Source: Candidatus Omnitrophota bacterium (lineage in GTDB: Bacteria; Omnitrophota; Gorgyraeia; JABMRG01). From it: DNA of 64,000 bases. The notes under the pieces were generated by a model that did not search any database, was not told the origin of the DNA, and worked only from the letters and a program-made list of their open reading frames with translations. Every line of letters starts with the position of its first letter. The stretch's first letter is position 1. The translations under genes and the position numbers were made by a program. The DNA lies in assembly GCA_030593065.1 (NCBI GenBank), contig JAUVHV010000001.1, positions 145,965-209,964 of the forward strand. Direction: 5' to 3'. Shown piece after piece: positions 1-64,000 of the stretch.

Positions 1-43
1 GCAAATATTCGGAATATTAAGCGGAGGGTTTCTTTTAATTGAG

Positions 44-706
44 ATGGGAACATTTATTGGTTTTCTGACTATGGCGTTTCTTTTATTAGGATTTATCTGG
101 TATAAGGTCTATGCCCAGAAAAGAGCGGCTCAGGATTCAGCTCTTATATATGTTTTAGAAAAATTAGTTGCCAAGGATAGAGAATTAGTTTCAGATAATC
201 TTCTTACGGAACTAAAGGATATTGTTATTCAGAGAGACGAGCTTATAAAAGATAGGTTTCATAAGCTTATTGAACAAGCCATGGTTTTGGATTTTGAAGA
301 AGTTTTGGAGACAGAGGACTTTTTTAAATATATCTCAGATATATTAGGGAAGGAGTTAAGCTTAGACCCGCAAGACTTGTTTGAAAAATTTATGCAAAGA
401 GAAAAAGAGGCTAGCACCGTAATAAAGAAGGGATTGGCTATTCCACACATCATCGTCGAGGGCAAGAATATCTCTAAAATCCTTTTAGTAAGGGCAAAAG
501 CAGGAGTTGTTTTTCCTCAGGATGAGGTAGTGCATATAATGTTTGTTCTCGCGGGTTCAGCCGGCGAACGGGTCCTACACCTAAAGATTTTAGCTGCTAT
601 TGCTCAAATTGTCCAGGATCCCGGATTTGACAAGACATGGCTTAGGGCAGGAAGCAAAGATGAATTAAGGAATATCGTTCTCTTGGCTGAGAGGAAAAGA
701 GGGTAA
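44..706 (+). CDS. Membrane-anchored PTS EIIA type-2 (PtsN-like) domain protein
   Basis: N-terminal TM helix. C-terminal region has the G-L-A-I-P-H motif typical of PTS_EIIA_2 around the phospho-His. Family assignment from motif only. Confidence 0.45.
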   Translation: MGTFIGFLTMAFLLLGFIWYKVYAQKRAAQDSALIYVLEKLVAKDRELVSDNLLTELKDIVIQRDELIKDRFHKLIEQAMVLDFEEVLETEDFFKYISDILGKELSLDPQDLFEKFMQREKEASTVIKKGLAIPHIIVEGKNISKILLVRAKAGVVFPQDEVVHIMFVLAGSAGERVLHLKILAAIAQIVQDPGFDKTWLRAGSKDELRNIVLLAERKRG

Positions 707-719
707 AGATATAATCAAG

Positions 720-1148
720 GTGCCGGACCCCATGAGTTTTTATCAATTACTTGAACATACAGCAGATTTAGGTATAAGGGTCTGGGGCAGAGACCTTAAG
801 GCGCTTTTTATTAATTCCGCAAGCGCTATGTATGATCTTATTGTAGATGCCAAGACTGTAAGGCCTGTTAAGCATATTAAGATTAACGCCAAAGCTCAAG
901 ATAGAGATGAACTGCTCAAGAACTGGCTTTCAGAATTGCTATACTATTTTCATGTAAAGGATACTATTTTTTGTAGGTTTGATATAGTAAGACTAGACGA
1001 AAAAAATGTTGTTTCTATTGTTATGGGTGAAAAGATAGACAAAGATCGGCACAGCTTACAACATGAAATAAAAGCTGTTACATTTCACGCTTTGAATATA
1101 CACAAAACAGATAATAGGCTTTCTACAGATATAATATTTGACATATAG
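720..1148 (+). CDS. Archease (RtcB activator)
   Basis: LEHTADLGIRVWG N-terminal archease signature, about 140 aa, immediately upstream of rtcB. Confidence 0.8.
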   Translation: MPDPMSFYQLLEHTADLGIRVWGRDLKALFINSASAMYDLIVDAKTVRPVKHIKINAKAQDRDELLKNWLSELLYYFHVKDTIFCRFDIVRLDEKNVVSIVMGEKIDKDRHSLQHEIKAVTFHALNIHKTDNRLSTDIIFDI

Positions 1149-1167
1149 AACATATTAGAGAGATATC

Positions 1168-2628
1168 ATGATTAACGCATATAACGGCCCCTTAGAAAAA
1201 ATAGATAATTATCGCTGGCGTATACCAAAATCTTTTATGGTTAGTATGCGTGTAGACGGCCTGATATACGCGAATGATAAGCTTATAGATTCAATAAGAA
1301 AAGATAGCGCTTTACAGCAGGTAGCGAATGTTGCCACGCTTCCAGGCATAGTAAAACATTCTTTTGCCATGCCTGATATTCATTGGGGATATGGTTTTTC
1401 AATAGGAGGCCTGGCTGCAACAGATATTGAAAAGGGCGGGGTAATCTCACCCGGAGGTGTTGGGTATGATATAAATTGCGGCGTCAGGCTTTTAAAAACC
1501 GATTTATTTGAAAAAGATATAAAACTTAAGCTCAAAGAATTGGTCTATGGATTATATTATAATGTTCCCGCGGGGATCGGTTCAAAAGGCGATATAAAAA
1601 TCAGCGTCAAAGAAGAAGAGAAGATTCTTACCAAGGGAGCTGCATGGGCCCTTTCTAAGGGGTATGCGACAGAGTCAGATATCGAGCATACCGAAGATAG
1701 GGGTGTCATGGAAGGGGCAAATCCTGATGCTGTGTCCGAGAGGGCTTATGAGCGTGGCAGAAAGCAATCCGGAACATTAGGCTCGGGGAACCATTTTATA
1801 GAGATCCAGGTAGTAGATAAGATATATGATGAGAAAGCAGCGGGCATATTCGGCCTTTCAAAAGATCAGATTACGGTTATGGTTCATTCCGGTTCGCGCG
1901 GATTTGGTTACCAGATATGCGATGACTACGCGAAAAAAATGGTCCATACTCTTTCAAAATATAATATTAAGATTCCTGACAGGCAGCTTGCCTGCGTTCC
2001 TTTAGATTCTGAAGAAGGTAAGCTCTATTTTGGCGCTATGAAGTGCGCGGCAAACTACGCATGGAATAACAGGCAGTGCCTTATGCATCTGGTAAGGCAG
2101 ACTTTTGAAAAGATATTTGCAAAAAGTTCACAAGCGCTTGGGATATCGCTTATATATGACCTTGCGCATAATATAGCAAAACTTGAAAAGCATGTTGTAG
2201 ATGGCAGAGAGAAGGTTTTATGCGTGCACCGAAAAGGAGCAACACGGGCGTTTGGGCCGAACCATCCCGAACTTCCGCAAAAATATAAGGATATCGGCCA
2301 GCCTGTTATTATACCTGGTGATATGGGGACAGGATCATACCTTCTTCTTGGCACGCAAGCTGCCATGGATGAGACATTTGGCACAACCTGTCATGGGGCA
2401 GGAAGATGCTTATCCCGAAAAGCAGCATCACATAACTATACAGTAGCGCAGGTAAAAAAAGAGCTTGAGAAGAAAGGCATTGCCATAATGGCAGCTGGAA
2501 AAAATACAATTACAGAAGAGGCCCCCGGAGCTTACAAAGATATAGATGATGTAGTTGACGCGGTAGATGGCGCTGGTATATCAAGGAGGGTTTGTAGGTT
2601 TAGGCCGTTAGGAGTGTTAAAAGGATAG
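1168..2628 (+). CDS. rtcB: RNA-splicing ligase RtcB (3'-phosphate/5'-hydroxyl RNA ligase)
   Basis: 486 aa. HWGYGFSIGG, GYDINCGVR and NHFIEIQ metal/GTP-binding motifs characteristic of RtcB. Confidence 0.9.
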   Translation: MINAYNGPLEKIDNYRWRIPKSFMVSMRVDGLIYANDKLIDSIRKDSALQQVANVATLPGIVKHSFAMPDIHWGYGFSIGGLAATDIEKGGVISPGGVGYDINCGVRLLKTDLFEKDIKLKLKELVYGLYYNVPAGIGSKGDIKISVKEEEKILTKGAAWALSKGYATESDIEHTEDRGVMEGANPDAVSERAYERGRKQSGTLGSGNHFIEIQVVDKIYDEKAAGIFGLSKDQITVMVHSGSRGFGYQICDDYAKKMVHTLSKYNIKIPDRQLACVPLDSEEGKLYFGAMKCAANYAWNNRQCLMHLVRQTFEKIFAKSSQALGISLIYDLAHNIAKLEKHVVDGREKVLCVHRKGATRAFGPNHPELPQKYKDIGQPVIIPGDMGTGSYLLLGTQAAMDETFGTTCHGAGRCLSRKAASHNYTVAQVKKELEKKGIAIMAAGKNTITEEAPGAYKDIDDVVDAVDGAGISRRVCRFRPLGVLKG

Positions 2629-2644
2629 GAAACAAAGGGAGAGG

Positions 2645-3937
2645 GTGAATAGCATGCTTGATATGAGATTTATAAGGGAAAATCCTGATAGAGTAAAAGA
2701 GGCCATAAAGAATAGAAATTTAAAGCTTAATATTGACGAATTTCTTGATATGGATAAAGAGCGCAGGAACCTACTGGTTGAAGTAGATAAGCTCAAGAAT
2801 ACGCGCAATATAGAGTCTGATGAGATAGCAGCTCTTAAGAAACAGGGCAAAGATGCCAGTGTAAAGCTAAGTCAAATGAAGCTAGTATCCCAAAAAATTA
2901 AGGAAATTGACTCAAAAGTGGAGGCAATATGTAATAAAATACAAAATATAGCAATGCTTATCCCAAATATACCACATTCAAGCACACCTATTGGTTCTGA
3001 CGCAAAATCGAACAAAGTGATAAAAGAGTGGGGTAAGTTACCTAATTTTAAGTTTAATCCTTTAAACCACATAGAGTTAGGTGAAAAACTAAACATTATG
3101 AGCTTTCCAGCATCTGCAAAATTATCTGGCTCAGGTTTCTGTTTATTCACAGGTGATGGAGCTATGATGGTACGCGCGCTTCTCAATTTTATGATTGATT
3201 TACATACTAAAAAACATGGTTATAGGGAGGTGTGGCCCCCGGTATTAGTAAATCGCAGGAGTATGACTACTACTGGCCAGCTCCCTAAATTTGAAGAGGA
3301 TATGTATAAACTAAAAGATGATGATCTATTCCTTATACCTACAGCAGAGGTTCCTCTGACTAATATACATAGCCATGATATCCTTGATGAAGAGGATTTG
3401 CCTATATATTACACCGCATATACCCCATGTTTTAGAAGAGAGGCAGGCTCATACGGTAAGGATACGAAAGGCCTTTCAAGAGTCCATCAGTTTGATAAAG
3501 TGGAGATGGTAAAGTTTGTGAAGCCTGAAGACTCATATGATGAGCTTGAATCGCTGCTTGCTAACGCGGAAAAAGTTTTGCAGATTCTTAAGTTGCCTTA
3601 CAGGGTGCAGCTTCTTTCGACCGGTGATATAAGTTTTGCCGCAAGTAAATGTTATGATATCGAATTATGGGCCGTGGGAAGCGCTGTATGGCTTGAGGTC
3701 TCCAGTTGTTCAAATTTTGAAGATTTTCAGGCAAGGCGCGGCAACATAAAATTTAAAAATAAGAACACGGGAAAGCTTTCTTACGTTCATACGCTTAATG
3801 GTTCAGGAGTTGCCTTTGCCAGGCTTATTATCGCTATAATAGAGAATTACCAGACAAAAGCGGGTTTTGTCGAAATTCCCAGAGTATTACAACCTTACAT
3901 GGGCGGTAAGAAGATTATAAAACCAGTTTCAAAATAG
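2645..3937 (+). CDS. serS: Seryl-tRNA synthetase
   Basis: N-terminal coiled-coil tRNA-binding arm (MLDMRFIRENPDRVKEAIKNR). Class II core motifs (FRREAGS, GSGVAFARL). 430 aa. Confidence 0.9.
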   Translation: MNSMLDMRFIRENPDRVKEAIKNRNLKLNIDEFLDMDKERRNLLVEVDKLKNTRNIESDEIAALKKQGKDASVKLSQMKLVSQKIKEIDSKVEAICNKIQNIAMLIPNIPHSSTPIGSDAKSNKVIKEWGKLPNFKFNPLNHIELGEKLNIMSFPASAKLSGSGFCLFTGDGAMMVRALLNFMIDLHTKKHGYREVWPPVLVNRRSMTTTGQLPKFEEDMYKLKDDDLFLIPTAEVPLTNIHSHDILDEEDLPIYYTAYTPCFRREAGSYGKDTKGLSRVHQFDKVEMVKFVKPEDSYDELESLLANAEKVLQILKLPYRVQLLSTGDISFAASKCYDIELWAVGSAVWLEVSSCSNFEDFQARRGNIKFKNKNTGKLSYVHTLNGSGVAFARLIIAIIENYQTKAGFVEIPRVLQPYMGGKKIIKPVSK

Positions 3938-3952
3938 CCGCAATCTCTTTTT

Positions 3953-4618
3953 ATGCTTAAACGAGTTTTAAAATTACTTTTAGGTATTTTTATAATACCT
4001 GTCTGCATAGGTGTCTCTCTTGGACTTTATGAGCAGTTGAACCGGATAAAGGTGATCTCTTATTACCATCAAAAGTATTTTGTAATAGGTATAGTAGCTT
4101 ATCTTGTAGTACACGCTGTAATATTTAAGCCCTCGTATTTGTATATATTCAGCCATGAGTTTATGCATGTTATAGCTACATGGATATCAGGCGGCAAGGT
4201 TACGAGTTTTAAGGTCTCTCCTAAAGGAGGCAGCGTCTCTGTTACAAAAAGTAATCTCTTTATAGCGCTTGCGCCTTATTTTTTTCCATTTTATACTATA
4301 GTAATTACTATTGTCTTTTTCACAGCAAATTTTTTTTTAAAGGGTGGTATAAATTACAATCCATTCCTGTTTGCAATAGGCTTTGCCCTGGCTTTTCATA
4401 TCATACTTACTGTGGATTTTTTAAAGATAAGACAGACAGATCTTATGCATGCAGGATATCTCTTTTCAATATGCCTTATATATATTGTAAATCTTATAAT
4501 AATAGGGCTTATATTCAGCCTGCTCTTTGGGAGTGTAACGTTTAAAGAATTTTTAATGGATACCTATTTTAAGTCAAAAGATATATACGTAAGCGCGTAT
4601 CAGCAACTTTTTTTGTAA
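3953..4618 (+). CDS. Polytopic membrane protein with HEXXH motif (putative zincin-like membrane metallopeptidase, DUF3267-like)
   Basis: About 6 TM segments. HEFMH motif inside a TM-proximal region. Confidence 0.35.
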   Translation: MLKRVLKLLLGIFIIPVCIGVSLGLYEQLNRIKVISYYHQKYFVIGIVAYLVVHAVIFKPSYLYIFSHEFMHVIATWISGGKVTSFKVSPKGGSVSVTKSNLFIALAPYFFPFYTIVITIVFFTANFFLKGGINYNPFLFAIGFALAFHIILTVDFLKIRQTDLMHAGYLFSICLIYIVNLIIIGLIFSLLFGSVTFKEFLMDTYFKSKDIYVSAYQQLFL

Positions 4619-4631
4619 ACAGCACTAATAT

Positions 4632-4660
4632 TTGACAACAATCACCTCTAGTGGTATATT
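4632..4660 (+). promoter_or_regulatory. Sigma70-type promoter TTGACA-17-TATATT upstream of tRNA-Ser(UGA)
   Basis: TTGACA at 4632-4637, 17-nt spacer, TATATT at 4655-4660. The tRNA starts about 18 nt downstream. Confidence 0.45.
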
Positions 4661-4678
4661 ATACCTCTAAAACCAAGC

Positions 4679-4768
4679 GGAGGAGTGGCAGAGTCTGGTT
4701 GATCGCGGCGGTCTTGAAAACCGTTGTGGGGCAACTCACCGTGGGTTCGAATCCTACCTCCTCCGCCA
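4679..4768 (+). tRNA. tRNA-Ser (anticodon UGA)
   Basis: Cloverleaf with 7-bp acceptor stem (GGAGGAG/CTCCTCC), anticodon loop cuTGAaa, long variable arm, GGTTCGAATCC T-loop, encoded CCA. Confidence 0.85.
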
Positions 4769-4793
4769 GTTAATATTTCAAAAAGCAAAAGTA

Positions 4794-5222
4794 ATGACAG
4801 ATATAACAATACAAAAGGCTCAGGAATCCGATTGGTCGTATATACAGGAAAAATTGGATAAATATGTCTTAGATGCTACTGATGCCAAATGGCACCAGTT
4901 TTTTGTAGCCAAACTTGATGGTAAGACAGTTGCTTTTACAAGAATAATTGAACGTGGTGACGCTGTTGAGCTTGCATCTATGGGCGTGGATTATTATGAG
5001 CGCAAAAAAGGTATTGGCAAAAGACTACTCAAGTTTTTGATAGAAGAAGCAAAGAAGCTTTATCCTGGTAAGCCTATCTTCGGCGTTACCCATAGGCCCG
5101 GCTTTTTAAAACTCCTTGGTTTCAAGGAAGCCAAAGAAGTCCCTGAGGTATTAAAACATAAAAAATATCACCAGTGCGCGCTGGACCCCTCTAAGATTAA
5201 AATAATGAGATTAATGGTTTAA
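4794..5222 (+). CDS. GNAT family N-acetyltransferase
   Basis: 142 aa. Motif A-like R-K-K-G-I-G-K-R-L-L acetyl-CoA binding loop. Confidence 0.6.
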   Translation: MTDITIQKAQESDWSYIQEKLDKYVLDATDAKWHQFFVAKLDGKTVAFTRIIERGDAVELASMGVDYYERKKGIGKRLLKFLIEEAKKLYPGKPIFGVTHRPGFLKLLGFKEAKEVPEVLKHKKYHQCALDPSKIKIMRLMV

Positions 5223-5311
5223 GGAGAGATGGCTGAGTGGTTGAAAGCGGTCGCCTCGAAAGCGATTAGGCCCTTTGGGCCTCGGGGGTTCAAATCCTCC
5301 TCTCTCCGCCA
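5223..5311 (+). tRNA. tRNA-Ser (anticodon CGA)
   Basis: Acceptor GGAGAGA/TCTCTCC, anticodon stem GTCGC/GCGAT with loop cuCGAaa, long variable arm TAGGCCCTTTGGGCCTC, GGTTCAAATCC T-loop, CCA encoded. Starts 1 nt after the GNAT stop. Confidence 0.85.
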
Positions 5312-5344
5312 AGAACTAGCCATAAAAAAATTTCCATAAAAGAC

Positions 5345-5373
5345 TTGACATGCGGGATTGAGTAGTGTATATT
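5345..5373 (+). promoter_or_regulatory. Sigma70-type promoter TTGACA-17-TATATT upstream of the fur-family gene
   Basis: TTGACA 5345-5350, 17-nt spacer, TATATT 5368-5373. Confidence 0.45.
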
Positions 5374-5394
5374 AGTAATGGAAACCATTATCAA
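5374..5394 (+). promoter_or_regulatory. Fur-box-like palindrome (AATGGAAACCATTATC) immediately downstream of the -10 element
   Basis: 13/16 match to the AATGATAATCATTATC core of the Fur box consensus. Contains the inverted repeat AATGG/CCATT. Position suggests autoregulation. Confidence 0.35.
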
Positions 5395-5408
5395 TAAGGA
5401 GTTACCTG

Positions 5409-5924
5409 ATGCCAAGATGGGATACAATGCATGATTTGCCTACAGGCGGGCAGGCAGGTGGTAGGCATGGAAGAGGGCCGCTGTGGTGGCATGGAAGATT
5501 TCATGGTTGCGGATACAGAATAACTGTACCCAGGCAGGCTATTTTGAATGTATTGAGCAAAACATCAGAGCATTTAAGTGCTGAGGATGTATACATAGCT
5601 GTTCACAAGATATATCCGAACGTTGGCCTTACAACTGTTTATCGTACATTGGAATTACTTGTTCAGATGGGGATTGTTTGCAAAATCGATTTTGGTGATA
5701 AAAGAGCACGATACGAGTTATCAGAAGGGCCGAAAGGTAAAAGACACCATCACCATTTAGTATGCACAAAATGTGGCCGTATTATTGATTATACGGATTT
5801 TATTGATAAGGAGATAGAGCTACTTACTAAAACAGAAAAAGCGCTCGCAAAAAAGCATAATTTTGAAATAAATAACCATCTTATTCAATTTTATGGATTA
5901 TGCAGCGAATGCCGCAAAGAGTAA
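5409..5924 (+). CDS. Fur family transcriptional regulator (Fur/Zur/PerR)
   Basis: ITVPRQAILNVL DNA-binding helix region, HHHH-LVC-TKCG and C-SEC-R metal-binding motifs. N-terminal 30-40 aa are atypical, so the true start may be downstream (e.g. ATG at 5427). Confidence 0.75.
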   Translation: MPRWDTMHDLPTGGQAGGRHGRGPLWWHGRFHGCGYRITVPRQAILNVLSKTSEHLSAEDVYIAVHKIYPNVGLTTVYRTLELLVQMGIVCKIDFGDKRARYELSEGPKGKRHHHHLVCTKCGRIIDYTDFIDKEIELLTKTEKALAKKHNFEINNHLIQFYGLCSECRKE

Positions 5925-5937
5925 AAGATTTTGTTAG

Positions 5938-5958
5938 TTGATGATAATGATTTTTAAG
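5938..5958 (+). promoter_or_regulatory. Second Fur-box-like motif (GATGATAATGATTTT) upstream of the DUF5320/NifX-like operon
   Basis: Contains the TGATAATGAT core of the Fur box consensus GATAATGATAATCATTATC. Located between the fur gene and the first DUF5320 gene. Confidence 0.35.
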
Positions 5959-5977
5959 AAAAAAGGAGGTGATTAAG

Positions 5978-6337
5978 ATGCCAGGTGGAGATAGAACAGG
6001 ACCCATGGGAATGGGGTCAATGACAGGCCGCGGAGCAGGTTACTGTGCCGGTTATCCTATGCCAGGTTATGCCAATTTTATTCCAGGCCAAGGCATGGGC
6101 TTTGGCCGTGGTTTTGGCAGGGGCCGCGGCTGGAGAAATAATAGGCTAAATTACGGGGCATTTCAGGGATATGCGTATCAAGCAGGGCGATATTACCAGG
6201 ATGCTAATGTTTCAGGGTTTACGTCACAGCAAGAAGCAGAGATGCTTAAAAAAGAAGCTAAGTTTATGCAGGATGAAATTAGTTCCATAAATCAGCGCAT
6301 AAGTGAATTAGAATCTTTGGATAAAAAAACTGAGTAA
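5978..6337 (+). CDS. DUF5320 family protein (Gly-rich with C-terminal coiled coil)
   Basis: N-terminal M-P-G-G-D-R-T-G-P hallmark of DUF5320, Gly/Arg-rich middle, coiled-coil tail. Start placed at the ATG 8 nt after the GGAGG RBS. The ORF track starts at the in-frame GTG 5969. Confidence 0.55.
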   Translation: MPGGDRTGPMGMGSMTGRGAGYCAGYPMPGYANFIPGQGMGFGRGFGRGRGWRNNRLNYGAFQGYAYQAGRYYQDANVSGFTSQQEAEMLKKEAKFMQDEISSINQRISELESLDKKTE

Positions 6338-6423
6338 GAAGCATCTATACTAAAGTTATAGTAGGTAAAAGGGGGATACTTTTACCTACTTATCGTATAT
6401 ATGTGTAAAAAAGGAGATTTTTT

Positions 6424-6822
6424 ATGAGGATAGCCATATCAACAGATGGTGATATGGTATCTGCTCATTTTGGCAGATGCCCATCTTTTACTATTGTAGA
6501 TATTGAAAACAACAAAGTTGCAAAGAAAGAGGTTATAGATAACCCCGGGCATCAGCCTGGCGCTATACCAAGATTTTTACATGAAAAAGGTGTTAATCGC
6601 ATTATTGCCGGTGGCATGGGTATGAATGCCGTGAATTTTTTTAATCAATTCAGCATAGAGGCAATGGTTGGTGTTACAGGTACGATAGATGATGTCATAG
6701 AAAAACTGGAAAAAGGAACTTTAAAAGGCGGTGAAAGCTTATGCAGTCCAGGCGCGGGAAAAGGTTACGGCGTAGAGAAGACAGCATGTGATAATCCTGA
6801 TAAAGAGGATTGTGGGCATTAA
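6424..6822 (+). CDS. NifX/NifB-type dinitrogenase FeMo-cofactor-binding domain protein
   Basis: MRIAISTDG...VSAHFGRC...FTIVD pattern of the Nitro_FeMo-Co (PF02579) fold. GGMG nucleotide-loop-like motif. Confidence 0.7.
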   Translation: MRIAISTDGDMVSAHFGRCPSFTIVDIENNKVAKKEVIDNPGHQPGAIPRFLHEKGVNRIIAGGMGMNAVNFFNQFSIEAMVGVTGTIDDVIEKLEKGTLKGGESLCSPGAGKGYGVEKTACDNPDKEDCGH

Positions 6823-6837
6823 TCAAAAGGAGGTTTT

Positions 6838-7212
6838 ATGAAGATTTGTGTTACTTCAGAAGGAGAGGCGCTGGATTCTAAAGTGGATCCTCGTTTTGGC
6901 AGATGTCAGTATTTTATTGTTGTCGATACCGATACATTGGCATTTGAGGCGGTACGGAATCCGAATATCGAATCTATGGGCGGGGCGGGGATTCAGTCAG
7001 GCCAACTTGTCGCGGAAAAACAAGTAAAGGCATTGATTACAGGTAATGTCGGGCCTAATGCTTTTCAGGCTTTGCAGGCAGCAAACATAGATGTGATTAC
7101 CGGGGTCTCAGGTACTGTTGAGGAAGCGGTAGAAGAGTATAAAAAAGGTGATTTAAAGCCTACAAGTGGCCCAAGCGTAAATTCAAAATTTGGCACACCA
7201 CCTCAAAATTAA
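6838..7212 (+). CDS. NifX/NifB-type dinitrogenase FeMo-cofactor-binding domain protein (paralogue)
   Basis: MKICVTSEGE...DPRFGRCQYFIVVD. Same fold signature as the preceding gene. Confidence 0.7.
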   Translation: MKICVTSEGEALDSKVDPRFGRCQYFIVVDTDTLAFEAVRNPNIESMGGAGIQSGQLVAEKQVKALITGNVGPNAFQALQAANIDVITGVSGTVEEAVEEYKKGDLKPTSGPSVNSKFGTPPQN

Positions 7213-7232
7213 TTTTAAAAGGAGAAGAAAAG

Positions 7233-7406
7233 ATGGTAGCAGAGATTGGTAAAGAAAAATGTACAGGGTGCAGCATCTGCATTGAAATATGCCCTGTAAA
7301 TGCGATAAAGATCGAGAATGGTAAAGCAGAAATAAGCGATGATTGTATAGAATGCGGTGTTTGTATAAATCAGTGTCCAAATGAAGCGATGTCGCTTCCA
7401 AAATAA
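7233..7406 (+). CDS. Small 2x[4Fe-4S] ferredoxin (57 aa), absent from the ORF track because it is under 60 aa
   Basis: ATG at 7233 preceded by AAGGAGAAG RBS. Translation MVAEIGKEKCTGCSICIEICPVNAIKIENGKAEISDDCIECGVCINQCPNEAMSLPK has two CxxCxxCxxxCP motifs. Stop TAA 7404-7406. Confidence 0.6.
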   Translation: MVAEIGKEKCTGCSICIEICPVNAIKIENGKAEISDDCIECGVCINQCPNEAMSLPK

Positions 7407-7424
7407 AAGTAGGGGGTGATTAAT

Positions 7425-7652
7425 ATGCCAGGTGGAGACAGGACAGGACCGTTCGGACAAGATCCAGGACAGGCAGGAAGGGGTATGGGCAGAGGTGGCG
7501 GCAGAGGCAGGTTGAATGGAAATCGTCCAGGCGCGGGGCCTAGAGGTAACTGCGTATGTCCGCAATGTGGAGCAAAGGTACCGCATCAAGTGGGAGTGCC
7601 TTGTTATTCTGTAAATTGTCCTAAATGCCAGACGAAAATGATTCGGACATAA
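7425..7652 (+). CDS. DUF5320 family protein with C-terminal Cys4 zinc-ribbon
   Basis: MPGGDRTGP N-terminus nearly identical at nucleotide level to the gene at 5978. C-terminal CxxC...CxxC motifs. ORF track starts at in-frame GTG 7416. Confidence 0.55.
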   Translation: MPGGDRTGPFGQDPGQAGRGMGRGGGRGRLNGNRPGAGPRGNCVCPQCGAKVPHQVGVPCYSVNCPKCQTKMIRT

Positions 7653-7653
7653 T

Positions 7654-8508
7654 ATGATTGTTTCAGTTGCCAGCGGAAAGGGTGGTACTGGTAAAACAAC
7701 TATAGCTACAAGTTTGGCTCTTTCTATCAGTGGAAGTGTGCAATTCCTTGATTGTGATACCGAAGAGCCTAACGCGCATATTTTTTTAAAACCCAGCATA
7801 GAAAAGGTTGAAAAAAGTTTTATTCCGATTCCAAAAATAGACAAAGAAAAATGCAACTATTGTGGACGCTGTAAAGAGGTTTGTGTTTATAATGCCATAA
7901 TGGTTATCCCCGCAGGCAGTGATCAAAAAGGAAACATCTTAGTCTTTCCGCAGCTTTGCCATGGCTGTGGCGCCTGTGCCTATTTTTGCCCGCAGAGAGC
8001 GATAGAGGAAGAAGACAAAGAGATCGGGATAGTAGAGATTGGTGATGTTGGTTTAATGCAGTTTGTTCACGGGCGCCTTAATATCGGCGAAGCTATGGCC
8101 CCACCTTTAGTCAGGCATGTTAAAAGGTATCTCAACCCTACACGAACGGTTGTAATTGATGCCCCTCCAGGAACTTCATGCCCTGTAATCGAGTCTTTAA
8201 AAGGGAGTAATTTTTGTATTTTAGTAACAGAGCCCACTCCCTTTGGGTTAAATGACCTGATACTGGCGGTTGAGGTTTTAAGAAAACTCAAAATTCCATT
8301 TGGTGTTATTATCAATAGGTCAGATTTAGGGGATAAGAAGACAGATGAGTATTGCAAAGATGAAAATATTTCAATACTGATGCGCATACCTTTTAAAAAA
8401 GAGATAGCGGTAGCATATTCCAAAGGGGTGCCAATAGTTGAAGCTTTCCCGGAATACAGGAAAGACTTCGAGGATTTGTTCAACACAATTAAAACATGGA
8501 CAAATTAG
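7654..8508 (+). CDS. MinD/Mrp/CooC-family P-loop ATPase with inserted 4Fe-4S ferredoxin domain
   Basis: Deviant Walker A SGKGGTGKTT at the N-terminus. CNYCGRCKEVC and CHGCGACAYFC ferredoxin motifs. Start overlaps the upstream stop (ATAATATGA). Confidence 0.75.
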   Translation: MIVSVASGKGGTGKTTIATSLALSISGSVQFLDCDTEEPNAHIFLKPSIEKVEKSFIPIPKIDKEKCNYCGRCKEVCVYNAIMVIPAGSDQKGNILVFPQLCHGCGACAYFCPQRAIEEEDKEIGIVEIGDVGLMQFVHGRLNIGEAMAPPLVRHVKRYLNPTRTVVIDAPPGTSCPVIESLKGSNFCILVTEPTPFGLNDLILAVEVLRKLKIPFGVIINRSDLGDKKTDEYCKDENISILMRIPFKKEIAVAYSKGVPIVEAFPEYRKDFEDLFNTIKTWTN

Positions 8509-8566
8509 TATTATATATAATTTCTGCGTGATGCTGGAAACTGTATAAAAAAACAGGAAGGTTTTT

Positions 8567-18406: not shown

Positions 18407-19363
18407 TTATAGGCAGGCCGTAGTATAGAACGGATATTTCGTAATATAGGCATGCTTTCTGGCCCCCCCCTTTTTAACATTCATTAAATGCCTACTGCGT
18501 AGATTAGTTACATGCCAACACGAAGCACCTTCAAGCTTTGCCATAGATGCCGCAAATACAATATTTCGAAATAGTTGCTCATAAAACAGCGTGGAAGGTT
18601 TGGAGAAGTCAAATATTTGGTTAGTGTCTATAATCTTATTCTTTGTACAGTATCTCTCAATCAGTTTAGAGGCACTCTTGGGTTTTTCACCAATGGAAGA
18701 TTCTTTTTCTTTAGCGATGGGGTTCTTGCTACCAAATTTAGCTTCAATACACACAACAATTTTCTTCGGTACCACAAGCATAATGTCTGGCTCGGTAGCA
18801 AAGTGTTTTATATCGCCTTCTAAGTGATTTCTCATTTCAATTAAAGGTTCATAAGGCACAAATTGGTTATGTTTTAGGTCTATCTTTCCTCCCCATAAGT
18901 ATAAGTCAACATTGTCGTGTATCTCGCGCCTTACTATGTGACTCAATAGCTTCCTCAGGCCATGTCCGGCAGATAACATTTCAGTAAATACGTTATAAGA
19001 CACAGCATCTTCGCTGCTTTCATAACAAAGGCGCCCAAACTCCATCTTGTTGGCCTGTTTAAAGAAATTTGCAACGTAGTAATCTCTATGGAAGGGTAGA
19101 TTGCGTCTCGTGGCAATTACTAAATCTTCTTTGCTTGGTCCGTTGTAATAGACAAAGCCATTATTATGTATTCTTATGGCGTGTTCGGGGCAGAAGGGAA
19201 GGTATCTCATCTTACCCTTGTATCGCTGAAAAGGAACTTTATTAGAATGGATATGTGTGGTACAGTGTTTGACGGGGCATTTACCAAATAGGAGCCTTGT
19301 TTTTTGTAGGTCATTTCGCGTAAGCGATATTGTGCAAGGTGAAGATAATATAGAGTTAGACAC
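18407..19363 (-). CDS. PD-(D/E)xK restriction-endonuclease-like nuclease with N-terminal Cys/His zinc-finger
   Basis: E-P-D-IMLVVPKKIVVC-I-E-A-K matches the PD...ExK catalytic core. N-terminal CPVKHC...CPEH. Contains a G8 (C8 on + strand) homopolymer at 18463-18470 near the 3' end. Confidence 0.5.
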   Translation of the reverse strand: MSNSILSSPCTISLTRNDLQKTRLLFGKCPVKHCTTHIHSNKVPFQRYKGKMRYLPFCPEHAIRIHNNGFVYYNGPSKEDLVIATRRNLPFHRDYYVANFFKQANKMEFGRLCYESSEDAVSYNVFTEMLSAGHGLRKLLSHIVRREIHDNVDLYLWGGKIDLKHNQFVPYEPLIEMRNHLEGDIKHFATEPDIMLVVPKKIVVCIEAKFGSKNPIAKEKESSIGEKPKSASKLIERYCTKNKIIDTNQIFDFSKPSTLFYEQLFRNIVFAASMAKLEGASCWHVTNLRSRHLMNVKKGGARKHAYITKYPFYTTACL

Positions 19364-19428
19364 AATTTATTATACACCGTAGTGTAGTTAGGTGTCAATA
19401 GGTAAAAAACCGTAGCATAATACGGTGT

Positions 19429-19644
19429 ATGCAAAAGAATATACGGTTGCAATTTGCAGAGAAGATTAAGAAGCTACGCAAGAAACTGGGGTATACTCAG
19501 GAAAAGCTTGCTGAGCTGACAAAGATAGACTACAAATATATCCAGCGAATAGAAGGCAAGAATCCACCTGCCGTGAAGATTGATACTATCCAGAGAATTG
19601 CTCAAGCCCTCAAGGTTGACTCATCAAAACTTCTTGACGAATAG
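19429..19644 (+). CDS. XRE-family helix-turn-helix transcriptional regulator (R-M controller-like)
   Basis: 71 aa. LRKKLGYTQEKLAELTKIDYKYIQRIE HTH_3 pattern. Divergent from the nuclease gene. Confidence 0.7.
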   Translation: MQKNIRLQFAEKIKKLRKKLGYTQEKLAELTKIDYKYIQRIEGKNPPAVKIDTIQRIAQALKVDSSKLLDE

Positions 19645-19765
19645 TGTTACCAGCCGAAGCAAATCCAACACTGAGTTTTTAATAGTGTTTTTATAAGAAG
19701 AATGCTATAATGATTTTACTGGCAATACAGATATGTCATAGAGCCTCTTCAAGAAAGGAGTTGGT

Positions 19766-21121
19766 ATGACCCCCATAAGAATTAAACCAATCAGACTTAC
19801 AAATTTACTTCTCAACCAAGACAACCCCAGATTTGACCCCGTAACACACCAAAGAGAAGCCTTGGATTCCGTAGTGAGTACTAAAGTCTTACGGGACAAA
19901 GCAAGATATTTAGCACAAGATATTATAGAAGCTGGGGTTAATCCCGCGGAACTAATTATTGTAGCGGCAGCGATAGATAATAAGCATAAGGTTTTGGAGG
20001 GAAATCGTAGAGTAGCTGTATTAAAGCTACTTGCTAACCCCGAAATTTTCAAAGACAAGCACAAGGCTTTTACGAAGCAAATGAAAAAATTGTCAAACGA
20101 ATTTCGTAAGGCACCTATTAAAACGATACAATGTGTTATTATTACAGATGAATCAGCAGCAAACAGATGGATTAAGTTAAAACATACAGGAGAAAACAAA
20201 GGAAGAGGAACTGTTACTTGGGACGCACAACAAGTAGCAAGATTTGACTCAAGAGTTGCCGATAAATCATCAGTTGGATTACAAGCAATAGATTTTGTTA
20301 AAGGTTTTGCAGATAGCGCTTTGTTAGCTAAAATTAAACACGTGTCTATTACAAACCTTGAAAGACTCTTAACCGACAAAAATATACAGACGGTATTAGG
20401 GGTTACAATCGAAGATGGATTGTTAAGGACGGACCTTTTAAGGGAAGAAGTTAAAAAAGGTCTACATAAGGTTGTTAGCGATATCGCAGAAAAGAAATTA
20501 AAAGTGAAAGATATCTATACGAAAGAAGACAGAAAAGAATACATTGAGGATTTTAAACCGAAAGTAGATATTCCTGACAACAAGAAAAAAGCTGAGAACG
20601 TATGGAGTTTATCTCAGGGAGAACCGCAAAAACCGACTAAACAAAAAAGTAAACAAAAACCTGAACCGCTTTCCACAGATAGAACTGCGATAATCCCACA
20701 ACGTTGTGTTTTGACTATCAAGCCACCCAAAATCAACAAGATATACACAGAGCTTAAGTATTTGAATGTGGATGAGTTTACGAACGCCGGGGGTGTTTTG
20801 TTTCGAGTATTTTTAGAAATGAGCGTGGATGTGTTTATTGACAAGCATGGGATTCCTAAAGTAAGGAAAAAAGATGGGCGGCCATTATCACTACGCGAAA
20901 AATTGAATAATGTGGAAAAATATATGCAAAGCAGCGGGATGGCAACAAAACCCGAATTAAAAGCGGTACGCATTATGGCACAAACGAGAGACAGTATATA
21001 TTCTGTTGATACATTCAATGACTATGTTCACAATCGTCATTTCTCGCCCGATTCTAAAGAATTAAAAACTATATGGGATAATATACAAGTATTTTTTGAA
21101 AAGCTATGGAGCAATGTATAA
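19766..21121 (+). CDS. ParB/Sulfiredoxin N-terminal domain protein with ~330-aa uncharacterised C-terminal region
   Basis: I-R-L-T-N-L-L-L-N-Q-D-N-P-R (ParB box NPR) and E-G-N-R-R-V-A (GxRR) motifs in the first 100 aa. Lys-rich linker. C-terminal domain unknown. Confidence 0.5.
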   Translation: MTPIRIKPIRLTNLLLNQDNPRFDPVTHQREALDSVVSTKVLRDKARYLAQDIIEAGVNPAELIIVAAAIDNKHKVLEGNRRVAVLKLLANPEIFKDKHKAFTKQMKKLSNEFRKAPIKTIQCVIITDESAANRWIKLKHTGENKGRGTVTWDAQQVARFDSRVADKSSVGLQAIDFVKGFADSALLAKIKHVSITNLERLLTDKNIQTVLGVTIEDGLLRTDLLREEVKKGLHKVVSDIAEKKLKVKDIYTKEDRKEYIEDFKPKVDIPDNKKKAENVWSLSQGEPQKPTKQKSKQKPEPLSTDRTAIIPQRCVLTIKPPKINKIYTELKYLNVDEFTNAGGVLFRVFLEMSVDVFIDKHGIPKVRKKDGRPLSLREKLNNVEKYMQSSGMATKPELKAVRIMAQTRDSIYSVDTFNDYVHNRHFSPDSKELKTIWDNIQVFFEKLWSNV

Positions 21122-21124
21122 ACT

Positions 21125-21985
21125 ATGAGATTCAATTCTCCATTAAGATATCCAGGTGGTAAGGGTAAAATGGCGGGTTTTTTTCAATCTGTTATAGCAG
21201 ACAATAATCTTTTTGACGGCATTTATGTCGAACCATATGCGGGTGGAGCATCAGTAGCTTTATCATTGCTTTTTAACGAATATGTCTCAAAGGTGGTCAT
21301 TAATGACATCGACCGTTCTATATATGCTTTTTGGCATTCTGTTTTAAACCATACTGAAAAACTATGTAACTTAATATCAAAAACAGATGTAAATTTTAAA
21401 AACTGGCAAAAGAATAAGGAAATACAAAGACAGAAAAAAACCGCATCATTAGTAGAATTAGGATTTTCTACATTTTTTTTAAATAGGACAAATATATCTG
21501 GCATTATAAAAGGTGGAGTTATAGGAGGGGTGCAACAAAAAGGCAAATGGAAAATAGATGCGCGGTTCAACAAAAACAACTTAATTGGCCGCATACAACG
21601 CATAGCCGAATATAGCAATAGAATCGAATTGCATAATTTAGATGCATGTAAATTATTGCAGAAGCAGGCAAAGCGACTACCTAAGAAGACTATATTTTAT
21701 TTTGACCCCCCGTATTATGCTAAAGGAAAAGATTTATATATCAATCATTATGGCCCAGACGACCATAAAAAAGTTTCCAGTGTAATAAAAAAGATTAAGA
21801 GGCATAGGTGGATTGTTTCGTATGATAATCAATCGGAAATAAAAATGCTTTACAAGGTTTATAGAAAAATGGAATATTGTTTAAAATATAGCGTATCTAA
21901 ACCCAGCGTAGGAACAGAAGTAATGTTTTTTAGCCACAATTTAATAATACCTACAGCCAGCATCCCCGCCGAAACTGCGCGGTAA
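21125..21985 (+). CDS. Dam-family (D12 class) N6-adenine DNA methyltransferase
   Basis: N-terminal YPGGK / EPYAGGASV SAM-binding motifs. Catalytic DPPY (FYFDPPYY). Confidence 0.75.
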   Translation: MRFNSPLRYPGGKGKMAGFFQSVIADNNLFDGIYVEPYAGGASVALSLLFNEYVSKVVINDIDRSIYAFWHSVLNHTEKLCNLISKTDVNFKNWQKNKEIQRQKKTASLVELGFSTFFLNRTNISGIIKGGVIGGVQQKGKWKIDARFNKNNLIGRIQRIAEYSNRIELHNLDACKLLQKQAKRLPKKTIFYFDPPYYAKGKDLYINHYGPDDHKKVSSVIKKIKRHRWIVSYDNQSEIKMLYKVYRKMEYCLKYSVSKPSVGTEVMFFSHNLIIPTASIPAETAR

Positions 21986-22043
21986 ATCAGCTCAAGTTTT
22001 TCAGGAATTTTTTAAAATTCTTGTCAAAAAATTTAATATTTTT

Positions 22044-22087
22044 TAGCCTAACTTGTTATATTGTTTAAAGTTAGGCTTTTTCTTTTT
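22044..22087 (+). terminator. Rho-independent terminator after the MTase gene
   Basis: Stem AGCCTAACT / AGTTAGGCT (9 bp) with a 15-nt loop, followed by TTTTCTTTTT. Confidence 0.5.
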
Positions 22088-22195
22088 CCCTCAAAGTAGC
22101 CATTTCAGCACTTCCTTTCAGAAACTCTTTTCACTAAATAGTTGACAAATTTTAATTTTGGGTGTTTTAACTACTATAGAAACTAAGGAGGTGTC

Positions 22196-22984
22196 ATGCA
22201 TTCTGACAATATTGTGGTGGGTTATGTGCGCGTTTCGACTCAGACACAGGTGCAACATGGAGAGGGATTGGAAATACAAAGACAAAAAATCAAAGAATAT
22301 TGTAGTAAAAGAAAATTACAGTTAAGTAGATTCTATGAAGACAAGGGTATTAGTGGTGCAGTGAAAGATAGGCCGGCATTAATAAACCTATTAAAAGACT
22401 GTGAATCTGGACAAATTAAAAAAGTTATTGTTTATAAGCAGGATAGATTGAGCAGAGAGCTCGGTGTGTCAATGTGGCTTGAGACTCAGTTCAAAAAATA
22501 CAATATTGAACTAATCTCTATTTTTGAGCCAGAATTTGATACAGATGACCCTATGGGCAAGGCACTAAAAAGGATAATAAGCGTATTCGCAGAACTTGAG
22601 AGAGATATTATTGCTTCTCGGCTCCGTGATGGCAGAGAGAACAATGCAAAGAATGGTCAGCGCGGTTCTGGGCCAATACCCTTTGGATACCTAAAAGAGG
22701 GCGATGACTTGGTAATTTGTCCAGATGAAGCAAAGTGGGTTTATAAGATTTATAGATGGCGTGTTAAAGGCCTTAGATATTCAGAGATTGTCAATAGGCT
22801 TAATAAGAATGGCATTAGGACTAAAAGAGGTAAATTATTTCATACAGAAGCTGTTAAATACATACTACAGAACGAATTATATTATGGAGCAACTAACTTT
22901 GGCCTACTTAAAAGCAAGGGTATCCATGAGCCAATAGTAAGCAAAAGGATATTTTTTAAGGTAAAAACAGAAAAAAATAGGTAA
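22196..22984 (+). CDS. Serine recombinase (resolvase/invertase N-domain plus partial recombinase domain), probably C-terminally truncated
   Basis: VGYVRVSTQTQ with catalytic Ser, resolvase fold, start of the recombinase domain (GYLKEGDDLVICPDEAKWVYKIY). At 262 aa it is far shorter than large serine recombinases, and no downstream zinc-ribbon or coiled-coil coding sequence is visible. Confidence 0.65.
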   Translation: MHSDNIVVGYVRVSTQTQVQHGEGLEIQRQKIKEYCSKRKLQLSRFYEDKGISGAVKDRPALINLLKDCESGQIKKVIVYKQDRLSRELGVSMWLETQFKKYNIELISIFEPEFDTDDPMGKALKRIISVFAELERDIIASRLRDGRENNAKNGQRGSGPIPFGYLKEGDDLVICPDEAKWVYKIYRWRVKGLRYSEIVNRLNKNGIRTKRGKLFHTEAVKYILQNELYYGATNFGLLKSKGIHEPIVSKRIFFKVKTEKNR

Positions 22985-23220
22985 GTGAGCTCTCTGGAAA
23001 GGGGTTTATAGGTATAATAATTAGGGAGTAGGAAACACAAGGAGCCCAACAAAGGCTTCACCAAATGCTCATTTTGAGTATGGGGCTTGTATCAGAGTAT
23101 GCATAGAGAGGGCAAAAATATTTTTACTCATTGAAAACAAAGAAGTTACGTCAAAAAAGCCACAAATCGTATTAAACTTTTTTGGCTAAATAGGTATAAT
23201 AAGGTAAAGGAGGTGTAGGA

Positions 23221-23403
23221 ATGACATCAGCAGACATTTTAATGGTAGAGGATATAGCTCAGATTTTAAGGATATCGCAGAATACGATACACAGTAGGCG
23301 ATGGCAGGAGAAGTCCGGCTGTCCCCTTTTCAAGAAGGGTAAACGGCTCTATGCTATAGCTACAGAGTTTTGGAGATGGTTTAGGAGCGATTCGGTAAAA
23401 TGA
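23221..23403 (+). CDS. Excisionase / DNA-binding HTH protein (Xis-like)
   Basis: 60 aa. LMVEDIAQILRISQNTIHSRRWQEK resembles the excisionase-family MerR-like HTH. Overlaps the start of the integrase gene by 4 nt. Confidence 0.5.
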   Translation: MTSADILMVEDIAQILRISQNTIHSRRWQEKSGCPLFKKGKRLYAIATEFWRWFRSDSVK

Positions 23404-24491
23404 AGAATAGAGATGGCGTCAGACAGTTAGGAAAGGGCTTATATGAGGTGAACTTTCGCCCTTTCCCTGGCGCTGATAGGATCTTTAGGAGAGTTAATGT
23501 TCAATCTTTGCAGGAGGCTCGTATAAAAAGAGCAGAGCTATTAGCAGAAAGTAGTCGTTTAGGCAAGCCTTCTGAGTTGCAAAGGACGAGACAGGATAGC
23601 GATATAATTGAATTACAGAAGGTTATAGAAAATGACCTGCTTTCAGATAATAAAGGCAAGAAGACAATTAATAGATTTATATCTTGCTGGAAGACTTTTA
23701 ACCAATTCTTGCGGAAGAAATATTCTGATATAGTTAGTATCAATGAATTGAAAGCAGGTCATTTTAAAGATTATCAAGACTACATTGTTATAGAAAAGCA
23801 AAGAAAGAAAGGCTGGAGAGCAGAGCTTACTATTTTAAAGGCTATTTTTACACGTCTCAGAATAAGGAATTATTGCACAGATGATGCGATAGGAGAGTTA
23901 AATAAGCTAAAGAAGCCACCACGCAACAAAAAGCACTATGAGGATATTCCTGATTTTGCTATAAGAGAAATGCTGACATTTATCGATAAAGATAGGCCAG
24001 ATTATTATGGCCTAACAGTTTTGCTCTATAAATGCGGCTGGCGAATAGAGGAGACGACGCTATTACGCAGAGCAGATATAGAATGGCAAGGGCTTAAGCC
24101 AGGTTCGATATTAATTAGAGGGGAGACCACAAAAACAAAAGTAGAGAGACGTTTTGACATGTTTGATGATGAGTTAGCTCTTGTGATAAGGCGCTATGCA
24201 TTTGATAGAAAAAAGACCACGTGGCTTTTTTCTAATAAGCAAAATGGCAAGATACATGCTGGTCATTATAGAGAATATCTGAAAAAGGTAAGTGGAAATA
24301 TTATGGGAAAAACTATCACGCCTCATTATTTTAGGCATAGACTTTGCACCATAGCAGGTAGAATGAATATGCCGATTAATGATGTTATGGCAATAACGGG
24401 CATACGTGATATAAAGGTTCTTTTGGAATACTACCAGCACACTACAGCAGAGGGGAAAGCGAAAATATTAGCTTTAAATAGCTTAAAGTGA
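23400..24491 (+). CDS. Tyrosine-type site-specific integrase
   Basis: C-terminal catalytic region with R...HxxR...Y (TPHYFRHRLCT ... LLEYYQH). SAM-like N-terminal domain. 363 aa. Confidence 0.8.
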   Translation: MKNRDGVRQLGKGLYEVNFRPFPGADRIFRRVNVQSLQEARIKRAELLAESSRLGKPSELQRTRQDSDIIELQKVIENDLLSDNKGKKTINRFISCWKTFNQFLRKKYSDIVSINELKAGHFKDYQDYIVIEKQRKKGWRAELTILKAIFTRLRIRNYCTDDAIGELNKLKKPPRNKKHYEDIPDFAIREMLTFIDKDRPDYYGLTVLLYKCGWRIEETTLLRRADIEWQGLKPGSILIRGETTKTKVERRFDMFDDELALVIRRYAFDRKKTTWLFSNKQNGKIHAGHYREYLKKVSGNIMGKTITPHYFRHRLCTIAGRMNMPINDVMAITGIRDIKVLLEYYQHTTAEGKAKILALNSLK

Positions 24492-24507
24492 TATAATTAC
24501 AATATAG

Positions 24508-25389
24508 TTGGGAAAGGAGACCAATAATATGTTTATGAAAATATTAGTGATAGGGCTGTTTTTAATCGCAGGTTTATTATTATTACTTACAGCAACTTGG
24601 TTTTATGAATTACCAATTTTACCCTTAAAGAAAATTGTGGGTGCATTAAAAACTCATGAAATAACACTAATGGCTTTATTTAACTTATTTGTAATAGTTA
24701 TAATGTTAATAACTATATTTATAAGTATGGTTTCTTCCCAACAGCAGATTGAAAAGATGCAGGACCAAATTAAATCCGATAAAAAAAATACAGATAGCTA
24801 TATTACTACAACAAAAGATGCTACAGATAAGCAAATAAAAGCTATAAAAGACGCCACTAATAGTCATATAGAAAGGCTTGCAGAAGAGCAGAAGAGAAGA
24901 AGAAAAGAGCTACTGTCAGCTTTGATTTCTGAAATCCAATCTAATATTGAAGAAGGGGATTATTTTTTAAAGCACTTACCACTTACAGAAGATGGGATAA
25001 TATTTTATAATGACTTACCACTTGATATTTTAAACATTAATTTATCTAACAATACGATTACAAGCAAAGTACTATTTGATAAAATTAGAGAATACAAAAA
25101 GGTAATAGTGACGGCTAACAATATGATTCTGAGGGGCAGAGAAAGCGATGTTGATAGATATAACAAAACACAAGAGTTAGTTGGTAAGTGGGAAGGAGCA
25201 AAGAAAGATAGGGATTACAAGTTTGATGACAGCTCTATTAAAGAGATAGATTCTATTCTCTCTAAATTGCCTGAAAAGATTCAAACGCGTAGATGCGAAC
25301 TTTTTCTTATAACGTTTAACTTGATAGGTAATAAGTATAACTTTGTTGATTTGAAACTGAAACTTATAAATTATATGAATGACTTGTAG
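24508..25389 (+). CDS. Hypothetical membrane protein (2 TM plus coiled coil plus unknown C-terminal domain), cargo adjacent to attR
   Basis: Two N-terminal TM helices, a ~70-aa coiled coil (QQQIEKMQDQIKSDKK...), and a C-terminal globular region with no recognisable motif. Confidence 0.3.
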   Translation: MGKETNNMFMKILVIGLFLIAGLLLLLTATWFYELPILPLKKIVGALKTHEITLMALFNLFVIVIMLITIFISMVSSQQQIEKMQDQIKSDKKNTDSYITTTKDATDKQIKAIKDATNSHIERLAEEQKRRRKELLSALISEIQSNIEEGDYFLKHLPLTEDGIIFYNDLPLDILNINLSNNTITSKVLFDKIREYKKVIVTANNMILRGRESDVDRYNKTQELVGKWEGAKKDRDYKFDDSSIKEIDSILSKLPEKIQTRRCELFLITFNLIGNKYNFVDLKLKLINYMNDL

Positions 25390-25453
25390 CAGACTTGAAA
25401 TTTTGGTGGTTTTAACGGTGGTGGGAAGGCTATTTTGAGCTTAAAGCAATGAC

Positions 25454-25472
25454 AATCCCTGCCTCTCCGCCA
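25454..25472 (+). repeat. attR: 19-bp direct repeat of the tRNA-Ser(GGA) 3' end
   Basis: AATCCCTGCCTCTCCGCCA identical to 17240-17258. Confidence 0.8.
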
Positions 25473-25586
25473 CTGGCTCGATGAAAAAAATTCCGTATAT
25501 CCCGTATATAATGATAGGGATTTTTTCTTGACATGATTATTGAATAAGAGTATATTTTTATTTAGACCAGGCAGAAGAGAAGCGCT

Positions 25587-27530
25587 ATGAAGATAGCAAA
25601 TAAAATAACCTTTTCGTTTTTTATAACAGCACTTGTGCTTACAAGTATTGTGGCATCTGTTTTTTATTTTATAGCCAGAGACAACCTGGAAAGAGCTATA
25701 TCTGAGCACCTAAAAACCGCTATCCAGAAAACAGTATTCCAAGTCGATACATTTCTCAAGATGAACTTAGAGAAAGTCGAGCAATTTTCAAAAAGTGCCA
25801 TAATCAGGCGCCTCCTGCAAACAAAAAGAGAAAATAAAGATTATAAAAGTAGATTAAACGATGTTACGCAAAGATTGAAAAGTATAAAAAGCGTTAGCAG
25901 GTATCTGTACGATTTTTTTGTTATGGATAGAGACGGGATAGTTGTTGTTTCAACTGATGAGAAAGATATAGGAAAAGACAGGGGCGCTGATTCTTATTTT
26001 GTAAGCGCTAAAAAAAGCCCCTTTACAAAATCCGCTTATGTATCACGACACAAGAAAAAGGGTTCTTTAGTTTTCTTCATCCCCTTTATAAATGATACAA
26101 CAGGAGAGTTCCTTGGCATACTTGCCGCCAGAAGCACTGTGGAAGGTTTGAATAAAATAACCACAGACAGAACCGGCCTTGGCAAAACAGGCGAAATTTA
26201 CATCATAAATAAAGACGGCTACATGATAACCCCGTCCCTGTTTGTAGGGGATGCTTTTTTAAAGCAAAAAGTCGATACGGAAAATACAAGGAGAGCTTTT
26301 GAAGATATCAAGGAATTCGGCCGAAAAGTGTATTTACGAAAATTTCACAAACCCTTCATATATAGCGATTATCGTGGTATAAAAGTTTTGGGAATACACG
26401 AGCATATATTTCGAACAGAATGGATTGTTTTCGCGGAAATTGACAAGAAAGAAGCCTTTGCGCCCCTTGCGGCACTAAAGCTTATTTTGCTTTCCGTGCT
26501 GATTTTTGTGCCTCTGGCAGCATGGATAATCGGTGTATTTGTTTCACGAATTATTTCGGAGCCGATTTGCAAATTGCATAAGGGAACAGAAATAATCGGT
26601 AGTGGAAACCTGAATTATAAAACCGCCATAACTTCAAAAGACGAAATTGGCCAGCTTTCAAGGGCGTTTGACAAAATGACCAATAATTTGAAAGAGACAG
26701 TAGCTAGCCTTCAATGGGAGATTGGCAAACACAGGAAGGCAGAAGACGCTCTCCAGAATACATACAGGAAACTTAAAGATGCCCAGCAACAACTTATTGA
26801 ATCAGAGAAATTACGGGTTGTTGGACAAATAGCAAGTGGAGTAGCCCATGAAGTGAGGAATCCTTTAGGAATAATAATGCAGGTTATTAATTATATTGAG
26901 AATAAAATAATGCCTATGGAAGAAGACATCTCTAAAGCTTTGGGCATGGCCAAGAATAGCGTAAAGAGAGCCGACAAGATTATAAGTGCGTTGCTCAATA
27001 TTCCGAAAGCCACAAAACTGGAATTGCATCCAGAAAGGATAAACTCTCTTTTGGAAAGCTCTTTAAGTTTAATAAAAGATAAAATAAAAAATATTAAAAT
27101 TATTAAGGAAACGGAAAGTGGCTTACCTAAGGTTTTGGTAGATAAGAACAAATTGGAGCAGGTTTTTATTAATCTATTTTTGAATTCAGCTGACGCGATG
27201 CCTAAAACGGGCAGCCTGGTTATTCGCAGTTATGATAAAGAGTTTAAAGAAATAAAAAACAGCAAGCTTGCAAAAGATGTTGGTTTTTTTGAACCAGGGG
27301 AGCAAGTAGTGGTAGTAGAGATAGAAGATACGGGTATGGGTATATCTGAAGAGAACCAGAAGAAGATTTTTGATCCTTTTTTTACCACAAAAAGTTCAAG
27401 CAAAGGAACAGGCCTGGGCTTGTTTATGAGTAAGAAAATAATCGATAAGCACAATTGCTTGATAGGCATAGAAAGCCATTTGGGTAAGGGTACTAAAGTG
27501 ACTATTGTTTTAAAAATTATTGAGAGGTGA
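25587..27530 (+). CDS. Sensor histidine kinase with periplasmic Cache-like domain, HAMP, HisKA and HATPase
   Basis: Two TM segments flank a ~270-aa extracytoplasmic domain (ADRTGLGKTGEIYIINKDGY). H-box SGVAHEVRNPL. N/G boxes (NLFLNSADAM, DTGMGI, GTGLGL). Confidence 0.8.
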   Translation: MKIANKITFSFFITALVLTSIVASVFYFIARDNLERAISEHLKTAIQKTVFQVDTFLKMNLEKVEQFSKSAIIRRLLQTKRENKDYKSRLNDVTQRLKSIKSVSRYLYDFFVMDRDGIVVVSTDEKDIGKDRGADSYFVSAKKSPFTKSAYVSRHKKKGSLVFFIPFINDTTGEFLGILAARSTVEGLNKITTDRTGLGKTGEIYIINKDGYMITPSLFVGDAFLKQKVDTENTRRAFEDIKEFGRKVYLRKFHKPFIYSDYRGIKVLGIHEHIFRTEWIVFAEIDKKEAFAPLAALKLILLSVLIFVPLAAWIIGVFVSRIISEPICKLHKGTEIIGSGNLNYKTAITSKDEIGQLSRAFDKMTNNLKETVASLQWEIGKHRKAEDALQNTYRKLKDAQQQLIESEKLRVVGQIASGVAHEVRNPLGIIMQVINYIENKIMPMEEDISKALGMAKNSVKRADKIISALLNIPKATKLELHPERINSLLESSLSLIKDKIKNIKIIKETESGLPKVLVDKNKLEQVFINLFLNSADAMPKTGSLVIRSYDKEFKEIKNSKLAKDVGFFEPGEQVVVVEIEDTGMGISEENQKKIFDPFFTTKSSSKGTGLGLFMSKKIIDKHNCLIGIESHLGKGTKVTIVLKIIER

Positions 27531-27533
27531 AAC

Positions 27534-27920
27534 ATGGACAGAAAAAAAATATTGATTATTGACGACGAGGCAGACTTTTGCATGTTTGTTAAAATGAATT
27601 TGGAATTGGGATCTAAATTTGAAGTAGAGATAGCTTTAAGCGGCAAAGAAGGCATTGAATTGGCTAAAAGGATAAAGCCGGATCTGATTCTTTTGGATAT
27701 AATAATGCCAGAGATGGACGGTTTTGAAGTTTTGGCGAGATTAAAAAAAGATAAAAATACTATAGCGATTCCCGTTGTTATGCTTACAGCCAGAACAGAT
27801 GATACCTCTAAACTAAGAGCTTCTATGCTATACGACGAAAAATATCTTACAAAAACAATCGAGACTTCTCAGTTAAAAACAGAGATAGAAGAAGTCTTGC
27901 GCAGGAGAGGGAATATATAA
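27534..27920 (+). CDS. Response regulator, receiver domain only
   Basis: ILIIDDE, phospho-acceptor D in LILLDIIMP, T and K motifs. 128 aa with no output domain. Confidence 0.75.
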   Translation: MDRKKILIIDDEADFCMFVKMNLELGSKFEVEIALSGKEGIELAKRIKPDLILLDIIMPEMDGFEVLARLKKDKNTIAIPVVMLTARTDDTSKLRASMLYDEKYLTKTIETSQLKTEIEEVLRRRGNI

Positions 27921-28039
27921 TATATTTTATTTGATCAATATCCAAAGGGTAAGGAATATATTGATAAAACAGCTTGAAATCAGCAATTTTTAAGGTTATA
28001 ATAAAAAAGTTTTGAATTTAGAATCGCAAATGGTGAAAA

Positions 28040-29479
28040 ATGAAATATAAACATGCTTTATTCTTAAATCCGTATATTGAAAGTACCGCAACAAGCATCA
28101 TGGGCCTTTTTCCACCTACAGGCCTTGAGTATGTTGCTACCGGCGCCAAGGGCCTTGTGGATAAAATAACTCTTCTCGACTTAAGATATGAAAGAGATTT
28201 TTGCGATCCCGATAAATTGCTCGATTTTATACGTAAGGAAATAGATATTATATGCGTTAGCATCGGGTGGGACCGTCAATTTAAAGAAATCTGCGGCCTG
28301 CTAAACCTAATGCCGGATAATATACCTTTGGTCGTGGGTGGGTATAAAGCGACGGAGCAAGTTGAGGAGCTCTTTCGGGCTTGTTCGAAAATAAATATTA
28401 TCGTAAGAGGCGAGGGAGAAGAGACGATAAAAGAGGTACTAAAAGGGTTGCCGCTTGAAAATATTTTGGGTATTTCTTATAAAATAGATAACAAAGTGAT
28501 TCATAATAAGAACAGGCCTTTACAGGAAGTAGATGCCATAGCGACACCTGACCGCAATTTAAGGCGATATAAATACCGCTTGATATTAAACGGTATCAAC
28601 GTGACAAACTCAACATTTGATACAGTCTTGAGCGCGAGAGGGTGCCCTTTTAACTGCAAGTTTTGCACATTCAGTTTGAATCCGCTTGGACAAAAAAGAC
28701 AATACGCGGCACGCAGCGTTGAATCTGTTATCAAAGAGATAGAACAGATAACCGCTAATACCGTACTTTTCAGCGATGACAACTTTTTCACAAACATAAA
28801 AAGGGCAGAGGAGATTTGTGATTTAATAATAGCGCGCAAAATAAAAAAACGTTTCATAGCGCAGGCGCGTATTGAAATAGCGAGATACCCTAATCTTTTA
28901 AGCAAAATGGTCCAGGCGGGATTCAAGATACTCTTGATGGGCATAGAATCTCCGCATGATCGTATCCTGACTGAGCTTAATAAGGGTTTTGATACAGATA
29001 CCATAAGAAAATGTTTTGAGGTACTTAAAAAATACCCAATTTATTACCATGGTTACTTTATTTATGGCAACATAGGTGAGACCGAGGAAGAGATGTTATG
29101 TATATCGAAATTCGCAAAGGAGATAAGCCTTGACTCCATTACTTTCCAGAAGTTAAGAATAGAGAAATTTTCGCCCCTTAGAAAAATAGCGGAAGAGACA
29201 CCAGGTTACCATGTTACTGACAGAGGTGAACTTTACTCGGATACTTATAGCCACGCTGCCTTAAAGAAGATAGGTAGAAAGATAAAATTTTCTTTTTATA
29301 CACCAACCGCCCTTTTAAGAATATTGAAGAAATTTATGGCAATGAGATTTTTTAGTCTTAGTGAAGTTATGTCATTTATATCAGTAATCCCCCGCTTGCT
29401 AAAAGGTGTAATAGCTCGGGAGATAGAAAAGAACCGCCTTAAAGATTCCTTGAAACGCATATTTATAAAGAATACATAG
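28040..29479 (+). CDS. B12-binding domain radical SAM protein
   Basis: N-terminal cobalamin-binding-like Rossmann (IDIICVSIGW). CPFNCKFC (Cx3Cx2C) radical SAM cluster motif. Confidence 0.7.
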   Translation: MKYKHALFLNPYIESTATSIMGLFPPTGLEYVATGAKGLVDKITLLDLRYERDFCDPDKLLDFIRKEIDIICVSIGWDRQFKEICGLLNLMPDNIPLVVGGYKATEQVEELFRACSKINIIVRGEGEETIKEVLKGLPLENILGISYKIDNKVIHNKNRPLQEVDAIATPDRNLRRYKYRLILNGINVTNSTFDTVLSARGCPFNCKFCTFSLNPLGQKRQYAARSVESVIKEIEQITANTVLFSDDNFFTNIKRAEEICDLIIARKIKKRFIAQARIEIARYPNLLSKMVQAGFKILLMGIESPHDRILTELNKGFDTDTIRKCFEVLKKYPIYYHGYFIYGNIGETEEEMLCISKFAKEISLDSITFQKLRIEKFSPLRKIAEETPGYHVTDRGELYSDTYSHAALKKIGRKIKFSFYTPTALLRILKKFMAMRFFSLSEVMSFISVIPRLLKGVIAREIEKNRLKDSLKRIFIKNT

Positions 29480-29533
29480 CGAGAAGCAATAGTTGTATAC
29501 AACGTCACCCAACGATGTTAACATGGAGAAAAG

Positions 29534-30742
29534 ATGAAACAGACGCCACGCCAGACAAATGCTTCGTTTTACGGCCTCGGGATTGCCCCGAGAATACTGG
29601 ATATACTGGATCGAATGAAGTTTACCGTTCCTACGCCCATTCAGCACAAGACCATACCCATTGCCATAGAAGACAAAGATATTATAGGGGTCGCGCAGAC
29701 CGGCACTGGTAAGACACTTGCTTTTACTATCCCTATTATTCAGAGACTTTCCCAGAGAAGAGGCCGTGCGCTCATTCTTGTACCTACCAGAGAACTTGCT
29801 ATTCAGGTTAATGAGACATTTGAGAAGATTGCCTCGCCATTTGGCATAAAGACAGCTGTTATTATAGGCGGCGCATCCATGCATTTGCAGCTAAAAGCAC
29901 TAAGAAAAAACCCGCGTGTTCTGGTTGCTACTCCCGGACGCCTTGTCGACCATATGGAGCGGGGTACAGTTCTTTTGGCTGATATAAATGTTCTGGTTCT
30001 GGATGAGGCGGATCGCATGCTTGACATGGGATTTCTGCCGCAGATTGAAAAAATCATTAAATTTATTCCACGAAACAAACAGACCATGTTTTTTTCAGCG
30101 ACTATACCGGCAGAGATCGTGAAGATGGCAGCCGCGCACATGAAGCTTCCTATACATGTTGAAGTTGCCCCCTCAGGGACTACCGCTGAGCGTGTTATAC
30201 AGGAAGTCTTTATTATTAAGAGAAGCTCAAAACATCAGCTTTTAATGAAGCTGCTTAACCGCTATCATGGCCCGGTACTTATCTTCTCCCGGACAAAAAT
30301 AGGCGCCAGAAAGATCACACGCGATTTACAGCGGACGAATCACAGAGCTGCTGAGATTCACTCAAACCGTTCACTCATCCAGAGAAAAGAGGCCTTGAAT
30401 GGTTTTAAATCAGGAAAGTATAAGATACTTGTTGCCACTGATATTGCCGCCAGGGGCATCGATGTTACAGGCATAGAGCTTGTTATAAACTATGATCTCC
30501 CGGATGACACTGAGAATTATGTACATCGTATCGGCCGTACAGCCCGCGCCGGGCACGAAGGCCGCGCTATATCTTTCGCGACCCCTGAGCAGGGCAAGGA
30601 TGTTAAAAATATTGAAAAACTTATTAAGACCGCGCTTCCGATAGTAGAACACCCGGGATTTCCAAAAGAGAAATTTATTAGAGAGCCAAAATACCACCAG
30701 AGCCCAAAACCGTATAAAGGAAGACGAAGAAGGCGCAACTGA
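29534..30742 (+). CDS. DEAD-box ATP-dependent RNA helicase
   Basis: Q-motif, AQTGTGKT (I), PTRELA (Ia), DEAD (II), SAT (III), HRIGRTAR (VI), basic C-terminal tail. Confidence 0.85.
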   Translation: MKQTPRQTNASFYGLGIAPRILDILDRMKFTVPTPIQHKTIPIAIEDKDIIGVAQTGTGKTLAFTIPIIQRLSQRRGRALILVPTRELAIQVNETFEKIASPFGIKTAVIIGGASMHLQLKALRKNPRVLVATPGRLVDHMERGTVLLADINVLVLDEADRMLDMGFLPQIEKIIKFIPRNKQTMFFSATIPAEIVKMAAAHMKLPIHVEVAPSGTTAERVIQEVFIIKRSSKHQLLMKLLNRYHGPVLIFSRTKIGARKITRDLQRTNHRAAEIHSNRSLIQRKEALNGFKSGKYKILVATDIAARGIDVTGIELVINYDLPDDTENYVHRIGRTARAGHEGRAISFATPEQGKDVKNIEKLIKTALPIVEHPGFPKEKFIREPKYHQSPKPYKGRRRRRN

Positions 30743-30770
30743 TTCCATAATAAATTAAGATAATAATAAA

Positions 30771-32648
30771 ATGAGAATAACTACAAAAATAACTTTTTCT
30801 TTTTTGCTATTGATGATTTTGATTATGGCTCTGGCAATGTCTGCTTTGTATGTAGTAGGTAAAAGATACATGACTAACGCCATATTTGACCATTTAATTA
30901 CTACCAGCGAGGCAAGGGCAGATAACATTGATACATACTTAGAGATGCAGAAGATTATAGTAAAACAATTATCTGAATGCATACTTTTGGAAAGGTTTTT
31001 ATCCACAAGCAGGGAGGCTTCTAATTATGTTGAGAGATTAAGAATAGCTACAGAAAGGTTGAAAAGGATACAAGAGGTCAATGAAGATCTCTTTTATGAA
31101 TGTTTCATCATGAATAAGGAGGGCAGAATAGTCGCTTCCAGTAATATGGGTTCGGTTGGACTGGATAGGGCGGATGATGCCTACTTTTTAGGGGCAAAGA
31201 AGGAAGGAGTTTATATTAAGGATGCTTATTATTCTAAGATTACGAAACAAGCCTCATTAACATTTTCCGCGCCAATCATAAATCGTAAAACAGGAGAATT
31301 TTTAGGTGTAGTTGTTAACAGGGTTAGTTTAAGTTCGCTAAATAAAATAACCGCTGACCGAACCGGCCTGGGTGAGACAGGAGAGACGTATTTAGTAAAT
31401 AAGAACGGATATATATTAACCCAATCTCGTTTTGTAGACAATGCCCCTCTTGCATTAATGGTCATTTCTAAGATCAGAAGAGATGACCTTGATCATGATA
31501 GAAGAGTTAGCACGGTATCGCATATATATAATTCTCATATATATACAAATTATAATGGTATTAAAGTATTGGGCGTATGTGCCCGTATTTCCAGGATGCA
31601 GTGGTGCCTCTTGACTGAGATCAGCACAAGCGAAGCATTTGCGCCTTTGCACAGATTAAATTTTGTTTTGCTTGCTATAACGATTTTAGCGCTGGTACTA
31701 ACCTGGCTGGCAGGGAGATTTGCCGCAAGACTCATTGCCGAACCTATTTATCAATTACATAGAGGTACTGAGATAATCGGCCAGGGAGATCTCGATTATA
31801 AAGTAGATATGAAAGCAGATGACGAAATCGGTGCTCTCTCAAAGGCGTTTGACAAAATGACCGGGAATTTGAAAAAGACCACTACCTCAATAGTCAGTCT
31901 CGAGATGGAGGTTGTTGAGCGCAAGAAAGCGGAGGAAGAAGCGAAAAAAGCCGTGCAGATTAAATCTGAATTTATCTCTATGGTTTCGCATGAGTTGAGG
32001 ACCCCGCTTACTGTAATAAAAGAGGGCATTGCCATGACTTTAGACGGCTTAGCAGGCCCGCTGAATGATGAGCAGAGAGATTTCCTGGTTGCGGCAAAGA
32101 GAAATGTAGACAGGCTTACCAGATTGATCAATAATATCCTGGATTTCCAAAAACTGGAATCCGGGAAAGTGGATTTTAATATTGAAAAAGATGATATAAA
32201 TGAGGTTATTAAGGTTGTCCAGAAAGAGCTGGCTTACCAGGCAAAGGAGAAAGGCTTGGATCTTATTCTCAAGCTTGGTGAAAATCTACCCATGATAAAA
32301 TTTGATAGAGATAAAATTACCCAGGTCCTAATGAATCTTATCAATAATTCCATTAAATTTACTGATAAAGGAAGTATTACAATAAGTACCACCCAAGAAG
32401 GCAATGTTATTGGTGTTTCAGTAAAAGATACCGGCATTGGCATTGAAAAAAAAGAGATTCCAAGGCTATTCCATAAATTCGAACAGGTATCAAAAACCGA
32501 GGATAAAAGAACTGGCGGGACAGGATTGGGCCTGGCCATTTCAAAAGAGATCATCGTAATCCATAAAGGTAAAATTTGGGTAGAATCAGAACTGGGCAGA
32601 GGTGCTACATTTTATTTTGTTTTGCCTGTCAAGGAACGAAGAGGTTAG
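30771..32648 (+). CDS. Sensor histidine kinase with periplasmic Cache-like domain (paralogue of 25587)
   Basis: ADRTGLGETGETYLVNKNGY ligand-domain motif shared with 25587. H-box SHELRTPL. HATPase N/G boxes. Confidence 0.8.
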   Translation: MRITTKITFSFLLLMILIMALAMSALYVVGKRYMTNAIFDHLITTSEARADNIDTYLEMQKIIVKQLSECILLERFLSTSREASNYVERLRIATERLKRIQEVNEDLFYECFIMNKEGRIVASSNMGSVGLDRADDAYFLGAKKEGVYIKDAYYSKITKQASLTFSAPIINRKTGEFLGVVVNRVSLSSLNKITADRTGLGETGETYLVNKNGYILTQSRFVDNAPLALMVISKIRRDDLDHDRRVSTVSHIYNSHIYTNYNGIKVLGVCARISRMQWCLLTEISTSEAFAPLHRLNFVLLAITILALVLTWLAGRFAARLIAEPIYQLHRGTEIIGQGDLDYKVDMKADDEIGALSKAFDKMTGNLKKTTTSIVSLEMEVVERKKAEEEAKKAVQIKSEFISMVSHELRTPLTVIKEGIAMTLDGLAGPLNDEQRDFLVAAKRNVDRLTRLINNILDFQKLESGKVDFNIEKDDINEVIKVVQKELAYQAKEKGLDLILKLGENLPMIKFDRDKITQVLMNLINNSIKFTDKGSITISTTQEGNVIGVSVKDTGIGIEKKEIPRLFHKFEQVSKTEDKRTGGTGLGLAISKEIIVIHKGKIWVESELGRGATFYFVLPVKERRG

Positions 32649-32649
32649 T

Positions 32650-33018
32650 ATGGCAAAAAAGATATTGGTTGTTGATGATGAGCCTGATATTCTTAAAATT
32701 ATTACATTCAGGTTGAAAAATGAAGGCTATGAAGTTATAGCAGCGAAGAATGGCCAGGAAGCCCTTGATTTAGTGAACAGGGAGATGCCCGATTTAGTGC
32801 TTTTGGATCTGCGCCTGCCTGTTATCAGCGGATATAAGGTCTGCGAAATCTTAAAGGCAGATAAAAACCTGAAACAGATACCAATTGTTTTTTTAACGGC
32901 GAGTGTTATAAAAGGCAACATTGCAAAAAAGGCAAAGGAATTCAAGGCGGACGGTTACCTGATAAAACCATTCGACCCAATAAAATTATTGGAAACAGTA
33001 AAGAGACTTATAAAATGA
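32650..33018 (+). CDS. Response regulator, receiver domain only
   Basis: MAKKILVVDDEPD... The ORF-track 5' extension from 32602 overlaps the kinase gene. The ATG at 32650 follows the kinase stop. Confidence 0.7.
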   Translation: MAKKILVVDDEPDILKIITFRLKNEGYEVIAAKNGQEALDLVNREMPDLVLLDLRLPVISGYKVCEILKADKNLKQIPIVFLTASVIKGNIAKKAKEFKADGYLIKPFDPIKLLETVKRLIK

Positions 33019-33061
33019 TGGGCGCAGGATACAAATTATAAGTATATATGGGGGGGTAGGT

Positions 33062-33439
33062 GTGAGTCAGCATAAAATATTGATAGTAGATGATGAGGAA
33101 GATCTTGTTACAATGATAAAGTTGAGGCTTGAGGCAGCGGGATATGATACGCTTGAGGCATATGATGGCCAGGAAGCGCTTAAAAAGGCACAGGATCAAA
33201 ATCCTGATCTTATTATACTTGACCTTATGCTTCCAAAGATGAATGGATATAAGGTATGCAGAATGTTAAAGTTCAATGAGAAATACCGGCATATTCCTAT
33301 TATCATGTTTACAGCTAAAGTACAAGATACAGACAAGCAGATGGGCCAGAAAGTGGGCGCTGATGCATATATAATTAAGCCTTTTGAACCGGATATTTTG
33401 CTTGGTAAGATAAGGGAGTTATTGTTTCAACACAACTAA
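33062..33439 (+). CDS. Response regulator, receiver domain only
   Basis: KILIVDDEED, LIILDLMLP, conserved K in IIKPF. GTG start. Confidence 0.7.
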   Translation: MSQHKILIVDDEEDLVTMIKLRLEAAGYDTLEAYDGQEALKKAQDQNPDLIILDLMLPKMNGYKVCRMLKFNEKYRHIPIIMFTAKVQDTDKQMGQKVGADAYIIKPFEPDILLGKIRELLFQHN

Positions 33440-33454
33440 GGCCGGTTATTACAA

Positions 33455-34228
33455 ATGCTAAAGTACCGATATATATATGGCCCAGTCAATTCGTGGAGGT
33501 TAGGCCGCTCTCTTGGCATAGATCCCATTTCATCCAGTAAGAAGATATGTACATTTGATTGCATCTACTGTCAGGTGGGAAGGGCTAGGCCGTCTTTTGC
33601 GAAAAGAAAAGTTTTTGTCCCCACAGAAAAACTTATCAAAGAATTCAAATGCTTTCCCTATACAAAGGTAGATTATATTACCCTCTCAGGCACGGGAGAG
33701 CCCCTTCTGGCAAAGAACCTAGGCAGCATAATCAAGAGAGTAAAACGCTTACGGAAAGAAAAGATAGCTGTTCTTACTAATTCCACACTTTTAGGAAGAA
33801 AAGATATCCAAAGAGAACTCAAAGACGTGGATCTGGTTGAAGCAAAACTCGACGCGTCATCAAATAACCTGCTTCGAAAAATTAACAAACCATACGATTC
33901 AATAAACCTAAAAAAGATAGTGAGTTCAATAAAAAGATTCAAAAAGCACTTTACGGGAAAACTTGCTTTGCAAATTATGTTTACAAAAGATAACCTCAGT
34001 GCCGCAAAAGGTATCGCAAAGATAGCAAAGTCCATAAAGCCAGACAGCGTTCATATAAATACTCCTTTAAGGCCTTGCGGGGTCAAGCAGGTTTCAAAAA
34101 AAGAGATAGAAAAAATCAAATCTTATTTTACGGGCTTAAAAGTCATTTCTGTATATGATAAAAGAAAAAATAAGCAGACAAAACCTATAAGCAGGAAAGA
34201 GACTTTGAAGCGCAGAGGAAAAATCTGA
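33455..34228 (+). CDS. Radical SAM domain protein (small, function unknown)
   Basis: CTFDCIYC Cx3Cx2C motif near the N-terminus. 257 aa. Confidence 0.55.
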   Translation: MLKYRYIYGPVNSWRLGRSLGIDPISSSKKICTFDCIYCQVGRARPSFAKRKVFVPTEKLIKEFKCFPYTKVDYITLSGTGEPLLAKNLGSIIKRVKRLRKEKIAVLTNSTLLGRKDIQRELKDVDLVEAKLDASSNNLLRKINKPYDSINLKKIVSSIKRFKKHFTGKLALQIMFTKDNLSAAKGIAKIAKSIKPDSVHINTPLRPCGVKQVSKKEIEKIKSYFTGLKVISVYDKRKNKQTKPISRKETLKRRGKI

Positions 34229-34242
34229 ATATTGGATGCCGA

Positions 34243-35181
34243 ATGAAGACTATGAATATCTATGATGTGATAATAATTGGCGCGGGCCCGGCAGGCCTGA
34301 CAGCAGCTATGTATACCTCACGCGCTTGCTTAAAGACGCTTATCATTGAGAACCCGTCTATTATGAGCCAGGCAGGTTATGCTGTACTTGTAGAAAATTT
34401 TCCCGGCTTTACGCAAGGGGTAAGCGGGCCTCAGTTTATAGCAAACCTAAAGAGTCAGGCTATATCTCTTGGCGCAGAACTTATAGTTGGCAATGTTAAC
34501 AGTGTTAAATTTCTGAAACAGCAGAACCACGGGATCTGGCAAATCAATACATTAGATAAGACTTATCGGGCCCTGTCGCAGATAGTTGCTTCTGGAGCAA
34601 GCGCAAGGAAGCTGGATATTCCGGATGAGGATAGATTCCTTGGTAAAGGCCTCTCATATTGCGCAACCTGTGATGGCGCATTCTTTAAAGATAAGGAGAT
34701 AGCGGTAATAGGAGGTGGTAATTCAGCTGTTGAGGAGGCCATATTCTTAACGCGATTTGCAGGCAAGGTTACTATTATTCACAGAAGAGATAAGCTACGC
34801 GCAACAAGATTTCTGCAGGAGAAGGCATTCTCCAATAAAAGAATAGATATATTATGGAACTCTATAGTAGATAAGATTTTAGGTGACAGCAAGGTCTCAG
34901 GTTTAAGGCTTAAGAATCTCGATACTAATACATTAAGAGAACTTAGATGTGAAGGTGTTTTTGTATCAATAGGTAAAATACCCAATACAGAGTTCTTAAA
35001 AGGCGTAACCAGTTTAGATGATAACGGTTATGTAATAACGGATAGAGAGCTTAAAACATCAGAAAAAGGCATATTTGCCTGTGGTGACTGCCGTGATACA
35101 TTTTTAAGGCAGATTGTAACAGCCTGCGGTGACGGCGCTTTAGCAGCTTACAGCTGCCAACAATATATTGAGCAAAGGTAG
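34243..35181 (+). CDS. trxB: Thioredoxin-disulfide reductase
   Basis: VIIIGAGPAGLTAA FAD site, redox-active CATCDG, second GGGNSAVEEA NADPH site. 312 aa. Confidence 0.8.
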   Translation: MKTMNIYDVIIIGAGPAGLTAAMYTSRACLKTLIIENPSIMSQAGYAVLVENFPGFTQGVSGPQFIANLKSQAISLGAELIVGNVNSVKFLKQQNHGIWQINTLDKTYRALSQIVASGASARKLDIPDEDRFLGKGLSYCATCDGAFFKDKEIAVIGGGNSAVEEAIFLTRFAGKVTIIHRRDKLRATRFLQEKAFSNKRIDILWNSIVDKILGDSKVSGLRLKNLDTNTLRELRCEGVFVSIGKIPNTEFLKGVTSLDDNGYVITDRELKTSEKGIFACGDCRDTFLRQIVTACGDGALAAYSCQQYIEQR

Positions 35182-35215
35182 AATAAAATAACCTTCTTTT
35201 AAATAATGGAATAAA

Positions 35216-36307
35216 ATGAACAGTAAAGAGATCAAAGCGCACAAGAAGGCCAAACAAGCGATATTAGATGTGGCAGAAGAATGGCAGAGGACATTTGACT
35301 CGATTTCAGACATAGTCTTCATACAAGACACAAACTTTATCATTACCAGGGCAAATAAGGCCATGTTTACGACTCTCAAGAAAAAGGCTAATAAGGTTAT
35401 TGGCAGGAAATGTTATGAAGTTTTGCATAATAGGGATAAGCCATGCCCTAACTGCGCGCTTAAAAAAGCCGTACTCGATAAGAAAAAGCATATAATAGAA
35501 GTTGAAGACCCGAATATAGGTATTCCTCTTTCAATCATCGTCTCCCCCCTATTTGATAAAGAAGGTGAGTTTATTGGTTCTGTTCATATTGCAAGGGATA
35601 TCAGCGAGGGAAAAAAAATAGATGAGATAAAGGATGAGTTTGTATCTACTGTATCCCATGAGTTGCGTACGCCGCTATCTATTATAAAAGAGAGCATATC
35701 CTTACTATTGGATGAACTGCCTGGTAAGATAAATGACGGGCAGAGGAAGATCCTTACTATGGGAAGGAATAATGTAGATCGTTTAGCACGAATTGTAAAT
35801 GACCTTCTTGATATATCGAAGATAGAGTCAGGTAAAATAGGGATTAAAAAGACAATAGTCAATATTTCGAGCCTGATTAAAGATATCTGTGAAAACTGGA
35901 TCTTAGAGTTTGATAAGGAAAATAGAGAACTAACGCTGCATTTACCAAAAGCACCTGTGGACATACATGCTGACTATGATAGGATAAGCGAGGTAATAAA
36001 TAATCTTATATCAAATGCCTTAAAATTTACACCTGAAAAAGGGCATGTGGATATCTATGTAAAGGATGTGAAAGACGGGGCTGAAGTTACGATTACTGAT
36101 ACAGGTGTAGGAATATTAAAAGAGGATATACCAAAGCTATTTACAAAATTCCAGCAGTTTGGCAGAAGGGTAGGCCCGGGAGCCAAAGGAACAGGTTTAG
36201 GCCTTGCTATTGTAAAGCAACTTATAGAGCTCCACGGAGGAAATATCAGGGTAGAAAGCAATATTAAGAAAGGAACCAGCTTTATATTTACTATCCCTAA
36301 AAAATAA
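35216..36307 (+). CDS. Cytoplasmic PAS-domain sensor histidine kinase
   Basis: PAS-like N-terminal region (two Cys pairs, possible cofactor). H-box SHELRTPL. N/G boxes NLISNALKFT, DTGVGI, GTGLGL. Confidence 0.8.
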   Translation: MNSKEIKAHKKAKQAILDVAEEWQRTFDSISDIVFIQDTNFIITRANKAMFTTLKKKANKVIGRKCYEVLHNRDKPCPNCALKKAVLDKKKHIIEVEDPNIGIPLSIIVSPLFDKEGEFIGSVHIARDISEGKKIDEIKDEFVSTVSHELRTPLSIIKESISLLLDELPGKINDGQRKILTMGRNNVDRLARIVNDLLDISKIESGKIGIKKTIVNISSLIKDICENWILEFDKENRELTLHLPKAPVDIHADYDRISEVINNLISNALKFTPEKGHVDIYVKDVKDGAEVTITDTGVGILKEDIPKLFTKFQQFGRRVGPGAKGTGLGLAIVKQLIELHGGNIRVESNIKKGTSFIFTIPKK

Positions 36308-36317
36308 GGAGAAGAGT

Positions 36318-36731
36318 ATGGATAAATTAAAGGTTTTGGTGGTTGATGATGAACCGGAATTTGTAGAGCTTATAAAGTTCGGGCTTGAATGTAAGGGGTA
36401 TGACGTTATAGTCGCTTTTGATGGGAATGATGGCCTCAAAAAGATAAAGAAAGAGAAGCCCGACGCTGTGCTTCTGGATATACTTATGCCGGGCCTAGAT
36501 GGCATTGAGGTATTAAGGAGGATACGAAGAGGCAATAAAGACTTACCTGTATTTATTGTTACAGCATACTCTAATGAAGAACGTTTTGATAAGGCCAGGC
36601 AGTATAATGTCTCTGGGTTTATAATAAAGACATCGGATCTAAAGCAGGAGATTGCAAACATAACCAGTGCTATCAGAATATCGCCTATGTATAAATCCAA
36701 GAAAAATAAACCTGCAGGGAAAAAGAGATGA
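36318..36731 (+). CDS. Response regulator, receiver domain only
   Basis: LKVLVVDDEPE, AVLLDILMPG, IIK. 137 aa. Confidence 0.7.
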   Translation: MDKLKVLVVDDEPEFVELIKFGLECKGYDVIVAFDGNDGLKKIKKEKPDAVLLDILMPGLDGIEVLRRIRRGNKDLPVFIVTAYSNEERFDKARQYNVSGFIIKTSDLKQEIANITSAIRISPMYKSKKNKPAGKKR

Positions 36732-36861
36732 CCCTTAAGGCCTTGTTGCATAAAAAACCGATTCTAGCCTTTGAGTTTGTAAAACCCGAGTCTGGAAAGG
36801 CGCCTATTAATAGAACCTTAAATTAAAAATTGATCTCTCAATAAAGTATTCAAAGATCTAG

Positions 36862-37020
36862 GCTGATTATGACAGAATTACACAGGTTGTAAACAATCTT
36901 TCAGGTAACGCGTTAAAATTCACAGCAGAAGGCGGTAACGTAATCGTAAGGCTGCAGGAGAGGGGTAAGGATCTATTAATCTCTGTGCAGGATACGGGTA
37001 TAAGAATGAAGAAGAGAAAA
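36862..37020 (+). pseudogene. Histidine-kinase HATPase_c remnant (N-box to G1-box only)
   Basis: Stop-to-stop frame translates ADYDRITQVVNNLSGNALKFTAEGGNVIVRLQERGKDLLISVQDTGIRM, about 50% identical to the N/G1 region of the kinase at 35216. No upstream HisKA or start codon. Confidence 0.55.
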
Positions 37021-37049
37021 AATAATAATATTGAGGAGACGAATAGTTT

Positions 37050-38735
37050 ATGGAACAGATAAAGCTTATAATAGATGACCTGATAAAAAAGGGTATTATT
37101 GCGGATGATCAACTGAAAGCAGCTCAGGAAGAGTCTAGAAAAAGAGGCCTTGCTATTGACAAAGTGCTGATACAACAAGGCCTTATAAAAGAAGAAGATA
37201 TTGTTAATATTATATCAGAACACATGGGTATTCCTTTTATGAATCTTTCAGATTATCTAATAGATAGTTCAGTCATAGAACTTGTGCCTGAAAGTATTTC
37301 CCAAAAGTATAATCTTATTCCTATCTTTAAGATAGGCCAGACATTAACAGTCGCAATGGCAAATCCGCAGGATATAAATGCCATAGACCAGGTAAGCTTA
37401 AAATCTAAATGTGATGTTGAGCCTGTCCTGGCTACAGAGACAGCAATCAGGAATGCCATAGACCAGTATTATGGTATATCAGGCGGAGTCGATGAAGTAA
37501 TAAAGCAGATGAATGATGCCAAGAAGTCATCCGCGATGGGGGCAGTATCTGATAGGGAGCTTGCAAAGCTTGCGGATAACGCCCCTGTTGTAAAGCTTGT
37601 TAACATGATTATAATGCAGGCTGTAAAAGATAAGGCAAGTGATATACACATTGAACCTGATGAGAAGATTTTGAGGGTAAGGTACAGAGTTGATGGCATT
37701 CTGCATGAAGGCCCAAAACCGCCAAAGGATCTTGAGGCAGCAATTATATCGCGCGTTAAAGTGCTTGCGTCAATGGATATTGCTGAACGCAGAAAACCTC
37801 AGGATGGCAGGATTATGCTTAAGATGCGGGGCAAAGAGATAGACCTAAGGGTGTCAAGTTTTCCTACTGTGTATGGTGAAAATATAGTTATAAGGCTCCT
37901 TGATAAAACCAGTGTAATGTTAGGCCTTGCTGAACTTGGCATGGATAAAGAGACACTTAAATCATTCAATACTATAATAAGAAAGCCTTTTGGCATAATA
38001 TTAGTTACAGGCCCAACAGGAAGTGGAAAGACCACAACTCTATACGCTTCTCTTTCTACAATAAATTCCCAGGAGAAGAATATAATTACAATTGAGGATC
38101 CTGTAGAGTATCAGATACCAATGATACGCCAGACGCAGATAAACCCAAAGGCCGGGCTTACTTTTGCGTCAGGCCTGCGCAGTATGCTGAGACAGGACCC
38201 GGATATTATAATGGTAGGTGAAATAAGGGACTCAGAGACAGCTGAGATAGCAACTCAGGCAGCATTGACAGGGCATCTGGTATTCTCTACACTCCATACA
38301 AACGATTCCGCGGGAGCAATAATACGTTTGATAGATATGGGCATTGAACCATTTTTGGTATCTGATTCTGTAATAGCTATATTAGCTCAGAGGCTTGTAA
38401 GGATAGTCTGCCCTAAATGCAAGGAAAAGATTGCTCCTACAGATGAGATGCTTAAGGATTTAGAATTAGAAAGATCAGGCAATATAAACATATACCGCGG
38501 AAAAGGCTGCCAAAAATGCAAAGATACAGGTTATATCGGGCGGGCGGGCCTTTACGAACTACTGGTTATAAATGATGAGATAAAGAAACTTATCATAGAG
38601 AAGGCATCCGCGGATAAGATAAAGGCTAAAGCCATAGAGGCAGGCATGAAGACGCTATATGATGATGGTATAGCAAAGGCCTTATCAGGTATTACCAGCA
38701 TAGAAGAGGTGCTTCGTGTTGCTCGTGAAGAATAG
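37050..38735 (+). CDS. Type IV pilus / type II secretion ATPase (PilB/GspE family)
   Basis: N-terminal T2SSE_N-like domain, Walker A GPTGSGKTTTLY, Asp box, Walker B, His box, and a tetracysteine motif (CPKC...CQKC). Confidence 0.85.
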   Translation: MEQIKLIIDDLIKKGIIADDQLKAAQEESRKRGLAIDKVLIQQGLIKEEDIVNIISEHMGIPFMNLSDYLIDSSVIELVPESISQKYNLIPIFKIGQTLTVAMANPQDINAIDQVSLKSKCDVEPVLATETAIRNAIDQYYGISGGVDEVIKQMNDAKKSSAMGAVSDRELAKLADNAPVVKLVNMIIMQAVKDKASDIHIEPDEKILRVRYRVDGILHEGPKPPKDLEAAIISRVKVLASMDIAERRKPQDGRIMLKMRGKEIDLRVSSFPTVYGENIVIRLLDKTSVMLGLAELGMDKETLKSFNTIIRKPFGIILVTGPTGSGKTTTLYASLSTINSQEKNIITIEDPVEYQIPMIRQTQINPKAGLTFASGLRSMLRQDPDIIMVGEIRDSETAEIATQAALTGHLVFSTLHTNDSAGAIIRLIDMGIEPFLVSDSVIAILAQRLVRIVCPKCKEKIAPTDEMLKDLELERSGNINIYRGKGCQKCKDTGYIGRAGLYELLVINDEIKKLIIEKASADKIKAKAIEAGMKTLYDDGIAKALSGITSIEEVLRVAREE

Positions 38736-39489
38736 AGCCCAGATATTGATTCCCGTTATAATGCTTATAATCATTGCTGTTATACTGATATCAGGAATAG
38801 TTATATTTTTAAGCCAAATGATAAATCTGAATCTCGCGAGATCAGAACTCACAAAGGCTGTATATGCCGCGCAGGCAGGCGCGTATAAAGCGATAGTTGA
38901 TTATAAAAATACCGGTTCAATTACCGCTGAAACAGACACTCAGATTGCGGACAATACGTACTATTCTATAGGTGGCGCCGGAATGTTCTTTCTTACAGAT
39001 TGCAGTAATCCGAGGATAAATGCAAATCGAAAATTAATAGATATTACTATGGCCAATGTAAACAGCATAGACTCTATTACAATAACTCATATGCAGGTAA
39101 GCTGGGCACCTGATGGCGGTGAGAATCTAATATCAATAGATCTAGGCCGTGGTACTAGTGAATGGAGCGGGATCGCTCAAAGCGGAACTAATATTGATAT
39201 GGCCGATTATACGATACCTGCAGGCACTACAGAGAATGATGTTTGGCTTGATTGGGAAGTTGGTACTGATATTACTAATATGACAATCACCGCGGTTCTT
39301 ACATTCAGTGACGCGAGTACACTTGAGATTACATTATTAGATGAAGGCCTTGGAGCAAGCAAAGCGATTGTTATTACCTCGACCGGTAAAATAACAGCGC
39401 GGAAGACATGGAGACGCACTATAAAAGCTGGTTACGATACTGGAACAGATGAGATAATATCATGGAATGAGGCAACAGGCCACCTGTGA
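38716..39489 (+). CDS. Hypothetical pilus-associated protein (PilX-like N-terminal TM)
   Basis: Single N-terminal TM followed by AQAGAYKAIVDY resembling PilX-family minor pilins. Start codon uncertain (GTG 38716 / ATG 38761). Overlaps the PilB stop. Confidence 0.3.
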   Translation: MLLVKNRAQILIPVIMLIIIAVILISGIVIFLSQMINLNLARSELTKAVYAAQAGAYKAIVDYKNTGSITAETDTQIADNTYYSIGGAGMFFLTDCSNPRINANRKLIDITMANVNSIDSITITHMQVSWAPDGGENLISIDLGRGTSEWSGIAQSGTNIDMADYTIPAGTTENDVWLDWEVGTDITNMTITAVLTFSDASTLEITLLDEGLGASKAIVITSTGKITARKTWRRTIKAGYDTGTDEIISWNEATGHL

Positions 39490-40244
39490 AAGCTTTCACA
39501 TTAATAGAGATAATTATAACTATTCTGATAGTTGCTATATTTATAGCTGCTACAGCGCTTATTTTGCAGCAGGCTGTGACAGGCCTGGTCTTTTCCAGTG
39601 ACACAGTAAAGGCATTAAATTTAGCACGCCTTGAGATGTCGAAGATAAACAACCTTTCTTATACAGATGTTACACTTGTGGACGGATATAACATTACAAT
39701 ACCTGGTTATGAAGGCTCTGGGTATGACTTAAACAGAAGTGTAAGTCATGTCGCGGACACAAACGAAGCCATAAAGAAGGTAGTTGTGTCAGTATATCTA
39801 GCTGGTACAATAGATATTCTCTCAAAGCTTGTTACCTATGCAGCAGATATAGATTTTGGGCCAGGAAGCGGTGGGAATACCCCCGGAACCGAAGCAGGCC
39901 AGGCAAACTCACTCTCTGTTTCAGGAGGAACTGTATCAGGAAAATTGTTCCAGAATGTGACTTTAGAGAACACATCAGCAGATGTTATTACAATAACAGC
40001 TGTGGCAGTATCATTCGCAGGCCAACCAGGTATCAAGATAAAACAGGTTGATATGAATGGTACTACAAGGTGGAGCGGGACCAAGCTTTCAGGTGTTCTC
40101 CTTTCACTCAACCCCAGTTTTTCTTTAAGCGCGTATACGACATACAGTAATACAACGCATTTTACATTCAGCAAGAATTTAACCAGTGTAACGACCATTG
40201 TGTTTACAATGTCTGATGATTCAACAAAGGCCTATATGCCGTAA
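39486..40244 (+). CDS. Prepilin-type N-terminal cleavage/methylation domain protein (pseudopilin)
   Basis: MKAFTLIEIIITILIV class III signal-like N-terminus. Confidence 0.5.
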   Translation: MKAFTLIEIIITILIVAIFIAATALILQQAVTGLVFSSDTVKALNLARLEMSKINNLSYTDVTLVDGYNITIPGYEGSGYDLNRSVSHVADTNEAIKKVVVSVYLAGTIDILSKLVTYAADIDFGPGSGGNTPGTEAGQANSLSVSGGTVSGKLFQNVTLENTSADVITITAVAVSFAGQPGIKIKQVDMNGTTRWSGTKLSGVLLSLNPSFSLSAYTTYSNTTHFTFSKNLTSVTTIVFTMSDDSTKAYMP

Positions 40245-40256
40245 AGATTATATCTT

Positions 40257-40838
40257 ATGCTATGTATTCTCAATAGAAAAAAATCATTCTCTCTTATAGA
40301 AGTTGTAATTACCATATTAGTGCTTACTGTTATAGGCGCGACTACTGCCGCGTTCTTTATGCCTATGATAAATTTATTCTTCTATTCACCAAGCCAGCTT
40401 ACGGTGAACAATACAGCACAGGAATTGCTGAACATCCTTATAGAAGGTGATAACCAGGCAAAGGGTTTAAGGTTTACAAAGTCTATAACAAGCGCGGACA
40501 AAGATGACATAACTTTTATAAACCAGGATAATGATACAGTAAGATACCGTTGGGACTCTCTTACTAATAGAATATATAGAAAAATAAACAGTCAAGCTGA
40601 AACATTAGTACCCAGCAGCTACTATGGCGATATAACAGTAAAAGGAGAACCCTCAGATTCTGAGGTATTTCAGTATTATGATGCTACGCTATCTAAGCTT
40701 TCGGTTCCTGTGGCAGATGAAACAGGTATAGAAACTATAAGAATAGATCTTATCTTTAAAGCAGGTTCAGGGAATGTAAAAGAAAATAAAGGAAAGATTA
40801 GTGTAAAAGCAGGGGTGGACATAAAGCAGTTTGGGTAG
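40257..40838 (+). CDS. Prepilin-type N-terminal domain protein (pseudopilin)
   Basis: KKSFSLIEVVITILVL N-terminus. Confidence 0.5.
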   Translation: MLCILNRKKSFSLIEVVITILVLTVIGATTAAFFMPMINLFFYSPSQLTVNNTAQELLNILIEGDNQAKGLRFTKSITSADKDDITFINQDNDTVRYRWDSLTNRIYRKINSQAETLVPSSYYGDITVKGEPSDSEVFQYYDATLSKLSVPVADETGIETIRIDLIFKAGSGNVKENKGKISVKAGVDIKQFG

Positions 40839-40887
40839 TCCTAGATACTGCACCCAGCATCTAGTATCCAAGATAGGAGTATTAGTT

Positions 40888-42099
40888 ATGCCGACATATA
40901 AATATCGAGTAAGGGATAAGCATGGGCGTGCTGTATCAGGTATAATGGGTGGAGCTACTGAGAAAGAGGCAGTAGAAAGCTTAAAAAAGATGGGTTATAC
41001 GCCAATAAGCATGAAAGAGCAAAAGCCAAGCAGAAATATACTGAATATAGAGCTTTTTAACCCCGTAAAAGCAGAAGATAAGGTCTTATTTACCAGGCAG
41101 ATGTATACCCTGCTTAAGGCAGGCGTACCTATGTTAACAGGGCTTGAAGCTGTTGGCGAGCAGACAGATTCAAAAGTATTAAAAGATAAGATATTAAAGA
41201 TAAAGGCTGATGTAGAGTCTGGAACAAGTTTTTCAGATTCTTTAGCAAAATATCCAAAGATATTTCCAGCATTATATGTAAGCATGGTTAAGTCTGGCGA
41301 AGCATCCGGAAAACTGGATGAGATTATGAAGAGTTTGGCAGAGATGGGTGAGTATGATATGGATATAAGCTCAAAGATAAAGTCTGCAACTCGTTATCCT
41401 ATGCTTGCTCTGGGAACATTGGTAGTCGCGTTCTTTGTAATTGTGCTTTTTGTAATACCAAGGTTCACATCCTTTTTTTCAAGTTTTAACATGGAGCTTC
41501 CGCTTCCAACGCGCATTCTATTTGGATTATACAGAATAATACATGGTTATTGGTACTGGAGCTTATTGGGTATTATTGGTATTTGCGTGGGGTTTGTAAA
41601 ATTTATTAATACGTCTTTTGGCAGAGAGAGATGGGATATGTTTAAATTAAAGATACCTGTGTTTGGGCCTGTCATATTTAAACTTGCTATGTCACGTTTT
41701 GCAAAGACAACATCTATACTCATTTCAAGCGGCATAGACATGTTAAAGACGCTTGAACTTACAGCGGATACAGCTGGAAATACTATTATAGCAAGGGCTA
41801 TAAGAGACATAAAAGATGGTGTAAATCAGGGGCAGGGTTTAGCAGCACCAATGAGAGTAAGCAAGTTTTTCGCTCCTATCGTGATACAGATGGTCTCTAT
41901 TGGTGAGGAGTCAGGAAAACTTGATGAGCTTCTCTTGAGCGCGTCAGAGCATTATGACCAACAGGTAGATTATACTATGAAGAATCTTACAACAATGATT
42001 GAGCCCCTGTTAATATTTGTATTAGGTTTTATGGTATTATTTGTTGCGCTCGGTGTCTTTCTGCCTATGTGGAACATAGTGCAGATTGTAAATCAATAA
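40888..42099 (+). CDS. Type IV pilus / T2SS platform protein (PilC/GspF family)
   Basis: Two GspF-type repeats, three TM segments. Start at ATG 40888 (MPTYKYRVRDKHGR). The ORF-track 5' extension from 40831 is unlikely to be coding. Confidence 0.8.
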   Translation: MPTYKYRVRDKHGRAVSGIMGGATEKEAVESLKKMGYTPISMKEQKPSRNILNIELFNPVKAEDKVLFTRQMYTLLKAGVPMLTGLEAVGEQTDSKVLKDKILKIKADVESGTSFSDSLAKYPKIFPALYVSMVKSGEASGKLDEIMKSLAEMGEYDMDISSKIKSATRYPMLALGTLVVAFFVIVLFVIPRFTSFFSSFNMELPLPTRILFGLYRIIHGYWYWSLLGIIGICVGFVKFINTSFGRERWDMFKLKIPVFGPVIFKLAMSRFAKTTSILISSGIDMLKTLELTADTAGNTIIARAIRDIKDGVNQGQGLAAPMRVSKFFAPIVIQMVSIGEESGKLDELLLSASEHYDQQVDYTMKNLTTMIEPLLIFVLGFMVLFVALGVFLPMWNIVQIVNQ

Positions 42100-42114
42100 G
42101 ATGCTGGAGAAGTA

Positions 42115-42510
42115 ATGGCGAGAGGCAGTAATGAAAAAGCAAGGTCGCTGGTTGAACTCATAATAACGTGGATTGCGATATTTATAATTATAGGGTTTCT
42201 TATCACGCGGGCAAGCATTCTTTTGACAAGCGCAAAAAAAGCAATACTTACAAATGAATTGAGCAACATAAGGCTTGCCGTCTCTTTGTACCATATATTG
42301 CATAAAACCTACCCAGATAATATTGAGATGCTTATAGACAAGACCTATAAGATACATGCACGCAAGGGGCGTGTATTAAAAGGCACATTTCTTAACCGCC
42401 TAAAACACGATAAGCAGGGAAGGCTAAAAGACCCTTTTGGCAATATTTATCTTTACAATCCGCAGACAGGTATGGTAAAATCGCAAACAGATAGTTATAA
42501 AGATTTGTAA
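42115..42510 (+). CDS. Pilin-like / pseudopilin-like small protein (non-canonical leader)
   Basis: SLVELIITWIAIFIIIGF hydrophobic N-terminus resembling a prepilin helix but lacking the G-F cleavage motif. Confidence 0.3.
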   Translation: MARGSNEKARSLVELIITWIAIFIIIGFLITRASILLTSAKKAILTNELSNIRLAVSLYHILHKTYPDNIEMLIDKTYKIHARKGRVLKGTFLNRLKHDKQGRLKDPFGNIYLYNPQTGMVKSQTDSYKDL

Positions 42511-42526
42511 AAGGAGGGGCATTATT

Positions 42527-42940
42527 ATGAGGGAAAAAGGTTTTACATTAATTGAGCTTGTTATGGTTATTGTGATCCTTGGTATTCTCGCAGCAGTGGC
42601 TCTACCGAAATTTATCGACTTAACCAGTAACGCTAAGATTGCCGCTACAAAAGGAGGCCTTGGAGCTGTTCGTTCTTCAGTTGCGATAAAATACGCGAAT
42701 CGTGTCGCGAATGATAGCGGAACGGATTTCCCTACTTTGACCCTTACAGATTTCTTAGGCGCAAAGTATCCTAGAAATGAATTGAATGACAAAACAGATA
42801 TAACATTTGTTTCTACCCCAGTTGCAGGTACAAACACAACAAGTATTACTTACGGTTGGTGGTATATTACAGGTTCAGGTACAGAGGCAGGCCGGTGCGG
42901 CGCGTATTCCGATGGTACAGAGGATGTATCTGAGTGGTAA
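42527..42940 (+). CDS. Type IV major pilin (PilA/GspG-like)
   Basis: MREKGFTLIELVMVIVILGILAAVALP canonical prepilin leader and N-methyl-Phe site. 137 aa. Confidence 0.75.
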   Translation: MREKGFTLIELVMVIVILGILAAVALPKFIDLTSNAKIAATKGGLGAVRSSVAIKYANRVANDSGTDFPTLTLTDFLGAKYPRNELNDKTDITFVSTPVAGTNTTSITYGWWYITGSGTEAGRCGAYSDGTEDVSEW

Positions 42941-43012
42941 TAACCGAATAGAGTGTCTCTTACATCAATATTAGGGGAATGACAAATATGTCATTCCCCT
43001 TTTTTAAATATT

Positions 43013-45391
43013 ATGGAAAAATTTATTTATAAGAATAGATATCTTATCCTGGTATCGTTTATCTTTACAGCATTGCTCTGCATTGTGTTTAAAGATGTTA
43101 TATTCTCAGATTATATCTTTGCAAGAAGGGATATAGCAAGGCTGTATCTTCCTGTAAGGGAGTTTGTGGTAAGCAGCATAAAGAACTTTGAAGCTCCTTT
43201 ATGGAATCCATATGTATTTTGCGGCGCACCTCTGCATGCCTCTATCCACCACGCAGTCTTCTACCCTTTAACGATAATATATTATATAGGTGATTTTACA
43301 AGGGGTTTTAGCTTTTTTATATTATTCCATATATTCTTATGCGGATTATTTACTTATATATTTACACGTTCAATAAGTATATCTAAGCTGGGAAGTTTCT
43401 TAGCTGGTTTTAGTTTTATGTTTAGCGGCTATGTAATGTCAACGATATGTTTAACTACAGTACTAAGTTCTGTAACGTGGTTTCCCCTCGTGCTGTTCTT
43501 ATTTTTAAAATCTTTAAAGAAAAGAACTTTATTCCTCCCTGTTGCCTTAGGAGTGGTTTTGTCTCTTATGTTTATAGCGGGAGACCCGCCAACATTTATT
43601 GTAACCTGCGCGCTATTATTTCTTTATAGCCTTTACCTGATCATAGAGGGGTTTATCAAAAAGAGGGAGTTAGATCTTTTTATTATATACAGTATGTTTG
43701 CGGCATCAGTAGCGTTCCTATTGCTTACCGCATTCCAGATAATCCCCGCGATAGAATACTATTCGCAGACTGTCAGGACCAGCATGTCCTGGCAGGAAGC
43801 CTCAGCATGGAGCCTGCCGTATAATCACATCTTAAGCTTTATAATACCATACTTCAATGAACCTGCTTTTTTCAGCAAAAACTTTTTAGAAGGGCAGAAA
43901 TGGCTCGACAACTATTACCTTGGAATCATAACACTTTTGCTCGCTTCTTTCGCGCTCTTTTATAGCAGGAGAAAAAAAATTACATGGTTTCTCTTCGCAA
44001 TGGGGATATTTTCAATAGCCTTGTCACTTGGAAGATATTTTTTTCTATTTCCGATTTTTTTTAAAGCCTTTCCGGGGTTTAGTTTTATACGCTATCCGGT
44101 AAGGTTTTTATTTATCTTCTCATTCTCAACATGCGTATTATCCGGCATGGGTTTCGACGCGCTAAAGATGTTATTTTGTAAAGGCAGGCCAGAGAAGATA
44201 GGAGGGGCTTTTCTGATAATAGGTTTTTTAACGGCGATTATCGCGATTATATTTATGGCTATTCCGGAAAAGATTATCGCGTTTATAATGCATTATTCAG
44301 GAAAGATGTTTCATTTTGATAGCGGGTTTGTTTACGCGGATTTGTTCAACTTAAGACGATCGCTTTTTTATGTAAGCAGTTTTGGAGTTTTTCTTTTCCT
44401 TTTCTCCAGGATAAAACAGAGAAAACTTATAATTGTCCCTATACTTATCTTAGCTGTATTTGACCTTCTTTTTACAAATACAGATTATAATTTTATTGAA
44501 GACAGAGAATATTTTAAGCGGCCCACAAAAAACATAAGTTTTCTTTTGCGGGATAAATCTATTTTTAGGATATTTCCTTCTCCATACTCATATGATATGT
44601 TCTCTGTGATACGTGGCGAGTCATTACATAAGGCTGTAGAGACGTCCAAAGACCTGCTTGCCAACAATCAAATGATGCAATTTGGTATTTCAGACGCTTG
44701 GGGTTATGATTCAAGCAAACTTAGTTCCAATAACGAGATGGTAAAGCTTATATATCTTTCTAAGCTTCCTAACGATACAAATCTTCTTAATCTATTAAAT
44801 GTAAAATATATATCATCGCATGGAGATCTAAGCGCCTATGGGTACAAGAAGGTAAGTACCACAGAAAAGTCTACCATCTATCAGAATATACGATATCTTC
44901 CAAGGGCTATGCTGCTCAGGAACATTCTCTCCTTCGACAATGATAATGATATGTTAGATTATATGAGCACGCGTAAATTTAACCCCAAGAAAGAAGTCCT
45001 GTTAAAAGAGGACATTATCTTATCCGGTTCTTTTGACAGGAATATAAGAAAGGACACCCTCTCTATAACAGAATATAGCCCAAGAAGAATAGCAATAGAT
45101 GTATCCGCGAAAACAGACGCTGTTTTGCTTTTAAGCGATACCTATTATACAGGGTGGAAGGTTTATTTAGATGGGGTAAATGAAAAGATATATTGCGCAG
45201 ACTTCTTTTTACGTGCTGTTTTAATACCCGCGGGAAAACACAAAGTTGAGTTTGTATATGACCCATGGAGTTTTAAGATAGGGTCTATAATCAGTTCTAT
45301 CAGCTTGTTATTACTTATACTATATATAGCTATATCGGTTTTAAGGTTGACCAGTAAAAAATTATTAAGTATAATAAACAAAAGATGTTGA
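43013..45391 (+). CDS. Large polytopic membrane protein, YfhO-like / GT-C-like (candidate pilin glycosyltransferase)
   Basis: 792 aa, over 12 predicted TM helices, large C-terminal soluble domain. Located immediately downstream of the major pilin gene. Confidence 0.35.
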   Translation: MEKFIYKNRYLILVSFIFTALLCIVFKDVIFSDYIFARRDIARLYLPVREFVVSSIKNFEAPLWNPYVFCGAPLHASIHHAVFYPLTIIYYIGDFTRGFSFFILFHIFLCGLFTYIFTRSISISKLGSFLAGFSFMFSGYVMSTICLTTVLSSVTWFPLVLFLFLKSLKKRTLFLPVALGVVLSLMFIAGDPPTFIVTCALLFLYSLYLIIEGFIKKRELDLFIIYSMFAASVAFLLLTAFQIIPAIEYYSQTVRTSMSWQEASAWSLPYNHILSFIIPYFNEPAFFSKNFLEGQKWLDNYYLGIITLLLASFALFYSRRKKITWFLFAMGIFSIALSLGRYFFLFPIFFKAFPGFSFIRYPVRFLFIFSFSTCVLSGMGFDALKMLFCKGRPEKIGGAFLIIGFLTAIIAIIFMAIPEKIIAFIMHYSGKMFHFDSGFVYADLFNLRRSLFYVSSFGVFLFLFSRIKQRKLIIVPILILAVFDLLFTNTDYNFIEDREYFKRPTKNISFLLRDKSIFRIFPSPYSYDMFSVIRGESLHKAVETSKDLLANNQMMQFGISDAWGYDSSKLSSNNEMVKLIYLSKLPNDTNLLNLLNVKYISSHGDLSAYGYKKVSTTEKSTIYQNIRYLPRAMLLRNILSFDNDNDMLDYMSTRKFNPKKEVLLKEDIILSGSFDRNIRKDTLSITEYSPRRIAIDVSAKTDAVLLLSDTYYTGWKVYLDGVNEKIYCADFFLRAVLIPAGKHKVEFVYDPWSFKIGSIISSISLLLLILYIAISVLRLTSKKLLSIINKRC

Positions 45392-45458
45392 AGCAGATTT
45401 TATGGCCTATTATGTGTATGGCATGCCGGTACTGAAAGGTATAAATTAATATTCTATT

Positions 45459-47108
45459 ATGGAAAACATATTTTACGTTATAAGCAGATTATGTTCTAAG
45501 TTTGCTCCTCTGCCATTATCTCTCGGTATAGAGATAAGCTCCAACTCTATCAAGACAGCATTGGTAAAACAGGATTCCCACGGCTCAGCTTCTCTTATAG
45601 ATTACGAAATAACGCAGGTAAACAATAAAGATAATGCCCCAATCATATTTAAAGAGATATTAAAGTCTAAAGGTATCTCATCATCAGTTAATGTAAAGTT
45701 TGTCGTCTCGGGAGCTGATGTGGATTCCAAAAGGGCAAAACTTTCCTCCATGCCGGAAGAGGAGATAGCCGCGGCGTTAAGATGGCAGGCTAAAGAACAT
45801 TTTCTCTTTAACATAGATGAGTCTATGCTTGATTTTGAAGTGCTGAGATTAGCAGAGAAACAGGATGGTTCAGGCGGAGTTGAGGTTATAGCCAATATAG
45901 CAAAGAATGAAATCATAGATAGCAGAATATCACTATTAAAAAATACAGGTATTGTCCCCTCTGTTATCATACCTGTTGCTTATGGTTTGCGTAATATTTA
46001 CAATATCTCAAATATGCAGGACGGAGATAATCCGGTAGCAATTATAGATATAGGTGCTGATACAACTACTATTGTAATAATAAAAGATAAGAATATAAGG
46101 TTTATAAGGCAGATAAGCTGTGCCGGAGGTGACTGCACAAAGGCTATGTCCGGCGCATTTGTTTCGGGTAAAGGAAGAATAGAACTTTCTCCTGAGAAAG
46201 CTGAAGCATTTAAAAAAGAATTTGGAATTCCAAATTGTTCTGAAGGAGAGCTTAAGGACGGGGTATCTGCCGCACAAATTGCTTCTATGCTGAGGCCTGT
46301 GCTTGAGAAGCTTGGTAACAATATAAGGCGTTCATTCGATTACTATATAAGCCAGTTTCAAGAAGAAAATATATCAAAAATATACATAAGCGGCGGAACG
46401 TCCAGCATGAAGAATATAGAATCTCAACTCTTTAAGATGTTATCTGTGCCTGTTGAGAAACTTAATGTTCCAAAGAGCATAAAACTAAAAATTCCAAAAG
46501 AAAAGGTTAAAAACCTTAATGATGATTTTGCGTTTATAGCGCCTGCTATTGGAGCTGCTTTGCACAATATTGAAGGATTAAATCTTATTCCTTTAATATA
46601 TAAAAAAGATAAAATAAGGAAGATCGAGAAGATTTCCGCAAGGCTGGCGTTTATATTTATTGTAATGCTGTTATCCGTATTTTATCTTTTTAATCTTGGC
46701 CATGAAGGGGTATTAGTGAAGATATTAAATGCACAGCGCCCACAATGGCAGAAGCTACAGGAAGTGCGGGAGCTTCACGCGCGGATAACTCAGAAGAATG
46801 CAATAATGAACCAAACGCTAAAGAGGCAAATACCTTTATATTATCTATTTAAAGCGTTGGCTAACGCAATACCAAGAGAGATTTATCTGCGCGATCTTAG
46901 CATAGAAGAGCAAGCTACCAGTATGAGCATGGAAGGGATTGTCGTGGAGACAAGCGAGCTAGCAGAGATTACATTGTCAAAATTCATAAAGTCTTTGGAA
47001 GATTCTATATTTTTTCACGATGTTTTATTAGGTTCAACCCAGGATGTGGAGATATCAGGCAGACAGGCGTTAGAGTTTAAGATAAGCTGTGGATTGGGAA
47101 GAGGTTAG
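45459..47108 (+). CDS. PilM-PilN fusion (type IV pilus assembly)
   Basis: N-terminal actin-like PilM (LGIEISSNSIKTALVK). At about aa 370, LNLIPLIYKKDK (PilN INLLP-like) is followed by a TM helix. Confidence 0.6.
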   Translation: MENIFYVISRLCSKFAPLPLSLGIEISSNSIKTALVKQDSHGSASLIDYEITQVNNKDNAPIIFKEILKSKGISSSVNVKFVVSGADVDSKRAKLSSMPEEEIAAALRWQAKEHFLFNIDESMLDFEVLRLAEKQDGSGGVEVIANIAKNEIIDSRISLLKNTGIVPSVIIPVAYGLRNIYNISNMQDGDNPVAIIDIGADTTTIVIIKDKNIRFIRQISCAGGDCTKAMSGAFVSGKGRIELSPEKAEAFKKEFGIPNCSEGELKDGVSAAQIASMLRPVLEKLGNNIRRSFDYYISQFQEENISKIYISGGTSSMKNIESQLFKMLSVPVEKLNVPKSIKLKIPKEKVKNLNDDFAFIAPAIGAALHNIEGLNLIPLIYKKDKIRKIEKISARLAFIFIVMLLSVFYLFNLGHEGVLVKILNAQRPQWQKLQEVRELHARITQKNAIMNQTLKRQIPLYYLFKALANAIPREIYLRDLSIEEQATSMSMEGIVVETSELAEITLSKFIKSLEDSIFFHDVLLGSTQDVEISGRQALEFKISCGLGRG

Positions 47109-47696
47109 ATGAAAAAGGCCGTTATAAAAAACAAGAAGCAATTGTTAAGCATATCCGCAATAGTGTTTGTTGTTTTAATACTTTTTGTATTTGCCTATAT
47201 ACCACAACATCAAAAAGTGAGTAGCCTGAAGAAACAGGTGCAGGATATAGATGAGCAGATAAACCTTACCAAGTCTATACTTGGTGATATGAAGAGATTG
47301 GGGCCTTTTTTAGGCCAGATGCAACAGGAGATGAAGCGTTTTGAGGATAGGCTTCCTACTACGAAAGAGATAGCGTCAGTAGTATCGGAATTATCAAACC
47401 GTTTTAAAAAAGCCTCTTCACTTGAGGTTTTAAGCATAAGGCTGCAGAAACCTTTGCCTGTTTTAGATAACGATTACAAGCCTGTCTATATGGATGGAAA
47501 GCCACTTAATAAAATAGAGATAGAGCTTAAGTTTCGGGCTACTTATGAGGACTTAGCAGAGTATATCAGAAAGGTGCAGGATAGCCCAAAGACACTTGCA
47601 AGCATAGACAGTATAAAGATAAGTAAAGACGACAGCATAACTCCAAGCTTAGGTATTGTGGCTTTATTTACTATCTATGTAATCGATAGGGGTTGA
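47109..47696 (+). CDS. PilO-like pilus assembly protein
   Basis: N-terminal TM, coiled coil, then ferredoxin-like domain. Position after pilMN. Confidence 0.4.
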   Translation: MKKAVIKNKKQLLSISAIVFVVLILFVFAYIPQHQKVSSLKKQVQDIDEQINLTKSILGDMKRLGPFLGQMQQEMKRFEDRLPTTKEIASVVSELSNRFKKASSLEVLSIRLQKPLPVLDNDYKPVYMDGKPLNKIEIELKFRATYEDLAEYIRKVQDSPKTLASIDSIKISKDDSITPSLGIVALFTIYVIDRG

Positions 47697-47703
47697 CCTT
47701 AAT

Positions 47704-48207
47704 ATGAATTTTATCGATTTTAAAAATCTTAATACAAAATCAAAAATAGAGATTATAGCCACCTCTTTTATGATAATCGTTTTTATACTGATACTCGCAA
47801 ATAGTTTAAAGACTGTATTTAAGTCAAAGAAGTTGACCAGCGAAAATTTTTATATGTCAACGGATGCGTTTAAGGAGATAATAAAAAGAGATGTTATAAG
47901 CCCAAAAGATACAGGGGTAGTCGGTAACCGGGATATATATAAGGATATAAAAAAGGAAGAAGATCTTAAGCCCTGGGGCAGAGACCCTTTTTCTGAGAAA
48001 ACCGCTTTAAGCGTCGGGAGTATGCCTATATCAAATCTTAAGGTCGAAGGCATCTTTTTCCAGCACGATCAAACTCCACAGGCAATCATAAATGGAGAGG
48101 TCTTAGAAGAAGGTGATAAAATAGGGGATATTACTATAATAGAAATAAATAAAGATACAGTCATAGTAACTGATGGAGAGAAGAATTATAACTTGCATCT
48201 ATGGTGA
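47704..48207 (+). CDS. Hypothetical membrane-anchored protein (PilP-like position)
   Basis: Single TM. Last gene of the pilMNO-like run. Confidence 0.25.
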   Translation: MNFIDFKNLNTKSKIEIIATSFMIIVFILILANSLKTVFKSKKLTSENFYMSTDAFKEIIKRDVISPKDTGVVGNRDIYKDIKKEEDLKPWGRDPFSEKTALSVGSMPISNLKVEGIFFQHDQTPQAIINGEVLEEGDKIGDITIIEINKDTVIVTDGEKNYNLHLW

Positions 48208-48273
48208 GACTAAGATATATCAGATGATTGTATAATAAAATGACCCGGATTATCACCCCTTTTATTTATATGG

Positions 48274-48349
48274 GGCCCCATCGTCTAGTGGCCTAGGACG
48301 CCAGATTCTCATTCTGGTAACACGGGTTCGACTCCCGTTGGGGTCACCA
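48274..48349 (+). tRNA. tRNA-Glu (anticodon CUC)
   Basis: Acceptor GGCCCCA/TGGGGTC, TCGTCTAGTGGCCTAGGAC D-arm typical of tRNA-Glu, anticodon stem CCAGA/TCTGG with loop ttCTCat, GGTTCGACTCC T-loop, CCA encoded. Confidence 0.8.
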
Positions 48350-48567
48350 GAGTCGTAAGTAGCTGTAATTCCTATAGTTATAAAACAAGAATCAAAATAT
48401 CCCGATATTACCGGATTAAAAACTTTTTCATAAATTGTTTTTTTAAACCTTGAAAATTTAACAATATGTGTTATAATTATGTTGTAAAAAGTTAATCAGT
48501 AAAACCCCTGGCAAAAATAAGTAGTGGTCTGTTTTTTAATCCTGAACTTGTAGAAGGATTTTTTGCC

Positions 48568-49835
48568 ATGAAAAAACTCGTCATACTTATAATCATTATT
48601 ATTTCCACGTTTAATAGTATCCCTCGATTACACTCGGAACGAGCAAGCCAGGGCGATGCCCTGAGGCCCATGGCTACACGTATATTTCCTGAATATAATC
48701 AAATAATAGAACATATCAAGAGAGACCATCGTTATTGGAAAAGAACCGGCGAATCTGCTTTAGGAGAGGTAAGCCAGTTTAAAGTAAGCGTTAGAGAACA
48801 CCCAGGCAATCCTATACTTATTCCTGATTATAAGAATGAGGTTTTTGTATTAAATCCAGGTGCGATAAGAATAGGGGATACATATTATTTAGCTGTACGG
48901 TCATCAACTCGTGATAAGCTATCAAGGATATTTATTGCAACCAGTAAGGACGGTTACAATTTTCAAAGAAAGCCCGGATTCTTTTATGCGATTCCTGGTA
49001 TAGATTCAAATGGTGGCATCGAAGACTCGAGACTTTTAATTGTAAAAGAGTTTCCTAACAGAGTATTTATGCATTTTACCTATTGCCATGATGGTATATT
49101 TGAAATTGCCGAAAGCTCTATTGCTATGCAGGACTTTATAAATATAAACCCTGCAGGGTGGAGCCCTATGAAAAGGCTCTTTCCCGGAAAGAGGGATAAA
49201 GATTTTGTGCTGATACCGCGAATGTTGAATAATAGATACTATGCCTACCACCGGCCTGAATTTGAAAGCGGACAATTAGTTGGACGAGGCATACATCTAG
49301 CTTATACAGATAACCTTATTGACGGCACATGGGAGGACTTGGGCATGGTAATGGCTCCCAGGAAAGATTACTGGATAGGAGCAGGGGTGGTACTAGAGGC
49401 AGAGAATGCCTGGATTTTGATTTATCATGAAGCGCAACAGCTTGCTGATACGGACAAACGCTATGTATGCAAAATTGCTCTAATAGATAAAGAAAATCCG
49501 GCAAATATTCTTTATGCTCCTGAAGAGCCGATACTTGAAAGCAATCCATCTGAGACAGAGATGCTTAAAAAGACAATAGGGCTTGAGTCTTGGGTCCCCA
49601 ATGTTAAATTTATAAATGGCGCTATAGTATTGGGGAAAGAGAGGCTGTGACTGAAGGAAGTGAAATTGTTCTTTATTATGGTCTTAATGATACGGTTGTA
49701 TCTGCTGCAATATTAAAAATTGAGAAAATGCCGGATATTTCAAATGGAAGAAAGGCAGTGCCTAATAAGCCCTTCTCGGGTATAAATTTCGGCCAAAATA
49801 AAACTGTTTTAATAAATATTGACTCTGCTGCCTAA
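48568..49835 (+). pseudogene. GH130-like (DUF377) glycosidase/phosphorylase, apparent frameshift near 49645
   Basis: ORF 48568-49650 has the GNPIL / beta-propeller signature. The overlapping ORF at 49647 continues with EIVLYYGLNDTV (C-terminal GH130 hallmark VLYYGAADT) in another frame. Confidence 0.4.
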
Positions 49836-49989
49836 CCACCCTTTTTAATTGATACCTGCCGATTCAAACTCTTGACTATTTATATTTCATCAGGTATACT
49901 TCTTTTATATTCCATAACTAACGCGTAACTTTATTGTAAGGTATTTTTTAAATACTTTAGAAAAGATTTGAATACCACATTTTAAAAAT

Positions 49990-52900
49990 ATGCTATATTT
50001 AAAATTAATACATAGTAAATTTATTTCAATTATACTATTACTTGCTATTAGTGTTACTACGTCTGCCTATGGCAGTACTAACCCCGCGCTTTTTACCAGA
50101 AAATCCCATGCGCAACGTTACTTAAAAAAATCTGGCAATAAATTGCCCCTCGATTTTACCGGTAAAGACTCATCGTCGGCTATAAACATTCCCCGGAGAT
50201 TAGGGGTTGTGGTGGAGCGTTATAATGGTGAAAGTGGTTATACAGTTATACATATTCAGGACTCCCATATCAACCCTACAGCTCAGTTTAATATAGCAAG
50301 CATAATAGAAGAGATTGCCACAAAATACAACACATCTCTTATGTGCTTAGAAGGTGCTTCTGCAGAACTTGATATATCCTTTTATGATAAGTTTCCTGAT
50401 GATGAAGCAAAGCGCAGAATAGCAGGTTTTTTTGTGGAAAGAAGCCTTTTTACGGGTGCTGAGTTCTATAAAATATTACACAAAGCCCAATATTTGAAAA
50501 CTATAGGCGTAGAAGATAAAAAGGCCTATTTAGAACACCTTTTTTACCATAGAAAAAATCGGCTAAGTAGAGAGGTTGTATTAGGATCTCTTAAGGAGCT
50601 TGAAAGAGGCCTAATCAGTTTAAAGAGTAGAGTATATTCCAAAAGTTTAAAAGACTTAAGCGGAAAAAGCTGTCTTTATCATTTGAAGCAGTTTAAGCTG
50701 CCTGAATATCTTAATATATTAGAGAAATATTCTAAAAAAGCAAAGATAGATATCTCTAGATATGAGAACCTTATTAAAATGCTTGCGCTTATGGAAAAAG
50801 AGAAAGAGCTAGATTTTCAAGCAGCGGCAACGGAAAGAGAAGCACTAGTTCTTTATCTTTCAGAATTACTGCCTGCCAAAAAGCTGAGAGAGCTTTCCGC
50901 AATGAGCCTTAATTTTAAACTCAACAAGAGATCGGACATTGAATTCTATACCTATCTTGAACAATTCCTCAATAGCCAGTTGTTGCAAGTTAAAGATGCA
51001 ATACGCGCTATGCGCTACAACCATCTTATTGCTTACATAGATTATCTTAAATTCTCAAAGTCTATCGATTATCTTATGGTTTATGATGAGGCAGAGCGCT
51101 TAGAAGAGGAGGTTTCAAAAGCACTTTGCACAAATTCAACACAACAGAGGCTTGTTGAATACACCAAAGCTGTAAGTATCCTGCTGGATTTTTACGAGTT
51201 GAAGCTTACCAGCGGCAGGTTAGATTACATGGATAGAAATCAGGATTATTTTGATATTCAAAACATAATACAGTTTTTGAAAGAGGCTTGCAATAAATAT
51301 GGTTTGCCTCTTGAAGATGCTCTCCTTGTATCTATAGACAAGATGTTTATTGAAAACACTAAAAATTTTTACGAGATAGCGCTGAAACGGGATATAGCCA
51401 TTACAGAAAATACACTAAAATCTATGAGATGTCAGCGTAAAGACAGGGCCATACTAATAACAGGGGGGTTCCATACCCGGGGCATAACTAATATCTTAAA
51501 AGAGAAGGGTATATCCTATGTTGTAATATGCCCTAACATCGGCTTAATGGATTCAGAAAGGCTTTATTTAGATAGATTAGCAGGCAGGCTGCAGGATGTT
51601 TCAGAGCTAACAGAGCTTTTTAGCCAGACACTAACAGCCCCTCTTGTTACAGGGGATGCTTCAGTAGCAGAAGTAAGCTTTATCGCGCAAGAAGCATTTA
51701 AAATGTGCTGGAATATTTCAAATAATGCGAAAAAACTCAACACCCCAGCTCATAAAGCTGAAGAGATGGTGCGTCAGATTAACAGCCGTAGCATAAAAAT
51801 ATACCCATATGACAAGAAAAACGACGCCTATATGTTAGATAAAGGGGGAGTGTTAAAAGCAATTTATGATTCTGACTATCCCGTAGTTGTTAGGTTTATG
51901 ATAGAGGGTATTTCTGATTATGTTATTTTAGGTTTTAGGGTGGAAGAAGACGGCATATCTGCTTTGTCTACACACTTTCCTGATGACCTGCAGGGTAAAA
52001 GGTTAAATTCGCAAGTTTTCGAAGCCTTAGGCAATGTGATAGAGAAAGGCGCAATACTTAGGGCAAAGATATCTAATTCTATGACCAGGAAGAGATTGTT
52101 TAGTGCTTTTGAAGTAGTAGCTGGTAGTATAAAAAAGAGAGGGGCGGGGGATAATATTGTCGTTGATGAAAATCTTATTGCGGATGCCTTTTCAAAAACA
52201 CTTATGGGTAATCTATTTGCAAGGGCCGGGTTTAGCAATTTCAAACTTATGCTTAAGAGAAATAATGGTAGCTATATGAGGGGCCTTGAGGCCTTGACCA
52301 ATATTTTACTTGCGAGCAGAGACGGAAAAAAGACAGGAGAATTTTGTCTTGAGGCTGTAAAATTATATAGCAGGCAACCCACCCTTCCTCAGCCCCAGGA
52401 TGGCGAAAAGGCCGAGCCTATAAAATCCTCATCCGCGGGCAAGGAGCAGGCCAAAGAAGATATCACCATGGAACGCTTATCAGAAAAGGAGAGAGAGGCT
52501 ATTGCTGACGTTTCAGATAAGGTCTTGGCAGTATATCCAAAATTTAAGATACATAAAAAGGAGCTTAACTACTTTATAATGCTGATAGGCCCAGGCGACT
52601 TCTCAAAGGCATTTGCTAATAATCTTGTGGCAGTTGTCAATGCCCTCAAGACAGTCTTTAGAAATTGGGATGAAGATAAACTCACTGCTCTCATCAAACA
52701 TGTTACCCAAGATGCCTTTACAAAGGCATTTGCTAATAATCCAGCGGCAGTTGCTCATGCTCTCAGGATAATCTTTGCTGACTGGGATAAATACACCATC
52801 TTTATAACTCACATTAATAAAGATGACTTCTCAAAAGCATTTGCTGATAATCCTATAGCAGTTGCTTATGTCCTCAGGACAATTTTTGCTAATTGGGATA

Positions 52901-55900
52901 AATACATTACCTTCATAGCCAATTTTAATAAAGACGTACTCTCAAAGGTGCTTATTGATAATCCACAGGCAGTTGCTTATGCTTTCAGAATAATCTTTGT
53001 TAATGAGGATGAAGATAAGCTTACTGCTCTCATCAAACATGTTACCCAAGCTGCCTTTACAAAGGCATTTGCTGATAATCCAAGGGCAGTTGCTCATGCT
53101 CTCACGATAATCTTTGCTGACTGGGATAAATACACCATCTTTATAACTCACATTAATAAAGATGACTTCTCAAAAGCATTTGCTGATAATCCACAGGCAT
53201 TTGCTGATATTCTCTTGGCAACCTTTGTTGACTGGGATAAATACATTACTTTCATAACTCATGTTACCCAATCCGCTTTCTCAAAGGCACTTGCTGATAA
53301 TCCTGTGGCGGTTACCAATAGTATCGCGAAAATATTTAATAACTGGGATGAATACAATAAGCTTTATAGCCAATACGGTAGGCAACTAAATATATTGCGC
53401 GATTATGCATCTGAGACGGATCAGCAGGATATAACAGATATCTTTATTATTATAAAGATGTTTGATATATTGAAACTCTTGAAAGACTTACCCAAAGAAG
53501 CAGATAGGAGACTCTTAAGAGAACTTCTTGATAAGAAGGGGTTAGAAGGCCTCTATCTTATCTTAAAGTTCTTCTATGAGTTCAATCCTCTCTTTGCTGA
53601 TAAGCACAAACCATCCTTTATAAGGAACTTCTTAGGTATTAACTTTATTAATCAGGAGTTCGGATTCCGTTACGGCCGTAATTACGCCTATATATCTGCA
53701 GGAGAGAACAGGGAACCTGTATATACAATTACCAAGGTCTTCGGTTCAATCCCTTCAGCCAAAGAAGAGTTTAATGGGCTTAAACTGCTTGAGGAATTTG
53801 GCAAACTTACAAAAATCACACTAAACGAAAAATCTACATCCATAACTTACTCTACAACAGAACCAGGCCTGTTTATCATGCCTACTGAGTTTATGGCTTA
53901 TGCCTCAAAACAAGAGAGAATGAAGATACTCATATCATTATTAAAAGAGTCGTTGCTTCAGATATACTCACTTGCACATAAAGGATACGCTCACACCAGC
54001 TTAACTTCTCTGAGTCATGGCATAAGGGACGATAACACGCCCAATGAGTGGATACCATATAGAGGAGGAGAGATAACCGATGTCCAAGAAGGCTTAAAAC
54101 ACCTTAATTTTCGTCCTGGTATAGGTTTAGTGGATGCGGAACATATATTTTATTCAAGGGAACTGGAACATTTAGACAGCAGCATTCTTAATAAAGATGT
54201 AGCAGGTTCAGTCTTTGAGCTTTTGTTAGGCCTTTGTTACGGAGCTATAGTACAAGGCTTCTCAACAGATGAGATAGTATCCTCGTTTACCTCAATAGAA
54301 TTAGATATAGATGCTTTACCAGGTGAACTTCAGCACAAACAACAGATTTTTAAAGGTTCTGAAAAGCATCTCAGAAGGATAATCAATGATATCATAACTG
54401 ACCATATACCGCATCAGAGAGACACCAACGCTCTTCTTCCATGGCTTGAAGAAAATCTACCCGGCCTTCTTACTGTAACAGCCAGCGAAAATAGGGTTAT
54501 CCTGCCGGAACTTATTAATGTGTTGGATTATGCCCTTACAAAATCCTCATCCGCGGGCAAGGAAAAGGTCAAAGAAGAGATTATCATAGAAGGCTTATTG
54601 GAAAAGGAGAGAGCCCAGAGGATTTCAGGGCTTTTAGGTGAATTAGCCTCTATAAATAGCATGCAGGAGGTACTGCCGCTTAAATGGATGGAGACAATAT
54701 CTTCCTTTGATATTATTGAGTTTTTTAAAAATATTAGGGGTATAGAATTAGAGGCAGAAAACCTGCTAATGGCAAAACTTTTATGGCATATTGTATGCCA
54801 CACACTCGGGATAGAAGGCAGGCCGCTCAAGCCATTTTATGAGTTGGTGATACTGGATATAAGTGAAGAGAGCATAGCAGGACATTCTGCTGAATTTTCT
54901 TACTATTTAAGGCTTATGATTGAAGAAAAAATGGAAAAAGAGATAAAAGTTGAGATTGAGAAAATGCTTAAAGAAAAAAAGGTGAAAAAAAGAGAAAGCT
55001 TGATAGAAGAGTGGGATAAGGCTGTCGATGGTTTATTAGAAGAATATATTAATAACATAACTCTGCTTTTGAAAGATATAGAGGTTGAATTTAAGAGACA
55101 GGATTTATTTAAAGGGATCGAAGGAGCAATGGAACATTTTAGAGAGCGCTTTAACTATGTTTCAATAAAGCATTCTTCCGCGGGCAGAGAAACAAGGGGT
55201 AAGAAAAATAAACCTGTTGCTGATTTTACGCTAAGAATAACAAAAGAGATGATTCAGGCGGTTATGGATGGCAGTGAGTTTAGAAGCGCAAAAAACGGGA
55301 AGGATTATGAAATTAAGGCTGCTGTGGAAGAAGACTGGCTTGTTATATGGGTAAAAGAGGGTGGACAGCCCGACGAACTTAATAGAGACGAACATTCTTA
55401 TATCGAACTCGACTTAAAATTCACGGAAAATAAAAATAAAACCGAGATCCTTATTGACAGGGAAAGCATTAAAGAACCGGACAGCGGTATATTGACCAAT
55501 ATCCTGGATTATATTATTCCTTATTTTAATGAAATTACTTATGTTTCAACCAACCAATGCCCGCAGATAATAGCCGGAGCTGAAAGGACAATCGAGAATA
55601 TATTGAGAAGATCCGGCAGGGGATTTAAAACTGTTCAAAATAATTTTGGCGGGGTTTTTTATATCAACAAGCCGAAACCATTTAATCCGCATCTTAAGAA
55701 AAGCGAAAAAGAGCACCTCTCCGCCATAAAGCTTTCTTCCGCGGGAGAAGGTGGGGTTGCCCACGATGTCCATAAAGACGGCTCTCTTTCAATGGATAGG
55801 AGACAATTTTTGAAACAGTTGGTGGGAATCCCGGCCTTCTTAACTGTGCTTGGAACCAATAAGAGAGAGGCCTCAGCGCAGGGAAATATATTTGAAGATC

Positions 55901-58851
55901 CCCGCGATTTAATTCTTGATTTTGGCCAAGCGATAGACAGCACTGTTCTTGAAAAATATATTTCTGTGATTAAGGAACAAGGGCTTTTAGAGTTTAGCAG
56001 TGTTATTCAAAACGATTCTGATACAATGATTATTGTAAAGCTGGGGGAAAATAAGGTTGATGCCGAGGTAGTTGCCGGGAGGCTAAACAAGGCGCTATCA
56101 GGCAAAATTAGTTTTGCTAAAAAGTTTAAGTGTGTAAAGAGCAGCATTATATGGGAAGAGACTAAGACCTATAAAGAGATAGAGAATTTTGTGAATAGAG
56201 TTGCCCGTATTTCAGACTCATTGGGTATGGGTAGGGTGAATAGGGATAATCTCAGAACTTTGCTGGAAGGAGTTACCTATGTAGAGAGTAAGTACCTTCA
56301 TTGGGAGCGCAGATTTGGCAAGATTAAACCAATAGAGTCATATACAGGCGCGATAGGCGCGACTCAGCTTGTAAAAAGTAAAGCCGTAAAACATATTGCT
56401 GAACTCGTATTTAAGCATAAGGATGGCCTGATAAAATACAGTAGTATTATCTCAGAGCTGAAAAGAGTTTTGGAAGAAAAGAATCCAGAGGAGAATTATC
56501 TGTCCGCTTATTTTGAAGCAGGAGATGACACCGTTCTGCAAAGATACGCCGTAGAGAAATTAAGGAGAAAGATACTTGCTAACCCTTTATTAAAAGGGGT
56601 TAATCTATATTACGCGCTTTCATTATGGTTAATACTGGTTGAAAACAAAAAAATTTCCACTACGTTAAAAATAGATAGAAAGATAATAGAGCAGATAGCC
56701 AATATAGCGCAATCCGACAGCAATGTCATCTCAGGAAAGGGCGCTTATAAACCTAAGAATTTACATGAAGCAGAATGCCGATGCGGGCAGGATCTTTTAA
56801 GGGCAGAGGTTATTTTCAGGATGCTGGGCGAGGAGGTTATCAAAGATATTGCCATAAAGCATAAAACCAACAGCAAAAGATTTGAGGTGTTATTTAACTA
56901 TATGAAGGTAAAGGTATTCAATGATAAATCATATAACCAGAAGGTTGGATATGTATATCTTTTCTATTTGTGGGACAGGGCCCGCAGGCTGCAGTTAAAA
57001 AAAAGAGAGCAAGGTTATGCTTTTACAGAAGAACTGCCTGAGTATTTTGAATTTAATTCTCGTAGTTTTGATGAGAGATTAGCGGCTGCTGCTGCTTATA
57101 ACTCAGGCTGGAGCACAGTTAGCAAGGCGTTAAAGGGTTTTGGCGCAGAGAAAGATAAAGATACAATCCCCCGCTGGATTAAGAATATGATAGGGCCAAA
57201 CCGCCGAAATCCCAGAGAACCGATTAACTATCTGCGGACATATTTAGAATATATACTCCACTACAAGAGTGTTTTAGTTGATAAGGATTACAATTTAATG
57301 TGCGCTTTAATTGAAGAACGTTATAATCGTTTGCGATATGTGGCCACTAAGAAAGGGCCACGCCTTATTGAATATAGTAAAATCATAACTTCAGACGGGC
57401 AAAAACGATATACTGAATCAGAAAGAAGCAAGGATGATTTATTTAATTATAAGCTGGCTTCTTTACTAGCATCATTGCTCGGCAGCGATTATGTGGATAG
57501 CTATATTATCAGTTGGGGGATGCCAGGCTGGGAAGATAATATTTTAAGCTCTACAGCGCCAACCTTTAAATGGCTGGCAAAACGCATGTATAATGAAGAG
57601 AGTGTTTATCGTGAAAAAGGAGAGCAGGTATTGAATTATTTCAGGGATAACAAAAAGCAATATGGTAAATCTTTAGCAGCGTTAGAAAATTCAATAAGTG
57701 CCCTGACAAAGCACAAAGAGCCGTGGATAGTTTTGCAGAAAAAGATTAAAGCAGAAGCTAAAAGACAAAAAATCAGGGGGTATCTGGTTTGGGGCTTCAA
57801 GTACGCGACGCCAGTTTTTTTGGCAGGGCTTATTCCCGCGGCGCTTGGGTACATAATTTACAGGCGTCTCAAGCGTGAAAAAGCTTCTAAAGTGGGAGAA
57901 GCCGTAAAGACGCCTAAGCCGAAAAAAAGACAGGTTATATACAAACCTCCGGCTTTATATAAAAGCAAGACAACAGGAAAAGTGTATCTTGGAAAAGCTT
58001 TTGTTTCAGACAAAGAACAGAAATACACTGTTGAGAAAAGTGAAAAAAAGCACCCTCCCATTATGAAGTCTTCTTCTAGCGGTGAAAACAGAAACGAAAT
58101 TATAACAGAAATGCCTATTATTAAGCAGGCAAGCATATCTGGCCAGCAGCTTTCCGCGCAGGCCCTGGAATTAGAGAAGTTATGTGTCAGCATGTTTAAT
58201 TTTCCTTATGATCTTCAATTTGGCTATAGCCCATATCGCTATGGGATTATAATTGATGAGGCAGTGTTACGGAATGAAGAAAAGCGGATAATTGAATTTT
58301 TGGCATCTCAGAAAACCTCAACCGGCAAGGCTAAATTTATTATTCTTATTAATACAAAAGATGCAAAAGAGAGTATGATTGATAAATGGGGTTTACTGCA
58401 TGAGAATATATTGAGTGTAGATAAATTTTTTAAGCAGAGAGGTGTTGACCAATCATGGTTAGGTTCAGAACAGGCTAAGGTTATACAAGCGGCAAGACTG
58501 CTTAAGAATAGGATAAGCCAGGGCCAGCCTATAGGAATTATCGCGGGGCCGTCTGTGGACATAGAAAAGATGGCGCATAACATGCAAAGGGAGAATGTAA
58601 AAGGAGTATTTATATCCTCACAACAACCGGCTGCCGCGCAAATAGATATAAGTGAAACTTCGATAATTGCTAATTTTATGTTTGAAGCTCTTTTAGCTGA
58701 TATTCTGCTTAAGCTGAAATCCTATAACCCTGCCAAAAAATACACGATACAGGAACTTATTGAGATTCTTCCGCCAATAATAAGCATAGAATTTATGGAG
58801 AAGATAGAACTTCTTAAAGCCGCGACAGAAGCTATCTCTCAGGCTGCTTAA
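49990..58851 (+). CDS. Giant secreted/membrane-associated multidomain protein (2953 aa), function unknown
   Basis: Sec signal peptide. Tandem ~38-aa repeats (aa ~870-1130). Five K-S-S-A-G linker motifs. Internal Tat-like signal (MDRRQFLK...ASAQ) at aa ~1935. TM helix near aa 2600. Confidence 0.6.
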   Translation: MLYLKLIHSKFISIILLLAISVTTSAYGSTNPALFTRKSHAQRYLKKSGNKLPLDFTGKDSSSAINIPRRLGVVVERYNGESGYTVIHIQDSHINPTAQFNIASIIEEIATKYNTSLMCLEGASAELDISFYDKFPDDEAKRRIAGFFVERSLFTGAEFYKILHKAQYLKTIGVEDKKAYLEHLFYHRKNRLSREVVLGSLKELERGLISLKSRVYSKSLKDLSGKSCLYHLKQFKLPEYLNILEKYSKKAKIDISRYENLIKMLALMEKEKELDFQAAATEREALVLYLSELLPAKKLRELSAMSLNFKLNKRSDIEFYTYLEQFLNSQLLQVKDAIRAMRYNHLIAYIDYLKFSKSIDYLMVYDEAERLEEEVSKALCTNSTQQRLVEYTKAVSILLDFYELKLTSGRLDYMDRNQDYFDIQNIIQFLKEACNKYGLPLEDALLVSIDKMFIENTKNFYEIALKRDIAITENTLKSMRCQRKDRAILITGGFHTRGITNILKEKGISYVVICPNIGLMDSERLYLDRLAGRLQDVSELTELFSQTLTAPLVTGDASVAEVSFIAQEAFKMCWNISNNAKKLNTPAHKAEEMVRQINSRSIKIYPYDKKNDAYMLDKGGVLKAIYDSDYPVVVRFMIEGISDYVILGFRVEEDGISALSTHFPDDLQGKRLNSQVFEALGNVIEKGAILRAKISNSMTRKRLFSAFEVVAGSIKKRGAGDNIVVDENLIADAFSKTLMGNLFARAGFSNFKLMLKRNNGSYMRGLEALTNILLASRDGKKTGEFCLEAVKLYSRQPTLPQPQDGEKAEPIKSSSAGKEQAKEDITMERLSEKEREAIADVSDKVLAVYPKFKIHKKELNYFIMLIGPGDFSKAFANNLVAVVNALKTVFRNWDEDKLTALIKHVTQDAFTKAFANNPAAVAHALRIIFADWDKYTIFITHINKDDFSKAFADNPIAVAYVLRTIFANWDKYITFIANFNKDVLSKVLIDNPQAVAYAFRIIFVNEDEDKLTALIKHVTQAAFTKAFADNPRAVAHALTIIFADWDKYTIFITHINKDDFSKAFADNPQAFADILLATFVDWDKYITFITHVTQSAFSKALADNPVAVTNSIAKIFNNWDEYNKLYSQYGRQLNILRDYASETDQQDITDIFIIIKMFDILKLLKDLPKEADRRLLRELLDKKGLEGLYLILKFFYEFNPLFADKHKPSFIRNFLGINFINQEFGFRYGRNYAYISAGENREPVYTITKVFGSIPSAKEEFNGLKLLEEFGKLTKITLNEKSTSITYSTTEPGLFIMPTEFMAYASKQERMKILISLLKESLLQIYSLAHKGYAHTSLTSLSHGIRDDNTPNEWIPYRGGEITDVQEGLKHLNFRPGIGLVDAEHIFYSRELEHLDSSILNKDVAGSVFELLLGLCYGAIVQGFSTDEIVSSFTSIELDIDALPGELQHKQQIFKGSEKHLRRIINDIITDHIPHQRDTNALLPWLEENLPGLLTVTASENRVILPELINVLDYALTKSSSAGKEKVKEEIIIEGLLEKERAQRISGLLGELASINSMQEVLPLKWMETISSFDIIEFFKNIRGIELEAENLLMAKLLWHIVCHTLGIEGRPLKPFYELVILDISEESIAGHSAEFSYYLRLMIEEKMEKEIKVEIEKMLKEKKVKKRESLIEEWDKAVDGLLEEYINNITLLLKDIEVEFKRQDLFKGIEGAMEHFRERFNYVSIKHSSAGRETRGKKNKPVADFTLRITKEMIQAVMDGSEFRSAKNGKDYEIKAAVEEDWLVIWVKEGGQPDELNRDEHSYIELDLKFTENKNKTEILIDRESIKEPDSGILTNILDYIIPYFNEITYVSTNQCPQIIAGAERTIENILRRSGRGFKTVQNNFGGVFYINKPKPFNPHLKKSEKEHLSAIKLSSAGEGGVAHDVHKDGSLSMDRRQFLKQLVGIPAFLTVLGTNKREASAQGNIFEDPRDLILDFGQAIDSTVLEKYISVIKEQGLLEFSSVIQNDSDTMIIVKLGENKVDAEVVAGRLNKALSGKISFAKKFKCVKSSIIWEETKTYKEIENFVNRVARISDSLGMGRVNRDNLRTLLEGVTYVESKYLHWERRFGKIKPIESYTGAIGATQLVKSKAVKHIAELVFKHKDGLIKYSSIISELKRVLEEKNPEENYLSAYFEAGDDTVLQRYAVEKLRRKILANPLLKGVNLYYALSLWLILVENKKISTTLKIDRKIIEQIANIAQSDSNVISGKGAYKPKNLHEAECRCGQDLLRAEVIFRMLGEEVIKDIAIKHKTNSKRFEVLFNYMKVKVFNDKSYNQKVGYVYLFYLWDRARRLQLKKREQGYAFTEELPEYFEFNSRSFDERLAAAAAYNSGWSTVSKALKGFGAEKDKDTIPRWIKNMIGPNRRNPREPINYLRTYLEYILHYKSVLVDKDYNLMCALIEERYNRLRYVATKKGPRLIEYSKIITSDGQKRYTESERSKDDLFNYKLASLLASLLGSDYVDSYIISWGMPGWEDNILSSTAPTFKWLAKRMYNEESVYREKGEQVLNYFRDNKKQYGKSLAALENSISALTKHKEPWIVLQKKIKAEAKRQKIRGYLVWGFKYATPVFLAGLIPAALGYIIYRRLKREKASKVGEAVKTPKPKKRQVIYKPPALYKSKTTGKVYLGKAFVSDKEQKYTVEKSEKKHPPIMKSSSSGENRNEIITEMPIIKQASISGQQLSAQALELEKLCVSMFNFPYDLQFGYSPYRYGIIIDEAVLRNEEKRIIEFLASQKTSTGKAKFIILINTKDAKESMIDKWGLLHENILSVDKFFKQRGVDQSWLGSEQAKVIQAARLLKNRISQGQPIGIIAGPSVDIEKMAHNMQRENVKGVFISSQQPAAAQIDISETSIIANFMFEALLADILLKLKSYNPAKKYTIQELIEILPPIISIEFMEKIELLKAATEAISQAA
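52596..53380 (+). repeat. Coding tandem repeats (~114-117 nt unit, 7 copies) with a 339-nt higher-order duplication
   Basis: Repeating unit (D/A)FSKAFA(D/N)NP.AVA.ALR.IFA.WDKY(T/I)(I/T)FI.H(I/V)(N/T)(K/Q). 52678-52870 and 53017-53209 are near-identical. Mirrored by duplicated antisense ORFs. Confidence 0.8.
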
Positions 58852-59081
58852 TTCCTATATTATTAAAAAAAGAGAATGCTTAGAGGGTGAGTCAAATCAT
58901 CCTTTTTTTAATTTCGGAGATGCCCTACCTCATCCAAACATCCTCACTACAAATATACCTAATAATATCAAGAAGTCAATAGGCATGAAGCAAAAAAATA
59001 ATGCTTGACAGCTTAGTTGTATTTTTGTTATACTTTTTTTAAAAGAGTTTTTAAACCGTGGAATAAAAAGGGGGTATAAAT

Positions 59082-60305
59082 ATGGTAGTTAGGCAAACAT
59101 TATTCAGAGACCAGGTCTTATCAGATCGCGAAAGGAAAAATTTGGCTATTCTGGATGTTATCAGAAAGAGTGGACCGGTTACAAGAACAGAGATATCGAA
59201 GGTTACAAAGCTTAATATTGTGACTGTGTCAAATTATGTAAACAACTATATTGACAAGAACCTGATTATAGAGAAAGGGTTTGATGTCTCAACAGGTGGC
59301 AGAAAGCCTACCCTGGTTGAACTGAATGCTAAGATGGGTAATGTTATAGGTATTGATATCGGCCCTGTTAATATGGTCGCGGTTATTACTGATCTGACAA
59401 ATACAGTTATAGGAAAAACAAAAAGGCTTCGCCCTGACGGACCTATGAGTGAAGTCATAACTAGTTCCATTGAAATGGTTTATGAAATAATGGAGAAATC
59501 AAAGGTTGATAAAAATAAGATAAAGGGTGTTGGCCTCGGTGTTTCCGGTGTGATTGATTCCATAGCAGGAACAGTAAGGGATACAGATCTTACTAGAGGA
59601 AGAACAACAGGAAGCTATACTTCTGTTAAGTCTCTTGTACAGAAGGAGTTTAATATTCCTACGTTTGTGGGTAACGATGCTACTGTGGCAGCATTTGGGG
59701 AAAAGAGATTAGGTTTAGAGCAGGAGATAGATGATATGCTCTATGTCTACTCTGACGTAGGTTGTGGTATCATAATAAAAGGAGAGATATATTGCGGAGC
59801 AGGTGGAAGCGCGGGTGAGATGCAGCTTACAGCAGATAATCCAGAACTGCCTTTGCAGGGTAAAGACCCATCATATTTGCGGCCCTGGGGAGTTGACCTG
59901 GGTATAACTCAGGAAGCGCACCAGATACTTTCAAAAGAGAAGGCCGATTCTAAAATAATGGATCTTGCTGGAGATGACTTGGATAATATTACACCTGATA
60001 TTATTATAGAGGCTGCTAAGGCTAAGGACAAGATAGCTATGGAGATTATTGAACGTGCAGGCGCGAACTTAGGTATTAGAATAGCCTATCTTGTAAATCT
60101 TTTTAATCCAGAAGTAGTGGTAATCGGGGGAGGCATAGAACAGGCAGGAGAACTGCTTCTTGGGCCTGTAAGAAAAACAGTAAGAAATCTTGCTTTTGAA
60201 GAACCGGCAAATACAGTTAAAATAGTGCCTTCAAGACTTGGTGACAGCGCTGTAGCATTAGGCGCGGCAGCGCTTGTTTTGAGAGAGATTTTTGCGCAGA
60301 TCTAA
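59082..60305 (+). CDS. ROK family transcriptional regulator
   Basis: N-terminal winged HTH (ILDVIRKSGPVTRTEISKVTKLNIVTVSNYV). ROK sugar-kinase-like domain with CGAGG and glycine-rich ATPase-fold motifs. Confidence 0.75.
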   Translation: MVVRQTLFRDQVLSDRERKNLAILDVIRKSGPVTRTEISKVTKLNIVTVSNYVNNYIDKNLIIEKGFDVSTGGRKPTLVELNAKMGNVIGIDIGPVNMVAVITDLTNTVIGKTKRLRPDGPMSEVITSSIEMVYEIMEKSKVDKNKIKGVGLGVSGVIDSIAGTVRDTDLTRGRTTGSYTSVKSLVQKEFNIPTFVGNDATVAAFGEKRLGLEQEIDDMLYVYSDVGCGIIIKGEIYCGAGGSAGEMQLTADNPELPLQGKDPSYLRPWGVDLGITQEAHQILSKEKADSKIMDLAGDDLDNITPDIIIEAAKAKDKIAMEIIERAGANLGIRIAYLVNLFNPEVVVIGGGIEQAGELLLGPVRKTVRNLAFEEPANTVKIVPSRLGDSAVALGAAALVLREIFAQI

Positions 60306-60321
60306 TATATAACCGTATCAT

Positions 60322-60368
60322 AGATATGAGGCTAACCGTATCATTATGAATAGCCTCATATTGTTTTG
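60322..60368 (+). terminator. Rho-independent terminator after the ROK gene
   Basis: Stem ATATGAGGCTA / TAGCCTCATAT (11 bp) enclosing an AACCGTATCA motif, followed by TGTTTTGC. Confidence 0.45.
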
Positions 60369-60407
60369 CTAGCCTGAAATATTTCTTTAAATTTACATAA
60401 ATATACA

Positions 60408-60436
60408 TTGACAGTAACCGTATCATTTGTTAAAGT
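60408..60436 (+). promoter_or_regulatory. Promoter TTGACA-17-TAAAGT for the AMIN-TolC gene, overlapped by AACCGTATCA operator-like motifs
   Basis: TTGACA 60408-60413. Spacer contains GTAACCGTATCAT. -10-like TAAAGT 60431-60436 with upstream TGT. Inverted partner ATGATACGGTTAC at 60449-60462. Confidence 0.45.
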
Positions 60437-60496
60437 TAAATTAAGCTTAATGATACGGTTACTTAATTTGTAGGTAGTACTAATATGTAAGGCAAA

Positions 60497-63025
60497 ATGA
60501 AAATGATGCGGTGGGCGTTTTTCTTTATTTTTTTCTCTATATCTGCGCTGTTTATATGCAGTTTTGATACGGTTTTAGCACAACCATATGAAACCGTATC
60601 ACCCTATATATTGGCTGATTTACAATATGAGCAATATCCTGGTTTTTCCCGTATCATGGTTGCATCAAATGAAAAGATAGCTTTTGTCTCTTATGAACTC
60701 CAAAACCCTTATAGGATTGTAATAGATCTTATAGGGGTCTCTTTTTGTGAACTACAGGAGTATATTGAATATGAAGAAGGCCTTGTTAAATCGATTGAGA
60801 TAATAGAGACACCTTATGTAAAACGCTTACCAGGCCTTGATGAGTACTTTTACGCAGTAGACTATATAATTATTACGCCACGCTCTAAGCTTTCCTTTAC
60901 TGTATCATCATCAGAGGATGAAAAGGTAATAGTAGTGGATATTGGTGATCAATCAGAAGATAGTGTAGATACAAAACCGGAAGAAGAAGTAAGCCCTGTT
61001 AAAAAGGATCCTATTGGCCAAGAGCTTACAGCAGTGCCAAAGCCTGAATCATCGGTTATAAAAGAGAATATAATCGGTTATATCAATTTTGAAACTTTAG
61101 ATGACGCTTCTTTGATTATCATTATATCCAATAACGAGGTTGTATATAAAATAGAAAGGAACCATTATCCTGATTTTAATATAGTATTAATACCTCAGGA
61201 TCCGGTATTCACGGATCTGGAAGAGTATGCGGAACTTGATACAGGGTATTTGAAATCCGTAAGGATTGTAAAAGATACCATAGCGCCTAAACCAGAATCG
61301 CTTGATAATTATTATTATCCTATAAAATATATAGTAATAGAGCCGAACGTTGACCTGCCTTTTGATTTTTATTCGAATAATGACGGAACCATATCTATTT
61401 TAGAGATATACTACCCTGATATTGATAAAAGAAAAAAAGAGGCCATAGTTGAGAAAAAAGAAGTTGTAGCTGATGTTGATATGGAAAAAGAGGCGGAATT
61501 GTTTGCGCAGGATGTCAGAATGAGCCTGCTTAAACAATTTAAGGAAGAGATAAAGAAAGAAAGCCTGTTGAGTAAAGAAAAAGTTGCGGAGCTTAAAAAA
61601 GAAGAACTTGAAAAGAGGAGAAAAGAGATAAGCAAAAAGGCAGAGACTATTGGCAGAGAGCTCTTAAAAGACCTTATTATTACAGGAAAGGGCATGTTGA
61701 GCCTCAAGAGATCACAGGATATTGCCATTGAGAACAATCTACAGGCTAAGATCTTAAAGGAAGAGGTAAAGCTTACAATGCTGAAAAAGAGGGATGCATT
61801 CAGGTCCCTATTCCCTAATGTGAAGCTCAAGGCATCACATACGGTCGGAGATGTTATGGAAGATATTGCCTTTACTGAAGAACAGTATGGCGTAGAAGGA
61901 GAACAGGTTCTTTATCAGGGCGGCAGGCTAATGAATGCATACAAACAGAGTAAGGTGAATGTCGCTCTTTCAGAAGCCAGGTGCAAGAAGATAGTGAATG
62001 ACCTGAATTTTAAGGTTGCGGAGGCATATTATAATATTGTGACAGCGGTAATGAATATAAGATTGCAGAAAGAGCTTTTTGAACAGGCAGAGGTAATTGT
62101 TGAATTGGCAGATAAGAGGTATGAGGCGGGTTTAAGTACTAATCTTGAGATACTCAATGTAAAATCGCGTTATAACCAGATACAATTTCAGCTTGCTACG
62201 GCAGAAAGGGATTTGGCATTGGCAAGGTTTAAGCTTAAGCAGGTAATAGGCCTTGATATTAGTGAACAGGATATAGATCTTTCCGAAGTCGATACAGAAC
62301 TTCCATTTAAGATTGTTGATATCAATCTGGATGAGTGTTTAAAAGCAGCGTCAAATAATCAGCCTGATATAGTGGTCAATAAGCTGCTCGTTGAATCTAA
62401 TGACTATGGAGAAAAGATTGCCCAGGGAAAAGAAGGGTTTAGTGTAGATTTGACAGGATTTTATGGCAGAGGGGATTCTTATTATGATACAGAACCAAAA
62501 AATTTGGATAATAACTGGAATGTAGGCCTTAAGGTGAGTAAGCCTTTCTGGTTTGCTACACCGTCGTATTCATTTACAAGAGATAAGACCAGCATGAAAG
62601 TCGGAGATACTGACAGAACAGGTTCAACTGTAAATTCAGGCGAAATAGCTATACTTGATAAGAACGCGCTTGCCGTGAGATCAGAGATTAAAGAGGCAAA
62701 GATTAATAAGCAGAAAGCTGAAAATGAATTGATAGAGACAAGGCGGCAGGCAGCTCTGGAGATAAAAGAGGCGTATTATAATTACCAGGAGTCTATTTTG
62801 CAGGTAAAAAACACCCTGGAAAAGGTGCGTTTTCATAAAGAGGCTACAAAGGTTGCAATGGCACAGGCCTCACTAAATGAAGCGCTCCAGTCACAATTAC
62901 TGGAGGCCATGATACAGCTTGTTGATGAAAAGTCAGTTTACATAAAGGCGCTTTCTGATTACAGCCTTGCGATAGTAAAAATTAATAAAGCAATAGGTAT
63001 CAAAGATTATTTTAATATTGATTAA
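60497..63025 (+). CDS. Outer membrane efflux protein (TolC family) fused to N-terminal tandem AMIN-like domains
   Basis: Signal peptide. Two repeated beta-rich modules (NPYRIVIDLIGV / HYPDFNIVLIPQD), a Glu/Lys-rich linker, and a C-terminal ~430 aa with the OEP/TolC double-repeat pattern. Confidence 0.6.
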   Translation: MKMMRWAFFFIFFSISALFICSFDTVLAQPYETVSPYILADLQYEQYPGFSRIMVASNEKIAFVSYELQNPYRIVIDLIGVSFCELQEYIEYEEGLVKSIEIIETPYVKRLPGLDEYFYAVDYIIITPRSKLSFTVSSSEDEKVIVVDIGDQSEDSVDTKPEEEVSPVKKDPIGQELTAVPKPESSVIKENIIGYINFETLDDASLIIIISNNEVVYKIERNHYPDFNIVLIPQDPVFTDLEEYAELDTGYLKSVRIVKDTIAPKPESLDNYYYPIKYIVIEPNVDLPFDFYSNNDGTISILEIYYPDIDKRKKEAIVEKKEVVADVDMEKEAELFAQDVRMSLLKQFKEEIKKESLLSKEKVAELKKEELEKRRKEISKKAETIGRELLKDLIITGKGMLSLKRSQDIAIENNLQAKILKEEVKLTMLKKRDAFRSLFPNVKLKASHTVGDVMEDIAFTEEQYGVEGEQVLYQGGRLMNAYKQSKVNVALSEARCKKIVNDLNFKVAEAYYNIVTAVMNIRLQKELFEQAEVIVELADKRYEAGLSTNLEILNVKSRYNQIQFQLATAERDLALARFKLKQVIGLDISEQDIDLSEVDTELPFKIVDINLDECLKAASNNQPDIVVNKLLVESNDYGEKIAQGKEGFSVDLTGFYGRGDSYYDTEPKNLDNNWNVGLKVSKPFWFATPSYSFTRDKTSMKVGDTDRTGSTVNSGEIAILDKNALAVRSEIKEAKINKQKAENELIETRRQAALEIKEAYYNYQESILQVKNTLEKVRFHKEATKVAMAQASLNEALQSQLLEAMIQLVDEKSVYIKALSDYSLAIVKINKAIGIKDYFNID

Positions 63026-63051
63026 ATGGTTTAAGAAGAAGGAGTGATGAA

Positions 63052-64000
63052 ATGAGTGCTTTTAGATTCAGGTTCTGGAAAAAGAGATTAAAATTAAAGC
63101 CCGCTGTATTTATACTGCTGATTTTTGTATTCGCGGCAGCGCTTCTTTTTACCCTGGGCCCGAAATATGCGCCTGAGTTTATGGATAAGATAGGCGCTAC
63201 AAGGATTATTGATAAAATACCTTTTTTAAGGCATGAGCCTGAAGAGGAATTTGTAATTCCGGAGGAAGAAGTGGAAGATACGTTTGTAACAGTCAGAACG
63301 TATCGTACTATGAGAGGGGATTTTGTCGATATTTTACCGGGTATGGGTACAATAAAAGGTGACAGAGAAGTAGAACTCAGGTTTTCTGTAAATGGTATAA
63401 TCGACTCTATCAACTTTTTCGAAGGTGATTTATTAAGAAAGGGTGATATTGTCGCAACTCTTGACCAGAAAGACGCGCTATTGAAACTCGAGTATTCGAA
63501 AAGTAAGCATAAGACCCAGGAGATAGCTGTAAAAGGCGCAAAGAAGAAGCTTGAGATACACCAGACGCTTTTCAAAGACGGTATAATAATAAAACCCAAG
63601 TTAGATGAAGTGCAATTTGAATATGAGAGCACCAAATCGCAGACAAAATCGAGCCAGAAAGAGGTAGAGTTTGCCCTGGCAGAGCTGGATAAGACATACC
63701 TCTATTCTCCGATAGACTCTGTAATGGGTACACGGAATGTAGAAGTCGGTGAGTTCATAACCTCTAATGTAAAGATAGCATCTTTGTATGAGACCTCCAC
63801 TGTAATAGCGGAGATAGGCATTATCGAGAAGGATATAAACAGGATTGCGCTTGGACAGAAAACAACAATAACTGTTGATACATATCCCGGCGTGGAATTT
63901 GAGGGGCAGATAGAGAACATAGCGCCTATAATAGAAGGAAAATCAAGGACATTGACCGTTAAGATAAGAATAAAGAATAATAATCCAAGAGGAACGCTCT
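63052..64000 (+). CDS. Efflux transporter periplasmic adaptor (HlyD/membrane-fusion family), 3'-partial at window edge
   Basis: Open + strand frame from ATG 63052 (RBS AAGGAG 63038-63043) to the window end, missing from the ORF track. N-terminal TM, coiled-coil and beta-barrel pattern of MFP adaptors. Confidence 0.6.
   Translation, partial: MSAFRFRFWKKRLKLKPAVFILLIFVFAAALLFTLGPKYAPEFMDKIGATRIIDKIPFLRHEPEEEFVIPEEEVEDTFVTVRTYRTMRGDFVDILPGMGTIKGDREVELRFSVNGIIDSINFFEGDLLRKGDIVATLDQKDALLKLEYSKSKHKTQEIAVKGAKKKLEIHQTLFKDGIIIKPKLDEVQFEYESTKSQTKSSQKEVEFALAELDKTYLYSPIDSVMGTRNVEVGEFITSNVKIASLYETSTVIAEIGIIEKDINRIALGQKTTITVDTYPGVEFEGQIENIAPIIEGKSRTLTVKIRIKNNNPRGTL

Follow-up and report, generated by a model that had tools for sequence, protein, structure and literature searches.

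What acts on the cluster of short repeats around the start of an AMIN-TolC gene, directly downstream of a ROK-family regulator gene, is the question raised by this 64,000-nucleotide stretch of Omnitrophota DNA (hereafter the window). Omnitrophota are uncultured, very small and probably host-dependent bacteria with record-size genes, and to our knowledge hardly anything has been learned about how they regulate their genes. The preliminary description had interpreted the repeats as a cooperative operator array on an efflux operon, plausibly bound by the adjacent ROK repressor. Its gene calls were correct: the genes encode a ROK regulator with an N-terminal winged helix-turn-helix (wHTH), a TolC channel with AMIN and OEP domains, and a membrane-fusion adaptor. 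The genes and signals around the array are:

59082–60305, forward strand: ROK-family regulator gene, 407 aa (Pfam ROK, 4.7e-39; HTH_24 for the N-terminal winged HTH)
60324–60368, forward strand: intrinsic terminator of the ROK gene (stem of 11–12 bp, 60324–60334 / 60351–60361, then TTGTTTT)
60408–60436, forward strand: predicted sigma-70-type promoter of the AMIN-TolC operon (TTGACA-17-TAAAGT, TG before the -10; 10 of 12 consensus matches in a consensus scan)
60497–63025, forward strand: AMIN-TolC outer-membrane channel gene, 842 aa, first gene of the operon (Pfam OEP, 3.3e-41; AMIN, 5.8e-5)
63052–64000, forward strand: membrane-fusion (HlyD/RND-adaptor) gene, cut by the window end (Pfam families assigned on the identical contig L001)

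Against NCBIfam, the ROK protein is NagC/Mlc-like, far below the equivalog cut-offs. In relatives, the adaptor gene is followed by an RND::linker::wHTH gene and then by a second RND gene (in locus L002, HlyD_D23, then ACR_tran plus HTH_24).

Six exact copies of AACCGTATCA lie within 291 bp (60311–60601), where 0.07 would be expected per whole window. The entire 64 kb holds seven exact copies against the same expectation of 0.07, and a count of seven was reached in none of 100 shuffles. Of the seven array copies first claimed, six are exact, and the seventh (60648–60656) is CCCGTATCA, a 9-mer with one mismatch. Two start positions needed correction (60565 in place of 60566, and 60592 in place of 60591), while the other exact copies stand as reported; a one-mismatch copy, TGATGCGGT at 60504–60512, had been absent from that list. 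The sites are:

A1, 60310–60321, forward strand: TAACCGTATCAT (exact AACCGTATCA at 60311–60320), starting 5 bp past the ROK stop codon
A2, 60333–60344, forward strand: TAACCGTATCAT (exact AACCGTATCA at 60334–60343), in the left arm and loop of the ROK terminator hairpin
P1, 60415–60426, forward strand: TAACCGTATCAT (exact AACCGTATCA at 60416–60425), in the promoter spacer
P2, 60450–60461, reverse strand: reads ATGATACGGTTA on the forward strand (exact at 60451–60460), about +7 to +18 from the inferred transcript start
S, 60504–60512, reverse strand: TGATGCGGT, one mismatch, covering codons 3–6 (M-M-R-W) of the TolC gene
C1, 60565–60574, reverse strand: TGATACGGTT, in signal-peptide codons D-T-V
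C2, 60592–60601, forward strand: AACCGTATCA, in codons (E)-T-V-S directly after the signal peptide
C3, 60648–60656, forward strand: CCCGTATCA, a one-mismatch 9-mer and the weakest member of the array
49688–49697, reverse strand: lone exact copy about 300 bp upstream of a giant gene of 2953 aa (49990–58851), of uncertain membership

The palindromic pairs noted earlier are real and longer than the 10 bp given for them. P1 and P2 form a perfect 15-bp inverted repeat (arms 60413–60427 and 60449–60463, 21 nt apart), and C1 and C2 form an 11-bp inverted repeat (arms 60565–60575 and 60591–60601). Same-strand copies in the window lie 23 bp apart, without a 10–11-bp tandem period. Outside 60312–60899, 15 instances of the 9-mer with at most one mismatch are spread over 63 kb, a rate of about 0.24 per kb, and the computed chance rate is about 0.21 per kb. 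A one-mismatch copy at 49446 lies close to the lone copy at 49688, which falls in an apparent coding stretch.

Several sites coincide with transcription signals. The third copy does sit, as had been proposed, in the 17-bp spacer of TTGACA(60408)-N17-TAAAGT(60436), and on this predicted promoter P1 lies between the -35 and -10 elements and P2 at about +7 to +18, positions suited to promoter occlusion. Relatives keep TTGACA and a -10 element at the matching place; the P1 position is shared with L002, L004, L006, L009 and L172, and the P1–P2 spacing of 34–36 bp is kept in seven loci. The ROK terminator (RNA fold of -21.5 kcal/mol, z = -3.9) carries its site in a hairpin layout that is repeated in L002, L004, L005 and L009.

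The copies inside the coding sequence are informative at the codon level. GAT ACG GTT and ACC GTA TCA are invariant at synonymous positions, while adjacent conserved codons vary, and the synonymous positions of C1 are unchanged across the window, L002, L009 and L004. Site S is exact, as TGATACGGT, in L002 and L009. C3 was found in the window and in the identical contig L001, and relatives do not conserve it. Coding copies span different peptides and frames (TVS, DTV, MIRW, KRII and PYH). In some ROK orthologues, the VTVS of the ROK recognition helix is encoded as GTAACCGTATCA.

The array was compared across 42 non-redundant Omnitrophota loci of 34–63% GC, 28 with an adjacent ROK gene and 14 without, the latter meaning that no ROK gene occurs in the 0.5–6.7 kb of upstream DNA covered. 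Around the AMIN-TolC start, sites of the form aACCGTATCAt reach 11–24 times the density of the other parts of these loci. Between -450 and +350 of the TolC start, the 9-mer with at most one mismatch reaches 5.0 per kb in the ROK-adjacent loci and 3.6 per kb in the loci without adjacent ROK, against 0.21–0.33 per kb in the remaining DNA of those loci. At least two sites occur at the TolC start in 26/28 and 13/14 loci, respectively, and nine of the first 13 related loci have sites between ROK and TolC. Besides positions next to or within a near-consensus promoter, the sites occupy the start codon and signal-peptide codons. Many lineages have a site, in one orientation or the other, at +1 to +10 of the start codon, and lineages other than that of the window place a tandem pair upstream of TTGACA-17-TATACT, with a gap from 1–3 bp to about 20 bp, or a site over the -10. 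The motif logo, aACCGTATCAt, is asymmetric and non-palindromic, and neighbouring copies are most often direct tandem repeats at an 11-bp period (12 cases). Head-to-tail repeats with a 10–11-bp period occur in L006, L166, L168, L174, L185, L195, L201, L243 and others, and inverted pairs lie 27–36 bp apart. Only the core of 9–11 bp is conserved; the flanks are not. In a high-GC lineage the motif is ACCGTCTCA. Enrichment over flanking DNA together with frozen synonymous positions is the pattern of a phylogenetic footprint, and a cis-regulatory DNA array around the AMIN-TolC start is well supported by these sequence comparisons. The earlier proposal of a cooperative operator array on an efflux operon holds up in its positional conservation, its overlap with a near-consensus promoter and its kept synonymous positions.

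The operon itself encodes a candidate binder. In L002, a single ORF (15611–19555) carries ACR_tran (residues 5–1051) and HTH_24 (residues 1251–1296). This RND-wHTH tail is conserved in more than 40 loci and is present in every relative with a visible RND gene end; it comprises a long, disordered, low-complexity linker of 100–400 aa followed by a winged helix-turn-helix of about 70 aa. DNA-binding and membrane modules are joined in one polypeptide in relatives, and the window stops in the adaptor gene. The C-terminus of RND proteins is cytoplasmic according to the AcrB topology. The wHTH recognition helix, S[VI]PTA[AS]RDLK, is invariant across genomes of 37% to 63% GC, as is the motif core. In the high-GC lineage with ACCGTCTCA, the wHTH, which has the residues LTGAS/AKGR, differs just ahead of the recognition helix and in the wing. 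This co-variation is a single evolutionary event, and several of the sites lie on the start codon, where the basic start of the signal peptide may contribute. Comparison of the wHTH (model pLDDT 64) with solved structures and folds gave only generic winged-helix matches (IclR, MarR, ArsR, ROK N-domain and Lrp/DtxR) and no close solved relative, and therefore the specificity of the domain is not readable from homology. A word-indexed protein search with the 88-aa tail returned one fragment. Distant wHTH paralogues in other protein contexts (P0008 and P0009) have no motif clusters in their loci. The literature searched contained no description of an RND-wHTH fusion; the Omnitrophota giant-gene papers within it mention neither the operon, the RND-HTH fusion nor the motif, and a further full-text search gave the same result.

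We consider that the repeats are a conserved array of double-stranded-DNA binding sites with the consensus aACCGTATCAt, which marks an AMIN-TolC / membrane-fusion / RND / RND efflux operon at its promoter and 5' end across an Omnitrophota clade. The binder would most likely be the wHTH of about 70 aa at the C-terminus of the operon's first RND pump, expected in the cytoplasm, and the pump would thereby control its own operon. An asymmetric site of 9–11 bp with an 11-bp tandem period is a typical target of single winged helices such as those of PhoB and OmpR. Since P1 fills the -35/-10 spacer and its inverted partner P2 lies at about +7 to +18, wHTH domains bound to both would block RNA polymerase. 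The upstream sites A1 and A2 and the downstream sites S, C1 and C2 may raise local occupancy or serve as roadblocks. Binding of the wHTH to the sites, the sign of regulation, and the presence of the tail on the RND gene of this genome, beyond the window end, are what we infer. That the pump-tethered wHTH binds the array and autoregulates the operon has, in our judgement, about an even chance of being correct.

An unlinked factor, for example an OmpR/PhoB-type response regulator, may instead bind the sites, leaving both ROK and the pump wHTH as bystanders. All loci were collected through ROK or through the wHTH (the wHTH set by an exhaustive HMMER search), which leaves no wHTH-free operon of this kind for comparison, and the association of the motif with the wHTH is therefore inseparable from its association with the operon; the same pattern would arise from any unlinked factor that is conserved among these genomes. 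Tandem direct repeats of 10–12 bp abutting the -35 are the classic layout of OmpR/PhoB-type winged helices. In addition, further clusters of sites lie outside the operon, both upstream of giant genes and within them, which suggests a regulon rather than pure autoregulation. However, no such regulator appears in any of about 60 informative loci, with 10–20 kb inspected per genome, whereas the operon invariably encodes the wHTH. In the locus parts whose domains were inspected, no gene for an OmpR/PhoB-type response regulator was found; the receiver proteins seen, a stand-alone receiver (L006) and a receiver-GGDEF protein (L166), have no DNA-binding output. The promoters are near-consensus (TTGACA-17-TATACT with TG) and do not look activator-dependent. 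We regard an unlinked factor as possible, with a chance of somewhat less than one in four.

The adjacent ROK repressor is the natural candidate by position, and its dimers or tetramers would bind the array and link distant sites, so that the efflux operon answers a sugar signal. The protein has a bona fide N-terminal wHTH. The gene order ROK-TolC is kept in 28/28 ROK-bearing loci, down to about 45–50% ROK identity, and this synteny argues for some functional tie between ROK and the operon. NagC-type ROK proteins loop DNA between distant operators, and the inverted pairs of the window lineage, at their fixed spacing of 34–36 bp, could be bridged by a ROK oligomer. On the other hand, the array persists in 13/14 loci without ROK in the 0.5–6.7 kb upstream, where a ROK gene elsewhere in the genome is possible, and L162, L166, L168, L174, L183, L189 and the L193 group combine the array and the RND-wHTH with no ROK in the DNA covered. 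In loci with an extra gene between ROK and TolC, the sites remain with TolC. Known ROK operators are AT-rich, two-fold-symmetric and about 18–23 bp long; the motif here is non-palindromic and most often head-to-tail at 11 bp, with neither a two-fold symmetry of about 18–23 bp nor a consistent co-occurrence of sites and ROK genes across the loci covered. The ROK promoter has its own conserved element, AAAGAGTTTTTAAA, which occurs a single time in each of 13 loci, and does not carry ACCGTATCA. The ROK recognition helix is identical in L007 (ROK 86% identical) and nearly so in L010, yet the former has only degenerate sites and the latter none; the RND gene is off-contig in both, and these two loci count against the pump-wHTH reading as well. 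Since the array follows the operon and not the neighbouring ROK gene, ROK is the less likely binder, and the RND-fused wHTH is a better candidate than the repressor first proposed. ROK may still be a binder or co-regulator of the array, and its role as the main binder seems to us unlikely, at about one chance in six.

A variant of the pump-tethered reading concerns the giant genes. Relatives carry tandem sites 500–670 bp upstream of giant genes, and the arrays reach 0.3–2 kb into coding DNA and recur beside giant genes in several lineages, and the length of the linker would allow it to reach the nucleoid. Beyond a role as repressor, the pump wHTH might act as a physical DNA anchor that holds the operon and giant-gene loci at the inner-membrane RND/TolC machine, so that transcription, translation and membrane insertion or export of the operon products and the multi-thousand-residue products would take place at the export site. 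We consider this a long shot.

The repeats might also act in RNA, with the P1–P2 and C1–C2 hairpins or alternative pairings controlling termination or translation of the TolC mRNA. The perfect 15-bp and 11-bp inverted repeats and the position of A2 within the ROK terminator are in line with this, and folding of the 5' mRNA is somewhat more stable than that of shuffled sequences (z = -2.4). However, P1 lies between the -35 and -10 and hence outside the transcript of the conserved promoter, in most lineages all sites point the same way, as direct repeats upstream of the -35, and are unable to pair, and the orientation of the sites relative to the gene switches between lineages. There is no Rfam match to the repeats either: at gathering scores, the search returned only three tRNAs in the window and no match in L006. 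An RNA function is therefore very improbable.

Least probable of all is chance, a coding by-product (a recurrent TVS/DTV peptide), a small dispersed repeat or a mobile-element remnant: three or four copies do lie within coding sequence, as do the VTVS-derived GTAACCGTATCA of some ROK orthologues and apparently the lone copy at 49688, but four window copies are non-coding, the coding copies use several frames and both orientations, the core alone is conserved without its flanks, density off the hot spots is at chance level, and scans of viral contigs for motif pairs stay within a few-fold of rough chance estimates, with no ROK or TolC homologues. Those viral-contig scans gave 115 direct and 35 inverted stretches against a rough chance of about 40 and about 12, which is uninformative, and the 16 matches with the 25-nt gap of P1–P2 belong to one unrelated phage sequence family.

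Four further candidates were rejected. An ECF-sigma promoter (AAC...CGT) is inconsistent with AAC-to-CGT distances of 11, 15, 19 and 23 bp, which are not the constant 16–17 bp. An extended -10 (TGnTAC.GT) fits only L008, L013, L176 and L177, where the site overlaps the -10. A DNA-uptake or other genome-wide dispersed sequence conflicts with the chance-level density outside the hot spots in the window and the 42 loci. The small basic Cys4 protein adjoining TolC in L010 and L168 is missing from the window and the other loci and is not a general regulator.

The analysis yields a well-defined motif, aACCGTATCAt, with a target operon conserved clade-wide, and a candidate regulator of unusual type, an RND efflux pump with its own DNA-binding domain. 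Should the tail bind the array, production of the transporter, and possibly of the giant proteins encoded nearby, would be under direct control of the transporter itself, which would be a new architecture among membrane-tethered regulators. Assigning the array to ROK by adjacency was natural, is probably wrong and is corrected here.

Among known systems, AcrR-acrAB, MexR-mexAB-oprM and TtgR-type regulation resemble the locus in promoter-overlapping sites, a TolC/adaptor/RND operon and a regulator in the same locus, and negative control is probably shared as well. There, a soluble TetR- or MarR-family dimer encoded by a separate, usually divergent gene binds one or two palindromic operators, whereas the array has 6–8 asymmetric sites over about 350 bp, extending into the coding region, and its candidate binder is a domain of the pump. 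ROK systems (NagC, Mlc, XylR; Lmo0178-operator complex, PDB 5f7q) share a wHTH ROK gene directly upstream and, in NagC-type systems, several spaced operators; the array differs in being asymmetric, GC-containing, often head-to-tail and persistent without an adjacent ROK gene. Pho-box and OmpR-type sites are alike in their asymmetric unit of 9–11 bp, repeated head-to-tail with a period of 10–12 bp upstream of, and often abutting, the -35, as in most related lineages, and the binder here is presumably a winged helix too. However, no receiver domain or two-component partner was seen here, the promoters are near-consensus and not -35-less, and the window array has spacings of 23, 35 and 27 bp and is partly inverted. 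On the proposed reading, the pump also resembles ToxR, TcpP and CadC, in which an inner-membrane-tethered winged helix shares one polypeptide with a membrane/periplasmic module. In ToxR-like proteins, an OmpR-type domain at the N-terminus is combined with a single transmembrane helix and a periplasmic sensor, whereas the RND-wHTH domain lies C-terminal to a 12-helix RND transporter on a very long disordered linker and belongs to an HTH_24/DeoR-like subfamily related to SLFN_AlbA_2 protein tails.

The AMIN-TolC efflux operon begins within a cluster of the short word AACCGTATCA, whose copies share the extended consensus TAACCGTATCAT. Seven exact copies occur in the window against 0.07 expected, and no shuffled sequence reached seven; one of them (49688‒49697, minus strand) is isolated from the cluster. 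The cluster and its surroundings are arranged as follows.

49990‒58851, giant gene, 2953 aa
59082‒60305, ROK gene, 407 aa, ROK with an N-terminal winged HTH (wHTH)
60310‒60321, site A1, exact copy at 60311 (+), directly 3′ of the ROK stop codon
60333‒60344, site A2, exact copy at 60334 (+), within the ROK terminator hairpin (left arm and loop)
60408‒60436, predicted near-consensus promoter, TTGACA-17-TAAAGT with TG upstream
60415‒60426, site P1, exact copy at 60416 (+), in the spacer of this promoter
60450‒60461, site P2, exact copy at 60451 (−), approximately +7 to +18 relative to the inferred transcription start
60497‒63025, AMIN + OEP (TolC) gene, 842 aa
60504‒60512, site S, one-mismatch 9-mer TGATGCGGT, over TolC codons 3‒6
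60565‒60574, site C1, exact copy at 60565 (−)
60592‒60601, site C2, exact copy at 60592 (+)
60648‒60656, site C3, one-mismatch 9-mer CCCGTATCA
63052 onward, membrane-fusion adaptor gene, incomplete at the end of the window

S, C1, and C2 fall on the TolC start codon or signal-peptide codons (M-M-R-W, D-T-V, and T-V-S). The sequence TTGTTTT comes after the ROK terminator hairpin, whose folding energy is −21.5 kcal/mol (z = −3.9). Outside the cluster, 9-mers with at most one mismatch gave 15 matches in 63 kb, which is the chance density. Since the exact copies are so far in excess of expectation, the repeat cluster reported in the preliminary description is real; its copy list, which counted C3 as the seventh copy, was accurate except that two coordinates were off by one and S was missed. 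The palindromic pairs it described were also found, as a perfect 15-bp inverted repeat (60413‒60427 and 60449‒60463, 21 nt between the arms) and an 11-bp inverted repeat (60565‒60575 and 60591‒60601).

The window derives from an Omnitrophota MAG, and relatives of its ROK protein at 46‒95% identity were found in 12 genome loci, where TolC follows ROK wherever the downstream DNA is covered. The motif lies between the two genes in the related loci L002, L004, L005, L006, L008, L009, L011, and L013, and also in L001, whose assembly matches the window exactly over the genes they share. The P1/P2 pair keeps its promoter position and a 34‒36-bp spacing in relatives. Within TolC, GAT ACG GTT and ACC GTA TCA are invariant at synonymous positions in the window, L002, L009, and L004 while adjoining conserved residues vary, and coding copies in other lineages use different frames and the opposite orientation (KRII, PYH); the constraint therefore acts on the nucleotide sequence, not the peptide. 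The motif logo is aACCGTATCAt. Neighboring copies most frequently form a head-to-tail tandem with an 11-bp period, which in most lineages lies upstream of TTGACA-17-TATACT at a distance of 1‒3 bp to about 20 bp.

In relatives, the adaptor gene is followed by an RND pump gene and then a second RND pump gene. The first pump (1180‒1500 aa) consists of an AcrB-type body (ACR_tran, residues 5‒1051 in L002), a variable, low-complexity linker of 100‒400 aa that is charged or proline-rich, and a conserved winged HTH of ~70 aa (HTH_24, 1e-5; HTH_DeoR), hereafter the tail. Across 11 diverse sequences, neither the recognition helix S[VI]PTA[AS]RDLK nor the wing GP..GR.Y varies. Structure prediction gave a generic winged helix, and no close solved structure for the tail was found. 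The fusion (Pfam ACR_tran + HTH_24) occurs in L002 (15611‒19555), L004, L006, L008, L009, L013, L162, L166, L168, and most of L170‒L249, and the next gene is in every case a second RND gene that lacks the tail. The window stops short of its RND gene; the tail is present in its closest relatives, L002 and L009 (ROK 95% identical). Searching 1.84 billion representatives exhaustively returned just 225 tail relatives (E ≤ 1e-3). Among the matches listed, at least eight placed the tail at the C-terminus of 1180‒1510-aa proteins, and all four of these looked up were AcrB-type pumps. A literature search found no published description of the RND-wHTH fusion. A small, very basic Cys4 protein of about 100‒120 aa adjoins TolC in two distant lineages, L010 (5330‒5692) and L168 (2783‒3073, minus strand), with 48‒52% identity between them; its gene is absent in the window and the other loci compared.

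Judged from sequence comparison, the chances that the tail binds the array are about even. It is favored because it alone among the DNA-binding domains found belongs to the operon in every lineage, because its invariance parallels that of the motif among operons of this kind, all of which carry the tail where the RND gene is seen, and because a 9‒11-bp asymmetric site and helical-turn tandems suit single winged-helix domains. In a high-GC lineage (L193, L198, L202, L213, L214, L221), ACCGTCTCA replaces ACCGTATCA at the TolC 5′ ends, and the tail has LTGAS instead of F.IS just before the recognition helix and an altered wing. This co-variation is weak evidence, because it represents one evolutionary event. 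An unlinked factor is a doubtful alternative as the binder. The comparisons covered 10‒20 kb of each genome.

Binding by the adjacent ROK repressor to a cooperative operator array, as initially proposed, seems less probable still. A second set of loci, collected through the tail and not through ROK, includes TolC/adaptor/RND-wHTH/RND operons without ROK in the upstream DNA examined: L162/L181/L182 (58‒60% GC), L166 (48%), L168 (37%), L174/L183/L189 (35%), and the L193 group (53‒63%). Motif clusters are present at the TolC 5′ end in all of them, and sites remain at TolC where another gene intervenes between it and ROK.

Motif sites per kb in 42 non-redundant loci with a visible TolC start (calculated chance rate about 0.2 per kb)
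Region; ROK adjacent (28 loci); no ROK adjacent (14 loci)
−450 to +350 of TolC start; 5.0; 3.6
Remainder of the same loci; 0.21; 0.33
Loci with at least two sites; 26/28; 13/14

The ROK promoter (TTGACA-18-TATACT, window 59005‒59055) carries its own conserved element directly after the −10 in 13 window-lineage loci, AAAGAGTTTTTAAA (window 59042‒59055), as part of the imperfect AT-rich palindrome TTTAAAAGAGTTTTTAAA, with a single copy per locus in a constant position. This element could be an operator for ROK autoregulation or the conserved start of the 5′ UTR. In these 13 loci, AAAGAGTTTTTAAA was not found near TolC, nor ACCGTATCA in the ROK promoter. L007, whose sites are degenerate, has an identical ROK recognition helix, and L010, which lacks the sites, has a nearly identical one. 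By eye, residues about 235‒260 of the window ROK appear to lack the CxCGxxGC Cys-rich zinc motif and preceding histidine typical of ROK proteins, with AGEMQL in place of the usual AGEIGH.

A role of the array in RNA is unlikely, since the transcript begins downstream of P1, the repeats in most lineages all point the same way and lie upstream of the −35, and site orientation flips between lineages. We consider it highly probable that the array is bound by protein as double-stranded DNA, at the efflux-operon promoter and 5′ end. If the tail is the binder, a winged helix tethered to the pump would occupy these sites, and three such domains would hang from each AcrB-type trimer. The tail would then repress its own operon; such negative autoregulation is favored by the near-consensus sequence of the promoters and by the position of the sites, which lie within or abut them.

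Giant-protein genes adjoin the efflux operon in many lineages (window 49990‒58851; L002 154‒7986; L009 38‒6715; L162 1‒6143; L166 from 19628, L177 from 13798, and L188 from 14196), and one called product has 32,219 aa. A second hot spot closely follows the stop codon of the second RND gene: a tandem pair 500‒670 bp upstream of the giant-protein gene in L166, L177, and L188. The window has one exact site (49688‒49697) and one one-mismatch site (49446‒49454) at 300‒545 bp upstream of the giant-gene start. Both are in the apparent 3′ end of the preceding gene, which has a stop at 49650 and an apparent continuation in another frame, possibly a frameshift. In-frame motif arrays lie in the first 1‒2 kb of several large genes: in L178 (17036‒18419), the tripeptide DTV recurs six times across about 460 residues that are otherwise unrelated in sequence, and the copies in L168 (1870‒2119) read ETVS, QTVS, KTVS, and ETVS. 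The DNA word seems imposed on the coding sequence of these genes.

In L166, a long leader separates a consensus promoter (TTGACA at about 19303) from the giant-gene start at 19628; this leader includes a GC-rich segment (19330‒19460) that appears to be structured. An MshEN-PilZ gene in L006 is preceded by a 1.7-kb ORF-free stretch (6250‒7970) that has three motif pairs in tandem (6285/6296, 6909/6920, and 7649/7660) among other internal repeats. Its segment 6305‒6560 folds far better than shuffled sequences (z = −4.8), had no match in Rfam, and is possibly a structured RNA of unknown type.

Precedents exist for operator arrays, for efflux operons with a locally encoded regulator, and for winged-helix regulators tethered to the membrane. 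To our knowledge, an RND transporter that itself carries a DNA-binding domain, together with a clade-wide, putatively cognate site array that extends into coding DNA and also lies beside giant genes, is a combination undescribed among such systems.
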